Shown here: positions 1 to 64,000 of the stretch, piece after piece | How positions within the stretch are numbered: the stretch's first letter is position 1 | Layout of the letters: every line of letters begins with the position of its first letter | Origin: Tubulanus polymorphus | Lineage: Eukaryota > Animalia > Nemertea | Length of the DNA stretch: 64,000 bases | Reading direction: 5' to 3' | NCBI RefSeq assembly: GCF_964204645.1 | Contig: NC_134034.1 | Location: 8,816,962-8,880,961, forward strand | Notes under the pieces: model-generated | What the model saw: the letters and a program-made list of their open reading frames with translations, nothing else | What the model was told of the DNA's origin: nothing | Database searches by the model: none | Program-made: the position numbers and the translations under genes

Positions 1-539
1 ATGAATACATTTCGCTCCGAACCTAAGAATTATCTTGATCTTTTAACATACGTGATTGATAGAAATAACAAACGTTAGCTGCGAGTCTCGTTATGCTGGA
101 GTCCATTATGAGTTTTCCGGTTTGCCCGGCTACCCGTACTGGCGGGGTAGTCTAGAGAGGCTAATGAAAACTCCGGTTTGCTGAACCACCCCTCTTTGCG
201 GGGATGCGGTATGATGTTTGATGTGACAGTTTCAAGTGGTTAATGGCTGTTTCAAGTGCTTACAACGATGCTTATTACTTCGTGGTACATGGTGGTTTAA
301 AAAAAGATTTCATAATAATACGCTCACCGCGTGGGCTTCGTAGTAAGACCACTGCCTGTGGCCTTCCCAAATTTTAATTGTCCTGTCCGATTTAGGTTTC
401 ATCCAATTGAGAGACTGCCTTTTCCAGTTAGGGCATTTTTGGATCACGTCACTCCAGGAAATGACTTAACGCTTTTGGGCCCCTTCGTCGGTTCCACATG
501 TTTCATTTGAGCTATAGACCACAATGGTGACACCATGAT

Positions 540-905
540 GGTCAGTAACTGACCAATTGAGATATCCCCGAGTCTGACCACTTGGCTTCGAATTTCGGAA
601 ATTTATCATGTAATGTTTGTTTTCAAACCTCTAAGGAATCATCATTGCAAATTCATCACTGACCATCACTGACCACCAATGACCAATTCAAACTTCTCGA
701 ATATGAAAACGTTATACCGCGTTATGGTGTCAAACTAGAAAGGATTCGCCATTGAAAATTCATAAATTGACCATCACTGACCACCACTGACCAATTGAAA
801 CTTCTTGAAAGAACGATATACCGGTACCGCTTTTGGTGTGAAACTAGAAAGGATTCGCCATTAAAATTCATAAATTGACCATCACTGACCACCAGCGAAA
901 CTTCT
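540..905. repeat. Degenerate tandem repeat (~113-bp unit, core TGACCATCACTGACCACCACTGACCAATTGAAACTTCT)
   Basis: Core recurs at ~660, ~769 and ~877, with shared AAACTAGAAAGGATTCGCCATT segments. Confidence 0.7.
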
Positions 906-2263
906 CAAATATCGTGCTCGAATTCGAAAGTGCTTGTCGTCGTATTGCTATTTCTAGAAACCAGCAGAAAGTTTTGCTACTGTTTTTGAATGGCGTTGAC
1001 ATGATGGAAATTTATTACCCATAAATGGGTTACACATCTGGATCACAGCACCTCACTTGCCGCAGTGCGTTATTTTCACTGCATAGTAATGCTAATACAT
1101 AAACTTTTTTACTACTTGACTCGAATCATCTGAACAGTACTGCGTTTGAAAACTCAACGAATAGAAAATATTTGCGGGATGCGCCTACAAATAAGTTATA
1201 ATAAGATTAATTAATCGATGCATGAAAAACAATTAAATCACAAGGTGACTAACACCCGTCTTTCAACCAATCTGCGCGATACCAATTAATTAAATCATTA
1301 AACGCATTGGGTTCCTAATATTTGAAATCATGTGATACAATAGTTGTTATTTAGACTTGGCCACTTTCATTTCAGAAAACCGCGTACTAGACCAGTGGTC
1401 ACCGAGGCATTAACCATTCCTTCAAGTTTTGAAAATTCGATGGTAACGCGGATTCTTCGCCTCTAAAAACTGTTTCGTTAATAGTTGTCTTTATATTAAA
1501 AGTGTTCATAGGAATTGAAATTTGGAGCGATATCAGTCACAGCTGTAACCCTTTTTCATTGTCAGTTCTTTTTTGGAATTCAAGTAGATTAGTGAAAATA
1601 TCAATGATGAAGTTCACTTATTATATCAAGTACCGTTTTTACTGTCGCATGCGAGTCGAAACAAAAAGATCTATCCAACTGCATATGTTCGGGTATAACC
1701 TGTGATATCCTTCAGTATGTTATGAATATCTTTAAAAATTTGTGTTCTAGTATAATACCCGAAGGTTTAACTATCGGACACATAAAAGATTCGCCATAAT
1801 CAAAGTTTTTAAGAAAATCTTTCTTCGAGAAAGAAAGATCTTTAAGAGAACGATTGGCGTCAAACTAATCCATAATGGACTGTTGTGAATTTATTGAATA
1901 ATCCACCTGAGAAATTTTGAGATTTCGAAGCGAAATAAAAGCGAATAAATCAAAAATGCATAAATAACTTGACGTTATTTGCGGGTCTCATGAAACACTT
2001 TCGTGCGCTCTTTTTAAATCTAAAATAGCATAAATACATGCGTGTTTCGTTATAAACAAGGTTAAATTCCAAGCGCACATGAAATATGGAGCCTGTATCT
2101 CACACGATATACACATCTTGAATTTTCTCAAACTACCTAGGCCCTTTCCAAATGGGAATTGTTCAGTTTTTTAACGGCCGACATTCAGAGGCACCTAAAA
2201 AACCGGTTGTATAGCACTTGAAATTTTCAGTGTGGCGCTAGCTAGCGCGTGAGGCGGTGTTTT

Positions 2264-2331
2264 ATTTCAGGAAATGAATTGTGGAAACAGCCAATCAAAT
2301 CCACGGATATCCACAATTCATTTCCTGAAAT
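2264..2331. promoter_or_regulatory. 22-bp perfect inverted repeat enclosing a CCAAT box, in the likely promoter of the downstream spliced transposon gene
   Basis: ATTTCAGGAAATGAATTGTGGA (2264-2285) / TCCACAATTCATTTCCTGAAAT (2310-2331); second CCAAT and TGACGT nearby; donor-like GTAAGT at ~2510. Confidence 0.45.
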
Positions 2332-5204
2332 TTCCTGAAATTGACCAATCGCTGTGCTTGTTAGCGGTGACGTAATTTCGGGATATACCGATGAAGAGCG
2401 CCATATTTGGTTTTCCGATCGTAAACACACAGCGCAGTTACCAGGTTACAGTCACAGAAAGCAGACTAATTCGTTCCAGATCATCTGATTAAATTACCCG
2501 ATTATCACGTAAGTGTATGAATTCAGTACTTCCAACATCCGAGGTTTCATACCCGATTAAATCTTTTATCGCAAATGCTTGATTATGCCAATTTTTTGGC
2601 GAAAAACTTCTTACTTTTCACTCGCAAATTCAATCAACTTCAATTTATTACAATTATTTTGGGTTAGCCTATCATTCATCATCAAAATGTGAATCGTGAA
2701 CACTAGAAAAGCGAGTGAGTAGAAGTTTTCACTAGAAGGCATTACAGATTGTTTCATTTTTCCATTCCGTGATATTTTGTCATTTCTGTTACTGGCCCTA
2801 AGTCCTTGTTTTATTTAGGCCTACTTTCGTGCGTGGAATAGGTCGATTATCAGCCCAAAAATGGAACAGCCCTTCCTAGCAAATCATTCAGTATTTCCAG
2901 CGTCGTAACTGCGTATTAGCCTATGGGTCCGTAAATTCCTTGATGCGCTATGAATTCAAAAAATCTAGAATCCAGGCCAGGGGTAAAATCTAAAATTCTG
3001 ACTAAGCATTCCCCTTAAAATTCCTATCATCCCCCCTTGAATTATATAAATTAAAAATCTTCAATTGTCTAAATCTTTTTTCAACTCAATTTGTGAATGC
3101 GACCCTCCCTGTACTTATGCATATAGGCCATTGACCAGAAATCTCTCCCTACAACTTGCAATTAACTTGAAACAACAGTCACAATGATACAACAGCCATT
3201 GGCTGTCTCTATTATTGTTTTGTGTATTCTGTGAAAGGTCAATATAAGTGGGAGTTTATTATATCCCTTTATTATGACAGGCATTGTGCTCACAAAGACT
3301 TGGTTATCAAAACATAGGCCAATGTGGTTATCAATTCAAATGTTTTGATTTCCAATGACAATAAAGCCCTAGCTTGCTAATTTCTCAATAACTTAGTTGA
3401 TGTAATTACTTTCATATGTAAGATGAAAATTGAAATTATGTTAAACTAGACCCTTAAAATTTGTTCGATGTTTAATTGATGTTTCTCTTTTTGTTCTAGC
3501 ATGGAACCAATTTTCCGTCGCCTAAAAAATCGTACGATCGACACGTTTGACACCGATGCCGCCAAGAACCATAAAAGCACTAGTGGTTGGGCAACTCAGG
3601 ACCCTGCGGAGAAAGTTTTGGCGGATGCGATGCGCCGGGTTGCCCAGGCCGGAGGAGATCAGTCAAACCCGAAACATTTGTTAGGCCAGTATACACTTCA
3701 GTTTGGTAAGTTTAGGGGTAAGAGATTTCAGTGGATACTCTCTAATGCTCTTGGCTTCGCAGTAAACCTCTACGTCATGGATGAATGTGAGAAGCGAAAA
3801 CCACATCCCAAGATAGACCACAAGAACCATGCCGACAACAAGAAAGCCCTCTTCAAATACATGAGGCTGTTTCCCGAAGCCAAGGAAGCGATTGAGAGGA
3901 GGAGAGCTGTCCATCAAGAGCGTGTGAAACCTACGATTTCAAGTAAGTCAAGTTTTCAATATACAGTCGGATCGTTTGATATCAGAGTTGTTTTGTGCTT
4001 GTACTATTTATGAAAATTTTTTTATTTTCACAGAAGCTCGTCAGACTCAACCAGCTGGGAGCCAACCAACTGTGACAACTAGGAGGAGTCGCCCATTTGC
4101 TACAACCAGGAGCCAACAAACTGCGACAACTAGGAGTCAACCCAGCTCATCGACTACAACTGAGAACGTCTCGATGCCGTCTGTTCTGTGGTGGTCGGTC
4201 GTCACCGTCGCCGCACAATTTGGAGTCGTTCCTATAGACAAATGTTATGATCAATCGTATCGTTAAGCGCACTGAAAGGGTTCATATATTACTTTGAAGA
4301 TGATCAAGTAAAAAAGAGAGAAAGAGGGCTTTTGGTGGCCAAGCAAAAAACATTTTGAGGTTAATTGCGAGTCAGTAACTCATAAACTAGTTTCCTTAGT
4401 TAAAAGCGATTTTTCGGAGATTAATTCCGATTTTGTAACCCGGAATAGACAAAATCACATGATGATGATGATCTACTGACAAGTGTCATCACTCTTGAAG
4501 CGCAGTTATCTGGTAATATATCTTAATTCTAATGATATTTTTATTGTAGATTCAATTGATACATCATGAGATAAACATCCTACAAATTTTTGCAGTGTTT
4601 TGGACGGATTGTAAAGATTCCATCCAAGTTAACCGCAGTCCTCCCTTTCGGCCATCCACTCCTAGTAATTGTAGCCATATTGTAACATTTAATCATTTAT
4701 TTCTCAAAATTTACAGTTTATATCTGGATAAGTTGGTAAGATTAATGTTGTGTAGGGTTCCTAGAATATGCTTTTATAAATGTGTAGCTATTGTAAAATG
4801 GTATTTTCTTCCTATCTATTTTAATGTAACTATTTCTTTATAAAAACTGGGTAATCATGCTTTATATGTATGCAGTACTGTCTCTTTATTACATAATCCA
4901 TCTTTATGATATTGGTATATAGTTGCTATAATGGACATTATGAATATGATAACACGCACACTCTCTCTGTCTCTCTCTGTCACTTGCAAAATGCAACACT
5001 TCTATCCTCTCCTGCTTAATAGGCCTAACTTATTTTTTACAGTGATTTCTCTTTTGTAATCTCATTTTTCCAGTGAGTCACTCTTATTCCTCATTTATAG
5101 GCATTTAGATGGTAACATTACAGTGATGCGGTTTTCTTTTGTTCCTTTTGTCTATCATTCTGTTTTTGTTTAATATTTCAGTGAAATTGTACCGGACTTT
5201 ATGA

Positions 5205-7581
5205 CGGTTCCTGAACTTCGCTTACAAAGCTGAAACACTGAAAAGCTGAAACGCTGAAATAAAAACGCTGAAATTTCAGGGAATTTCCGAAAAACGCCGA
5301 AATTTCAGGGAATTCCCGAAAAACGCTGAAATCGTGCTAGGTACCGACAATACACGTTTTGAAATTTTTTCCGGGCCGGTGTCCGCTGACGAGTCCTGAA
5401 CAGTGTTTTATGCTCTACCTTCGGTTACAGAGACATGCCTTAAGGTCGTCGTCATGATCGACTTGATCGATTGCAGATTGCGTGGATTGTTAGATGTGTT
5501 TTTTGCCATAGTTTTATGTGCATATACCGGTACGATCTAACAATGAAGTTATCACTTCATTTGAATAAATTCTTAATCACAGTAATATTAATTCACAATA
5601 TTTTTTCTTATGTTTGGTGATTTCTTGCAACTTATCATTGCCAAGTCTCATACAAGTAGTAGCTGAATGAAAGTACAGTTAGGCTGAACCTGATAACCCA
5701 AATTAAGTGCTAGCATGGAACTAATGATTATTTTGATTCTATTTTCGGTGTCATTGAAATTCGTTAAGAAAGGTTCAACCGTCATAGTATACTGTACTTA
5801 GCATTGCTACAATTGGGTGCCATATTTCTACAATTTCTACAAGGAGGAAGGAATCTTTAAGTGTCTTTGTTCCCGGGTAGGGTACGGGGTAAAACCTGGT
5901 TCACTTTCTCTTTCGACTTGCCGGAGACTACTATCTGCAATGTATTGCATGCTTTGATGTGTCTGGCCTATAGGAGTCGAACGATATTTTTTCCCCATAC
6001 ACAGGCTTGGCTTTAGTGTAGATGAAGGCTAGGCACTGCACATTGTGGATTGACTGGAACTCTTAACTCACAAAATTAAACGAGTCAACAAGAAAGATCC
6101 AATAATTGGACATTTGTCTAACTATATTATTTAACAGCTTGAAATAAAACATAACACATTCTGCAAGAGTATACAAAGGAAATCAGTTCTTACATTATAT
6201 CAGAATCAATAGTTCGCTTAACTCTGGCTAGAATTCTGGTTCCATTGCTTCATATTCTAATGAAATCCACTAGTATACCTTAGAATATCGCTTAGCTTAA
6301 GACTAAAAATTTGGTACCAGGAAACAGGGAAGAAAAGTGGGTGTACTGTACATCCGCAATTGACTTATTTCTCTCAGGTTGAATCAAGTTATTATTGAAA
6401 TAGCATTCGAATAGCCATTTTATTTTTAAAAATTGTGTCGTTCAGCTATCCTGCTGCAAATTTCGCAGTTGAAGTTTACTGGTGCCATCTGATTTCTCAG
6501 TATCTCAAAACATTTGCACATTCTAAGCCTGAATCTAAAAATAGAAAAAGGTGCATTTTAGTCGGATATAAAAGAATAGTGGCTAATGCACCCTGGACTA
6601 TATAGCCTATGGGGTGGGCCTAGTTTGAAAGCACTGAGGTCCGAGAGAACAGCACTTAGTAAATAAATACTGAAATTAAACTTACAAAACACCCAGTACT
6701 TGAGATGATGTACTTGACAAGAAATGTCACCAGCTAAGCAAATCAACTTTGTCTATGACTCCTCCTTTTATAGATTCAGTAGTAGTCTAAAAATAAGAAT
6801 CGGTACATTTTTCTAACAGTTGGTATGTCATTTCTTCAAAAAAACTAATTATTATCACGCCACAGCAAATAAATTATTCACAGTTGTTGAATGGTTAGCC
6901 CGATTTAGATTAATTGGTTGACGCTAATCAGTATGACCCATACGTAGGGGCCTACTGCATGCCATTGGCGTCAATCCATTCCATTCCATTCCACAGTGAA
7001 TTAAAAAGAAATTTAGTTAGATCCCTTTTGTCCAAAAGCTGCATCATTTATATAACTAGCTGTCAAATTTAATGTACCTCCTTCAGAGAATACCATAGTG
7101 ACATAGTCCGTCGCCCATCAACGTGTTGACAAAAGAAAAGTTGCTGCATGTTTTATACATGAACGTTCAAATAAGATATTTTGCGTCTTGCAGGGAATAT
7201 TGAGCATAGTGTTAAAGTTGGCTTGCACGGTTTGTGAATGGGTTTTCCTCATTATGCTGCCTGTATGCATTAAAAATCCGGATTTCAAGCGAATTAATTT
7301 GTCCAACAAGTGGCCCTCTAGAAGTATACTCCACACATACTGTCCATGCATGTCTCTGTAACCGAAGGTAGAGACTAAAACACGGTTCAGGACTCGGCAG
7401 CGGACACCGGCCCGGAAAATATTTCAAAACGTGTATTGTTGGTACCTAGCACGATTTCAGCGTTTTTTGGGAATTCCCTGAAATTTCGGCGTTTTTCGGA
7501 AATTCCCTGAAATTTCAGCGTTTTTATTTCAGCGTTTCAGCGTTTCAGTGATTCAGCTTTTTCAGCGAAGTTCAGGAACCG
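5205..7581. mobile_element. Non-autonomous MULE/foldback-like DNA transposon with ~234-bp TIRs
   Basis: TIRs 5205-5438 and 7348-7581 with internal GCTGAAA repeats; 10-bp TSD GACTTTATGA at 5195-5204 and 7582-7591; no internal coding capacity. Confidence 0.9.
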
Positions 7582-7686
7582 GACTTTATGATGATTTAAA
7601 ATTCTTATGCTATAAACCTCAATCATGAATGAGATAGTAAATTCATATTCTATTTTTCTCTATCTAGCCTCTCAGACAACACGGAC

Positions 7687-7783
7687 TACAGCGACTACGA
7701 CTACACCGACCACGACTACTACTACTACTACACCGACCACGACTACTACTACTACTACTACTACTACACCGACTACGACAACC
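7687..7783 (+). repeat. (ACT/ACG/ACC)n microsatellite encoding poly-Thr
   Basis: Trinucleotide array seen directly. Confidence 0.9.
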
Positions 7784-8073
7784 GCGATCGATAACGACCA
7801 CCGCTTGCTTTTACCAGAATGGCTTAAAGCTCTGTCCGAATAGAACAGAGGTGGATCACCAAAACCCTCTTCATGAAAACCAAGAGTGGGAGGCTGGAGA
7901 TGGATTTTAGCCGCGTCAATCAGCTGAAGAAGAAGTGAAGCTCGATTTGTGACAGGATTCCAGGACTGGAGATCAACTGTGCGTATAGCGTAGATATGGG
8001 TATGTGTGCCTGGTAAAATCTTTCAGAAATTACTCGATTTTGACATTTTCATGCAGCTATCAACCTGCTGTCT

Positions 8074-8210
8074 GTACAACCCCTCAGTTTGATGTCCGAC
8101 AGACATTCGATCACCTCACCATTTGGGAAAAATCGTGGTTTGTCCAGACTTAGCCATTCAAAAAGGTGATCGTCTGAAGGGCTAGGCACAGACAACAGAT
8201 TGACAGCTGC
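8074..8210. mobile_element. Small MITE-like inverted repeat
   Basis: GCAGCTATCAACCTGCTGTCTGT...ACAGACAACAGATTGACAGCTGC imperfect inverted arms. Confidence 0.5.
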
Positions 8211-9066
8211 ACAAATCTAACTTTGTGACAGTTTATGTGAAAATTTGTGAAAAATCTAAGGACCATGTGAAAGAAATATAAAATTGTATCCAGAATTTTC
8301 CTTAGATTGTAACAAGTTTTGAAAAACCCATGATGAATTTCAGGCTTTCTTCATCACACTGGACTGATTGTTTATAATTTATTTAGTTTGATGGTTTATT
8401 ATTTTATAATTGTTTATTAATAATTGGCAGTTTTAATTTTGAGTTTTATTTTTTAAATTCGAATCTTTTATTTTTTTTATACTAGAATAGGGATTCCAGA
8501 AATATTTGGTTGATTTAATGGTAGTTCAACTTTAGGAAATTCACCATAAAATTTGAAATTTGTAGTTCGATTCAGTGGTAGTTTGACTTAAGAAATTTCA
8601 CTCTAACATTTAGAATTTGTAGTTTAGTAGTAGAACTTATTTTAAACTAGAAGTCCCTCAAAATTGTAATTTTTCAATTCAGTGTATATGTCCAAAATTG
8701 TAATTTTTCGATTGAGTGTGTATGTCCATTGTGCTTAGAAGCCTGCCTGTTATGCAAATGACAAACTATGAAATTTTTAATGCTGCCTACTATGTCAAAA
8801 ACATGGTAGAAGGTTCCAAGCCCTTAAAAAGCAGAGGAGAGATTTTATAGAAAAAGGTATCATTTATTTAGTTGTCAGGTCATTTTTCACTGATAAAATG
8901 AGCTGAGAATATGAAGATTGGCAGGATGGAAATAAACTAATTAAAACTCATTAATCTACTCCCAGATTCGAACCACTAACCCCTCAATAGTACGGGATTC
9001 CCTTTGCCGAGTGAATGGAAGTTCAAGTACTGTAGTGGTTTGCATCTAGCAGTACCCCTCCGGCAT

Positions 9067-9744
9067 TCAGGAAACGCAACCGAGCCGAGTGAGTCGAAGT
9101 TTCTGACCAGGTGAAAGATCTAATGGCTGGTCAACCGCAGACACACCCAAGGACAGGTCCAGTGGAAAAATTGGTACGGATGTGCCCAAAGATCCGCCCA
9201 ACAATTGCCCAGCTGCAGTTGTGTCAACAGACGATGGTCTATCCGCCAACAATGGGGACAGGTCTAATGGCTGCTCTGTGTCCAATGGACGTTCGGCATC
9301 CCCTGTAGGTGAATCAGGTGGCACCGAACAACAGCACGAAAAACTCGAGCTGCCTGAGCAGGTCGAACCAGCCGATGAAGCCCGCGTGATAAGCTGGTCA
9401 GTCCCTATCGGGCTACAACGGTTCGAATCCGTACCCGATGAATTCAGAGTGGGGAAAGAGGGTGCTGAGGGCGGACAAGTGCACCGCATCCGGTCGTAAA
9501 AGACCGCTAGCGTTGGGCACGTGCAGTATAAACAAGTGTCTTGTAACTCAAAGTCCGTTAGCCGGGAATACGGAGTCCCACTATTGTCCCTAGAAGGTGA
9601 CCGTGCTGCAGCTATCGATGTCGGAGCTGCGGGTGTCAAGCGCACCGCAACGAGACACCTCTTTCGGGGTGGGGCACCCAAATAACCAGCGCTACGGCGT
9701 TTGGTTGTAACCCTTACCGTTATCTTACCTTACCGCCCCGACAT
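9067..9744 (-). CDS. Low-complexity accessory protein with three PLDLS (CtBP-binding-type) motifs; probably slightly decayed
   Basis: ORF 9067-9681 has EQPLDLS, FPLDLS, DQPLDLS and a basic PPRKR; the in-frame ATG at 9744 is followed by one stop (MSGR*GK). Confidence 0.5.
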
Positions 9745-10849
9745 AAACAATTGATAATAATATTAATAGAAAGAAAATGTATGATCATCAGTGTTAAGCA
9801 ATCTAGAATCCCTCAAAGTCACTCAAAGTAGCCGTATACCCGCGACCTGTCGGCTACCAATATGTTGTGATCAGGGATAGCGCACAAACTAAAATCCCCC
9901 TGATCCAAGAAAGACGTATCGCTATTGGTTAATCCACCGGGTGGAGGGTTCGAATCCCTCACTGGCTGTCCCACAGCCCCGACGGTGGTGGTACCTTTGG
10001 TGCTGGTTGGGTTCGATTCCCACAGCGGCTCCCTTAGGTGAGCCGGTATTTCCCAACTAGACTTGGGAGCTGGGGCAAGTGTATGTGTTTTATAAACCGT
10101 AGCCCCGCAGTGATCACGCTTCAACCCAACCGACATATATAACAAAAGTGAAATATTAGAATAGCAAACCAATTATTAATTAAATCTGGTTGTATAATAA
10201 TTAAATCATTAATCAATAATTAAATACTTAAATGATAATATTAAACCAATTTAAAAATAGTAATAAATAATTAATTAACAATTAAATACTTGAATGATAA
10301 TATTAAGAAAATTGGCGCCCTCTAGCCAACTCTATTTAGGCTGGGCAAAGAAAATAACCATTCGCGTCTTTATCCCCAAAAATGAAGTCGTTCGGGTTCG
10401 CGAAATCCCGAAAAAAGTGTACCCAGAACGGGTCGAACTTGTCTGGCACCTTAACCAGCCGTACTCTGCGTCGGCGTTCCGAGGGGTTCAAATCCCCAAA
10501 GGTGACCAGAGCTGGCGCCTCGTGCTGTGTAGCACGTGGGTTTGGTTCCCACAAGGGCTCAGCGGGGGCGACCGAGGTGAGCGGTGGGTTCGTATCCCAC
10601 AATGGCTCCTGATTGTCTTCAATCAAACGTAATGCCTTTGGTATCGGTGAGTTAGAATCCCACAAAGGCTCCTGATTATCTTCAATCAAACCTAATGCCT
10701 TTGGTATCAGTGGGTTAGAATCCCACAAAGGCTCCCGGTGCTCTTCCTGTATTTCGAAAGGCTTAATCGGTGGGTTCGAATCCCACAATGGTTCCCGATA
10801 CTCATCCGGGATCTGAAATGGTCGTGCACGGGGTGGGTTCGAATCCCAC
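9418..10849 (+). repeat. Array of 11 tRNA T-arm / Pol III B-box-like hairpins
   Basis: Stem-TTCGAAT-stem units at 9418, 9944, 10008, 10391, 10483, 10536, 10584, 10647, 10710, 10770, 10833. Confidence 0.8.
9819..10172 (-). CDS. Small accessory protein, paralog of the adjacent WDSNP-repeat protein
   Basis: Shares xHCGA and W/F-EIP..REPLW(D/E)SNP motifs with ORF 10336-10980; GC-rich island bounded by AT-rich spacers. Confidence 0.5.
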   Translation of the reverse strand: MVCYSNISLLLYMSVGLKRDHCGATVYKTHTLAPAPKSSWEIPAHLREPLWESNPTSTKGTTTVGAVGQPVRDSNPPPGGLTNSDTSFLDQGDFSLCAIPDHNILVADRSRVYGYFE

Positions 10850-10980
10850 AATGCCTGTGTCGGCCTGTTTACTGGAGTGCGGCGCTTCTTTGAAAAAGCG
10901 TTCTTCGCACCACAGTGTGAACAAATAAAAATTCGAACCATTAAAATTAATAAATTACAAATAATAAAAGCTCGACACAA
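10336..10980 (-). CDS. CxHC + EPLWDSNP-repeat protein (likely start MVRIF at 10941)
   Basis: Six to eight repeats whose spacings (63,60,63,63,48,54,90 nt) are all multiples of 3. Confidence 0.55.
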   Translation of the reverse strand: MCRAFIICNLLILMVRIFICSHCGAKNAFSKKRRTPVNRPTQALWDSNPPRARPFQIPDEYREPLWDSNPPIKPFEIQEEHREPLWDSNPLIPKALGLIEDNQEPLWDSNSPIPKALRLIEDNQEPLWDTNPPLTSVAPAEPLWEPNPRATQHEAPALVTFGDLNPSERRRRVRLVKVPDKFDPFWVHFFRDFANPNDFIFGDKDANGYFLCPA

Positions 10981-10994
10981 TAATTAATCAATAT

Positions 10995-11007
10995 GGTTTC
11001 GGCACCA
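10995..11007 (-). promoter_or_regulatory. Primer-binding site complementary to the tRNA-Phe 3' end
   Basis: Minus strand reads ...TATCA-C-TGGTGCCGAAACC; plus strand GGTTTCGGCACCA matches the eukaryotic tRNA-Phe 3' end including CCA. Confidence 0.7.
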
Positions 11008-11008
11008 G

Positions 11009-11450
11009 TGATACACCGGTCACAATCCTCTCTTTAATCGTTATCTATAAAATACTTGTGTAAGGCCCTGGCGAGAGAACGTGTCCGTGCACAAATCCGA
11101 ATGAATAAATTGAAATACCGGATGATAATATTGAAGATAATATATTTTATTTACTTTGAACCTGAGAATGATTTTCCTAATCCCTATTATATGAATCCCT
11201 ATCGTTCCGAAGCTTCTCCTGTCCTGCTGTCGACACTCGTCTTACTAAGGTACAGATTCTCCCAATTGACTGCTCTCTCAAGATGCGGGTCCCTTTTATA
11301 GAAAGAATCGGCATTCTTAAAATACCGACTCTCCCACTCGACTTTTGGCAAGGAGCAGCAACCTTACTGTCATGACTGTTTTGGTCATATAGAATTTGGC
11401 CTTAATGATTCGCTGATCTAAAATTATTTTCAAAACTGATTTGCTAAACT
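11009..11450 (-). repeat. Probable LTR (3' end defined, 5' boundary uncertain; no partner found in window)
   Basis: Ends in CA 1 nt before the PBS; minus-strand TATAAAA (11300-11294) and AATAAA (11151-11146) in U3-R-U5 order. Confidence 0.5.
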
Positions 11451-13080
11451 AACTTTTTCCCTCCAACCCTCCTGTCATGACGCGTTGTGATTTACTCACT
11501 CCTTGCTAGTCGTTGTTGAGAGAGCAGCTATTGTATGTGAATTACCAACGAGCGCATACAGACAACAGAAACTTCAGACAGCTAGTTTTAACATTTAACA
11601 TTAATTAATTTTTCTAAAACATTAGCGATTATTAACAATTTGTTCTTAAACAACATCTAGATTACTCAAATTAAATATCTTTTCAAAACTTTGTTTTCTT
11701 TTCTTATTACAGTACAAATTCATTGTTTCTTTTTTAATTATTATAATTAACTACGATTTGGAATACATTGTGATTGATTATCAATTCTTAAATTATTTGA
11801 AATACTAATTATTTTATCTACAATTTAACTAATTCTATTTTAATACAGGATAAGCAAAACAACCACATCTTCCTAAACTTCCGGTTTTTCCTTTTACGGA
11901 AAGTAGCCGGGAATATCATCAAGTATCAGCGTGATCCCTTCACGAGCCTCATTATAAATACACTCCATTGTTCCGACCCAACCAAATATGGTTCCAACTA
12001 TTTAAAAGTTTTATATAAAGATTTTCTGAATGTTTGCCAGATCTCACAGCAGAAGAACCGAGAAAGAATTGTTGTTTATAGACTGATTTATGGTTTGCGT
12101 TGGTAGATGAAAGCATCAAACAAGAACTTTCGTAATTCTTACTACTAGTACGTTCTTGTCTGACGGCTTTAACGTAACCCCTACGCATACGGAAACAACA
12201 TTAAGAACATTTCTAAATACTACGAAATATTTTCAAATACTACGAAAATCTAGCTGTGGATCAATATAAACTAAAACTGAACTGAATTGAAACTGAGTTC
12301 GGTTAGAGTATAAACCTCCTAATTAACTTTCGGAATTATATATAAAAGAGTGAAGAGTGAAACATCAACCCTTATACCGAATACACTTGTATAAATGAGA
12401 AAATGCACACTAGGACAATGGCTAATTTGCGACCTTAAAATGAAAGAAAGACTCGAATTTCTTTTATCACACGCGACACGCGAATCTCCTAATTACTCTA
12501 ATAATGAGAGAAAACTTCAGACGAATTAAATGTATCAGCTTTATAATTGAATGATGATTATGTACGCTTAACTTCAATGATTTGTATCGATCGGTAAATG
12601 AAATTTCCATTTAAAGAATGCATTTATCAAATTACGTCCATTGAAAATGAAATTAGCTAAACTCGAGGCATATCACTATTTAGATTTATCGCAGTTGTCT
12701 TTTGAAAATTTATAACCAATCTTTATATAGTCCCCTGTAAAATCTAAACTCAATTTCTATATTATACACGTGATTTAATTACGATTTCTCAACTTCGTGT
12801 TTATTCTATAATGAGAAGCGCACTGATTAAATCTGATTTCAACAGATTGTCGAAAAAGTTACAGCAATTTACTGTTAGAGAAAGAAAATACTAAATCTAT
12901 TTAGTTTTCTAAAATTATATGTAAGTGTCATACCATCTCATGCTCTAGGATATTGTGTATCGTAACATTTGAAATTGCTAAATCTACCTGGCTTCATTGG
13001 GTACTGTTTTCTAAAAAGAAAAACAAATAACACCCAACGCGCCATTACCTATAATTCTAAAAGTTCAGGTTATAACGTTA

Positions 13081-13377
13081 AGAATATTCCTCCCTAAGTC
13101 AATACTTTGAATATAAAACCAGAAGGTAAAATTCTCTTCGTTGGACTTTTGGAGGAATCGTTTGAATATCGGACCCCTTGGTCGAGTTTTCATCGATTGA
13201 CATTGGGAGGAATGTTCCTCCCGAAGTCGATACTTTGAATATCAGAACTGAAGGTCAAATTCTCTTCGTTTGACCTTGGGAGGAATATTCCTCCAAAAGT
13301 CAATTGTTTGAATATCAGACCCCTTGGTCGAATTTCCATCGATTGACTTTGGGAGGAATATTCCTCCCGCAGTCAAT
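13081..13377. repeat. Tandem ~73-bp units built on a ~34-bp palindrome, with two alternating linker types
   Basis: TTGACTTTGGGAGGAATATTCCTCCC..AGTCAA variants at ~13081, 13141, 13197, 13270, 13343. Confidence 0.8.
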
Positions 13378-15592
13378 TTTCACAATAGCGGTCCTCTTTA
13401 TTGGTGATGATCAAATGAACGTGCGGCTCATATTTCTATTGTGTGCCTATCCGGTGTAACGCGCGACACGCTTACATAATCTTATCTGTAAATGTGAAGA
13501 TCTCGGGGGCATTATGTTCTCTAAAGCCCGACATTATCCCAGATTCGGGACTGTGAATGGGTTAATTTTACGGCTTAGTCGACATGTTTCAACAATTTTT
13601 AACTGTTCATTTATGAATATTTGAAGACTTATGAACTAAAAATTACTTAAATTTTTGATACATTTTGAGAAAGTCACAAAACATTTGAGACTGCGTTTAT
13701 AACCGTTGAACAGAATTTCAGCCAAATTTCTAAAATTCTAAATAACATATTAACTCACCTGCTTCGATTTAGATTATTGCGATATGAGCTCGATCAATGT
13801 TCGTTCTCACTATGAATTGATGAACAAAAATGGTATTCATATCGAGTGATTCTGTCTTTCTAAGTAGTTGTATATGTAGGTATTCAAGCCAAAGGCCGTG
13901 AGGTAAATTTAAATCTGATCCCGCTTCGCAGGTCCAAATTTCGCTCAACCTCTCTACCATTTCTTGAATACGTAAATGCACATTTGTAAAGCAATACCGA
14001 CATCATTGTCGGATCAGAGATCGAGAGGTCAAGTCATGCCCGATTTAACAAAATGATGCTCCTATTGCTTATTTCTTCGTAGTTGATATAGAATATCTTG
14101 AAAAACTAAAATTTAAATCTAACAAGAAAATTAATTTTAATAGATTATTTGACGCCTGCGAAAAAATGTAGAATTTCTGGGATAAGCTAATGTGGAATTG
14201 CAAATTTGATATCGAAGTTTTAAGAAATTTGGGGAATTATGAGATTTGGTGATTGGGTAGATGATCCCGCAGGTTTTCGACTGGTCTAATGAAAAAATAA
14301 GAATTGTCAACTTGCGACCGACTTCGATTCACTTTTGCCTCTAAGCTGGTCTGCAACTTCATTGCCTCCATGGTTGAAGAAAGAGCTCTTCTGAAGTCTG
14401 CTTCATCATGACTTATCGAGCATATCGTGTAGCCAGCCGGCTCGGTCCCCGGGGCCCGGTTTGGCTGTCACTCGATAGCCTAGACTTGAGTCTGGGTTGA
14501 AGTAGACATTGTCATTTAAATAACTTATTCATCTTATTCTGTATGAATTACCACGTGTGTCTTGTATTTTGTATTTTCTTATTTTAAAATTTGTATTAAA
14601 TTAATAAGGATCAACAATTTAAATGTAATAAGGATCAACAAAGAATTGAATTGCATTGTCACCTAATACACATGCCATCAGTGGACGCGGAGCCGTATAT
14701 GACAGCTATGCTATTATAAATTGCTAATCTCATGAAACCTGTATACGCCTAATATCGAACATATTTTCCAAAACATTTGAATATGGAAATGATATGTTTA
14801 CACGTTTTTATATAGACCGCTTGTAGCCGCCCATGAAATTCACGCCGGCCCTATACACAGATCGTAGATGGCTTCGTCATTCCACCAGCATCCCGATGTC
14901 AAATCGTGTATACATACGCCATTTAACCGAATAATCCGATTTACTTATCATTTCTACATATGCCTGCTGCTCCTGATATAATCATACATCCTTTATTATT
15001 ACAATACATCTTCTCATGATATTCAATGCAATATAACATTTCGACATTCAAATAGAGGTCATTATATAATCACAGGAAGCCATTCTACATCTTTGTCAAT
15101 AATATTTTGCAAAATATCTTGTGTGTGTACACATAGACCTGTGACGTTTTGCACATCGATTTACGGTTGTCGTTTGTAAAATGACGCTGAATGGTTTACA
15201 TTGTTTAGGTTTCATAATGGTAACGTTTTATAAGGCCTCAAAAACTTGCCATATTGTCCAAAACATATAACCGTAGATGATAATTATGTAAGCAATTATG
15301 AGAAGAAAATAAAAGCAAAAGATCATTCACTGTAGTTGGAGAAACAAATTTAATACCAATTCAACTAGACATAATTATTATCATCAATATACACGCAAAA
15401 GAGTATTAATCGATTATTTGAAGTAGCAAATGTCAATATTCCTAGACGTGTACACATTTTCAAAAAGCACATATCACAATTAACCACCTGCTACAGTGAT
15501 GATTTGAATTACTGAAATTTTATCACGGAGAATAAACATTAGGAACAGAAAAAGCAAACAATATAAGCTGGTCCTGGACGTTCTTGTGCTCA

Positions 15593-15660
15593 TATAAGCA
15601 TTCTATTCCAATTATAACAACTAACGGCAGCAGTGTTGAACATCCCGTAGGTAAGGTAAG
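15593..15660 (+). promoter_or_regulatory. Candidate TATA box and non-coding first exon of the knottin gene
   Basis: TATAAG at 15593; donor GTAAGGTAAGT at 15651; acceptor TTCTAG at 16575-16580 just before the ATG. Confidence 0.4.
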
Positions 15661-16588
15661 TACAGATGTAAATGAATTTACACAATGGAAAAATGCACAA
15701 TTACACGTGGATTACGGAATTGTGAATCTGCTAGCCAGTTGTATACCTTATTATAGACTATGTTTTTATATCTATTACACTTTTCATTTGAATGTTTGAT
15801 CACGGTTCACAGTAATTATACAATTGGACTTAAGAGTCCTGGAGCCGGTTATAGACAGGGCTAAGGCTTAAGACCAGTCTCAGACTAATGAAGTTCTATT
15901 TTTTACTTTTGGTCTTGACTATGCAAACGGCTGGGGCCAGTTCCATAATCGGGATTTAAGTCCAAAAGTGGTCTTCAATCTTAAGACTGGTCTTAAACTG
16001 TAAGATTAGCTATAGAACTATCCTGGGGGTTTTAAGGAACTAATTTCAACCAAAGAACTCATGTTCAAAAGAAAGAAAAGTTAATTATTTTCTATAATAA
16101 ATATAAATCCCAGCATACACGGACAACAAGAAACAGAGACTTGTTTCAGTGTTTTTGTAATGCAAAACGCAAGGGATGTGGCTACCCCTCATGTATGGCC
16201 AAAGAAACACTCACAATAAGTGACCGAAAACTGCAAAATGAACAGCTCATGCCAAATAATTGACTTTTGATCAATCTTAGGTTACAAAAATATCAACCGA
16301 TTTAATCATTACTTGTATTCTTAAGGTAACGAACAGATAAGACTAAATTTGAAAGAATCAGTAATTTTCATGCTTCGACATTTAAACCACCAATGCAAAT
16401 AACGTTATCGATGCATTGCACTGTTTCTATTATCAGTTTTTCGTTTGTCGAGCAGCATACTGAAAACCTGGGACATTATCTGGCAAAGATTTACTTGCTG
16501 CGCCTATTAAAGACAGGTGTATATGAATTTTGGACGTTTCAAAATTACAATTTGGTAATATATTTTGCATCAAATTCTAGGCGACAAA

Positions 16589-17588
16589 ATGTGTGCTGAT
16601 TTGATATATCGTATATGTGCCATTGCTATGATTGTGGTCAGTGCCGCAGCATTTGCAGAATCATATGGTGAGTAACAACTGGTAAAATAATTTCAAAGGA
16701 CTTCGTACATAATATAAATCATAGAAAAAGTATCAGTGAACATTTGTGTAGTTTTTTTTTTAGATTAAGCGAATCCCTACATTTCAGAGATGATGTTTGA
16801 TAGGCATATTCCGACAAAAATAAATTTAATTGACGTGCAATAATGTTGTCCTTGTAAAAATGTATCTTCGAAAGTTGAAATAAAAAGCCCAACCTGAGGA
16901 AACTTATAGAAGAGACGCGGGAGGGAATTTTATTTTACCAATGTCGAGCCAATACCAGTAATGCAAGTAAAACATATGTGCAAAACACTTAATTTAGAAT
17001 TTAGAAGCTCCATTAATTTTTCAAATCAGACTATATCGTCACATTTAACCGAAACTGAAACAATGATTTTCGCAATTGTCACGTTTCCTCGAATTGAGGT
17101 GAGATAAAAAGAACCCTCCCGCTGATGTTTTCACTGTAAAATGGGGATTACCAGTACGTAGAGGATTAGCATATAAACACCCGCAAAAGACCCCACTGCC
17201 GTACACTTTACAGCTATACGGGCGAGCGGTTAAATTCTTATATAAACAGACGAATTATGCTTTGCCGGGCGAGCGCATTTGACTGTTTTATTAGGGACTT
17301 TTTATGACGTGGGCGGCATTTGACTTTCTTGAGAAACTAGGGTATTTCTTTGTGTGGCCTAATTTTCTGTCTGAATGGTCGACAGGAACGAGTGGTATCT
17401 ATTGGTCCAACATTCAGGGGTGGGGGTTCAATTTGGCTTTTTAATTCAAGTAAAAAATGTTTCACCTCACAGTTCAATTTCCAATTTAATACTTTTAAGG
17501 GTATAACGAGTGCACAGGAAAGATGACCATGTGTCGTGTTGATGGTGATTGTTGCGACAACAATTGTAAAGGTGGAGTTTGTTCCTAA
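16589..17588 (+). CDS. Secreted inhibitor-cystine-knot (knottin/toxin-like) peptide, 55 aa; coding exons 16589-16667 and 17500-17588
   Basis: MCADLIYRICAIAMIVVSAAAFAESY|GYNECTGKMTMCRVDGDCCDNNCKGGVCS*; phase-1 GTGAGT..AG intron keeps frame; signal-peptide-like N-terminus; C-x6-C-x5-CC-x3-C-x4-C; AATAAA at ~17769. Confidence 0.8.
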
Positions 17589-18435
17589 TCGATGGTGATA
17601 AGCTTTTGTAATATATACACGTAATGGTTTGGGAAAATATCCGATTATGAAAACTGAACTACAGCCAGTTTACTGACCGACTATTTTGGTTCGACTTAAA
17701 ATTGTATACGTAACTCATTTGTAAAATCTCGTGTGATAATTAAAGTTGGTTCAATACAACTGCGAGTAAATAAATCGATGATCGGGTTGACTGTTTATGA
17801 TTCGTTGGTCTAGATTTCCGAAGTGATCAATGCGCTGTTTGCAGCGAGGAACATCAATCCTCAATACCAGGTGTATATTTTCATTCTATTTCGATTAATA
17901 TTTTCCTCATGGTCTTTATTTCCCCCTTTCTATTCAGAGTACGTTCTTAATTAAGTGCATATCGCGATTTGACTAAACAGCTTTTAAACGTAATGTTTTA
18001 TTCTGACGATAAATGTTCGTCTAAACTAGTAACATCTAAATTACTATAGTCCATCCTTTACACTGTAATATGGTTGACGGGTTAATTTTGACAGCGTGAA
18101 CTGATGCCGAACGGCATATGGTGTGGCGTGGTGTTATTTAACTACTTAGGCGTCACGATTCGCGATATCATTGTATTGGTTGCTGACTTATGCAAAGTTC
18201 CCCAACAATGGACAATTTGTTAGTTGTACATCGACAATACTTGAACAATCAATACATAAATACTGAATAAATAGACTTGCTTTCAGCGTCAGGTCGATGA
18301 CGGTACCAGCTTTTATAGATCACTGACGAAAGTCGATCGACGTGCGTTAAAATGATTAGCGTCTATAGATGCTCGGTGTCATTCGAGTCTGGCGGTAGCC
18401 AACATAGACTGGAATAACATTATTGCCTTTTCATC

Positions 18436-18480
18436 AATAATAATAATGATAATGATAATGATAATAATAATGATAATAAA
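18436..18480. repeat. (AAT/GAT)n microsatellite
   Basis: Seen directly. Confidence 0.85.
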
Positions 18481-18729
18481 AGAATTACCGAAGTCTTCCA
18501 ATGACCACTTTTAGGTCTCCCAATGACCAAACTGTTGGTCCTCGTCCCCATATGTTTGTCCTCCATTGACCACATCGGCCATTACAGGACTTCAGTGATC
18601 ATTGCAAGACCTCTGTGGTCACAAAGGGACCTAAATGGTCATTCTAGGACATGGGACATTACAGGACATCAATGGTCATTGCAGGACTATATAGTTATTG
18701 CCGCTGTATTAGCACTTCTTTATAGTGTG

Positions 18730-21435
18730 AGTGAGATAAGCATAATCAATTCTGAATTGGCAGGGGATTTGGGTTTAAAAGGTACTAAAAAACTTCTTAC
18801 AATTAATACATTGAATTCATGTGATACGACTATGTGTGAAAAGGTCTCATTTTCAGTACGATCCAGATTCAACGCTGACGCTGAGCCGGTTACCGTTCAA
18901 GCTTGGACAAGAAACGATCAGTTCCATTGTCCACCTCAACATTCCCACCTTCCTAAAGTATACAGTCATTTGACAGGTCTGAATCTCGGTGAAATAGAAC
19001 CACAACAAGTAAAACTTTAAATCGGGGCCAATGTCCCAAGGGCCCACATACAATTGGAAGTAGTCAAGGTACTGATTACGAACAACCTATTGGAATACGT
19101 ACGCCTCTGGGTTGGTGTGTTATAGGGGTCGCGGACAATGATACAAATTAAAGACTCGTTCTGATTTCGAACTTCTTAACAATCAGAAATTTTGAGAAAC
19201 TGAATCTTTTTGTGCCGTTGTCGTCGATGAGAATACGTGTCGCTCGGTTGAAGATAAACTTGCTTGGCAGATACTAGAATCTAGCTGTCGCTTTGTGAAC
19301 GGTCACTACGAGGTCGGTATGCTGTTTCGAGACCCCTAAGCTTCCATGCCTGACAATAGGTGGCAGACCGAGGTTCGGTTTCGGAATTTGAAACGACGAT
19401 TGTACAGAGATCCGAGTTTATGCGAGGCTTATTCTAGAACTCTGAATGGCTACATCGAGAAGGGTTATGCCCATAAGTTGCCAGAAGAGGAAATCAATAA
19501 CACAGGTAAGAAAATTTGGTTTCTGCCGCATCATGCCGTCGTTAATCCTAATAAACTAGGAAAGGTCCGCGTGGTCTTTGATGCAGCAGCCCGCTGCAAC
19601 AACGTTTCCTTAAATGGCCAACTTATGACGGGACCAGACCTACTCAATGGGCTATTTGGTATACTGTAACGCTTTCGTTTGGGTAAAGTCGTACTGGTTG
19701 CCGACGTCGAGGCAATGTTCCATCAGGTCCTTGTACCTGATTACGACTCAAACTCTTTGTTATTTTTGTGGCAGGAGGACCTGGCCAAAAATGGTGGCCC
19801 GGATGTCTATAAAATGACTGTCCATATCGTTGGTAGTGTCGATTCGCCGTGTGCGGCTAATTACAGTTTAAAACAATCAGCAACTGATAATTCAGATAGA
19901 TACTGTGAATTGGCCGTTCACACTGTTGTCAATGATTTTTATATGGATGACTTAATTTAGTCTGTTGATTCTACATGTCAGGCAATCGTATTGAAAAACG
20001 AAGTGACACAGATTCTTGTTCGCGGAGGTTTTCACCTCACGAAATGGTTGAGCAATGACCGTCAAGTTTTAGCTGAAACGCCCAAAGATGAACGCACCGA
20101 ACCCGAGCTGGACCTGGACCTTGATGACCTACCCGTCGAAAGGGCGCTTGGGGTACGCTGGGATGTCGAGGCGGATTCGTTCGTTTTTAAGCCCATTTTG
20201 AAAGATCCGGTCGCGCCTACTAAACGTCAAGTCGTCAGTGTAGTAAGCTCTGTATTCGACCCCCTGGGCTTCGTTTCGCCGTCTATTTTCAGGGCTAAAT
20301 GTTTAATACAGGATATTTGGCGCAGAGGCTCTGATTGGGATGACCGAATTGATGGTGATCTCGCGGATAGATGGCTCACATGGATTAACGAACTTCACTT
20401 TCTATCAAATTTTTGCCTGAATCGTCATCATTTCAACCTGCTCGATGGAGAGTCGGTGGTAGAAATTCACATTTTTGCAGATGCATCCGAGAGAGGATTC
20501 GGTGCAGTGGCATACTTGCGTATTGAGCTACCAAGTGGTGAGTTTATGTGTTCCTTTCTCACAGCTAAAACTCGGTTATCACCGGTCGAGTCCTTGACAA
20601 TACCTAAATTAGAACTTGAGGGAGCCCTGCTAGCAGTTTTATTATTCAATACAAGAAAATGAGCTGAGTCGATTAGAATTTCGGCGCACTGTATTTTGGA
20701 CGGACGCACTGACAGTTCTTAGGTATATTAATGATTCGAAAACAAGGTTTAAAACCTTTGTAGTAAATAGGCAAACGAAAATATTGCACAGTTCGGATAC
20801 CAAACAATGGATGCATGTCCCGTCAGGCTTGATTCCTGCAGATGCATGCGCGCGCGGTTTGCATGCTAATGAATGTAGTAATCCCGAATGGTCCCGCGTT
20901 ACTCTGTAAAGATCAGAGGGCTTGGCCTGATCAGAAAATAGTGACGGGTCCCGTAATTGATCAAAACGATGTAAAAAATGCAAAATTGTAAATATATGTT
21001 CGTATGTCAATGATTCAGTATGTGTTCACTCCATTGATCATCTCAGAAGTAGAAATCGACGAAGGATTCTCGTCTTGGTACAAATTGAAAAGGCATGGAG
21101 CATGGGTGCTCATAGCAGTCACTAGATTTACAGCTTCACTTCCACGTTTGAGTAAAAAGTGGTGTGGTGAGTCTGTCAAGAGTAAGTATTTGTTGGTGTC
21201 CGAAATCAATCGCGCGGAAGACGTCTTTGTTCGGGATGCACAGTTGCGCCACTTCGCTCCCGAGATTCGCTCATTAAAACAAGGAACTGCTCCGTCAAAA
21301 AAGGCTCGTTACAACCGCAATACCCTTTTTACAATGGTGAGCTTATCCGCGTTGGCGGTAGGTTGGCTCAAGCTAATATCCCGTCCTTTATATATGAAAT
21401 AAAATCACCAGAACATAATTCTTCTAGATCTTCAC
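18730..21435 (+). pseudogene. Decayed BEL/Pao pol (protease end, RT, RNase H/Peptidase_A17)
   Basis: WFLPHHAV, KVRVVFDA, GPDLLN, DVEAMFHQV, FYMDD, RALGVRWD, HIFADAS, IPKLEL and IRVGGR spread over several frames with stops. Confidence 0.9.
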
Positions 21436-21439
21436 TTGA

Positions 21440-21918
21440 TTATCTATGAAATCTATCTGGTAAATATGTTCTGAATTTATATGTATTTCCTTTTAATCCT
21501 TCATATTCTAAGTGAATAACTAATTTATCTCCATATTTGTTAGTAACTGTATCAATATTTGTTATTAAATATTTCTTATGAATTGTTAATTCTGTTAACT
21601 TCTTAAATTTATAATCTACAGATTTAGCATTTGTGATATACATGTATTTTATTCTATCTAGAAATGATTAGTTGTTCTCACTGTGTATTTGTTTACTACT
21701 CTCCATTTTAATAACATGTTTTTTATTAAAATTGATTTTAGAAGTTATTAGATTAATATTTTTAGAGTTATAGGCAATGTGTTGTTCTAGACCAAAGGTT
21801 GAGATGTCAAGTGAGTAAAAAATGAAAAATAAATTCGAGTAAACGAGAATTTATATTTACGTTTTTTACTCACTCGACCTCTCGACCTTTGATCTAGAAC
21901 AACACATTCCCTATTACT
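21440..21918 (-). mobile_element. Terminal fragment of a second, related Polinton: hairpin end plus one small gene
   Basis: Ends CCCTATTACT like the main provirus; imperfect palindrome 21766-21918; gene 21706-21440 closely matches the gene at 33270-33619. Confidence 0.85.
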
Positions 21919-22215
21919 AACATTATTCGGCAATTTTCCGAGTATGATCGGTACTAGAATCGATCCAAAACTTTGCGACGATTTGCCCTGAGATTCCAAC
22001 GTGCGGATATGTAACTCGACTTTATCGTAGAAATTGCGCATTGAAGTAGCATCGATAAAAGGAGCTCTTGATTCGATGAGATTTTAAATAAGCTTCGATC
22101 ACTAGATGCGGTTGACCGAATCTCTGGACGAGTAATTCTTTCGCGTTTTCGTAATTTTCGGACGTTAACGGTAAACCTTCAATACACAATTTCGCTTCAT
22201 CAACCAGCGTGCGAC
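21919..22215 (-). pseudogene. BEL/Pao gag (DUF1759-like) fragment interrupted by the Polinton end
   Basis: CIEGLPLTSENY..., MRNFYDKVELHIRTLES...LVPIILGKLP. Confidence 0.75.
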
Positions 22216-22808
22216 GTTTTGATCCGCAATTTCGTTAATAATCAGTTGATCTGTGAATATTATGCATCAATTCGTTCAGTTAGGATTTCGCATTCGGAAT
22301 TAAATTATGAATTAAAATTATTTGAGTTTTTATATACATGTATCAGCGATTGGTTACTCATCATACGGCTCGTGTAATGTTGGAAAACGCCTTTCGCAGC
22401 CCGTAACCTACGACGTTTTTTATGCTAATGAACAGTGATGAGGTCACTAACGTTCCGAGCGTCGGTGGAGCGGTCGTTTTTTAAGCATTACGCGAGTCTA
22501 TGCCGAGTAAACTATGGCTGATGAATGAAAACAAAAACAACTTTAGGAAAAATCATTTTAATTCTGAATGCAAATTCCTTACTGTTTAGCGATTGTCTCG
22601 TTGCTGGCTTACGTCGACAAGCGACGCGATGCCTACCGACGCAACTGGGTTTATCGCCGATAGTAGTGACAACTGAGCAGCCTATGATAGGCCGCCAGTT
22701 GCTGCTGTAGGCCTGTCTGTTTGAGATAAGCCGGCTTGCGACTGGGTGGATCCCATATTCCGCTAGTCGGGCTCCAGTTGCAGGGAATCGGAGCCAGTCG
22801 ACATACAT

Positions 22809-23104
22809 ATCTCGTCAGAGTCTAAACCATCCTCGTTTTGTTTCAATATGTCGACACTTGAGAGTGACACGTCTGTCGTATCAACGTTAACTTCCGGTCG
22901 ACTTAAAGCATCAGCGTTACCATGAGTGCTGTTCTTTTGAATACCCGGGTTCTTCACCAAATTATGTGATGATGCACGGTGTCAACACACAGTGTAGGAA
23001 CTTGTCAAATCTTAAGATCCGGAATCGAGAACACGAAAAACCCTGGATAGCGAAGTTCTTCAGTACGACAAGTTGGTTTATTTCACAGGTGTAGTCGATC
23101 GTCA
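22809..23104 (-). mobile_element. Partial copy of an internally deleted Gypsy-type element (U5, PBS, RNase H tail)
   Basis: Near-identical to 23778-24080; HGNADALSR motif; lies between 95-bp direct repeats 22709-22803 and 23130-23224. Confidence 0.6.
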
Positions 23105-23624
23105 CACACATGTATAAGTTAATTATAAGAGGCCTGTCTGTTTGAGATAAGCCGGCTTGCGACTGGGTGGATCTTATATTCCGCTAGTCGGGCTCCAGTT
23201 GCAGGGAATCGGAGCCAGTCGACAACTGGGCTGCGATCGCGGTTGCTGCCAGTTGCATCGGAAGGCGTCGCGTCTCGCTTGACGACATAAGACAGCCTTT
23301 ACTTTCGCTGGGCCTGTTATCAGCTCACATTTCACCAATGATAACATGCTTTTGACGAAACAGATCAATTAGTCACCGGATAAGAGAAACTATTCATTGG
23401 AGGCAGGACCAGTGGAGACAACGAATTATAACGCAATATTCTTTTTAATTAAATATATTTTATTCATTTGAAATAAACATATACTTACCTCTGCTACCAT
23501 CACCTTTGCTCCATTAGCATCAGTAGAGGTTCTGTAGCCTATTACGTCACAGACGCCCCAACTAAGGAAAGTGGCCAGTTGCACCGGCATTTTGAATTGG
23601 ATTAGTCAAATGATTACTCCAAAT

Positions 23625-24080
23625 TTACCTCATTATAACATTCAGTATCCACCCCCTCGGACATCCCTCGTCCGTTCCTATAGGAATAACATCGTAATCA
23701 CTCACACATTCATAACCTGAAGTTCTTTTCGATATATAGCGTTTTCGTAAGTCCCAAGAATTTTCGTCACTGGGAGATGTCTCGTCAGGGTCTAAACCAT
23801 CCTCGTTTTGTTTCAATATGTCGACACTTGTCGTATCGAGTGACACGTCTGTTGTATCAACGTTAACTTCCGGTCGACTTAAAGCATCATCGTTACCATG
23901 CGTGCTGTTCTTTTGAATGCCCGGGTTCTCCACCAAATTATGTGATGATGCACTGTGTCAACACACGATGTGGGAACTTGTAAAATCTTAAGATCCGGAA
24001 TCGAGAACACGAAAAACCCTGAATAGCGAAGTTCTTCAGTACAACAAGTTGGTTTATTTCACAGGTGTAGTCGATCGTCA
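23625..24080 (-). mobile_element. Internally deleted Gypsy-type element: U5, tRNA-Ala-like PBS, RNase H tail
   Basis: Minus strand AATAAA...CATCACA-TAATT-TGGTGGAGAACCCGGGCATT followed within ~20 nt by HGNDDALSR. Confidence 0.55.
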
Positions 24081-24449
24081 CTAAATTCTTACTATTTTAT
24101 CTTAATACGTAAAACTTTCATTGATTAAACTAATGACATTTTAATGCCTGCGCTACACTTTATCTAGACTTTCTGACGAATTCACATGATGCTGAATATT
24201 TAATATAATTATTTTTTGATAGGTTTTCAAGATAATAAATACACTTGTTCGCTTCTCAACAATCTCCCCTTCCTGATAATCATACGGATAATCATGGTTT
24301 TAATTTTACAATTTCAACAATCAATTAAGCTAAAATACAACTATATGCGTATCTATGAAATAAATTCTACACACGTTATATAAATCTTAAATTCTAGTTA
24401 TTAATATACATGTAATTTAAATCCTTTTAAATGAATCAAAAATAATCTA

Positions 24450-25510
24450 CAATTGCTATCGGTAGTTTCCATCGTACATAATTTTGCAATTGGTCCAACC
24501 AATGTTGTTTTACCCACTTGTAACTTACCTACACGAACGTGCCCGTCTTTCCCTGGAAAGATCTCTAACACGCGCCCTAAAGGCCATTTACCCCTTGGTG
24601 TATCTGACGATATTACTAAAACGACATCCCCGACTTTAAGTTTTCGTTTAGTATCTGTCTATTTTTTGTGCGAATTCAACTGTGGTAACCATTCTCTCAT
24701 CCATCTTTGCCAAAAATGTTTCATGAGTTCTTGGACACGTCGCCATCTTCTTCGTGGACTGAAATCCGTTTCATCTAAGGTATCTGGCGCGAACTGACCT
24801 CTCATTGAAGAACCATTTCACACCTTGGTTTGCCGTTGTCCGTCTCATCTTTTCTTTGTCTAAAAGTTTCACCAATTCTTTGAGTTCGTTGTTGGCTCCA
24901 ACAAAATTCGTTCCGTTGTCTGAGTTCATCTCTATTGGCAGCCCTCGTCGATTAACCATTCGGTAGACTGCATTCAAAAATGCATCCGTGTCCAAACCGA
25001 ATGCGAGTTCTAAATGGACTGCTCTGCTTGACAAACATGTGATAAGACACAAGTAACGCTTTTCTCTGCTCTTTCCGCGACCCTGTTTCGTGATGAATGG
25101 TCTACCAAAATCCACTGCCGTTCTTGCGAATGCGCGTATAGGCATCTTTACCCTATGTCGTGGCAACGGTGCCATGACCTGTGTTGCAGCCTTAGCTCTT
25201 CGTTTCTTACATTTGCAGCATTCATGTTCAACATCTCGAATCACTTCTCTGGCGCTGATCACCCAGTATCGCGAGGATAAACTTGCCAACACTTGTTTTG
25301 TACCACCAACATGATGGTATTTATCGAGGTGGTGTCTTACTATCAATTTTGCTACGTGGTGATGCCTTGGTAATATGATCGGATTCTTCACATCGTTATC
25401 TTCCTTCGCATCTTATCAAACCTTCTTCGTCTAATCTTGGCTTTAAACTGAGGAGTTTGTTGTTTGATTGTAAACTCTTTCCTTTAACCAACAATGAGTA
25501 TTCTTCTTAG
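24450..25510 (-). pseudogene. BEL/Pao integrase (HHCC + DDE + DUF5641), frameshifted and deleted
   Basis: [40 protein letters not shown] motifs. Confidence 0.9.
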
Positions 25511-25514
25511 AATC

Positions 25515-26659
25515 CGGTGTTGTCATATCGGGGAAAGACGGAATCGCGGAATTATCCAAAAACGCGGAATTTCTTCATTTTTACTATAAATAGTAAACGG
25601 GTTTTCCCACGGGGATACCCACTGTCGGACAGGGATCCGGACCCAGGTTTTCAACACCGGGAATTAGTATTTGATTATTTATTATATCGCCAGTCAACAA
25701 CTTAACGATACTGTTCCAAATAATGGAGAACCTAGGAAATACGTGCTTTGCTAATTCAGTGATACAGAGTATCGCTGCATTAACTGAAGGAATACAAATC
25801 GATGGTACGTAAACGTAGGATTTGTAATGACACCATGGGTCATTCTCCAGGACTCAGTTCCGAGTTAAGATTTGACTCTGGTCTCTGGGTTTAAAACATT
25901 GGAAATGAATTGATACTAAGTAACTCAGAGTTAACTCACAACTGTGGAACTGGATCGATGTCAGACGAAAATAAATAGACATTATGTATATTTCATTCTG
26001 GCTTAGGATTGTTCATGCGTGTTGTGTGTCTACATTGTTGTTATAAGCGAATGTGGTTTATCTTTTAGAATTAAATGAAATGAAAGATTATAAAATGGTT
26101 TCGTTTTTTTTAATGTTTACTTTGTGACTGCTATATCATATATGTTCCTATGCTGATTATTTGGATCAAAAGAATCTTATTGGTACCGGTACTGGACGGC
26201 CGTAAAATTATAATAATTTCAAAGGAATTTGAACCGGTACTTGTTTGGTCGTAGGATTTCATGTTTGCAACCATCTACAACTACGGTCCGACACCGCGAA
26301 CGTGCTCAAAATTCATTTGATAATATTCGTTTCTGAAGTTCTCAAAAAGTCGATGAACTTCGATAACCGAAGTTTGCCTAGTAGAAATAGACATAAGGTG
26401 CCTGGTCTCTTTCACCCCACTTGATGCTGACTTCTACAGGTGGCAGCCAGTCAACGGTATCGTAATATAATAATTCCATATAAAATTGCCTGCAAATAAT
26501 GGGATTCGAACCTAACTCGTTGCATCGATCGGTCCCGTGCCCTATCCGACAGTGGGTATCCCCGTGGGGAAACCCGTTTACTATTTAAAGTAAAAATGAA
26601 GAAATTCCGCGTTTTTTGAAAATTCCGCGATTCCGTCTTTCCGCGATATGATAACACCG
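25515..26659. mobile_element. Non-autonomous TIR element (~129-bp TIRs, CGGTG ends; hAT-like)
   Basis: TIRs 25515-25643 and 26531-26659; no matching TSD. Confidence 0.85.
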
Positions 26660-26685
26660 TTCAACGTTGTGCCGAATCCGTGTTA

Positions 26686-27129
26686 GGGAGCGTTCATAAA
26701 TTACATATCTCCATTAGGGGAGAGGGGGTTACTGAATTTCGGTAGAAAGTGGTACATGGGGGGAGGGGGGGCTCAGCAAAAAAGGTACGTACTTTGAGGG
26801 AGGGGGTATTAATCAATCTTGGTACGTACTTTATGTACCAAACTCAAATGAAAATAGCCGTTGGTGTTTTATCGGCTTTTAGTACCTGGTATATAAAATC
26901 AATAAACAACAATACTTGCTTAATTCTTTTGTTACATCATTAATGAAATCAGGTATTTATATTTTTTTTAATTTCTGTTCTTTGCATCAATATAATTTGG
27001 GGGGGTGGTCATGGGTGCGATGGTACGTACCTAAGAGGGGGTCAGTGAATTTGGTACAAAGGTGGTACAAGGGGGGAGGGGGGTCAGAAAAACGGGAGAT
27101 TTTGAGGTACGTAATTTGTGAACGCTCCC
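26686..27129. mobile_element. PIF/Harbinger-like MITE inserted in BEL gag
   Basis: TIR GGGAGCGTTCA(T/C)AAATTAC; TTA TSD both sides; removal restores KAAVTRIRHNVE. Confidence 0.9.
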
Positions 27130-27885
27130 TTACGGCTGCCTTTCCTCTTGATTTCTTCTGCTTCAGAAGTTCGATCTCTAGTAGTAAAGTTTCGCTCACT
27201 TCACTTGTTTCCGCTACTGTATTTTCTTGACTTGACATCTTTTTCTTCTTTGTCTTCTGTACTTCGGTTCAAGTACGCTCTGCTACCAGTTTCTTATGGC
27301 TATGCGACAAACCAACCACAAGAAGATTTCTGTGTTCTGCTTAAAATCTGCTGTACTGCTTTATTACTGCTTCCGTTATGTATAAATTTACTACTTGAAT
27401 TGTTCTAATACTAAATTCTTATCATTTTATCTTAATACGTAAAACTTTCATTGATTAAACTAATGACATTTTAATGCCTGCGCTACACTTTATCTAGACT
27501 TTCTGACGAATTCACATGATGCTGAATATTTAATATAATATTGTAAATAGGTTTTTAAGATAATAAATACACTTGTTCGCTTCTCAACAGAAGAGTTGCA
27601 TCCATAATACTATTACTTAACTGTTGATATCAATGATATTAATTCCAAAAGGTGCATTTAATATCATAATTATAATTCAATTGAAATGAATGAAGTTAAT
27701 GATTCCAACTATAAGTTAATAATTTCAAATATCATAATAAATTCAAAATGTCAGAACTGCGATCATGACAGCAGGTCTATTAAATTCATAATTGACAATT
27801 GTAACCACTTAAGGGTTCTTGTCGTCAAGAACCCTAATGTCTCGAAGAACTCCAATCAGCATTCCATATTGCTGAAGAACCTTTA

Positions 27886-28430
27886 CCCTTTCAGTGCTGG
27901 GTATTTTTCCCCTAAAGTGCTGAGCATAAATTGGGCTATTTTGGGTCTTTTTAAATATGCCCTAATAAAATACTTAAGAATAGCCTAATCCAAAAACTGT
28001 TGGTGTATCCTACTAGGGGACATGGGGCTCAGTAGCAATGGCGAAAAAAGCTGCGGTTGCTATGACAACGAGATGTCACATGACCTGACGGCCATCTTGA
28101 ATTCAAAAATTGGACCATTTCTGTTAAGAAAACTAACCCTAGCTACTCAAATCTTCAGAATATGAGTCTTTTGAGGATGGATGTTCACACTGCCACATAA
28201 ATTCTATAGTTTCATCAATTTTCAAAAGATTTCAACATAATTTGAAGTTTTGATGATGATTTTAGTAAAACTTGGCGCTTGTCCAGGAATTTCAAAAATC
28301 TAGATTTTCTCTCCCTGCATTGATAGTCCTAAGCATTGAGATAAAAATAGCTGCTTTTTATGATAAATGATGTACACATATCATGGAAAAATACTGAAAC
28401 ATCGTCCATGGCGCATGGGATTTTTGATTT
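27886..28430 (-). mobile_element. Probable 3' terminal segment of the piggyBac whose transposase lies at 60.7-62.2 kb
   Basis: TTTA|CCCTTTCAGTGCTGG resembles a TTAA|CCC piggyBac end and abuts the TA site of the TIR element; the partner TIR was not found. Confidence 0.4.
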
Positions 28431-29796
28431 ATATATATATGAAAGGCTGAATCCAAGAACATGTCTATCGCACTTTTGAGCCCAAACGTCTACTTTTTCT
28501 TAGTAGCCACTTGAGAACAATAAGCAATTAACTATATCGGCTACTTTTCCAGTAGTATACATTTCAAAACAGTCACTCTGAAATAGTATTCCTTTCAATT
28601 CGGTTGGTTTTCTATAGTGGCTGTCTCGAAGAGACAGCCACTATAGAAAACCAACCGAATCAAAACCAAGTCAACTATTGAAAGGTGACCATCTTGAAAA
28701 GGCATGGTTATTTCCTGTTCAAAATAGCAGCATCTGCTAAAGATTTGCAGTGATACGTGATAGGTTCAAAGGTACTGTTAAACCCTATATGCTTTGTATA
28801 CAGAAATCTGTATGCTTTGAATACAGTTCTGTGAATAGAAAATCAAAGTTTTTGAGATGCTAAGAATCCCCTAAATTATATTACGCTCAACAAAATTGAA
28901 AACTATTGATTCATGTAACATCATCATGGGTTAAATCCATTTATACTAAAATATAGTGCCAGTAATAGAATTTTTTGAATTTTAAGATTTTTGTTTTACA
29001 TTTGCGATTATAAAACATTCTGGTGCGTTCAAAAATCTTTGATTTTGTAGAAAAGGAAGACAAAAAATAAATTTGTCTTTTAGGCTTAATTTGTTTTTAA
29101 AGGTATATGAGAGAGGAATATACAAATAAAATCATATTTTCAAAAAAATGAATTACGAAAAAAAAATGTATCTAAAATAATTAGAATTAACCTCGAATTT
29201 ATGGTTTATTTCGATACAAACGATTTTTAAGTAATCCATGTGATGTTCACTCTGTCACGCTGTTCTCTGCTTCTTCGTTAATGAATATTGAATCGTTTTA
29301 TCGCTCGCTAGAAATGATACCATAATCAAAATCTTATTTCGTAGTTATACAGTTTGGTTGAAATGAAATTACCAACTTAACTTATTGAAGTCAGTAATTT
29401 CATTTGATAGAGAAAACTTCTTTTGGCTTAAGATGTGAAAGAAATGCAATAGGCTGTAATTCTAGTTTCACATACTTTCCTACTTTGTTAAGTAAATTGT
29501 TTATATAGGTTATCAAAACCCAGCAGCAGCTCTGGTCAGCAGGTCAATTACACTGGCTAACGGACAGTGATTGATGAACGAATGAACAAACTGCACTGAC
29601 CACCAAAAGACCACAAACCAAAAGTAATTACCACTTAATATTAAGATTACTTATTATTAACTTAGCACCGCAATATCTCTACGAAACTTTATTTCAAGGT
29701 CACGATTGGTAGAACACTATATCCGTGTTGACGCGATGAGAAGAGAATCCCACAATGATAATAAAAAGTCCGAAAATGAAACTTCGAGATAGTAGT

Positions 29797-29843
29797 TTAT
29801 TTCAACGTTTCGACTATATCCTAATAGTCATCTTTAGGAATAA
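29797..29843 (-). ncRNA. Degenerate minimal hammerhead ribozyme of the Penelope-like 3' end
   Basis: CTAAAGA-T-GACTAT(TAGGAT)ATAGTC-GAAACGTT; one core mismatch to CUGANGA. Confidence 0.6.
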
Positions 29844-30223
29844 TGAGATACTACAGAAATTATGAGATATAAGTAATAGGGGTAATAGGCTTTCAAGCCA
29901 AAGGTCGAACGGGCGGGTGAGTAAAAAATAAAAAACATGAAAATAATTACAATTTCTACTTGAATTAGGAGTGAAATTCGCGAGTACCCCTATTACTCTT
30001 AAAATAATCATATACATGAATAACATTTAAATTGACAGATTATTCAATATAAAAGTGTAAGCTCTAATAGAATAGATATATAGATATATTTACAACATTA
30101 TTTTATTATTTATATTTGTATGAGTTAGATTTTTAAACATTAAAAGTGTTAGTAAAGTGTGATTGAAATAATACATGATATAAATCATTGAACTAAAATA
30201 AATTAAACAATAAAAGACCATAC

Positions 30224-33168
30224 ATGGAAGATGTGAGAAATTATATTAATTCATTAGATAATAAAAAAGATATAGAGATAACCGAAGCATTTAAAAGTGA
30301 TATTGGTCCAGCAGCTAACGAGTTTAAATTTCATAAAGGAAAAACATTAGAAGAAAATAAAAAACATTTAGAAAATATGAAAGAAATAATAAAAATAATT
30401 ACAGATGTTGAATATCCTAAAATAAGTATATCAGTTAAAGTAAAGTTTATAAAATCTGAAGATAAACCAATATATAATATAAATTCTCATTCACAACATA
30501 TTATATCTAAACAACATATAGATGATAAATTAGATAAATGTTATGAAGTAAAAACTAAAATAGAAGAGAAATATTTTGAAGGATCTGGTTTAATATTTGA
30601 TGAAATAATATTTATGACTTTACATGTTTATAACACAAAATATAATAAGTTAACTAAATCAAAACCAATTGATGAAAATAATGTATCATATTATAAAGAA
30701 CCAGATATTGAAGCATCGAGTTATATTAAACTACCATTTAAAACTAATGCTGTAATAAATGTACAAAATGAAGATGATAAATGTTTTCTATGGGCTATGA
30801 TAAGTTGTTTACACCCAGTTGAAGATTATAAACAACATAGTTTTAGATTAACTCATTATAAACAATTTGAAAATAATTATAAGATAGATAAGTATCCTGT
30901 TATAATTAAAAACATCCCAAAAATAGAAAGAGATAATAATATAAAGATAAATGTATTTGATTTAATCAAATTACCAAATACAAAAGGTAACAATATAAAA
31001 CATTATACATTAGAACCTTTATATCTATCAAAAGATTATGATTCAAACGATGTTATAGATATACTATATTATGAGAATCATTATATGTGGATTAAACAAA
31101 TAGATTTATTCTTTAGAACAGAAAGTGATCATCATAATAAAATATATCTATGTAGAAAATGTTTACATAGATTCAGTAATGAAAGTACATTATTGAATCA
31201 TAAACAATTATGTGAAAATCATGATTGTTGTAAATTAGTTTTACCAAATGAAAAAGATAAAATATTAGAATTCAAAAAATATGATTACAAAAATAAAGTA
31301 CCATTTGTAATATATGGAGATTTTGAATCATTAAATAAAGAACTAACTGATCAAGATAGAAAAGAAATATATTATAAGAGAAAGAAATTAAATTCTAATG
31401 AAAATGATTTTTCAGATGAACCACCAAAAACAAATACTATTAAAAAGATTCATCAATCAGCTGCAGCTTTCGGGTTATATATTAAATCTGATTATCCAGA
31501 ACTAATTGAAAGTGAATATTATGATTATAGAAATGAAAATGTTATCAATCATTTTTGTGACTTATTAATTGAATATGAAATAAGATTTAGTAAATTATTG
31601 AATACAAATATAGAAATTATAATGACAGAAGAAGATAAAGAAGAATTTGCGTTTGCAGATAAATGTTATTATTGTGAAAAGATATTATTATTAACCGATA
31701 TATTCGAAAGGTTTAGAGATGTAAACCTAAAATATTTCAATATTGATCCTTGTCATTGTTATTCTAGTCCAGGTTTAACATGGGATTGTGGATTAAAATT
31801 TACAGATATAAAAATGGATTTGTTAACAAATATAGATCAATTACTATTATTTGAAAAATCTATAAGAGGAGGTGTTTCAGGTGTATTAGGTGATAGATAT
31901 TTCAATGTAAATGATAACCCTGGATATAAGTTATTATATATAGATGCAAATAATTTGTATGGTTGGGCAATGATGGAACCACAACCTCATGGAGTATTTA
32001 AAATAAGTGAAGTTTTACAGAATGAAAATAATGATAAATTTGATTGGAAGAAAAGAATTCTTGATATTGCAGATGATTCAGATACTGGTTACTTTTTTGT
32101 TGTAGATTTAGAATATCCTGAACATATTAAATTTAAATCTAGAAATCTAGCTTACTGTCCCGAACATAAAACTGTAACTCATGAAGAATTATCAAATTAT
32201 CAAAAAAGAATTAAACCTGAAAATCATATTCATACAGAAAAGTTAATGGTAACTCAAGAAGATAAATATAATTATGTAGTACATTATAGAATGTTAAAGT
32301 TTTATCTAAAACAAGGAATGATCCTAAAAAAAGTACATAGATATATTTCATTTAGTCAATCTAAGTGGTTAGAAAAATATATAGATATTAACACCAAACA
32401 GAGAACTGAAGCTAAAACTGATTTCGAAATAAGACTTGTGAAAATATTAGAAATAGAAATGATATTGAGTTAGTAAGTAATGGTAAAAGAATTAGACATT
32501 TACAATCATATCCTAAGTTCATTGGTAACAGAATATTTGATGAAAATTTAGCTGCAGTTAAAATGAGAAGAACATCAATGAAATTTAATAAACCAATCTA
32601 TGTTGGTGCTTCAGTTTTAGAAATATCAAAGCTATTGATGTATGAATTCTATTATAATGTATTACGACCACTTTTTGGAGAAAAACATATAGAAATATTA
32701 TATTGTGATACCGACAGTTACATATTAAAGATAAAAACTGATAACATAACTGATGATTTAAAAACATTAAAACATCATTTTGATTTCAGTAATTATCCTA
32801 AAGATCATGAATTGTTTAGCAATGATAATAAAAAAGTTCCCGGTAAATTCAAAGATGAATTAGGTGGTGAAGAAATGATAGAGTTCATAGGTATTAGATC
32901 TAAAATGTATTCATATAAAACTAAAGAACATGAAGCTAAAAAGTTAAAAGGAATAACCAAAAGTGTAGTAGAAAAGAATATTCATTTCAAAGATTACATC
33001 AATTGTATATTCAATGAAGAAGTTAGGAAACATAAGATGAGATGTTTAAGATATGAAGATCGTGAAATGTTTATTGAAGAAATTGAAAAGATAAGTCTAT
33101 ACCCATTTGATGATAAAAGATATATTTTAGATGATGGAATTCATACAGTTGCTTATGGTTGTAATTGA
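30224..33168 (+). pseudogene. polB: Protein-primed family B DNA polymerase, inactivated
   Basis: EGSG, NEDDKCFLWA, IYGDFES (ExoI), SIRGG, YIDANNLYGWAM (A), KPIYVG, YCDTDS (C); ExoII region and motif B missing; frameshift near 32430. Confidence 0.95.
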
Positions 33169-33269
33169 GATGAATACTTAAAATTTAAAAGAGAAGAAAC
33201 AAAAGAGAACGAGATAATGAAAAGAATTCTAACGTGTTAATCAAATTTTAATAAAAATATGTATTATAA

Positions 33270-33619
33270 ATGGAGAGTAAACACACAGTGAGAACAACAA
33301 ATCATTTCTAGATAGAATAAAAGATACTTCAAATGTCAAATCAGTAGATTATAAATTTAAGAAGTTAAAAGAATTAATAATCCATAAGAAATATCTAATT
33401 ACAAATATTGATACAGTTACTAACAAATATGGAGATAAATTAGTTATACACTTAGAATATAAAGGATTAAAAGGAAATACATATAAATTCAGAACATATT
33501 TACCAGATAGATTTCATAGATTATCAAGTGATGATTTAGAAGAATTATGTTCTGGAGATTTCTATTTCGTATACAAAGGTAAGAATGAGAAAGGACATCA
33601 TGAAATAGATTTCGAATAA
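33270..33619 (+). pseudogene. Small Polinton protein (possibly OB-fold ssDNA-binding), frameshifted near the start
   Basis: FKKLKEL..KKYLIT..NKYGDKLVIHL..TYLPDRF; second copy at 21440-21706. The fold assignment is a guess. Confidence 0.55.
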
Positions 33620-33636
33620 GAAAATATGTAAAATAA

Positions 33637-34397
33637 ATGGTAGAATTAAAAGAATACAGAATATTTGTTGATTCAAGAAGGCTTACAAATTATAAATCAC
33701 ATAATTTACTAGTACAATTAGATAGAGAATTCAAGAATTGTGTAGATTTAAAATTAGTAATATAAGTTTATGTAATTCTTTTTATAATATAACGAATAAA
33801 ACTATTGAACATAGAGCCTTTTTAATTTTTGATAAAGGTAAAAATGAATGGTCCTATATATATTTAAAACCGGGGTTATATTATTTAGATACATTAGCAC
33901 AAGAAATTAATAGAAAAGCCTGGCACAAATAAGGTAGTAGTTCTGGGTTTAGTATTAGATTTTTTAAAAGTGATAGTTCTGATAGAATAAAGATAAGGTT
34001 GTCTAATAGTGAAAAACATAAATTTATGGTAAAAAAACCTATAGCTAAACTGTTAGGAATTCTTCCAGATAGATCTTTTAAAGATATTGATGATGTTACA
34101 CCAAACTTAATACCTTACACACACTTTTATATTTATTACAATTTAATCGATCCTACAAAAACATTCGAAGCAACTAAAGATATAACTTGTAATTCTGGTT
34201 TACTAAACATTTTACCATTGAAGAATGTTAAAGAATTTGGAACGCAAATAAATTATAATTTAACAGAATGTGATTTCAAACCATGCATACCTCGTTTTAA
34301 TAATTTTAGATTAGAAATTAGAAATCACAATGGATATTTAATAGATTTGAATAACTTTCCTGTAATTTATGAATTAGTTATAAGATGTAGAGAGTAA
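33637..34397 (+). pseudogene. Minor capsid (penton-like) protein, disrupted
   Basis: N-terminal IFVDS..SHNLLVQL and C-terminal LLNILP..FRLEIRNHNGYLIDLNNFPVIYELVI pattern of Polinton pentons. Confidence 0.7.
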
Positions 34398-34414
34398 TTT
34401 TTTTCACTATATAA

Positions 34415-34759
34415 ATGAATATAACTGTTGGACCGAGTATATGTTTTGGTTTTGATTTTAAACATGGTAAAGAAATGAGAATTAAACTAAATGATGTAAT
34501 TACTGATATAAAAAGTAAATCATTTAACAATGCATCAATGATTAATAAAGAAAATTATAATATAGAAAAAGTAATTGATTTAATTAAATCACCTTTAGAA
34601 TATTATGAATTAAATGAAGATGGAATTATTGATGATATTAAAAACATATTAACCAAAATATATGATAATCATAAAAGTAGTAATGAAATAAATGTTGAAT
34701 TAATCATAAATAAGTTAACTAAATATTTTGATGATAGTAATGTTTTGATAAATAAATGA
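34415..34759 (+). CDS. Polinton hypothetical protein
   Basis: 114-aa ORF with T-tract + TATAAATG start. Confidence 0.6.
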   Translation: MNITVGPSICFGFDFKHGKEMRIKLNDVITDIKSKSFNNASMINKENYNIEKVIDLIKSPLEYYELNEDGIIDDIKNILTKIYDNHKSSNEINVELIINKLTKYFDDSNVLINK

Positions 34760-34977
34760 GTGATAATAAGTGGATAATAACTGGATTATATAATGGAGCA
34801 TTACTATCAGTTGGAACTGTTGGTTATTCAATGGTATTAAAAAAAGTATTCAAAATGGGAAGTGTTAATGTTGATAGATTTGATATAAATGATATTTTAA
34901 AATTAACGTTAGCAGTTACTTTATCTAATTTAACTATTGATTATTTGGAAAAACAAAAACATATTCCTCCCATATAA
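34756..34977 (+). CDS. Small hydrophobic Polinton protein
   Basis: 73 aa, two hydrophobic segments, TAAATG start. Confidence 0.65.
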   Translation: MSDNKWIITGLYNGALLSVGTVGYSMVLKKVFKMGSVNVDRFDINDILKLTLAVTLSNLTIDYLEKQKHIPPI

Positions 34978-35001
34978 ATGCATATTTATTTTACTAAATA
35001 A

Positions 35002-35433
35002 ATGGCTTCTGCAGTTATAACTATTATAGGATCGGCAATTGTTAACGCTTTAGCATTTACTGGTGGTGGTTATTTATTTAAGCATATTGATAAAAATGGA
35101 TCATTAACAGAACAAAAAAGACATAACTTAGCATTTAGCATTAGAAAAATACAATAAAGCAGCGGAAGAATATAGAGAAAAAAGAGGCAAAACTATATGG
35201 ATTACATCAATAAAGAATTATATGATCAGAAGATTTCACATAGAGATTTTCAATCAGTTGATGATGCAATGAGTTTATATAACGCAGTAAGCAATAAAGA
35301 AAAATTACATCTACATAAACCTACAATATCAGATTATTATACCCCAAGTAATGAACAGAAGAAATATGAAATAATATGGATTTTAGGTGGAACAGTTATT
35401 GTTATATTTGTGGCGTATAAGTTTACTAATTAG
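35002..35433 (+). pseudogene. Polinton membrane-type protein (VNALAFTG...KRHNLA), frameshifted by a 7-bp duplication
   Basis: MASAVITIIGSAIVNALAFTGGGYLF; TTAGCATTTAGCATTAG at ~35128; C-terminal hydrophobic helix. Confidence 0.7.
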
Positions 35434-35454
35434 TAATTTTTTTTTGCTAAATAA

Positions 35455-35889
35455 ATGGAAGATAAAGTTGATAATATTGATATTATTCCTCATGATATAA
35501 ATAAAACTAAATTAAAAATATATTTAGAAAAACAAATATTAGAATTTGAAAGTGACTTAAAAGTTAAAAAGAAAAAATATTTAAAAAGTAAAATTATATA
35601 TTATTTGATTATAAGTGGTTCGGTTACAATGAGTTCTGTAATAACATTTCTAGCAATATTCAGTCCATTAACACCTTTAGCTATATCAATTGGTGTATTA
35701 GGATTATCATCAAGTGTTTTAACCGGTATAAGTTCAAAATAAAATATAAAAAGTAATAAAGAAAAAATTAAAACTAATATAAAAGAAATTAATAAATTAA
35801 AGAATACATTAGATTATATAATAAGTTTAAATGGTCATATAACAGTTGAAGAAAAAGATAAATTATCAAAAGAATTAGTTAATTATTAA
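35455..35889 (+). pseudogene. Two-TM Polinton protein with premature stop at 35740
   Basis: Frame continues past the TAA to 35889. Confidence 0.6.
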
Positions 35890-35905
35890 TTTTTTAGTTA
35901 TATAA

Positions 35906-37225
35906 ATGGCAGACAGTTTTCCAAAAGCTTTCCAATATAATAAATCAATTAAATATAATATTCCAGCAATAGATTTTAATAAAGATATTACATACAGAAA
36001 TGAAGTTTTAGATTCATTAATTGATTGATATATTTATGCTACTGAAAGTAATAATTTTCATGTAAAGATGGAAAATATATTTCATGTGTATACAATTAAT
36101 TTCAAAAATTTAAATGAGGCAAAACAATGGTTATTAAAATCTAATATGAAGTATTGGCAGAACCAATTAAATTTTGCTGTTTATTGCGCAACAACAGGAT
36201 GTGGTATTAGTTGGAATGGTCATTTAAACAAACCAAGTTTACCATTGATGTTATCACTTTTTAGATTTCATACTTATTTTCAAATAAAATTAATATTAGA
36301 TGAATTAGAATGTCCTTTACCAGGTTCAAAATATTTTAAAGAATTGAATAATAATATTAATTTTTCTAAGTTTTATAAAATATGTAATGAATTTAATATT
36401 AATTCAAATAAAGATTTTAGAGCAGAAATTGGAACAATGGGTGGATTAGGAATATTATATACTAAAGTATTTGGAAAAATAATGACAAATTCAGATATAA
36501 GAACACTAAATTGGAATGAATTACCAAAATATTATAATAATATACAACAACAAAACAATAATGGTTGGGTTAATTTCATTTTAGAAAATAATGAAGGTTT
36601 TACAAAAGCTGGAATACAAAGAATAAATCAATCTATTAGAACTTATTTGATATGTATTTTAGGCGCGCAAGTTGAAACAAGATCCCCAATAGTTGGAAAT
36701 GATAACACTTCATTCGATGCGCAGAAACAATTCAAAGTATTATTTGAAGATTCAATTCACAATGATAAAAATAGATCGATTCCAGAAAACATTGTAAGAT
36801 ATCAAAATTATTTAGATAAATCACATATTAGATTAAATTATTGTATAGGCCCTAATCTATTTATTATTTCTAATGATTTAGTATTAAAGATGGGAAATAT
36901 AATTGGTTACAATAATCTAATTAAAACTGCAACAATAAATAATTCATTTGGATTGAATGATATAAATAAAAAGATAATTACTGCTCCAAAATTAATGGAA
37001 GGCGAAAAAAATAAAAACATATTCAATCAACAGAAACTAAAACTGAGAATATTAAATTAGATAATGATTCTAAAATAAAAGATTACAATACATCAGAAAA
37101 TATAAAAACTGATATTATTCAACATGATATAATTAAACTAAATGATGATAATAAATCCCATGAAAATGCTAAATTAGCTTTAACTTGTATAGGAATTGTA
37201 ATCGGAGGAATATTATATTTTAAAT
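35906..37225 (+). pseudogene. Polinton protein with a WQNQLNFAVYCATTGCGIS motif, disrupted
   Basis: TATAAATG start at 35906, in-frame stop before ORF 36068-37060, frameshifted hydrophobic tail. Confidence 0.65.
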
Positions 37226-37246
37226 TTTAATTTTTTTATTATATAA

Positions 37247-38658
37247 ATGGATGTAGAAGATATTCCATTGGAGGATCCTTTAGATAAACCTGGTATAACT
37301 GATGAACAACAACCTGATTTTAGTGAAATAAGTTTTAATGATGGTAATGAGCCAGGACGTAAATCTAATTTAAATACACCTGCATATATTGATAAAACAC
37401 GTTCAAAGATAAGTATTGAAAATGAAGTACCAGAATTAACAGAAAAAGAATACAAATATAATGAAATTATTCGTGATTTTAAACCAATGTTAAAAAGATC
37501 TGGTTTCAATATAACAAATAAAGGTATGAATTATTTAGTAAAAGATTTGAAATATTTTAATGGTGATTATTATTGGAAATTGAAAGGCAACTATTATTTT
37601 AAGATTTCAAATCTTAAAAGTACCGATAAAATAATGAAACAATCAACTTTTAATTTATTAAAACAATCTAGAATTAAAAAAATCGTTAATGATGTTATAA
37701 CTGATGATAATATAATCAAGAGATGATAATATAAGAGAATTTAAACAAAGAAATGATTTTGAAGATAATTAATGAAAATTTAGAACCAGAAACAATTACT
37801 AAAGAAGTTATTAATTCCAAAACTAGTGAACCTAAATCAAGAAGAGTTCAAACTGAAAAACTTTTACCAAATGGATTACTTGATGCAACAGATCAAGAAT
37901 TAGAAGATTTAAATAATATATTTTCTGTTGATGTAATTAGAGAAATTGAAAGAATAAGACATGCATCTGATAAAATTGCGCATGATAAAAGTATAAGAGA
38001 TATTGAAATTAGAAATTTAGAAATAGAATTAACTGATAAAAATAAAGAAATAGAACAATTAAAGTCTGATCTTGATCGTCAAGTAATTGATGAAATGGAA
38101 TATAGGAAAAAAGAATTCCGTTTGGAAAAAGAAATTGATGATTTAAAAGATATTTTAGAAGTACTGAAAGGTGAAAGAGATATATTATTAAAAGAATGTG
38201 GTAATAATTTTAAAAAATTAAAAGATGTTTTTAAAGATTTGTTGATAGAACCAGATTCTAAAATATCGTTGAAAGATAGAATAAGATTATTATTTAAATT
38301 AGAAGGAATAACAATTCTTTCAATTCTAACAGCTGTAACCATGTTATTTACAACAATTGGTTTAGCAATATCAAATGCTTTGAAATCTACTCCTACTCCC
38401 AATAAACCGGATAAACCCCCAGATAATTCTATACAAGATAAAGTTAAGGATGGTTTAAAGAAATTAGCAAAATATTTATGGGAACTATCTAAAAAATCTG
38501 CTGCAGCATTACCAGGAATTATTGCATCAATTGTTGGTTTTATATTGAAATTTACAGGAAACATTATTAACTTTGCTGCTGAACATATTATTTTATTTTT
38601 AATTACAGTTGTAAGTGCTATTATTATTGGATTAGTAAACATGATAAAAAATACATAA
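37247..38658 (+). pseudogene. Coiled-coil protein with C-terminal membrane helices, split into two ORFs
   Basis: ORFs 37247-37726 and 37753-38658; heptad-like E/K-rich region followed by 2-3 hydrophobic helices. Confidence 0.65.
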
Positions 38659-38678
38659 TTAATTTTTTTGTTAAATAA

Positions 38679-39926
38679 ATGAGTGGGAGTTATATCAATC
38701 CTTCTAAGAATCATAGAATATCTAATGCTATTAAAGCAGAAAGATCACATCATATAATTACTCATAACCCTTCTAATATTAATCCTGATGAAACTTTATA
38801 TGTTAGAATTCCTCAATTAACACAAAATACTTTTTATGTTCCAAATAGTATTTATTTATCAGCCGATATAAAAGTAACCGGTAATAATAATAATTATGTT
38901 GTTGATAATGTTGGAAGATATTTGATTAAAAAATTAACTATAAAGATTGGTCCAGAAACAGTTTTCTCATTAGATGATTATAATTTATTTATGCATTATA
39001 AAGATTTATGGTTAACTAAAGAAAATAGAAATAATATGATATTACAAGGAATCCAATCAGAAAACCAAAATAAATTAAGATCTGAAGCCAATAATGCAGT
39101 AGTAACTAATGCTGTAGATAATTTGATAAAAAAGATTTATGGAAACAAATATAAAATTCCATTAGACTTTGAATTGATAAATAATAATGCACCTTTATAT
39201 AAATACGCAATTCAAGAAGACGTTATATTCGAAATAACATTTGCTCCTGGTAATGAAATTGTATTATCTAGCGTTGTTAAAGATATGAGTTATGAATTAT
39301 CGAATATATGTTTAGAATATGATACAGTAACTGATGAAAATATTTCAAGTATAATTCAAACTAAATACAATCAAGGATTTTCATAATTATATGATTATAT
39401 TGATAAATTCAAAACTGTAACTATTAATGCAAATGATGAAATAATCAATGAGAATATTAACTTCCCAAGAAGATCTATTAAAGGTATATTAATATTTTTT
39501 ACCATTGCAACATATACTAATGGCGCAATAAATGTTGATAATTATTATAATCCTGAAATAACAAAAGTAGAAATAACTATCGAAGGAATAGCAAATAAAA
39601 TATTTTGTCAAGGAATGAGAATGATTGATCAATGGCCAGAAATTAGAAAACATTTTATGAATGAAAAAGTAAAATCATCTGAAAATTGTAATATTAATCA
39701 AATTGATTATTATACCGGTAATAAATATGCATTATGGTTAGATTTTAGAACAACAGAGGATAATTCATTACATGGTTCTGGAAAAAAATTACAAAACACT
39801 AAAGATGGAATACAATTATTCATGACAAAGAAAAAAGGAAGCCTAAATTTTAAAATGCACATTTATATTATATCTGACGCGCAATTAAATATTGTAAATT
39901 CTCAATTAAATAGTGTTATGTATTAA
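38679..39926 (+). pseudogene. Major capsid protein (double jelly-roll type), one premature stop at 39384
   Basis: ORFs 38679-39386 and 39615-39926 share a frame (~415 codons); ITHNPS, LEYD, INENINFPRRSIKGIL, ALWLDFR..LHGSG..ISDAQLNI motifs. Confidence 0.8.
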
Positions 39927-39958
39927 AATTTTAACTTTAATAAAAATTTATATAATAA

Positions 39959-40839
39959 ATGGAAGGAGGTAAAGTATATAAACATATTCCATACATCGAT
40001 ACGCATGAAAATAATGATGGTTTATATTATGTAATACCTTGTAATATAGCTTTGATATTTGATCCTATTTTCAAAATTTATAAAACTAAACTAATAGAAA
40101 TAGATAATAATAAAAGTGGTGTTGTTGATAATTTAAGTAATGTATACCTTCTACATCTAATAATGTAATACCTTCTACATCTAATAATGTAATACCTTCT
40201 ACATCTAATAATGTAATACCTTCTACATCTAATAATGTAATACCTTCTACATCTAATAATGTAATACCTTCTACATCTAATAATGTAATACCTTCTACAT
40301 CTAATAATGAAATAATATTAAATTTTAGTGAAAATAGAAATTATTGTGGATATTGTAAAAGTGAATTTTCAAACGCTACATCAAATTGGAATAAACATAT
40401 GAATACAAGGGTACATATAAATAATGTTATAAAACGTGTTGGTTTAAAAGAATTTATAGAACACCCATTTAGATATGTTACAAAGTTTGTTTCAAATCAA
40501 AAAGTAAATGGTGAAAAAATATATGAAGATTTATTATTAGCAACACCTAATAAAGATGAATTAGATCTAACCGATGCTAATGAAATATTAAAACCAAACA
40601 CTGTAAATGAAATATAAGGAGCAAACACTAATAAAGATAATAATGAAAATGGTGCCATACGGCACCCACATGGTGATATAGTTACAGATATTGATAATAA
40701 AGATTCTATGAAACATAAAGAAGAAACTATTGATGATGCGGTAGAAAGGATGAAAAAGTATAAAAATAAAACAACTATTGACGATGATACGGTAGAGAAT
40801 TTGAATAAATTTTTAGGGTCTGATAGTGAAAGTGATTAA
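39959..40839 (+). pseudogene. C2H2 zinc-finger protein with VIPSTSNN octapeptide repeats, disrupted
   Basis: 1-nt loss at ~40144; the repeat frame runs into YCGYCKSEFSNATSNWNKHMNTRVH; stop at 40615. Confidence 0.65.
40145..40309 (+). repeat. Perfect 24-bp minisatellite, ~7 copies
   Basis: TACCTTCTACATCTAATAATGTAA from 40145 with period 24. Confidence 0.95.
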
Positions 40840-40871
40840 AATATTAATTATATTTAACACAAATAATAATA

Positions 40872-41335
40872 TTGGTTGAAAATTGTATAAAATAATAGTA
40901 AATAAAAAAGGGGGTTTTAAGTATTTAAGGTATTTAAGGTATCTAATACATATCTAATACAATCTAATACAATCTAATACATAAAATATCTTATTTTATA
41001 AACTGATATTCATATGGAAATTGAAACCTCAGTAATAATAAATAACCTTTATTATTTTCAAACTTATTCATATATTAGTTGAAAAAATAAAAATAAATTG
41101 GTTGATAATTGTATAAATAATATTTATTTTAAAAAAGGGGGTTTTAAGTATTTAAGGTATCTAATAGGGTATCAGGTATTAGGGTATCAACTAGGGTAAC
41201 AGGTATTAGGGTATCTAATAGGGTATCTAATACATAGGTATACAAATAGTTATTTTATAAATTTATATTCATATGGAAATTGTTATCTCAGTAATAATTT
41301 TGAACCTTTATTATTCTTTAATTTATTCATATATT
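40872..41335. repeat. Diverged tandem duplication covering the ATPase 3' end and the convergent intergenic region
   Basis: TTGGTTGA.AATTGTATAAA...AAAAAAGGGGGTTTTAAGTATTTAAGGTAT at 40872 and 41098; TTATTTTATAAA...ATTCATATGGAAATTG at 40991 and 41250. Confidence 0.8.
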
Positions 41336-41861
41336 CATCATGTAACTCAGTAGGTATAATTTAATTTTCTTCCAATGATTGCTGCATAGATTTTTTATCT
41401 TTGTTATAAAATAAAACTAGAAATCTTATATTCTCCCTAAAGTCTTTAACAATTGTATTATATTTTTGATTTAAAACCCATGTTGTTATCCCAAAATGTC
41501 TCCCAGAGAAAGCTAGATAACATAACTCACTTTCTCTAACTTTTGAATCATGTAAATGTGCGCAATCATCTACAATGAATAATGTATTTGATCCTTTATA
41601 AGTATCAATTGCTATTTTAATACAATTATCTAAATTTTCTTTTACTGTTTTAGGATCTAATATAATAAACTTTTTTATCTTAACTATATCTCTATTATAT
41701 GTTTCGTTCATTTCATAAGTAGGACAGAATAATATTATATTATCAAAATGATTCTTATAAATAGTTTCTAACAAATCTAATATGAAATGTGTTTTACCAC
41801 AATTGGTTACTCCAGTAACTAACATATTATGCGGTTCAAATATAAATAAATCTTTATTCAT
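41250..41861 (-). pseudogene. A32/FtsK-like packaging ATPase with premature stops near the C-terminus
   Basis: Walker A GVTNCGKT, Walker B FIVDD, GRH..TWVLNQKY. Confidence 0.9.
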
Positions 41862-42966
41862 TTATTCTTTTAATTTTACTAGATAAAATCCATTCATTAA
41901 ATTTATCATCATATCCTTTATATTTCACCAAAGAATACTTTTTTCCTTTAAGAGTTTTTGTTTTCAATACTTTTTCTATTTTGTATTCTATTTCATCTGG
42001 ATTTGGTACAAGTGATAATTCTTGTTCATAGAAATAACCTAATATTTCTTCATCTTTTAGATCTTCTAATTTATAAACAAAAGGTTTAGTTAATATTATC
42101 TTTTTAATTTTAAATATTTCTTCAGTAAAATTAGGGGTATAACCTTTATAAAAGGTTTTTCTATATTTAGATATTCTTACGTGTTGTCCAATTTTGAATC
42201 TAGGTTCACCGAAATCATGTGTAACAAACGCGCCATATAAATTATTCCATACTATTTCTGAATTATCTTCTTTTCTAGCTTGTATAGGTTTCATATTTAT
42301 AGAAGTATGTTTAGAATTATTATAACCTTTCACTAAATCATCTAATACATCGATATATTTACATGTTTCATTAGCAGTAAAATATTTCCACATTCTAGTT
42401 TTCAATGTTTTATTAAATCTTTCTATAATAGATGCTTTTTTATCTGAGTGTGTTGAAAAATATTCTACATCGTTATCAGATAATAGTTTTTTAAAATGTT
42501 TGTTATAAAATTCCTTACCTTCATCAAATTGTATCTTATCTGGAATAGCTTCTTTAAATATTGATTTAAAAGCATTTGTCACTTCTATACCAGTTTTATT
42601 TTTGATTGGAATTGACCATGCGTATCTACTGAATATGTCTATAACATTTAATATCCAGAAATATCCTTTGTTGTATTCCTCTAAGTTCTTCATGTCAATT
42701 AAATCTGCTTGCCATTGTTGATCAATATGTGAAACCATAACTTTTCTTGTTATATAAGTTTTATCCATTTTCTTGTGGATTTGATATGTTGGTTGATTTT
42801 GTAACCATGATTTTAACTCACTATATTTTATATCACCATGTGGGTGCCATACGGCACCATTTTCATTATCAGATTTAATTTTATCCCATAATTCTGAAAC
42901 GCTAGAATATGATACTTCACTTTCTGGATTGTAATATAAATCTCTTAAATATTGTTCTTTTTTCAT
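41854..42966 (-). CDS. Retroviral-like (rve) integrase with C-terminal chromodomain
   Basis: WQADLIDM, IQFDEGKEF, IERFNKTLK (DDE); YKIEKVL...VKYKGYDDKFNEWI. Confidence 0.95.
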   Translation of the reverse strand: MKKEQYLRDLYYNPESEVSYSSVSELWDKIKSDNENGAVWHPHGDIKYSELKSWLQNQPTYQIHKKMDKTYITRKVMVSHIDQQWQADLIDMKNLEEYNKGYFWILNVIDIFSRYAWSIPIKNKTGIEVTNAFKSIFKEAIPDKIQFDEGKEFYNKHFKKLLSDNDVEYFSTHSDKKASIIERFNKTLKTRMWKYFTANETCKYIDVLDDLVKGYNNSKHTSINMKPIQARKEDNSEIVWNNLYGAFVTHDFGEPRFKIGQHVRISKYRKTFYKGYTPNFTEEIFKIKKIILTKPFVYKLEDLKDEEILGYFYEQELSLVPNPDEIEYKIEKVLKTKTLKGKKYSLVKYKGYDDKFNEWILSSKIKRINE

Positions 42967-43024
42967 CTTCTTTTAATCCATTAATAATAATTTAGATTTA
43001 GTTTCAATGACTTTATGATTTGAC

Positions 43025-43348
43025 TTATTTTCTGGTATGATATTGATGAGGTTTATTGTCATTGGAATCATCTTTATCATCAGATTTGAATTTTGATTTA
43101 TATATTACACCGGATAATATAATAACTGTTACTAATCCAATTGTAATATATAATTTATAATTACTTCCAGCATTAGAAGAATCAGATGGATTATTATTTG
43201 AATTAATATCAGATAAAGTCTGTGATTCATTTATATCAGTTAATTTCTTTTTCTTAGCTTTTTTTAATTCTGAAGATCTTTTACCTAATTCTCTTGCCCA
43301 TTTAATTTGTTTCTCGGATCTAGGCTTTTTCTTAACGCCATCACTCAT
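43025..43348 (-). CDS. Small basic protein with one TM helix
   Basis: 107-aa ORF, TAAATG start, LYITIGLVTVIILSGVIY. Confidence 0.65.
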   Translation of the reverse strand: MSDGVKKKPRSEKQIKWARELGKRSSELKKAKKKKLTDINESQTLSDINSNNNPSDSSNAGSNYKLYITIGLVTVIILSGVIYKSKFKSDDKDDSNDNKPHQYHTRK

Positions 43349-43900
43349 TTATTTTAGTTAATTTTTGTTCTGATTCAGTTTCTGTTTCGACGTTTGGTTG
43401 TAGTACATCTGTTTCGTTCTTACCTGATTTATATTCCATGACACCAGTAGAAATTAATGTCATAACCGATCCTAATTGGAATGAAGCATAACCAACCCAT
43501 TTTTGTAATTCAGTCATAACTAAGTAGTCATTTTTCAAATCACTATATAATTTATTTTCGTCATTAATTGGTATTAACTGGTTACATAATTTTGAATAAC
43601 ATTTGACAATACCATCTGAAATAGAATCATTTATTCGGGCTAATCTTGCCTCTTCATAAATCTTAAAATATTTTATTACTTTATCTGGTTTCATAGAGTC
43701 TAATTCTTGAAAAGTAATAATTCTATTTAAAAACTCTTTAGATTTTCCACCGGCAATTAATAATTCAAGATGGTGTTTACAATATAAATAGTATTCATAA
43801 TCAATATTGTTATTAACTTGAATAGAATTAGAAACAACTGGATCCTTATTATCACTAATACCTATATTAAAACAGATATATACAATCGAGATTACATTTT
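43341..43900 (-). pseudogene. Polinton hypothetical protein (5' part disrupted)
   Basis: ORF 43341-43694; the frame extends upstream (LELLIAGGKSKEFL). Confidence 0.55.
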
Positions 43901-44108
43901 TTGATATATATATATATATTACAAAGACCTTCAGTGTTACAATTTTGTCCAGAATTCTTTAATTACTGGATTGTTTCCAATCATTTCTTCAATTTCTGGT
44001 AAATATCTGACCACTTCACTAAATGCTAATCCTAATATTTTGAATTTTTTCATATTTTATTAATCTACCTACTCTTCTCAGTTTTCTTTCAAAACCGGCA
44101 CTGGTATC

Positions 44109-44405
44109 TCAACTCATTTTCTTAGTTTTCGATTCTTTGAGTCCCAACAGCAATTTAAGTCGCGTTGCTGGTAATTTTGGTAATTGTAGTTCGCATGATG
44201 ATTGTTTATTACATATTACATCACTCAGAATTTTCACCATTTCTTGATGATAGTCCAAATGTTCTTGTAATTTTTGTGAAGTTTGTTCGTCAATTACGAG
44301 AGTTTCATCCTCCATTTCTATTGATTCCTGAGTTTCACTATCCAGCAGCAATCCTTCCTCACCCGTTGGTTGGCTTAGAATTTCTGGTTGATCTCTGTAT
44401 TCCAT
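44109..44405 (-). CDS. Acidic hypothetical Polinton protein
   Basis: 98-aa ORF with TAAAATG start. Confidence 0.45.
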   Translation of the reverse strand: MEYRDQPEILSQPTGEEGLLLDSETQESIEMEDETLVIDEQTSQKLQEHLDYHQEMVKILSDVICNKQSSCELQLPKLPATRLKLLLGLKESKTKKMS

Positions 44406-46123
44406 TTTAATCTAAAAGATGTCGTGAAAATGGATTACTGTACTTAAATATGTTTAAAGGTTTCCCTACTTCATAATATATGTACTTACATTTAGATTTA
44501 GAACTGTAAACTGTGTTTTGAGAGAGAATATCCAATACGTACTATGTATGTGAAAGTTGATTTCTAACTGCCGACGTGGCGCACGTTCGACCAAACTAAT
44601 TACTTCTGCATGTTTGCCTGGATTGTAACAGATGTTCCTTTGTGATCTAATTGATTAATCCTTTTCAACTGAAATAGCACATTCGACCAATATTCAAATG
44701 AGGTGCGCCCCATTCAACTGAATATGAAATACGGCACAGATGTTTTTGTAAACAACCTAATACAATTACATATAGGCGGTTTGACATAGATCGAGAGTAA
44801 CCGGTTTTCTAAGCGTTTAAGCTTCAACGTATTTTTCATTATGTGTTGAGTTCCATAATTCAACAAATGTCTTTGCTTTATCCAATTGATCTAAATATAA
44901 CTGTAAATCTAGTTTGTTAGATTTAATTATGTTTTCCTTCTTTTCTAAAGGTCTTAGATTCTTCCAATTCCAAATAAGTTTTTTATTGTATTAATCATTC
45001 ATGTCAAATTTAGAAATCGGCAACACGTGATCAATATGAAAGTATTCACGATAATTATCTATATTCATTTTATCATCGAATTGATATATTATCCATGATT
45101 TGAGAAATTCATCTGAACAACCCAACAAATTAGATAATGTTTCTGAATGTGTTTCTTTGTTGAATAATTGTGTTAATCTAGATCTTAAGCATTGTTTCAA
45201 TCTAAAATTAAGATCTGTTTGATATCTTTCTCTCATATATTCTGTCATATAATCATTGTAAGCTTCTCTATTATCTTCTCGATATTGTTTGGTATATAGT
45301 TTAGTACAAGTTTTACAGCAATATTGAAAACCATCTTTGCTAATCTTACGCTTATTAAATTCTGTTATAGCTTGTGGGGCTTAGAACCTTCTTAGCTAAG
45401 AAATAAACTAAAAATCCACGGTATTTAGTTCAAGGTCGTCATATGCGTTTACTACAGCGGAAACGATTAACTACAAAATACAAAAAAGGGAATATAAGGA
45501 CACTTAGTATTTAAGATATTAAAACAAAAGATAAAAATGAAGTAAGTGAAACCTACCGACAGTGAAGCCACGGCGACAAAAATAATAAAACTATGCGCCC
45601 AAAGCGCCCGAAAGACAATCGCCGCGAACACGCCAAAAAATATCTCCACCGACCTTGGGGAGACGGACCGCAGGCCGGACCAGCGTAAACTAAAACGAGC
45701 AGCCGGCTCGGGGCATACATATCACCGACCCCCGAAATTGCCCAACCAATTTCTCACAATTAACTATCATAATAAAATGAACTTATCTTATGCCTAGCTT
45801 CACTGAAGGCAAGATCACGATACCATCAAAAGATACACTATTCTTATCTATCATCAAATACTTCAAAAAATTTAACTAAACTAGAAAATTACAACTTCTT
45901 AATAACAAAATTAAGACGTTTAAGCCACTTGAAATGTCAAGAGCATGATACACTCAACACCAATACATGCTATAGTCCCCTTTTACATTAAATACAAAAG
46001 TAAAATGCAAAAATCAAATTCTGACTCAAGCATAATACAAAAACAAGATCAGTAAATTTATCAATTAAATTACTTAAATGACAGATTAAACTCGAGAAAT
46101 ATAAGTATTACAAGTTTTTAGCA

Positions 46124-47400
46124 TTACTCGGCTTCTAATAATAAAACCAACTTGTGAATCGGACGTACAAGTTCGTTATTGAATGTTTTAACCTTTACAG
46201 ATCTGACAAGCCCTATGGAGTCAGGATAGGTTTCAATGACTCTTCCCATGGCCCAACTATGTCTTGAGCCACTATCGGCCAATAAAACTACATCATTAAT
46301 CTGGACATTACGTTTAGGTGACTGCCATTTCTGGCGCTCCTGTAAAAGAGGAAAGTACTCAGCTAACCACCTGCGCCAGAACTGGTCGGTTAGATACTGG
46401 ACACTACGCCAGCGTTTATGCACATACAAATCATTTTTTACAAATAGACCTGGAACATCACAACTAATACCTCTACCTAGTAAAAGGTGATTGGGAGTTA
46501 GTGGAGGATTATCAGTCACGTCACCTGACTGTCTCGTAAGAGGCCTTTTGTTCAAAATACATTCAACTTCACACATAAGAGTAACCAGAGATTCATCAGT
46601 TAAACGACCCGGGTGCTCTTTGAGCAGCCCATATAAAACTTTCCTAACATCTCGTATAAGCCTTTCCCAGATCCCCCCAAAATGTGAACCTGTAGGTGGG
46701 TTAAACTCCCACTTTACTCCTAATTTCTCTAATACATAACTGATTTTATCCGAATCAAGCTTTTTCAATGACAATTCTAATTCTGACTTAGTACCTACTA
46801 AATTTGTACCATTATCTGAACGAAGGGAGCGTACCGGCCCCCGTCTAGCTATAAACCGTCGGTACGCATCTATACACGAGTATGTCTCTAAGGAATGAGC
46901 AATTTCTAAATGTACGGCACGCGAAGTCATACAGGTAAAGATTACGCCATAACGTTTTACTTCGGATCTTTTGTGCTTAATTACGAATGGTCCGAAATAG
47001 TCAACACCTGTACATGAGAATGGTGGTTCTCGGATAGCTAGTCTTTCTGACGGTAGATCGGCCATTTTTTGTTGACAAAGTCTACCCTGGTATTTTCGGC
47101 ACGGAACACACTTTCCAAGGATAGATTTCACAAGACCTGGTCCACCCTGAATCCAGTAATTCTCACGCAGTTTGCTTTAAACAGCTTGTTTTCCCAGGTG
47201 GCCCATATCGGCATGGGTTTCACGTATCAACAGTCTCGATAAATGTGACAATTTCGGCAAGATAATAGGATGACGAGCTTCAAACGGAACACTTGCTCGA
47301 CTAGTACGTCCGCCTACACGCAGAATACCCAATTCGTCTATAAATGTGTCGAATTTATGCAGCGGACTACACCGTTTTACACGCTTCTTTTCATCCTTCT
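46124..47400 (-). pseudogene. BEL/Pao integrase
   Basis: LRVGGR, HPIILP, VDYFGP, RAVHLE, SDNGTNL, GGIWER; one stop near 47177. Confidence 0.92.
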
Positions 47401-47700
47401 TTAAAGGATTTGTGACACCTAAATTATTTCTGCGGTTTTAGTTAGTATGAATAAAATTATTACCGACAATATTTACGAAAATTAGAAGCAATGAACGTTT
47501 ATATGGTTTTGAGAGCGATTTTGATGGAAAATCTCGCACAACAGTTGAAGCGCGCATCTTCGGGCATTTCCGTCAAACATCGGTGATGATGACGTATAAC
47601 CGAGAAGACGAACGCGGAAGTGGCTCATTGTACAACGAAGGATTGACTAGCGCGGACGATATATTATTCGATTATTCTGTTTTTTCTAAGTTTTTCGATC

Positions 47701-50610
47701 ATGCCTCGTCGTTGTGTTTACTACAATTGTAGTTCAAGTAATCGCTCTTTGTTCTGGTGGCCACGGGATACGGTTATTGCGCGTAAATGGACCGCATTTG
47801 TGAGCAGAAAGAGAGCACAATGGAAGCCCTCATCCACGAGTGTATTGTGTGGGAGGCACTTCACCAACGATTCATTTACGAACTATTCAATGTTTACTTC
47901 AGGATTCGCGACTAAGTAAGTCTTTTAACATTCAATATTTAAAATAGAAGCAGTATTGCTATCTCATTCTTTTCATCAGGTCAGGTTAAAAAGTGTTTCA
48001 GTACACGGAAACTGGGTCAGGTCCTTTCTTTGTTCATTGCTTCGTTTAGACATGTTTTCTGACTAACTGGTCTAGTAACTGCCTTCCCGACTCATTAATT
48101 GATGTATCATGGCTGGTTTTACAAGCTGCTCATATTGATTGCCTGAGGACTAAATGGACCTCCTGACTCGATGTTAGGTCTACACTTAAAACCTTGAAGC
48201 CTAATCTAGTATGCAAGTATAACTATCATATTTTGAATTCCATTTAGATTACATTTGAAGCCAGATGCCATCCCTACCATTCACATAAATGACGACGATG
48301 ATAACAGTCAATCAGATACCACTAAAAGACCAACGTACGCAAAACGAAAAAGAAAAGAGTTGGTGGAAACTTTAGTAGCTGATACAGTATCTAACGAAGA
48401 GTTACAGCCTTCTACATCAACCGCTGAAACGTCATACAGTCCGACAGCTGATACATCAACCAGTCCAACATCATCACCAGATAGGCCTCCCAAGTTTGTC
48501 GAAAAATCGTCACAGAAAGATATTGAAGCAGAAACCAAAGGTAAATTTCACTATATCATAAAAAATTCATGCTACAATAATTTTCTGGCATTCCATTTAT
48601 ATTTTCAACCTGATTTTTAGAAATTATGTTGTGAAAAAGTCTGTAGGTTATCTGAGAATAATTGGCGTATTGTTAATCGATGTTTTATTTGTGTCATTAA
48701 AGGTAATCAAACGCTTGCATGGAGACCGAAATGTAATCGACGACACTATCCGAGTCAGGGTAAATTAACAAGGAAGAAAACAACTGGCACACAAATGACC
48801 CCTAAAATGTTTAAGCCTTCGTATGATAGCACCGATACCGACGTATCCAGCGATGACGAATACTTCGACGATGATTCCGATTATGATCCAGGTGAAGATC
48901 CTAATGGATCATCTTCAACTGAATTTGACGATGAATAGTCCTTTATAATAATATTAGTTCTTACTTATAAGAATATAATCTTATTATTCATTTAGTCAAA
49001 TGAGGTAACGTCATCAAACGCTATGGAAATAGAAGGTCTGAAACGTGCTGCAGAACGATTGAAGACATACGAAATCACAGCTTTCATTAGCGATATGCAC
49101 CCTTCAGTGCATAAGTGGGCTCGAGACACCTGGAAAGTATCTCATTACTTTGATACCTGGCATTGTGTGAAGGGTAAGTCAATTATCAAATCAGAATCCT
49201 GTTATAACATCCCGCTCTACTTTGAATCAATATCAATTTCACTTGGTGTTAACTCATTCTGGTATGAGAGCAACAGACATTTATTTTCTGTGTAATATTA
49301 TGTTTTGCAGCAGTGATTAAGAAACTCGAGAAACTCAGTAAAAAGAAAGGTCTCGAAGATATCCAAGCTTGGATACAAAGTATCCGAGTTCACCTGTATT
49401 GGTGCGCTATGTCGTCGAAACCTGGGGACCATGAGGATATAAAACGAAAGTGGGAAACCTGTTTGGAACATATTTCAAACAATCATGAAAACTGTATGCA
49501 TGGAGATTATGAAAAGAAAAAAAAAATGGATATTACCAGGTATCTATGATAACCAAAAGTCTTCATAAGCTATTGACTTGATACATGGGTGATTAGTTGC
49601 ATTTTACATGTACATATTATATTTCGTCATTTTTCTAGATACATATGCCGCAAGTGAGCTCGAGAAAGTAATGAAAAACACCAGAACAGTGAATCAAATC
49701 GGAAATATGTCATCGTATGGTCAGACGAGCTCTGTAGAAGCATTTCATAATGTGTTAAACCACTTTGCACCTAAGATGATTCACTTTTCATATATTGGAA
49801 TGCTTAGCAGGTTAGTAAAAAGTAGCTGTGAATAGCTTCAACTTGTTAAAACACTCAACATTCGTCTAATAAATTAGTGTCTTTCTTTAATTTTTTTAAT
49901 TTCCATAAACCTAAAGTGCGTGGGACATGAACCTGAGACTTATAAATCCTTCGTGGCTTTGTTTTGGTTCCAACTCGCTAGTGTTGCCATCTTTTGGTTT
50001 TTATTTTAACTTACTACATCTGTATGATTTCAAACCAGGCGATATGGAATAAATAAAATATTCAGATAATATTGTCACATAAAATATGAAAAATGATTTC
50101 ATTTTTAGGATGTGCACAGCAATCTTGCATTACAACGAAAATAGCGGCAGACTTCAAGCTAAAACTAAAGATGGGAATGAGCGTTTCACTGTATTTTATC
50201 CAAAACACAAAGATGGTCACACGCTTCGTAGAATATTGACCAAAGCAACATATGGTAGGTCACAATTGGATGCATATTAGAACCCTTTGATCATCGATAG
50301 TTTATAAACATATCATTGAAGCCTGTCTATAATTGAAAGCGGATCCTCATTTGCTTCATCAAATATCTTTTTAGGTTATGTCGATGAATGCGTTGTTGCA
50401 GCAATAAAGATTGCAAACAAGGAAGTCGAAGTGAGTGATTACTGTACTCCTCCACCTCATTTGAGTTCTCAAAAAGTGAAAGTAACCAAGGAAGAAGCCA
50501 TAAACCAGCATTTGTCTCGCTTCAAGAAAGTTACAGAAATCGTGCAATCGAAGCCTCAATCCTCAGGACCAACACAGCAACAGAAGAGAAAAAGATCAAA
50601 TAAACTGTAA
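47701..50610 (+). pseudogene. Spliced THAP-domain Kolobok DDE transposase with the central part missing
   Basis: THAP (C..C..WP..W..LCGRHF..DAIPTI); SNAMEIEG, SDMH, FDTWH, HLYW, TSSVEAFH, HFAPK, LHYNEN exons with GT-AG introns; stop at 48937 and frameshift at ~49520. Confidence 0.85.
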
Positions 50611-50705
50611 TCAAGATAACGATTAATGAAAAACTAATTCCTGAAATAATTTGTCCGTTTTATTTAATAAAGATACTTATATTATTATTTACACACATAA
50701 TTCAC

Positions 50706-51806
50706 TTAGTCGTCCAGTTTTGGCAGCCTGAATCCTTTATAAATGGCGAATTCTTCATCACCGTCTTTCGGAAAGTGTGCCCGGATGCACGAAACAACAC
50801 AAGATGGCAAAGTAACCCTTATCTTAGGTCCACAGAATCCCCAGCACCAACGAACAAACTGGCGATACGCAATATGTCTGTATTTATCATTGGTCTGGCC
50901 TTCAAATGCTCTTCTGCCGTATTGGTTTCTATAACCACTCCAGGCTGTTTGAAGAACCCAGACATGTAGGCACACCCCCTTAAATCCATCGGTGTCAGTG
51001 ATGCAGTTGTATTCCCTGGAATCGTATCCTTCGAGTTCTCGAATTTTCCCGGCAACAACATCTATCTCACTGCAACACACACATTCCGGTTCTGTTGTTA
51101 GAATTTGACAATGGGTACATGTACACCTGTGAAAATAAATTAAAACATTCCATCAAGACATGAAAGGTGGATCTAATTATTTCTCGTCTGGGTCTAACTG
51201 CAGTTTGGGTCACCTTTCCACTGTGTGACGCTAGTTGTTAACGTAAGGTTAGGTACATAACCATTAGGGACACCTAAACTGCAGTCACTCCCTGGTCTGG
51301 AATGAGATATCGGGTAGGCTTTCTAGCAGTCTCTGATTGCCGTTTTAGATGGCTTAGTTAGTTTATACTGAATTCCTTAGATACCGGCTGTACAAAAAAA
51401 AACTACAAAAGACTATAGAAAGCCTTCTGTTTTACTATTGGTTGACGGATGAATTTAATAACCGAATCCACCATTATCCTTAGATTGTGTCGCCCCATAC
51501 TTTGTTAACAACAATAGAAATCCCTTACCATTCATTGAACCGATGAACATCTAATCTAGAGATTCTATCCGGTCTATTGTCCGGTCTAGCGCCGTCTTCG
51601 TCATCGTCTGATGCATCAGGCTCGTACAAATACGGCGGCTCTGCAGCATTAAAAACGTCCATATCGGGCCCCATTTCGCCCACCTCAATTTCAGATGATA
51701 GTGCACTTTCATCTGAGAATTCTCTTTCGCTTATATTTTCGCTCACTTCGCTAGATGAGGATGAATAGTCGGAGGAATAATCACTGCATTCTCTATTGTC
51801 GGCCAT
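50706..51806 (-). CDS. kolX: KolX (P2X7 C-terminal ballast-like Cys-rich protein); exons 51806-51529 and 51126-50706, 232 aa
   Basis: Spliced WCTCTHC...ECVCC..E; YRHIAYRQFVRW...RVTLPSCVV..IR..FP; intact frame. Confidence 0.88.
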
Positions 51807-52041
51807 TTTGTTTCTGTTTGTTGTTCTCGGTTATACGTCATTCGATGACGTCATTGCCAACGCACGTGGCAATGTAGTCAAATGTAAACAAATCATCGGA
51901 ATTTCTATTAAAAGTCGTATTTAGACCAGTTAGCTAAACCGTAGAAATGTTTTATTGATATCAGTCCAATCTACGATGATTCATCTACCAAATTAATCAT
52001 TAAGAATGCAAAACCTGACTTATGTGTCACAAATCCTTTAA

Positions 52042-55000
52042 GGATTCGAATTCGTCGCTATAGTATTTTCTTTGTTGACATCGGATTAGAACTTCCGTAG
52101 CTATTTCTAGCGATTTGACTGATGGTCTTTTGACCTTAAGTTTGATCAAGGCCGCTTTAACGATCTGCCTAGGTTGACCATCTATTCTACGTCGCATTTC
52201 TGCCTTAGATTTCAAATATGATTTCACGGAAATAAACCAACCAACCGCGCGCCTGAGTCGATGCCAATTAGAATAATGATTTATCACTCTATCTAGACCT
52301 GATTCTTCCGTAACACTGGTGACACCGCAATGTTTCACCTCTGAGTCGCACTCAGTGCCGATAATTTCACAGTCTATAGGCCAATTTTCTTCGGATTCGT
52401 AGAGAAACGATGGGCCATTAAACCATCTATTCTCTCGTTGTTCATCTATAATAGTAAACCCACGTGAGGCATCATCTGCCGGATTGAGTTCAGTATTTAC
52501 GTAGCGCCAATTACTTATATCGGAACCCTCTCGTATCGCTGACACTCGATTTGCAACAAACGTACGATATCTCGCGGTTTCATTTCTCAGATACCCTAAA
52601 ACTACTTTACTATCAGTCCAGTAAATCAAATCATCCACTTTAATATCTAACTCTCTGATGATCGCTAGACTCAGCTTAACTGCAGTAAGGGCGGCGGTCA
52701 ATTCGAGACGTGGGATCGTAGTGACCTTAAGCGGAGCCACGCGAGACTTTCCGAGCACAAGCATACACGATACATTTCCCTGTGAGTCTGTGGTCCGCAT
52801 GTAAGTGGCGACACCATAACCCGATTCGCTTCGCATCAGCAAAACAGTGTTACTGACACTGTTCCACCTCTCCAAAGTTACACGGATTGTAACAACGACG
52901 TATTCTTAATTTATTTACACGCTGAATACTCTGTAGCCTCGTAGCCCAGATTTCACGCTCTGATTGTAGTAGTTCGTCATCCCAGCCAGCATCTCTGCGA
53001 CACAATTCCTGTAGAAGAATTTTAGCAGGCAGTATGTATGGTGCCAGAAAGCCAATTGGATCATATATACCGCTCACATAAGATAGAATAGAAAGTCTCG
53101 TAGGAATAGTATCTGAAGTCTCGATATCGAATTTGAATACATCAGACTCAGCGCACCATAATATGCCCAGCGTACGTTCAGCTGGGAGACTAAAGTCGTT
53201 AGAGTTCATATCAGCTACATTTTTTGACAACTTTGCTTCGTCTATTGATGAAAGAACGCAACGACTATTGCTTAACCGTCCTGTTAAGCAAAATCCTCCG
53301 CAATTACATAGATTACTTACGCCCGCAACGAGGTCTAGGGCTTCGCTTTCAGTTTTAACTGATTTAATGAAATCGTCGACATAAAAGTTTCTTAAAACAC
53401 ACTGGCGGACTGATTCTGCAAAGTCGGTATTGTCATAAACCGTCTGGTGGAGTGCATAGTTAGCACACGATGGAGATGATTTTGCTCCGAACGGATGAAC
53501 AGTCAAACGATAAATCACCGGGTCGGTTTTCATGTCTCCGTCTTTCCACCATAGGAATCTAAGCAGATTGCGATCTTCAGGTGGTACGTGTATTTGGTAA
53601 AACATCTTAGTTATATCCGCCTTTATGGCTATTGCATTTTCCCGAAATTTAAGTAGTACGCCTAATAATGAATTCGTAAAGTCAGGTCCTTGTAAAAGAC
53701 AATCGTTCAATGAAACTCCGAAAAACTTGGAGGAACCATCGAAAACGACCCGTACTTTTCCTTGTTTTGCTGCATGCAACACCGCGTGGTGCGGCAAGTA
53801 CCATGTTTTTCCGGAAACAGCGACATCGTACAATGGTACTGGCTCAGCATGCCCCAGTTCAAGCATAGTGTCGATAACAAGTTTATAACTATCGTATAGT
53901 TTCGCATCGCTAACTAACTTCCTCCTGAGACTATTCAATCTGCGCTCCGCGTAACAACGATTATCAGGTAAACAGACGTTTTCCGACACAACAGGCAACC
54001 CAATACTATAGTGGCCATCACGCAAATTTATCGATTTATCGACTTGCTTGAGGAAACGCTTATCTAATTGCGACAGTTCTTGTTTCTCAGTACCAAAATG
54101 ATCCGGAAAGTCCAAGGCCATCGCGCCACGAACTAGATTTTCTAGGTTTTGGTCGTGAACTTCTGTAATGGCTATACTAGCGGTAAAGAAGGAGCTCGCC
54201 TCCTTAGGGCACAGGTTCCAAACGACCCAGCCTAGAGCGGTCTTACAGGCATGCGGAGAACCAGGAGGTCCCGTACGCATCTCTACTGGCGTATATGCCT
54301 CTGCGATATTATTACCGATTAGAATTCCGATTTGTTTACAAGGTAATTCAGCGACACTAACATCGTGAAGATGCGGCCATTTTCGAACATCTTCAAGGTT
54401 CGGTACATACCTTGACGATACGGGAATGTCAGCCTTTGAATAGGCTCGCGGAATTAAAACAGATTCGCCGGTCCAATAATTGTGAACAGATATATTATTT
54501 AATGCGTATGATTCGATTACATTGACACTATCGATTGTCTGTACCGACAATGTACTTTTCTTTCCCGAACAATTCAATTGTTCACGAATCTGATCACTAA
54601 CAAACGTGATGGTACTTCCAGGATCGAAGAACGCATATGTCGTGACGGATTTTGTACCATTTTTAGTACTCAAGCGCACTGGAATGATTGCTAACGAGCA
54701 GCTACTTTGGACTCCTGTATGCCCCGTGAGTCCTGTTTCGCTAGGGCCGGTAACTGACGAATTTATACGATCACGAAAATGTAGCACGGTGGGGTGGCTC
54801 TTACCACATTTCTCACATACCATTAAATTTCTACAAAACTTCTTACGATGACCGGTCCTTAAGCATCCAAAGCATAGTGAGTGACGTTTCAATAGTTCCG
54901 TTTTACTTTCATCGGTGTCTTTTTCGAAAGACTGACAATTTAGAAGATTATGCGATTCGTCTTTACAGAAAATGCATGGTCTGCTAATACTATTTGCTGA

Positions 55001-56274
55001 TTCGCTCGGATTCGATTCGACCTTGTTAAAACGGAATTTATCGTCGGCGGTTCTACGTTTTTCACTATAATTAGCCTTGTGTGCACTAATAGTGAAGCTT
55101 CCAGACGGACGAGGACTTGGTTTTTTATACGGAGCCGGTTTTACGCTATCAATCAGCGATGTGCTTTTACCGTAAATTGGATCATTAAGCTTTCTAGACT
55201 CACGACTGACGAATTTAACAAAAGCTTCAAATGTAACCGATTCTTTGTTATCTCGAATTCGAATGACCTGGTTACGCCAACGATCATGTAGGTAGTACGG
55301 TAACTTCAACATAAGCCCTTTAATGTTCGAAGAATATTCTAAGACGCGAACGCCATCTATGTGCTTGACCGCATACAAACACTCGGTGAGAAAGATCGAA
55401 AATTTATCTAACTCCTTCGGTCGATCAGGTTTAATCAATGGCCAGCTGAGTGCCTTGGCTATGAAAGCGTTTGCGATTACCTCTGTATCTCCATACCTAA
55501 CTTCAAATTCTAACCCAGCTTGATACCCGGTAGCTGGCTCTAAATAGCTGAATCCGCTTACTATATCGTGTGCTTCGCCAGAGGTAAACTGCTCCAAAAA
55601 GTTCATTTTCTCTGCTGCATCCGAAGTGTAACGTACAATGTGGCTGTCTAACTGACGCAGAAATTTTCTAAACTTTAGTGGGTCGCCACTAAATTTCTGC
55701 ACCGTTGTGTGTGGTTAACGCAATTCTTGAACAATCGCAAGCGTGCCGTTAGGATCGGATGCTGGTCTATCGGGTGTATTACTCCTCGCTTCAGATACCG
55801 ATGAGTCAGTTTGCTTCAGACTAACGTTTTCTACAGCGTTGTTTGACACGAAATCAATAGGTGTATCATATTTTTCCAATATATTAGATCGCGCTTCAGT
55901 CTTTTTCATTTTAGTTAACAATTCTAGTCGTCAAACCGTCTTCTCGCTATATTAAGTTTCATTTCTAACGCTTTAAAATCTGCTGCTAATTCAGCTTTAC
56001 GTTGTTCTTCTCGAATACGCATAGAACGGACAGAGGATGTTGTTTGACCAGATGCAACTGACTCATTTTCGGATTGGCCGTCATTGTTAACGGGAATGGT
56101 TTCTTTTATTACGTGACTAGATTCTGCGACCCATTCTTGAACCCTTTTTCTAACTGTGATTTCATCATCTGAGTTTGAGCAGTCTCCAGGCAGTGAAACA
56201 CCTGCCGTTCCGAGTGCTGGCATAACACGGCCAACTGGAGTCCTATATGCGACTAATGAATGACTCTTCTTCAT
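52042..56274 (-). pseudogene. BEL/Pao gag-protease-RT-RNase H polyprotein with a few stops and frameshifts
   Basis: Cys/His knuckles, FDPGS protease, WYLPHH, KVRVVFD, FYVDD, IPRLEL, NPADDASRG. Confidence 0.95.
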
Positions 56275-56957
56275 TTTACTAATACTACGGCGTGTCGTTA
56301 ATGATGTGGGGCTTAGAACCTTCTTAGCTAAGAATAAACTAAAAATCCACGGTATTTAGTTCAAGGTCGTCATATGCGTTTATTACAGCGGAAACGATTA
56401 ACTACAAAATACAAAAAAGGGAATATAAGGACACTTAGTATTTAAGATATTAAAGCAAAAGATAAAAAATGAAGTGAAACCTACCGACAGTGAAGCCACA
56501 GCGACAAAAATAATAAAACTATGCGCCCAAAGCGCCCGAAAGACAATCCCCGCGAACACGCCAAAAAATATCTCCACCGACCTTGGGGAGACGGACCGCA
56601 GGCCGGACCAGCGTAAACTAAAACGAGCAGCCGGCTGGGGGCATACATTACATAGCTAATTTATCTAATGTATTTATGACGCCAGTGTTATTTGTAATAT
56701 TGATAGTTTGTGGTTGTTCTGATTCCATTTATTATACATATTTTTTTACTAAATTGATTTTAGAAGTTCAATGATTTATATCATGTATTATTTCAATCAT
56801 ACTTTACTAACACTTTTAATGTTTAAAAAACTCATACAAATATAAATATTGAAATAATGTTGTAAATATATCTATATATCTATTCTATAAGAGCTTACAC
56901 TTTCATATTGAATAATCTGTCAATTTAAATGTTATTCATATATATGATTATTTTAAG

Positions 56958-57224
56958 AGTAATAGGGGTAATAGGCTTTCAGGATAAAGGTTGAACGGGC
57001 GGGTGAGTAAAAAATGGAAAACATGAAAATAATAACAATTTCTACTTGAATTAGGAGTGAAACTCATAAAAATGAAAAATAAATTCGAGCGTGTGAGAAT
57101 TTATTTTTCATTTTTATAAGTTTCGCGAGTAATTCAAGTAGAAATTGTTATTATTTTCATGTTTTTCATTTTTACGAGCTCGACCGTTCGACCTTTGTCT
57201 TGAAAGCCTATTACCCCTATTACT
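56958..57224. repeat. ~267-nt imperfect terminal palindrome of the Polinton right end
   Basis: AGTAATAGGGGTAATAGGCTTTC...AAATAAATTC-GAGCGTGTGA-GAATTTATTT...GAAAGCCTATTACCCCTATTACT. Confidence 0.9.
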
Positions 57225-57479
57225 GATATATATACAATCCAGAGACAAAGAGACTAATTCAAGTAATCAGAGATGATACAAACTAAAGGAAAATTAACGT
57301 AGAAACAGTTACACGCTAAAATAGATTAAAGGGAAGCAAACTAAGGGGTAATTATAAACAACAATAGTGAGTATAAATATAAATGAAACTTGAAGTCAGT
57401 AGTAAAAAGAAAGACAAACTAGGGGGCACTTAAATTAAAACGAAGGTGAATACAAGTTAAGTCAGAGACGAAATTGATG

Positions 57480-58998
57480 AGAGAACAAATAACAAATAAT
57501 CAAAGGGGAAATCAAGTGTTGAGTTTAACCAGTTTACAGAGGAATTTTGATATAAGTTTATTATGGGGTGAAAAACCATTACAACGTTGTTCGAATTTTC
57601 AATAATTAATGCAGATTCCAAAATATGTCTTCTAGTTTTATCGCTGCAAGGGTAAATTAATTCAGCATTAGCAAAATCAAAATTGTGTGAAGTCTGAAAA
57701 ACATGACTAGCAACTCCGCTTTCAGGTTTAAAGTTTTTTACATCTATTTATGCTCTTTTATGCGTTGATTAAGGTTCCGACCTGTTTCTCCTATATATAC
57801 TTTGTCGCAAACTTTACAAGGTATTTTATAAATTCCACAGTTTAGGGATTCGGTTTTCGGTTTGTTATTAATCAATATGTTACTAAGTTTATTATTGTAT
57901 TTAAAGATAAGTTGTTTATTTAGTGACCGAAGAGAAACTTTAGAATTCTCGAGGAAAGGTACATACGGTACAATGATAGGCTGTTAATCGGTAGCCAACG
58001 TAGGAGTTCTAAGGTTGTTATTGCTAAAATGCGTAGTACGAGCTTTAAGTAGAGCTTTTTTCAATAGGAAATCGGGGTAGGCAAGTTTTTTGAGAGATTG
58101 GTTAATATGTTGAATTTTCATCGGGTAGAAATGAGGGGTCGCAAATTCTCAAAGCGCGAAGAAATAATCCTTGAGCTAAACCGAGTTTAACATCCGGAGA
58201 AGTAAAAGAGAAGTAATTGAGGTAGGATTCAGCGTTGGTAGGTTTCCTATAAACCGCGAATTTCAAACAGGATCCACAGTTAAAAATCAAAACATCCAGA
58301 AAAGATTTTTTTCTATTAGATTCCCATTCATACGTAAAAGCCAGAGACGGGTAAAGGGAGTTTAAATATATAAGAAAGTTATCAACATTGAAGTCAAAGG
58401 GAACCAATGCCAGAACATCGTCAACATATCTGAGCCAGATTTTAGGGTGAATATCAGTATAAAGAGGCAATATTTCAGATTCAACATGTTCTAGGAATAA
58501 ATTAGCTAGAATAGGACTAAGAGGATTTCCCATAGCGATACCGAATGTCTGTTCGTAAAAACAATTGTTGAATTCAAAAAATGAGTCCATCGTACAAATA
58601 GAGATAAGGTCGATGATACAATCCGTAGGAATGCCGAAGTTAATATTAAGTGATGGTAATCTGCGTTTTAAGAAATCAAGAGTAGGTCCAAGAGGAACAT
58701 TGGTAAAAAGGGAAGTAACATCAAATGATATAAATTTGTCGTTGCCAGGGATGATATTCTTAATACGTTCAAGTAAGTGTTGATTATGGCGAAGGTGCGA
58801 CGGAGAGAACGAACCGAGCACCGGAGATAACTGTTTCGCGAGATATTTAGATAACCGGTATGTAGGAGAATTACAATTGGAGACTATAGGGCGCAGTGGA
58901 ACATTATGTTTATGAATTTTAGGCAATCCATAGATATATGGTAAAGAGGGAAGACGTGAATGGAACTTATTCAGAGTTTCTTTAGCCGAGGGGAAACG
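57480..58998 (-). pseudogene. Penelope-like RT + GIY-YIG endonuclease, frameshifted
   Basis: YGLPKIHK, LRPIVS, SFDVTSLFTNVP, GIAMGNPLSP, RYVDD, VYRKPT; GIYKIPCKVCDKVYIGETGRNLNQRIKEH at ~57840-57750. Confidence 0.93.
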
Positions 58999-59465
58999 TT
59001 AGGTGCCAATATAATAACATGCCAAAATGTACGGTGTTCGAACTTCGCTGAATCGATGAACCAATGAATCGCTGAATTATAAGATAATTATCAGTTTTCT
59101 CCAACTAAACTCTTTTTCTCAAATTATCGTAAACCAACGTTACCAATACTTGAATTTGGAAGTGAATGCGGGCTAGAACCAACAAAGGTACCGGTTTAAG
59201 GTGCAGATATACAGGGAATCCCTCTCATAGCGACCAACACAGTTGTATATCCCTTCTTTGCCGATTAGTAAATAATTTTTGATCTAAAGGACTACAGGAC
59301 CCGAAGAAGTCGAAAATACTCTAAAGCGTGTTAACTGTAGCTAAATCAAGAACTTCCACAATAGAATTTTGTATCATGAAATTTATTATAGTTAAACTAT
59401 AACGTTTCGGCTGTTGACTGACAGCCATCTGACTAAAAGCCCTTATCACTAGGAATGTCTCCATT

Positions 59466-59510
59466 CCACCTGATGATGGATGTTAGTCAACAGTCGAAAC
59501 GTCGCGGTTT
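59466..59510 (+). ncRNA. Minimal hammerhead ribozyme-like motif inside an inverted repeat (59348-59560)
   Basis: CTGATGA-stem-GAAACGTC at 59470-59503; partial inverted copy at 59401-59429. Confidence 0.6.
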
Positions 59511-60718
59511 CAAATTTAACAAATTTTATATTATTCAAAATTCTATTACAGGATTTCTTCATTCATGACCCCAGGGACGATCAGCAAAGGCTGTTACCAT
59601 AATCCAAACGAAATCTTGAATACCATACAAAGTTTCTTCTATTAAAATTCGATCAAATATGGGCACAATTTAGATGATTTCTTTAGAATGTTAAAAATCC
59701 ACATGGATATAGCATATTTTGTTTAGAAAAATCAATGATTTCCCGAAATTAGAATCCAGGGAAATTCGAACACTCCGAAATGCACATCTTAATTTAAGAT
59801 GCGAAGACATCCAGGCCCCCGTTGAAAATAAACCACCATTTCAATAATGAGAGGTTAGCCTAAATCTATGATTGCGCTTTTAATCTAAGAATTTAAATAA
59901 AAAATAAATGCAGACCTATGCTTGAAAATAGCTGCATTTGTTCAAATTGAATTCTTTATTCAGTAGAGTTTTCCATATGTTTATATTGTCACGTATCACT
60001 GCTAATTTGAAGCATATGTTGCTATAGTGTATTTATAACAGGGAATCTGGCAAGCGATCTCAAAATGGTCACTTTTCAATAGTTGACTTTAAGAAACGAT
60101 GTGTTTTGAGAGTAGCTGCTATGGTAGGAGTTACTATCACAAAGTCACTGTTAACAGGCGGGTGGTTTTACAGTCACTTCTACTGCTAGTGTGCGCTATC
60201 GAAACCAGATGTTTCAAAATGGTCACTTTTCAATAGTAGACTCTTTGAAACAGCCACTAAAGAAAACCAACCGAATTGAAAGGAATACTATTTCAGAGTG
60301 ACTGTTTTGAAATGTATACTACTGGAAAAGTAGCCGATATCGTTAATTGCTTATTGTTCTCAAGTGGCTACTAAGTAAAAGTAGACGTTTGGGCTCAAAA
60401 GTGCGATAGACATGTTCTTGGATTCAGCCTTTCATATATATACCCCTGGTGGTAGTCTGAAACACTACAACAAAAAATAATTCGCGCAATAAAACCTTGA
60501 TTTTCGCTTACCAAGCATTATAATTGTATAACATAAAAAATAGTGAAGTTATCAAACACAACAAAAACAAATTCAATATCTTTAGAACAAACAACTGTAG
60601 GCCTACTCATGTATAACAATAACTGCGTATAAACTCACGTAGAACCAATAAATGCATATAAAGTCATGTAAAATTGCAATATCTAGTTTTTCTTTTAGTT
60701 GGTTGGTAGCCGGTTCAT

Positions 60719-62220
60719 TCAGACGTTTCCGTAATAAAGTTTAGAGTGGTACAATCTAAGACAGTCCTTGTCAATATGCAAGCCAGATTTATCGGGACAA
60801 TCTGCGCAGATCCAGACAGTTTTTATCTCTCTTCCAATAGGAAAACGAAGACCTTGGGCCCAACAAACTCGGCAAGCTTTCGTGGGTCGACGATCAGCCT
60901 TTGCATCCGATGAAGGCTGCTTCTGTGTAGGGAAATGGCGCCATGTGAGACGGGTGACAACATTGATGATATACAATTCGTTGTTCAATCTTGGCGTGAA
61001 TGTCAATAGAGTTCCAACAATATCATGCATGAATGAGAGGAACGTCATGTTTCGATTGATATTCTTGTTCATCACTTTGTTTGCAGCAGAAGTCTTCTTA
61101 TACCACTTATACGCTTTTCGGATTGCTGGCATTGTATGTAACTGTTGATCTACAGTGTCCACGCCTCCCATGTGCTTATGTACTGATTGATACAGCGTGG
61201 TTTGATAATGTTATTGCCATCTTTATCTTTTTTTCCAGTCTCTACCATATCAGCAGTATGTTTAGTCGTTAGCATGAAAACCTGTTTTGGCTCCCCATCG
61301 GCCTTATCCTGAGATGCACGGTATTTGACAGCTAGAAATCTATCATCCGACTGGGCACAGGTCATCTCACCTTTTTCTAATTCACATTCGAAGTATAGAA
61401 ATTATCTGTGTAAAGCGTACGTCCCTCATTCAAATAAGATATCATTACATTGATTACAATTCTTTTGGTTTGTTTCATTTCAGGTTTTGGGTCTGCGTGA
61501 TTTCGGAATAGATTCTCCCCAGTATAAATCATGAAATCTAATGTGATCTCTTGTCATCGCTTGGCCGAATAACGGTGTCATGAATAATTCATCTGTTGAC
61601 CAATACATGGGTATCTCAGGCTTATGAACGATTCCCATCAGGAGTACAAGTCCTATGAAGTTTCGAATTTCATTTGGGTTTGTAGGCGTCCACTGACTGA
61701 CACGGGAATGATCACTCAGATTTTCCCTGTTACTTTGGATGTACTGTTCAGCGTACCGATTTGTTTCCTGGACAATCAAATCAATAATTGTGTCTGTCAT
61801 GTATAACGAAAAGTATGTGTATGCTTTATTTTTGTCTGCTTCGGGTATACGTATGCGCAGCCTATCTTGTCCAATGAACTGTATATCCATGGGGGTGTAA
61901 TCAGGTGACTGCACTACAGCCTACTGGCGAGGTGGGGGAATGTTAGGCCGTGCAGCGCGTGCACCAGGACTGCGTCCACGCCCTCTACGTCCATGTGCAC
62001 CGCCTCCACGACCACCGCATCCACGCCCTCTACGTCCACGTGCACCGCTTCCACGACCACCGCGTCCCCGCCCGCGAGGACCACGCCCACGTCCATGTTG
62101 AGCTTGTAAATCAGGCCTACCTACAATGGGACTGCTGCTCCGTGATCTCCATCGGTCACTGCTACCGTCACTGGCGGCTTCAGGCGCGGGTGTTTCATTC
62201 AAAGTTATTCCATCTGAATC
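60719..62220 (-). pseudogene. piggyBac (PGBD4-like) transposase, fragmented with internal deletion
   Basis: IVQETNRYA, MGIVHKP..YWS, YTDNFYTS, KPRCI..Y..MGGVD..DQ, KWYKK, C-terminal Cys-rich domain; RGG-rich N-terminus; exon duplicated at ~62660-62765. Confidence 0.9.
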
Positions 62221-63110
62221 TAAAAGAGAACAATGAACTAATTATCATTGGCCAAACTAACTGGCAGTTCAGGTAAAACGAGGGGTCCAGGGACACCACG
62301 CCCACTTCGAAAGTGGTTTGGAATTCTCAACAATCTGACAATGTCAATATTCAACACCCCTCTGGTGAACATATCTTGAACCAATGACATTGAAACTCAC
62401 TACAATCGTAGAACATGCCATGAGCTAAAATTTTGAAATTCATTGTGGTAACAAAATATTCGTAGGTACCAAAATAATATGAAAATACAAAGCTATTCCG
62501 CTATTCAATGCCCCCTGGTGACCATATACAAAAACAAATGACTTCGGACGGACGACAGACGAAAAGTGAACGCAATTGCCCGCTGGGACTATTGTCCCAA
62601 TTGTGGGCTAAAAAAACAAATACTGGCAGAGTGTGTAAATTAGGCCTACCATCAAGAGAACTGCTGCTCCGTGATCTCAATCGGTCACTGCTAGCGTCAC
62701 TGGCGGCTTCAGGCGCTGGTGTTTCATTCAAAGTTATTTCATCTGAATCTAAAAGAGAACAATGAAATAATTAGTGTAATATTGGCCTATATTGATTGTA
62801 TGACTACCTTTTTGAATAGACCTAGGGCTAAAGCCAATGAATACAGCTGCCAATGAGCGGCTTCAAAACATAGCCTATACTAGAATAGGCAGATATTGGA
62901 TATTGGAGCGCTTTATTTATAGGCCTAAATGTTTTGATTATCATTGTACATGTATAAAACGGCGGGCATCCTGGAAATCGCTACAATTATAGTAGGCCTA
63001 TGGAATGAGTGAGTGTTCTTATGAATTATAAGTATATTCTATGATTTCATGTATTTTCACACTGACAATACATCAGCAGGCATCACGGGTTACACTCCGG
63101 GTATAGCCTA

Positions 63111-64000
63111 CACTACAGTTTGGCGTTGGAACTGCAGCGGCGAATGCCGCGGCAATCGCCGCCGCAATAATTTATTGAATTACGTTTTTTTTCTTCGAAT
63201 ACCATGTTTTTGACACATACATGTAGTAGTAAATTCGCCGCAGAACTTGTCAAAATCGGCAATTCGCCGCGGCAATAAAAATTTGCTTCCAACGGCAACG
63301 CGCCTGTACAGTACATTAGGCCTACTAGTATACTGTTATAGCCGAGTAGAAAAAAACATAGAAATCGGCATTAAGAAAACATAGAAATGATCCACATTTC
63401 AAAATAACGTGTGATACCTGTGGTGCCACCTATCATAATTATTTTTCATATCGTAGTCATTTTAAACGCCTCTATGCCCATAGAAAAGAAGTGGACCATG
63501 AACCCGATGACATAGGCCTACCAGAACCGCAAATTCGCCTCAATGATGATCCTAGACCTGACTTAGGTCTAGTGGAACATAATATTCAACAAAATCAAAA
63601 TGAACTCAATATTGCACCAGTTGACCAACTGAAAATAAGTGCTGGGCAATTCATTCTAAAAATGAGAGCTGGCCATAACATAAGTGCAAGAGCAACCTGT
63701 GAGATGCTTGAAACAGTCAGCCAGTTTACTGAAATTGTTTCTGAGTGTACTCGTGATAATCTTCTTAGATTAGTTCCTGGACTGAACGAAGAACAAAAGA
63801 ATTTGATTGCTCATTACTTTGCTGAAAAGCAGGATGTATTTCCTGGGCTTCAAAGTACATATATGCAGAACAAGTTCTTTAGAGATAATTTCTCTTTGGT
63901 TGAACCCGTGGAAATAGTGCTAGGTTATTATTTCAAAAAGGTTAAGGTTAAAGGTAGATATATTTTCTTTCAAAGAAAGTCCCTGCTCTTGGCTATTTTA
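63111..64000 (+). mobile_element. 5' end of a probable EnSpm/CACTA-type transposon; open frame ~63362 to window end
   Basis: CACTAC start with GCCGCGGCAA subterminal repeats; C2H2-like CDTC..YRSH; FPGLQSTYMQNKFFRDNFSLVEPVEIVLG resembles animal EnSpm proteins. Confidence 0.55.

Follow-up and report, generated by a model that had tools for sequence, protein, structure and literature searches.

A dual-coded, variable-number hairpin repeat beside the primer-binding site of an LTR retrotransposon in Tubulanus polymorphus

The element and its surroundings

The window (the whole stretch of 64,000 nucleotides of Tubulanus polymorphus DNA analysed here) holds part of an LTR retrotransposon on the minus strand, and the hairpin array that is our subject lies in the 5' 1.9 kb of this element (Table 1). 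Its LTR is bounded by TG...CA and carries putative promoter and poly(A) signals, its copies are dispersed, and a tRNA primer-binding site (PBS) adjoins the 5' LTR. Other copies were examined in the reads of a single raw DNA run and in sets of contigs. Read depth over the LTR is 532-1230 against 7-18 in the flank, or about 59 times the flank (41-95), and the LTR borders are marked by 445 loose read ends with mixed flanks at 11009 and by 140 near 12267. The internal part lies at about 6 times the flank and the part nearest the PBS at about 14 times, ratios that are rough, given an AT-rich flank in which the haplotypes differ. The present copy is cut at 9103, where contigs from three runs go on into other sequence. 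We found no second LTR within the window and no gag or pol in the fragment from 9103 to the LTR. Neither a Pfam family nor a homologue was found for ORF1, ORF2 or ORF3, so we leave the element unclassified as to superfamily (Ty3/Gypsy or BEL/Pao) and autonomy.

Table 1. Features of the element fragment. Positions are those of the window; hairpin pairs and loop bases carry tRNA position numbers.
Feature	Position	Strand	Loop start	Remarks
5' LTR	11009..12263	-		1255 bp; TG...CA ends; read depth and loose ends
TATA-like box in LTR	11294..11300	-		putative function
AATAAA in LTR	11146..11151	-		single; placement as expected of the R/U5 end (putative)
Primer-binding site	10995..11007	-		complementary over 13 nt to the tRNA-Phe(GAA) 3' end; set one nucleotide in from the LTR end
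U-rich leader	10942..10994	-		57% T on the element strand
ORF1	10336..10941	-		201 aa; eight hairpin units as EPLWDSNPP-type repeats
U/A-rich spacer	10137..10335	-		
ORF2	9819..10136	-		105 aa; two hairpin units
ORF3 remnant	9103..9729	-		209 aa; one hairpin; three PLDLS motifs; cut at 9103
Hairpin 1	9418..9432		9422	4-bp stem; A-T at 50:64, C-G at 51:63
Hairpin 2	9944..9960		9949	5-bp stem; A-T at 50:64
Hairpin 3	10008..10022		10012	4-bp stem
Hairpin 4	10391..10412		10397	6-bp stem; C-G at 50:64; 10-nt loop with 8-nt palindrome
Hairpin 5	10483..10497		10487	4-bp stem; G-C at 50:64
Hairpin 6	10536..10552		10541	5-bp stem; degenerate loop
Hairpin 7	10584..10600		10589	5-bp stem; A58 lost
Hairpin 8	10647..10663		10652	C56 lost; one stem mismatch; acceptor-like extension
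Hairpin 9	10710..10726		10715	C56 lost; acceptor-like extension; duplicate of hairpin 8
Hairpin 10	10770..10786		10775	canonical unit
Hairpin 11	10833..10849		10838	canonical unit; 146 nt from the PBS

The tRNA-Phe(GAA) 3' end against which the PBS was matched is the probe given in a passage of PMC7038984. In 27 reads, 11014-11018 is joined back to 10995 with 8-12 extra letters, which brings the tRNA-Phe match to 18-19 nt and suggests a tandem PBS in some copies. Judging from the PBS and the LTR signals, the genomic RNA of the element would be the minus strand, in which case the likeness of the hairpins to tRNA T-arms, a feature of the plus strand, lies antisense to the genomic RNA.

All three ORFs are GC-rich and each is preceded by a U/A-rich spacer. 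An ATG after a U-rich stretch opens each of them (10941, 10136 and 9744, minus strand); ORF3 has no open start in the present copy. The repeat part of ORF2 is homologous to ORF1 (score 79 against a shuffle maximum of 52), and both proteins have HCGA near their start. This shared HCGA and ATG layout may hint at an ancient block duplication or at a polycistronic arrangement. Inspection by eye revealed no convincing splice sites across the U/A-rich spacers. The PLDLS motifs of ORF3 stand at residues 154, 189 and 202 (window 9103-9270, minus strand), together with a PRKR basic patch; PLDLS we take to be a CtBP-binding motif, and the ORF3 protein may act as a nuclear regulator. Protein searches with ORF1 and ORF3 returned no relative (best PDB match, E 0.28). 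Five matches from a search of representative proteins were set aside as not homologous; three resemble translated CRISPR-type arrays, with a regular spacer pattern, and two are low-complexity repeats.

The window is rich in other mobile DNA, with BEL/Pao elements, a Maverick/Polinton-like block and another reverse transcriptase. The BEL/Pao elements lie at 45402-56648 (minus strand) and about 18500-25400; in the first, the two LTRs are 98-99% alike and a segment with a P2RX7_C domain has been inserted. The Maverick/Polinton-like element (about 29900-45400, 20-26% GC) has a polymerase-like ORF, a capsid-like ORF, an A32 ATPase and an integrase with a chromodomain. Two inverted repeats of 234 nt, 95% complementary and 1.9 kb apart (5205-5438 and 7348-7581), are likely to represent a non-autonomous DNA transposon. 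There is also a Twister-P1 ribozyme match at 8774-8842 on the plus strand (53.6 bits, E 2.5e-10, gathering threshold 67.2; folding z -3.0). It has flank depth and lies beyond the 9103 break, so we rejected it as part of the element; it is probably a relic of another retroelement. Isolated B-box-like matches without a hairpin stem occur at 26502-26512 and 8964-8974 (both minus strand), the former perhaps from a decayed tRNA-derived repeat.

Hairpins with compensatory stem changes in three reading frames

The original prediction, made from the letters of this stretch, had described 11 hairpins with co-varying stems that resemble tRNA T-arms, lying antisense to three ORFs beside a PBS. All 11 were found where it placed them, between 146 and 1570 nt downstream of the PBS, so that units of 15-22 nt are spread over 1.4 kb and three ORFs. 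We use the standard tRNA position numbering, and the A-box and B-box consensus and the roles of the T-loop are those generally known. With a strict rule (loop within 1 mismatch, and 4 or more Watson-Crick pairs), the region 9103-11008 holds 8 hairpins, compared with a mean of 0.013 and a maximum of 1 in 300 dinucleotide shuffles. A test blind to the stems gave the same picture: all 9 plus-strand loop cores are paired at 50:64, compared with 1/39 background cores having three further pairs. The loop at 10541, which was absent from the predicted variants, is three changes away from a T-loop.

The stems covary. Across the ten units with 7-nt loops (9 of them distinct), the covariation score is 0.311 against 0.061, a value reached by none of 500 shuffles; the number of pairs changed on both sides, taken alone, is not significant (98/500 shuffles). 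In synonymous shuffles, which preserve the protein and its codon usage, the 43 of 44 stem pairs observed were never reached (mean 29.9, maximum 37; 0/5000), and the same holds for the five units with distinct stems (20/20 pairs vs 12.3; 0/20,000). The 50:64 pair is T-A in 7 units, A-T in 2, G-C in 1 and C-G in 1, and 45 reads derived from other copies show a further unit with C-G at this position; at 51:63, one unit has the flipped pair C-G. The 50:64 pair joins the wobble base of a Pro codon to the first base of a Trp codon. Changes of this Trp (to Arg, Gly, Arg and Thr) are always accompanied by a change of the partner base at 50:64. The Pro wobble base thus tracks a non-synonymous change four codons away, which none of 20,000 synonymous shuffles reproduces. 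The stems therefore pair with compensatory changes, and the sequence is under a constraint beyond that of the protein.

Two further details of the stems had been predicted. One was a stem mismatch at 10650, which is present here but nearly private to this copy (60/69 reads carry the pairing base). The other was a set of acceptor-like extensions: those of the units at 10652 and 10715, a recent duplicate pair, are significant (P 0.008 and 0.004), those at 9422 and 10487 are marginal (0.046 and 0.056), and the other 7 are not significant.

The minus frame also looks constrained. The listed ORF1 variants are synonymous in 20 of 42 cases against 28% expected (p 0.006), where the 42 comprise 40 of the 58 rows of one variant list plus 2 from another, and codons with multiple variants were handled site by site. 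The plus frame that shares the wobble positions also gives 20/42, but it contains stops. Two variants create stops in the minus frame and one insertion (7 reads) shifts it. Spacings in multiples of 3 had been claimed throughout; they hold for the 8 of 10 that lie within ORFs, but not for the two that cross ORF borders (527 and 385). The enlarged loop at 10397 does keep the frame, as claimed.

The number and order of units differ between copies, at unit borders, both in reads and in contigs. All five rearrangement joints of measurable length in other copies keep the frame (48, 60 or 63 nt from loop to loop), and units of the hairpin 10 type are far more numerous in other copies (read depth about 350 vs about 65). 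Of the 44 checks based on reads, which were anchored on the hairpins, 11 lack independence from this ascertainment. Hairpins are not significantly poorer in variable sites than spacers are (7/139 nt vs 32/402, p 0.34). The array is thus a dual-coded, variable-number hairpin repeat of one short unit.

What the hairpins may do

Tentatively, and with a probability of about 0.45, we read the hairpins as multiplied packaging or dimerisation stem-loops in the genomic RNA of the element. The stems would fold in the minus-strand RNA, and near-palindromic units (a stem plus a self-complementary loop of 6-8 nt) could pair two RNAs and/or bind Gag. Extra units would then give the element a larger share of packaging. 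Units with drifted loops would retain the stem only, and the T-arm look of the opposite strand would be coincidental or left over from the way the unit arose, with no part in what the unit does now. Of the three roles offered in the original prediction, signals in the genomic RNA near the PBS fit best, but a minus-strand loop palindrome of at least 6 nt is found in only 6/11 units, and in 5/11 it is at most 4 nt.

Several observations are consistent with signals of this kind. Homoduplexes of -17.5 to -25.9 kcal/mol are predicted for the four canonical units and the enlarged unit. Only 9 of 384 random 3-nt insertions give the 8-nt palindrome of the enlarged loop, and self-pairing of the loop at 10487 extends over 6 nt on the minus strand, compared with only 2 nt on the plus strand. 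C56, which is needed for the B-box and for the elbow roles of the T-loop, is a synonymous site of the minus frame and is lost in 3/11 units. By position and covariation these are stem-loops near a PBS, as in signals of the Psi/DIS type, with the minus strand as the putative folding strand. In Ty1 and retroviruses, dimerisation and packaging signals lie just after the PBS and partly within gag, as described in parts of PMC3592414 and PMC5454406. In folding predictions the two strands are about equal. When the ORF1 block is folded as the minus strand, the stems of the units at 10775 and 10838 do not form (probability 0.00), their bases being paired elsewhere, and that of the unit at 10397 reaches 0.22. 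Moreover, the ancestral unit is an exact T-arm of 5 bp and 7 nt on the plus strand, which packaging or dimerisation leaves unexplained.

In a rather unlikely alternative, an antisense transcript or the first-strand cDNA shows stand-alone T-loops to tRNA-recognising proteins; reverse transcriptase, RNase P/Z or modifying enzymes would bind or cut them. Here the canonical unit has the exact 5-bp stem and 7-nt T-loop, and the stems end at 4-6 bp. T54, T55, R57 and T60 are kept in 10/10 seven-nt loops, although these invariant positions of the loop coincide with the first and second bases of the D/E and N codons. A stand-alone T-loop can do without C56, and A58 is lost in 3/11 units. Plus-strand stem probabilities are 0.69-1.0 for 9/11 units, at least matching the prediction for the minus strand, and between 9000 and 11144 only one T4 run occurs on the plus strand; evidence of an antisense promoter was not found. 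One tRNA-like unit, 10443-10510, has a predicted fold made up of an acceptor, an arm, a T-arm and ACCA (z -3.07 on the plus strand, 0/200; -1.54 on the minus). However, its stack is 11 nt, not 12, and the majority variant at 10471 (39/62 reads) breaks a pair of its arm.

The first role in the original prediction, an array of tRNA top halves, fares poorly: acceptor stems are significant in 2/11 units, both of which lack C56, and there is no tRNA call. ARAGORN reports 0 tRNA genes, Rfam matches to tRNA-Sec and mascRNA have E values of only 6.8 and 8.8, and A-boxes are not enriched, so we rejected a tRNA gene or tRNA-derived SINE. A mascRNA-type top-half mimic was rejected as well, the acceptor/T-arm stack at 10487 being 11 nt where 12 bp are expected. 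A broader version would have the T-arm turned into a modular, in-frame, expandable signal, with a real T-loop on antisense RNA or first-strand cDNA recruiting tRNA-recognising machinery (the element's reverse transcriptase, RNase P/Z or TFIIIC) and a repeat protein encoded by the opposite strand. We regard this as doubtful.

It is unlikely that the stems are a mutational by-product, in which reverse transcriptase stalls at hairpins, units are duplicated, template switching corrects the arms and the stems covary unselected, with only the protein under selection. Quasi-palindrome correction is a known mechanism, unit number and order do vary between copies at unit borders, and the minus frame carries a purifying signal. 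However, such correction should lengthen the stems, yet 48:66 is paired in only 1/11 units; arms of 4-5 bp are short for this route, and every compensation costs the repeat its Trp.

Quite improbable, too, is the second role in the original prediction, an array of TFIIIC B-boxes acting on the DNA as an insulator or Pol III element, comparable to the regulatory 5' UTRs of the gypsy group. The 5' regions of LTR elements can carry enhancers and insulators, according to part of PMC1885662, and 6/11 units match the B-box. The covarying outer pairs 50:64 and 51:63 are unneeded at a protein-binding DNA site and would go unexplained. The loss of C56 in three units also counts against it, as does the lack of any strict A-box, relaxed A-box matches being no better than the control. 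Finally, the units could be anti-T-arm boxes by which the genomic RNA pairs with its tRNA-Phe primer, at the T-arm, or with 3' tRNA fragments; comparable boxes 0, 1 and 2.1 adjoin the Ty1 PBS in a portion of PMC3592414. This is very unlikely even though the units share the polarity of the PBS, because the match to fly tRNA-Phe is confined to a few loop-side bases, and stems that vary between units and covary within them indicate intramolecular pairing, not pairing to one tRNA.

Comparison with known systems

Read as packaging and dimerisation signals, the hairpins have their closest parallel in the Ty1 TIPIRT domain and retroviral Psi/DIS hairpins, which in the parts of PMC3592414 and PMC5454406 concerned likewise form structured cis signals immediately downstream of the PBS, with an overlap into coding sequence. 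Palindromes and hairpins bearing 7-nt apical motifs occur in them, and a role of these in dimerisation and packaging is either proposed or demonstrated. Unlike these, the present array repeats one unit 11 times over 1.4 kb in three ORFs, in varying number, and its opposite strand reads as a T-arm. The mascRNA/menRNA family of tRNA-like processing signals (RF01684) also has a T-arm and a partial acceptor stem, as do 2-4 units here, but the mascRNA score is 17 bits against a gathering threshold of 42.5 and most units have no acceptor stem. Box B of brome mosaic virus resembles a tRNA T-loop. In the part of PMC5869524 that treats it, box B is a small genomic-RNA stem-loop used for recruitment; our units, too, would be small stem-loops of a genomic RNA. 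Box B is single-copy and shows its T-loop face on the functional strand, whereas here this face is antisense to the genomic RNA.

The gypsy insulator is reportedly a Su(Hw) array. Among gypsy-group 5' UTRs, the ZAM enhancer and the Idefix and gypsy insulators have repeated motifs just downstream of the 5' LTR, which parts of PMC1885662 present as non-coding protein sites at the DNA level, whereas the units here covary as hairpins and are in frame.

Of 50 viral loci with paired T-loops, none had a blastn match to the element and 43 hold tRNA genes; 20 metagenome loci matched the 21-22 nt pattern only. We also observed a related mini-tRNA-like fold of 45-50 nt (acceptor, short arm, T-arm) directly upstream of apparent start codons in eight AT-rich metagenome contigs (L051:5790-5842, L059:1897-1949 and L066:1206-1258; also L053, L055, L060, L064 and L068). 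These folds have weak z-scores (-0.6 to -1.4) and no ARAGORN calls. They may represent a signal for RNA processing and have no relation to the element.

We found no account of such a layout among the open-access papers listed by our searches. The hairpin repeat of this unclassified LTR element is real, varies in number and is under a double constraint. To our knowledge, little is understood, except in yeast Ty1, of how LTR retrotransposons select their own RNA to be packaged. A unit of 15-22 nt with natural compensatory changes inside a reading frame offers a structure open to study with short RNAs. Should the T-loop face prove to be the working one, a mobile element would here be using tRNA mimicry in a new way.

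Follow-up and report, generated by a model that had tools for sequence, protein, structure and literature searches.

Mavirus and the endogenous mavirus-like elements are integrated elements with an rve integrase and a DNA polymerase of family B (PolB) that share the late promoter motif of their helper, and shared promoters are a mark of virophage-helper pairs (PMC8547959). Closer to poxviruses, the PLVs found within entomopoxvirus occlusion bodies (AHEV_PLV1/2 and CBEV_PLV1) are of the Polinton type and have been proposed to be hyperparasites of poxviruses; the capsids of AHEV_PLV1 and CBEV_PLV1 adjoin Maverick group 2, and the consulted main text mentions neither promoters nor TAAAT nor transcription (PMC11296320). 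Group 2 or Beta-class Mavericks (adintoviruses) combine PolB, an rve-chromo integrase and an A32 ATPase with a jelly-roll capsid, membrane accessory genes and a SLATT-like gene, and neither source contains a promoter analysis (PMC8502044; bioRxiv 10.64898/2026.06.19.733378). The yeast elements pGKL1/pGKL2 are Polinton-related linear DNAs that use a TAAAN initiator and add poly(A) by slippage (PMC6211774). In the literature searched we found no report of a TAAATG-type promoter in Mavericks.

The element studied here lies in a window of 64,000 nucleotides from Tubulanus polymorphus. It shares the above genes, among them a probable PolB, with group 2 Mavericks, from which it is set apart by a clade-specific TAAATG and by hairpin ends. 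Whereas mavirus has a protist host, a TCTA motif, a helper of the mimivirus family (CroV) and a dependence shown experimentally, our element has an animal host, TAAATG and a putative dependence. The entomopoxvirus PLVs, compared from their publication, differ from it in that they possess a cysteine protease, lack an rve integrase and have strongly diverged capsids; pGKL1/pGKL2 differ in their own polymerase and capping enzyme, an early-type upstream element and the lack of capsid and integrase.

Results

The window contains a Maverick/Polinton provirus (29872-57224, about 16 kb without a nested LTR element; Table 1), with the TIRs, AG...CT termini (in this copy AGT...ACT) and 6-bp target duplication (GATATA, 29866-29871 and 57225-57230) that characterize these elements. 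It is a high-copy element with many genomic insertions. The hairpin ends proposed by the initial annotation are borne out by fold stability (right end z=-22.8, 0/200 shuffles equally stable) and by arm comparison: read inward, arm B comes first in the right hairpin, in inverted complement to the form seen at the left end (flip/flop), and the second form at the termini is also present in 1271 reads. Poxvirus-type telomeres have a late-promoter-like resolution site next to covalently closed ends; in the element, a resolution-site pattern matches only once per TIR, about 130 nt inside and pointing inward. Mismatched terminal hairpins in two inverted-complementary forms are shared with poxvirus telomeres (PMC8956199), although the element's hairpins are palindromes opened in the integrated copy, 267 nt long, and a probable Polinton-type PolB is kept.

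Pfam gives no match for PolB, which matches a 1176-aa ORF in L030 at 41-42% and contains what we take, by eye, to be polymerase motifs. Integrase and ATPase are of the kinds found in Polintons. The major capsid gene, despite an in-frame stop at 39384-39386, belongs to the double jelly-roll type, since the structure model of a 76%-identical homologue (P0002) matches iridovirus, PBCV-1 and mavirus capsids (E to 7.6e-16); the broken gene at 33637-34397 (+) probably encodes the minor capsid protein, judging from size and position. The orthologue of the 35455 gene (L003:2541) is SLATT-like (SLATT_fungal, E=0.0013), and the 35906-37230 gene belongs to a conserved 440-aa family with a C-terminal TM and a fold without match. 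Among 31 window ORF pieces there was no match to the adenain-like cysteine protease that Maverick group 1 would have; a virophage (Virophaviricetes) capsid and protease module was likewise not found, with no protease match and with capsid relatives that are Maverick-type loci. Gene content suggests an assignment to Maverick group 2 (Beta class). As the initial annotation had stated, the genes appear intronless (for six gene spans of the window, the L003 orthologues are ORFs without interruption) and no RNA polymerase family is found among the 31 pieces. Many genes are broken in the present copy, which cannot perform a cycle alone.

Table 1. Coordinates of the element, its genes and its TAAATG promoters in the window
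Feature	Coordinates	Strand	Remarks
Terminal fragment of related element	21400..21918	-	holds shorter hairpin 21766-21918; also TIR-end promoter module and start of 33270-like gene
Left TIR	29872..30230	+	29872-29998 is terminal hairpin copy with internal deletion, arm-A form outermost
PolB gene	30224..33168	+	split into two frames; start TACATG, no TAAATG
A-tract TAAATG promoter (TTARTAA + 12 nt)	33243..33272	+	homologous to TIR-end module
Gene	33270-33619	+	frameshifted near start
A-rich TAAATG promoter	33612..33639	+	A form retained in orthologue L003:565
T-tract + 7 nt + TAAATG	34395..34417	+	gene 34415-34759
T4 + 6 nt + TAAATG	34736..34758	+	overlaps upstream gene's end; small membrane gene 34756-34977
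T-tract + 6 nt + TAAATG	34982..35004	+	gene 35002-35433, broken
T-tract + 6 nt + TAAATG	35434..35457	+	gene 35455-35889, two-TM, broken
T-tract + 7 nt + TAAATG	35886..35908	+	gene 35906-37230, broken
T-tract + 6 nt + TAAATG	37227..37249	+	gene 37247-38658, coiled coil and TM, broken
T-tract + 6 nt + TAAATG	38659..38681	+	major capsid gene 38679-39926
A-tract TAAATG promoter (TTARTAA + 12 nt)	39932..39961	+	orthologues L001, L004 retain A form
Zinc-finger-like gene	39959-40839	+	broken, 24-nt tandem array
A32-like packaging ATPase, truncated	41361..41885	-	Pox_A32 PF04665 E=2.7e-12; TAAATG at 41861 within integrase 3' end, 10th base A
rve integrase with chromodomain	41854..42972	-	PF00665 E=9.5e-10; first ATG 42966, no TAAATG
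Small TM gene	43025..43372	-	TAAATG at 43348 within 3' end of 43341 gene
Conserved ~200-aa family gene	43341..43958	-	start region broken; left out of counts
Nested BEL/Pao LTR retrotransposon	45373..56650	-	boundaries approximate; internal control without motif
First gene internal to right TIR, with A-tract TAAATG at 56728	56650..56755	-	split by LTR element; resumes at 45380-44991; orthologue is HNH-like
Inner part of right TIR	56720..56957	-	ends in A-tract TAAATG promoter module
Right terminal imperfect hairpin, 267 nt	56958..57224	.	fold and arm comparison

TAAATG is present, on the expected strand, at all 13 starts listed by the initial annotation, and at 13/15 identifiable starts; the exceptions are the integrase and PolB, whose TACATG sits at a position homologous to the TIR promoter. 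The T-tract claimed for the capsid and membrane block is found at 7/13 starts, where a run of at least four T ends 6-7 nt before TAAATG (34415, 34756, 35002, 35455, 35906, 37247 and 38679), as against 2 of the element's 36 TAAATG outside starts (with spacers of 7 and 8). The pattern T4-N6/7-TAAATG occurs eight times in 30000-44000, seven of them at gene starts (shuffle mean 1.07, maximum 5 of 300), twice in 29.9 kb of host flank and never in the LTR element, in which 0/11 ORFs start with TAAATG. The 9th base upstream is T at 13/13 TAAATG starts of the window but at 15/36 non-starts (p=1.4e-4), a contrast that intergenic AT-richness may explain in part, the controls sitting in coding DNA; the 10th is T at 8/13 window starts and 43/58 in close relatives.

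The motif extends to relatives. TAAATG starts the MCP in 13/14 loci at >=52% identity (GC 0.20-0.44) and in 21/42 overall, and M1 does not vary among 49 capsids. In a quick MCP tree the trait clusters (4 changes vs 13.8 shuffled) and the window falls in a 15-row clade (SH-aLRT 99). Close relatives (GC 20-44%) begin 30/35 of their homology-confirmed non-capsid genes with TAAATG, the other TAAATG lineages 10/11 and other relatives 0/57, for a construction null of 0.04-0.08 and in a set that contains near-duplicate loci. Integrase accounts for three of the six misses in TAAATG-type relatives, a point that counts, like the PolB and integrase starts of the window, against a pox-like signal; four of the six read TAAAT or TAAAAT followed by ATG, so it is TAAAT, and not an in-frame stop, that is kept. 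Upstream, G/C is scarce in the core at -16..-12 (18/395) compared to the spacer at -11..-8 (94/316, p=1.5e-20), also in GC-rich loci (11/125 vs 48/100). In close relatives the 9th base is T in 52/58 cases (22/81 in controls) and a T-run lies 5-9 nt upstream in 29/54 (6/72); in distant TAAATG loci, however, T-run spacing is not enriched (5/24 vs 4/38), which also speaks against the pox likeness. In relatives that lack the motif, 60/87 long ORFs carry A at -3 and T is disfavoured there; the TAAATG clade has therefore shifted away from Kozak.

Vaccinia late promoters have TAAAT(G) overlapping the ATG, a conserved T at the 10th base and a T core 5-7 bp upstream, and intermediate promoters an AT core, a 12-bp spacer and TAAA (PMC11980589, PMC5294985, PMC12917281), TAAAT(G/A) being allowed (PMC5294985). 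Late transcripts begin within the AAA, bear a non-templated 5' poly(A) and require the viral polymerase and late factors; intermediate promoters have no T at the 10th base. The element shares with the late type TAAAT over the start codon (40/46 non-capsid genes in TAAATG-type relatives), the upstream T-run and a fixed upstream T, which, to the detriment of the likeness, is the 9th base before TAAAT and one off unless counted from the first A. It may share with the intermediate type, which fits five window starts, an A-rich form with a spacer of 12-14 nt. This form had been claimed for four starts: 33270, 39959 and 56728 do show TTARTAA at 12-14 nt, and 33637 fits loosely. As 33270 and 56728 both carry a homologous version of the module at the inner end of the TIR, independent cases of the A class number fewer than claimed. 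Within the window a split into two promoter classes holds, the 10th base being T at 8 starts and A at 5, but in orthologues it is only weakly conserved (T 28/32 vs 8/13, p=0.06): the A form is kept in 3/3 orthologues of 39959/33637, whereas, against the split, the T class is found elsewhere for the orthologues of 33270 and of the gene proximal to the TIR. The window ATPase has the intermediate-like form, as vaccinia A32L is also intermediate; the element's capsid promoter is late-type, vaccinia D13L being intermediate. Unlike vaccinia, the element is 16 kb long, integrates and has no detected RNA polymerase, and its transcription start sites are predicted ones.

Discussion

Carrying a poxvirus late signal without an RNA polymerase of its own, the element probably relies on transcription machinery that a pox-like virus brings into the same cell. 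We find it somewhat probable that the TAAATG elements are promoters for a cytoplasmic pox-type polymerase from a helper virus, much as mavirus uses CroV, and the element would then depend on that helper. The near-universal signal of the clade, an A/T core with a fixed T, a short spacer and TAAATG over the start codon, would be a poxvirus-type post-replicative promoter, probably served in the cytoplasm by the helper's RNA polymerase and late factors. Transcription would begin within TAAAT, and polymerase slippage would add a 5' poly(A) leader, which would do away with the T that is unfavourable at -3. Until a helper arrived in the cell, the provirus would lie silent; it would afterwards undergo transcription, replication and packaging in the factory of the helper, to be reintegrated by its own integrase as mavirus is with CroV. 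At the weakest step of this scheme, intermediate-like expression might set in earlier for genes with the A-rich form than for the virion block. The borrowing of pox-like transcription, already advanced in the initial annotation, is favoured strongly at the sequence level by a motif that is clade-wide, GC-independent, anti-Kozak and endowed with a fixed T core, and less so by the class split. The flip/flop hairpins, the intermediate-like ATPase promoter, the TATA and VLTF3-like gene of the sister lineage, the TAAATG starts of the pox-like contig L204 and the PLVs of entomopoxvirus occlusion bodies count in its favour too. Against it, no helper virus was identified and no poxvirus-to-element gene transfer was found.

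The motif could instead be a nuclear promoter for host RNA polymerase II, maybe steered by an element factor and giving very short leaders, with convergence or shared ancestry behind the pox likeness. Corals express polintovirus core genes, and the consulted part of the source notes no helper (PMC11131425), which speaks for this option and against the pox-type one. The element, moreover, integrates in the nucleus at high copy, and 4/13 starts read TATAAATG. We nevertheless hold it to be unlikely: neither the 31+5 window pieces nor 25 ORFs from relatives gave a TBP/TFIIB family match, and T at -3 is disfavoured among other relatives. Also, given the usual distance from TATA box to start, a TATA box at -5 would make Pol II initiate downstream of the ATG, whose position is fixed by homology.

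The same promoter logic might serve a non-pox polymerase, from an asfar/ego-like virus or from a pGKL2-type autonomous cytoplasmic linear element serving a dependent partner. Yeast virus-like elements do join their TAAAN initiator and slippage poly(A) to a pox-related polymerase (PMC6211774), sister Mavericks have an asfarvirus-like TATA, and asfarviruses and phycodnaviruses also have flip/flop hairpins (PMC11788076). Yet a TAAATG fused to the start codon and preceded by a T core is how poxvirus late promoters are laid out (PMC11980589), and no such autonomous element occurs among 83 loci (capsid-selected and short), which makes this quite improbable. We give little credit to a role in translation or RNA processing (TAA as insulating or re-initiating stop on read-through RNA, AATAAA as a poly(A) signal for the gene upstream, or a terminator or trans-splice acceptor role of the T-tract), for which 9/13 starts read AATAAATG, virion-block gaps measure 16-32 nt and T-tracts fit TTTTTNT in four gaps. 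TAA serves as stop of the gene upstream in 2/70 cases, which disposes of stop-start coupling, and out-of-frame TAAAT+ATG variants occur; the AATAAA form is equally common at divergent starts (6/14) and elsewhere (18/40), the motif is present at the first genes in the TIR, a YAG acceptor is found in 1/13, and a T core at fixed distance suits DNA recognition. A compositional artefact of a 23% GC element, suggested by the 48 TAAATG in its 15.5-kb left part (36 outside listed starts), can be discarded by shuffles and short-ORF nulls and by a motif held at GC 0.40-0.44 (L007, L008) and absent at 0.26-0.28 (L026, L031, L037).

Use of a pox-type helper polymerase would likely mean a putative parasite-of-a-virus lifestyle for animal Mavericks. 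More tentatively, a widespread animal Maverick clade may consist of endogenous virophages of poxvirus-like viruses, with neighbouring lineages tuned to other helpers: TAAATG to pox-like ones, ATG-proximal TATA plus VLTF3 to asfar-like ones. Maverick promoters would then record undiscovered large DNA viruses of invertebrates, and Mavericks may provide animals with an antiviral defence that is inherited. One divergent, pox-like contig of IMG/VR (L204, with Pox L3, F10 kinase and A32) starts 11/16 ORFs with TAAATG, but shows no T enrichment at either upstream position (5/11 and 6/11), against a pox reading. The VLTF3-like gene belongs to the sister lineage and not to the TAAATG clade, a further point against. 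Of its family members, 10/11 match PF04947 (best E 3.3e-6), the copy in L016 falling short of the Pfam cut-off. In that sister lineage, TATA lies <=16 nt from the ATG in 12/18 genes vs 7.6%, resembling the asfarvirus late motif (PMC11788076).

Results

TAAATG stands at all 13 gene starts for which the initial annotation had claimed it, and thus at 13 of the 15 identifiable starts of the window; PolB (TACATG) and the integrase are without the motif. Since an ATG preceded by TAA is necessarily the first to follow a stop, the resulting bias was gauged on short ORFs, where TAAATG is found in 33/399 cases in the element and in 4-6% in relatives. The trivial explanations fail. AT content does not account for the motif, as judged by shuffles and by the AT-rich loci L026, L031 and L037 outside the clade, none of which has TAAATG. 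Kozak bias does not either, position -3 being A in 60/87 long ORFs of other relatives and T in the clade. As for stop-start coupling, TAA is the stop of the upstream gene in 2/70 cases, the genes overlap in 4/70, and in 64/70 they are separate.

A capsid profile yielded 83 loci, among which the N-terminus was reached in 45 and a start obtained in 42. The capsid starts with TAAATG in 21/42 loci, and in 13 of the 14 loci at 52% identity or more (GC 0.20-0.44), the exception having TAAATG 4 nt upstream. On a quick tree of capsids the window lies within a 15-row clade (SH-aLRT 99), and the trait takes 4 changes versus 13.8 when shuffled. When loci were grouped by capsid start and only the other homology-confirmed genes counted, leaving out duplicates (L002, L017) and partial or broken loci (L014, L020, L040), TAAATG starts amounted to 30/35 in close loci (12 loci), 10/11 in distant ones (8 loci, some near-duplicates) and 0/57 in the others (19 loci). 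Four of the six misses in TAAATG-type loci read TAAAT or TAAAAT followed by ATG. Divergent gene pairs in L006, L009, L011-L013, L041 and L048 share a single spacer of ~30 nt, in which each strand has its TAAATG and an A/T core at the centre works in both directions. Some capsid homologues of the clade (cluster P0046) are annotated as Bartonella proteins, probably through host contamination of those assemblies.

The signal is bipartite, with an A-then-T core at -18 to -12, a tolerant spacer and then TAAATG at a fixed distance; G/C makes up 18/395 of the core versus 94/316 of the spacer. At the 9th base ahead of TAAATG a T is found for 13/13 window starts, against 15/36 non-starts; in 14 close loci the figures are 52/58 and 22/81. 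A T-run 6-7 nt before TAAATG is present at 7 window starts (2/36 non-starts), and one at 5-9 nt at 29/54 starts of close loci (6/72 non-starts), with no enrichment in distant loci. According to PMC11980589, PMC5294985 and PMC12917281, vaccinia late promoters carry TAAAT(G/A) at the start codon, preceded at 5-7 bp by a T core, and the 10th base is a conserved T; in intermediate promoters a 12-bp spacer separates an AT core from TAAA. The signal of the element resembles this anatomy closely, with a one-base offset of the T unless this is counted from the first A. A position matrix built from relatives tells starts and non-starts apart in the window (p=1e-6) as well as in the pox-like IMG/VR contig L204 (p=0.0015); we do not rely on it, because intergenic AT-richness may explain the L204 result. 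Some other readings were rejected: AATAAA as a poly(A) signal (this form is at 6/14 divergent starts and at 18/40 others) and a trans-splice acceptor (1/13 starts). TTTTTNT is depleted in the coding strands, with 5 occurrences against 39 on the opposite one, for which an A-rich coding bias suffices.

The proposed division into two promoter classes is partly supported. In the window it stands by the 10th base, which is T at eight starts (the seven-gene virion block and 43348) and A at five (33270, 33637, 39959, the ATPase and 56728), 33270 and 56728 being copies of one TIR-end module. TTARTAA lies 12-14 nt before TAAATG at three starts, and the orthologues of 39959 and 33637 keep this form. Vaccinia A32L is intermediate. 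Other orthologues change class, and across orthologues conservation of the split is weak (p=0.06).

The gene content (PolB, broken in this copy; an integrase of the rve-chromodomain type; an A32 ATPase; and a capsid) identifies the element as a Maverick/Polinton, probably of group 2 judging from the missing protease. By window composition, the island of 20-26% GC at 30-44 kb is part of it. A capsid homologue, 76% identical, folds as a double jelly roll in a structure model. Many genes of the window copy carry stops or frameshifts. Whole-genome reads labelled as the same species give the element deep coverage; 1806 of them at one end and 1569 at the other run on into flanks that are unrelated (agreement 0.34), which points to many insertions. 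One run presumed to be RNA gave 0 reads on the right end, a result without bearing on expression. The 35906 family has a confident predicted fold (pLDDT 83.6), for which structure searches returned no structural match; atlas searches gave no usable match. The penton, membrane protein and polymerase-motif labels are presumptive, coming from size, hydrophobicity and inspection by eye.

Features of the window and of related loci
Feature	Position	Remarks
Maverick/Polinton	29872-57224	AGT...ACT ends; GATATA duplication on both sides
Nested BEL/Pao element	~45373-56650	Inside the Maverick
Insertion target	29700-29871 / 57225-57330	Also a repeat of high copy number; the flanks are joined directly in 731-1013 reads
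Old PolB remnant	14053-14121	75% identical to 32073-32141
Terminal fragment of a related element	21400-21918	Inserted in a Pao element; hairpin shorter, of other sequence, same design; TIR-end promoter TAAAATG
Duplicated ~260-nt unit	40880-41340	Contains short GGTATCTAATA-type repeats; separates the converging gene blocks; may be a terminator or an origin
I-N-E ends of integrase and 43341 gene	41854-41864; 43341-43351	Because the next gene's TAAATG sits in their last codons
Conserved 440-aa family	35906-37230 / L003:2996-4324	1321 homologues; C-terminal membrane anchor
Deoxynucleoside kinase gene, close relative	L003:10340-10981	PF01712, E=1.7e-31; behind a T-tract TAAATG start
Sister-lineage loci	L016:623-9361, L019:1-9012	T-core and TATA 1-14 nt before ATG in 18/19 hand-picked starts
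VLTF3-like gene, sister lineage	L016:6543-7049, L019:5082-5576	

In a sister lineage of the same gene content, 12/18 genes have a TATA, itself preceded by a T-rich core, within 16 nt of the start; the rate for ATGs is 7.6%. TATA-A-rich starts are found in two other groups (6/11 and 6/10) and little in GC-rich ones (3/25 and 0/9). IMG/VR scans with the capsid returned no relatives. A motif scan of the same resource gave at least 120 stretches, with flanks examined for 80; among the matches listed, the divergent pox-like contig L204/L114 stands out (17.6 kb, GC 0.19), encoding Pox L3, an F10-like kinase, an A32 ATPase and an NAD-dependent ligase. TAAATG is at 11/16 of its ORF starts, without the fixed T. 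It has no tblastn match to window proteins and scans for its relatives in IMG/VR returned L204 alone; it is a control, not a helper.

Discussion

The start signal described here is bipartite, conserved and specific to the clade, and no polymerase was detected in the element that carries it. The motif is almost certainly functional. It would act as a promoter whose initiator overlaps the ATG; such an initiator would need a 5' leader added by polymerase slippage, as pox-type polymerases do, and hence a cytoplasmic helper. Transcription by the helper's machinery would then resemble that of mavirus, which relies on its helper according to PMC8547959. The signal is real and non-trivial, and the virophage-like dependence originally suggested would be promoter sharing of that type, with a pox-like helper, itself hypothetical, as the somewhat probable supplier of the polymerase. 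Host Pol II could instead read the motif, which we consider unlikely. A polymerase from another pox-type source seems quite improbable.

A TAAATG promoter in Mavericks appears to be undescribed; searches of open papers turned up neither such promoters nor flip/flop hairpins in these elements. No virion is known for animal Mavericks. A clade-wide poxvirus-type promoter makes their mode of expression, and their standing as autonomous viruses or as parasites of larger ones, directly testable and predicts pox-like viruses in hosts with none known; promoter type also lets Mavericks be sorted by helper type from sequence alone. The sister lineage, whose TATA resembles the asfarvirus late motif of PMC11788076, is a candidate for asfarvirus-type dependence; VLTF3-like genes in polintoviruses have already been reported.

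At the right end lies a mismatched hairpin of 267 nt (z -22.8). Read inward at the main mismatch clusters, the left end tracks arm A, and arm B is tracked by the right end. The two are inverted-complementary forms resembling the flip/flop telomeres of poxviruses described in PMC8956199; strand-displacement replication with fold-back priming is another possible origin of such forms. Two positions near the hairpin tip break the rule of the arms, and 1271 reads carry the other form at the terminus.

Follow-up and report, generated by a model that had tools for sequence, protein, structure and literature searches.

In the window (the whole 64,000-nt stretch of DNA analysed here), 29872–57224 is one insertion of a Polinton, which sequence inspection showed to be bracketed by GATATA on either side (Table 1). 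The empty site was found in raw reads, in which the left flank was joined to position 57225 (726 reads, agreement 0.97); the target site is itself a high-copy repeat that is empty in hundreds of reads (57225–57420 and 29760–29871). These reads belong to one DNA read set with the same species label (run X7), 12% of which was used. After subtraction of a nested BEL/Pao retrotransposon, the Polinton measures about 16.1 kb and has the characteristics of the Polinton/Maverick group, including pPolB, an rve integrase, TIRs with AG...CT ends and a 6-bp target-site duplication, and a packaging ATPase together with a capsid gene. The capsid gene, which is collinear in the relatives L001, L002, L004 and L010, is interrupted by a stop at 39384–39386. 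Because the capsid gene is split in this way and the polymerase matches that of the relative P0121 in pieces, we call this copy a decayed Polinton. No Pfam match to a maturation protease or a minor capsid protein was found among the scanned ORFs.

The inner TIRs are properly inverted, as the initial annotation had stated, and align with 203 matches, 11 mismatches and 7 gap columns. An 11-nt end motif occurs in the window only at 29872 and 56958 and its reverse complement only at 29987 and 57214, in agreement with the earlier proposal that both edges of each terminal palindrome bear the element end. An AT-rich stretch before the small ORF (33239–33274) resembles the inner edge of the TIR (56724–56759; 83% over 36 nt), and this resemblance suggests a shared promoter-like element. 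One Polinton ORF contains a 24-nt tandem array of about 7 copies (40120–40338). The LTRs of the BEL/Pao element are about 97% alike, and its insertion interrupts an ORF that begins just inside the right TIR and is homologous to a 256-aa ORF of metagenome locus L003.

Other repeats lie around the Polinton. A pair of ~200-bp inverted repeats (28432–28650 and 60227–60442), 31.6 kb apart, brackets it and represents another mobile element, with a 35-bp near-perfect hairpin inside the pair (28562–28699). Three further inverted-repeat elements, at 5205–7581, 25515–26659 and 22278–22583, have arms of 234, 129 and about 27 nt, respectively, and are probably non-autonomous DNA transposons. Short remnants of another pPolB-like gene occur outside the Polinton at 14049–14120 and 15240–15326, as do 73-nt repeats that contain palindromes and a loose palindrome of 220 nt (13082–13378 and 59344–59563).

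Table 1. Coordinates of the Polinton, its terminal structures and related sequences in the window.
Feature	Position	Strand	Basis or remark
Fragment of related element (short inner TIR and homolog of the 33281 ORF)	21385–21765	-	88% DNA identity to 33239–33579
Third hairpin end, 153 nt, related subfamily	21766–21918	+	Oriented like right end
Left target-site duplication, GATATA	29866–29871	+	Sequence; empty-site reads
Left terminal hairpin remnant, 126 nt	29872–29997	+	105 nt of arm, 8-nt other-arm remnant, last 13 nt
Left inner TIR	29998–30215	+	Inner side truncated, abutting truncated polymerase gene
Broken pPolB gene	30197–33237	+	Matches P0121 residues 116–628, 835–1090 and 1092–1365
Small ORF	33281–33619	+	Homolog adjoins third hairpin
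Probable major capsid protein gene	38679–39926	+	Pfam Capsid_N, E 0.0013, below cut-off
Packaging ATPase, A32-type	41361–41861	-	Pfam Pox_A32, E 2.7e-12
rve integrase and chromodomain	41854–42966	-	Pfam rve, E 9.4e-10; Chromo, E 8.8e-5
Nested BEL/Pao LTR retrotransposon, outside Polinton proper	45373–56652	-	5-bp duplication TAGCT
Right inner TIR	56741–56957	-	Repeat comparison
Right terminal hairpin, 267 nt	56958–57224	+	ssDNA folding
Right hairpin, arm A	56958–57086		
Right hairpin, loop	57087–57096		
Right hairpin, arm B	57097–57224		
Right target-site duplication, GATATA	57225–57230	+	Sequence

Polymerase domains and related loci

The pPolB copy is 70–84% identical, in pieces, to a whole 1241-aa ORF of locus L003; it lacks the start region and the segment bearing endonuclease VII, and its frame changes near 32416–32449. 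Motifs of the TP-like and vOTU-like domains are present, and Pfam gave no polymerase match for the scanned ORFs or for L003. A structure model covering residues 1–680 of the L003 protein (70 sequences, mean pLDDT 82.5) predicts an N-terminal domain made up of a beta-sheet and two helices, in which a Ser-Gly loop follows helix 2 and precedes the last strand. The best matches of the model in the PDB were Y-family polymerases, spanning about 112 columns, and an isolated little-finger chain was among them. The best E was 1.6e-3, and no match to a TP-like fold fell under E 0.001. A little-finger match was previously reported for Polinton TP domains in the available text of PMC11161782. The window copy keeps a Ser-Gly loop corresponding to that of L003 and, in addition, Cys and His motifs, which we take to be the vOTU site; the DxxCF motif is found in 114 of 120 homologs. 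Among viral structures, the polymerase model matched adintovirus, bidnavirus-type and adenovirus polymerases (best E 4.4e-23). With moderate strength, the modeling indicates that the polymerase retains TP-like and vOTU-like domains and would fit orientation-preserving protein priming.

An endonuclease VII domain was detected in L003 just under the Pfam cut-off (E 1.5e-4). Of 120 homologs, 86 have its motif, as do 14 of the 27 viral loci; it is deleted from the window copy. One of these viral loci, L082, has the motif and a defined TIR end with no long terminal hairpin, so endonuclease VII does not imply hairpin ends. The literature, as far as the text available to us goes, interprets nucleases within pPolB as insertions of the homing type. 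Three of the 27 viral loci found with the polymerase alignment have TIRs (L082, L092 and L103), none with a long terminal hairpin; L092 and L103 stop at the edge of their contigs, so that a hairpin there could have gone missing. The hairpin had no match in 80 metagenome loci, none of which reached a terminus, and integrase and 19-nt end-motif searches had no match in the viral contigs. A distant relative, L096, carries a 184-nt branched hairpin between its integrase and polymerase genes (4657–4840). Pfam detected no Rep/HUH protein in the 16 scanned ORFs.

Terminal hairpins of the element and its family

The initial annotation had described the right end as a ~267-nt palindrome with purine-rich bubbles. 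Single-stranded DNA folding bore out the palindrome as an imperfect hairpin: the + strand folds at −106.8 kcal/mol (z −27.98), with none of 200 shuffles equally stable, compared to −94.7 kcal/mol for the − strand. The + strand has 14 stem mismatches (seven G-T, five G-A, one G-G and one A-C) plus one bulge. Both quoted bubbles are present, and the description can be made more specific, since each is a tandem GA/AG step (57005-6/57176-7 and 57055-6/57127-8), with a third possible at the loop base according to our reading of the sequence. The bubbles hold a tandem 5'-GA/5'-GA step where the opposite strand would have TC/CT, and tandem GA steps stack strongly in the sheared form (PMC8163305, available text). 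The three steps may be copies of one another and hence not independent. Among transition-type mismatches on the + strand, G-T accounts for seven of eight (one-sided p 0.035, counted after seeing the data). The A-C site at 57118 and the G-T site at 57017 are private to this copy, with 97% and 91% of reads differing, and their removal leaves G-T at six of six (p 0.016). Strand-biased mutation could be an alternative source of this bias. At the right end, the G-T and tandem G-A mismatches sit on the strand that reaches the terminus with its 3' end.

The initial annotation was right that the window holds hairpin termini at both ends of the element and overlooked a third, shorter one at 21766–21918, next to a fragment in which the homolog of the 33281 ORF directly adjoins the TIR. 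Like the right end, it has a GA/AG step at the loop base and a T-G pair at position 34 on the host-facing strand. Its two strands fold about equally (+ strand −48.9, − strand −51.9), without energy asymmetry, and its other mismatches are mixed (two G-T, two A-C and four of other types). A rescan of the window found no further hairpin end of this type.

To judge from the raw reads, such hairpins are a property of the family. We mapped 8,493 reads to 56880–57224 and 12,671 to 56650–57420. Depth was about 1,810 where arm A begins, about 3,010 towards the end of arm B and about 2,110 at the edge of the TIR. The last value is about half of the two arm depths taken together, which implies about two arms per TIR and a hairpin at essentially every end. 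Beyond 57224, 1,569 reads exit the hairpin into unlike flanks (agreement 0.34), indicating that many insertions terminate at that base. The letter specific to this copy at 56904 occurred in 2 of 641 reads, which means that a single copy is covered by about two reads or else is missing from the sequenced individual; with single-copy depth near two or less, family ends would number, as a rough estimate, from hundreds to about a thousand. Hairpin lengths vary, with joints that skip 57–109 nt, some of which put the tip at a bubble. Partner positions covary in reads (56968/57214, 56973/57209, 56996/57186 and 57025/57158), the pair 56984/57198 is mostly T-G, and the read variation listed beside the GA steps (57090, 57094, 57129 and 57175) spares the steps themselves. 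A separate opposite-strand joint, 57067–57077, was seen in 60 reads with 39 starts; it makes a perfect palindrome without a loop instead of a flipped end, and may reflect either real copies or fold-back in the library.

Orientation of the ends

The unusual feature that the initial annotation had seen at the left end, namely that it reads the same strand as the right end, holds up: the two ends align with a score of 190 on the same strand and 148 as reverse complement, and at the left end both purine sides of the bubbles lie on the + strand. It had been described as lacking only its center. We found two deletions, of the hairpin tip and of most of the inner arm, on a side of the element where the polymerase start is missing as well. 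Letters at hairpin positions 24, 27 and 34 are of the true-TIR type and those at 41, 44, 46–48, 51, 96–98 and 100 of the other-arm type, with position 59, of true-TIR type, being uninformative since the right end is private there. Arm type therefore switches between positions 35 and 40 (29907–29912), possibly as the product of a crossover or template switch between the arms. Because a terminal flip should invert the whole palindrome and this switch is internal, the left end is not a clean flipped isomer and is likely a one-off partial inversion with deletions, that is, a damaged and rearranged end. Palindromes trouble assemblers, and the left end is known from the assembly alone; nevertheless, an assembly error is extremely improbable as its explanation, considering the matching 6-bp duplication, the empty-site reads and the presence, at positions 26 and 76, of letters that the right end lacks but many reads carry (rows 57198 and 57034). 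The differences at positions 26 and 76 also show that the left end was not copied from reads of the right end.

We used three read-outs to bound the frequency of flipped ends in the family. Both arms are in the reference, and arm-B letters on arm A are consequently visible only in reads anchored by the inner TIR. Based on letters, none of the markers at 56982, 56985, 56992, 56999 and 57004–57006 had a variant among the best 40 of 67 rows, the lowest of which had a share of 19.4%, and the remaining 27 rows (10% to about 19% share) contain letter classes compatible with a flipped minority of 10–19%. Depth at the arm markers was 1,180, compared to 1,422 expected from TIR-anchored reads alone; if all missing TIR-anchored reads were clipped flipped ends, the bound would be about a third. 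Based on loose ends, fewer than 370 reads (sixth row listed of 176) end before 56958 compared to 1,569 behind 57224, for a bound of 19%. Based on joints, six TIR-anchored short-hairpin joints from 56967–56981 (37, 19, 24, 19, 27 and 13 reads; 139 in all) begin within 24 nt of the TIR edge and rejoin the same strand near the loop, and no opposite-strand twin of them was found among the best 15 of 75 joints, the smallest with 12 reads. In the table of between-letters, four TIR-anchored rows among the best 12 of 77 carry arm-A-type letters.

Three other signals were considered as evidence of orientation and rejected. A 1-nt gap at 57009 (118 reads) belongs to a contig that departs from arm A in just 3 other places, the 380 loose ends found behind 56995 fit a paired-stem subfamily equally well and the difference in depth between the arms is affected by biased read placement. 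Overall, the flipped form accounts for about 19–35% or less, with bounds that are uncalibrated for aligner clipping, and one orientation dominates. The reads leave room for a minority of flipped ends, up to about a fifth to a third.

Replication of the ends and comparison with known systems

Our preferred reading, which we give about an even chance of being correct, is that the family carries hairpins, mostly in one orientation, that fold on a 3' single-stranded end during protein-primed copying, and that the odd left end arose as a one-off partial inversion with deletions. On a displaced or excised strand, the 3' end would snap back, with its terminal 24 bases pairing flush against the end motif's inner copy. 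Such folding could at the same time shield the end and restore a duplex origin locally, with no need for the two distant TIRs to pair. If the terminal protein then primed at the last base, the palindrome would be copied as is and its orientation kept. Long hairpins may have grown by nesting, with old GA-closed tips surviving as bubbles, and cruciform or template-switch accidents would delete tips and, on occasion, cause inversions like that seen at the left end.

The initial annotation had raised flip/flop isomers as a possible state of these ends, and its model amounts to a symmetric exchange in the style of poxviruses or AAV, in which either end would show the two isomers at equal frequency. 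This is suggested by the left end, whose purine bubble sides both lie on the strand opposite to the true-TIR prediction, and by the terminal palindrome itself, as genomes of this kind typically have imperfect hairpins whose mismatches are preserved (PMC8956199, available text). However, the three read-outs bound the flipped form at about 19–35% and not 50%, the third end is unflipped and the left end, with its two deletions, switches arm type inside the stem and not at the terminus. Two of the three ends in the window share one orientation, the remaining one is a deleted mosaic and one orientation dominates in the reads, so that what the initial annotation had named as refuting its proposal (other copies in one orientation, or a one-off inversion) has largely been observed; an imperfect terminal palindrome is present, and neither equal isomers nor inversion of a whole palindrome was found. 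We regard symmetric flip/flop as very unlikely, and flip/flop ends that would tie Polintons to poxvirus-type replication are not supported. The main rival to our reading is an asymmetric process: synthesis could be primed by the free 3'-OH of the 3' hairpin itself, and asymmetric resolution of the resulting hairpin-closed duplex would make one orientation predominate. The bubbles would tell a resolving nuclease, for which the endonuclease VII domain is a candidate, which arm to cut, and flipped or part-flipped ends would be by-products. Flush pairing of the 3' end with the inner end motif, the weak endonuclease VII match in L003 and its frequent motif among homologs, and a flipped minority compatible with the reads all point in this direction, as do bubbled parvovirus termini that in some cases occur in one form only (PMC8242256, available text) and the hairpin-priming model proposed for protist virophages and PLVs (bioRxiv 10.64898/2026.07.28.741278, available text). 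We nonetheless consider self-priming doubtful, although possible, given that the TP-like and vOTU-like domains look intact and a protein primer would be available, that L082 combines the endonuclease motif and a TIR end with no long hairpin, that pPolB nucleases may be homing-type insertions and that Pfam found no Rep/HUH protein in the scanned ORFs.

A hybrid of protein-primed and rolling-hairpin replication is somewhat more doubtful still. Here, the GA-stabilized 3' hairpin would prime itself and sheared G-A steps would mark the arm for endonuclease VII, with one orientation dominating and both the flipped minority and fully fold-back derivatives arising as by-products. The hairpins might also have no role, being fold-back relics whose arms stay paired through copying or repair between them, and strand-biased mutation would then account for the G-T excess. 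Widely varying lengths and frequently deleted tips (57–109 nt skipped) would be expected of relics, as would the lack of asymmetry in the third hairpin and the TIRs without a long terminal hairpin in the distant relatives L082, L092 and L103. But ends across the family have about two arms each, mismatches should be erased by copying between arms, yet the GA/AG steps persist in subfamilies with diverged stems, and deamination does not make tandem G-A steps, making this explanation improbable. Returning to folding during protein-primed copying, the broader suggestion of a lineage with hairpin termini stands insofar as long imperfect hairpins with conserved mismatches occur across the family; protein priming is not displaced, as the TP domain is kept.

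How Polintons leave the chromosome, replicate and present their ends to the integrase is not established by experiment in the literature covered, and removal of the terminal protein before integration is called unclear in the available text of PMC11161782. An end structure that is family-wide and stable on one strand only would constitute evidence, at the level of sequence, for a single-stranded intermediate and would tell which end folds.

In its gene content (pPolB, rve integrase, packaging ATPase and probable capsid), TIRs, AGT...ACT ends, 6-bp duplication and size of about 16 kb, the element resembles Polintons/Mavericks, including adintoviruses, as presented in the available text of PMC8097293, PMC8502044 and bioRxiv 10.1101/2023.08.22.554363. 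It differs from them in that the outer 150–270 nt of the TIR form a strand-asymmetric hairpin; the main text of these three sources, as available, contains neither 'hairpin' nor 'palindrom'. We found no literature report of terminal palindromes in pPolB Polintons, with prior mention possible in repeat databases or supplements, and bioRxiv 10.1101/2022.05.25.493380 was set aside as a precedent because it concerns protein beta-hairpins.

Parvovirus terminal hairpins, as described in the available text of PMC8242256, are similarly imperfect, bubbled and 120–270 nt long, and some ends occur in one form only, whereas the present element has no detected Rep/NS1, is integrated by rve and encodes its own polymerase. 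The flip-and-flop telomeres of poxviruses likewise have conserved hairpin mismatches, which in poxvirus are needed for packaging, but their ends are covalently closed and exist as two complementary isomers, in contrast to an open duplex end with one dominant orientation here (PMC8956199, available text). Inverted repeats of PLVs have been linked to entomopoxvirus termini (PMC11296320, available text). The one report of terminal palindromes in this group that we found, from 2026, concerns endogenous virophages and PLVs of Halocafeteria seosinensis, which have palindromes within TIRs beside the target-site duplication and for which a hairpin-priming model was put forward (bioRxiv 10.64898/2026.07.28.741278). 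Those palindromes measure 52 nt in the subtype shown and occur mainly in non-pPolB elements, unlike the 150–270 nt found here next to a pPolB with a TP-like domain. The section text of that report does not use the word 'flip' and contains no analysis of orientation or mismatches, on which its supplements may bear. With the present element, terminal palindromes known from protist virophages and PLVs are found in a Polinton that carries a polymerase as well, where we infer their role from the structure of the ends.
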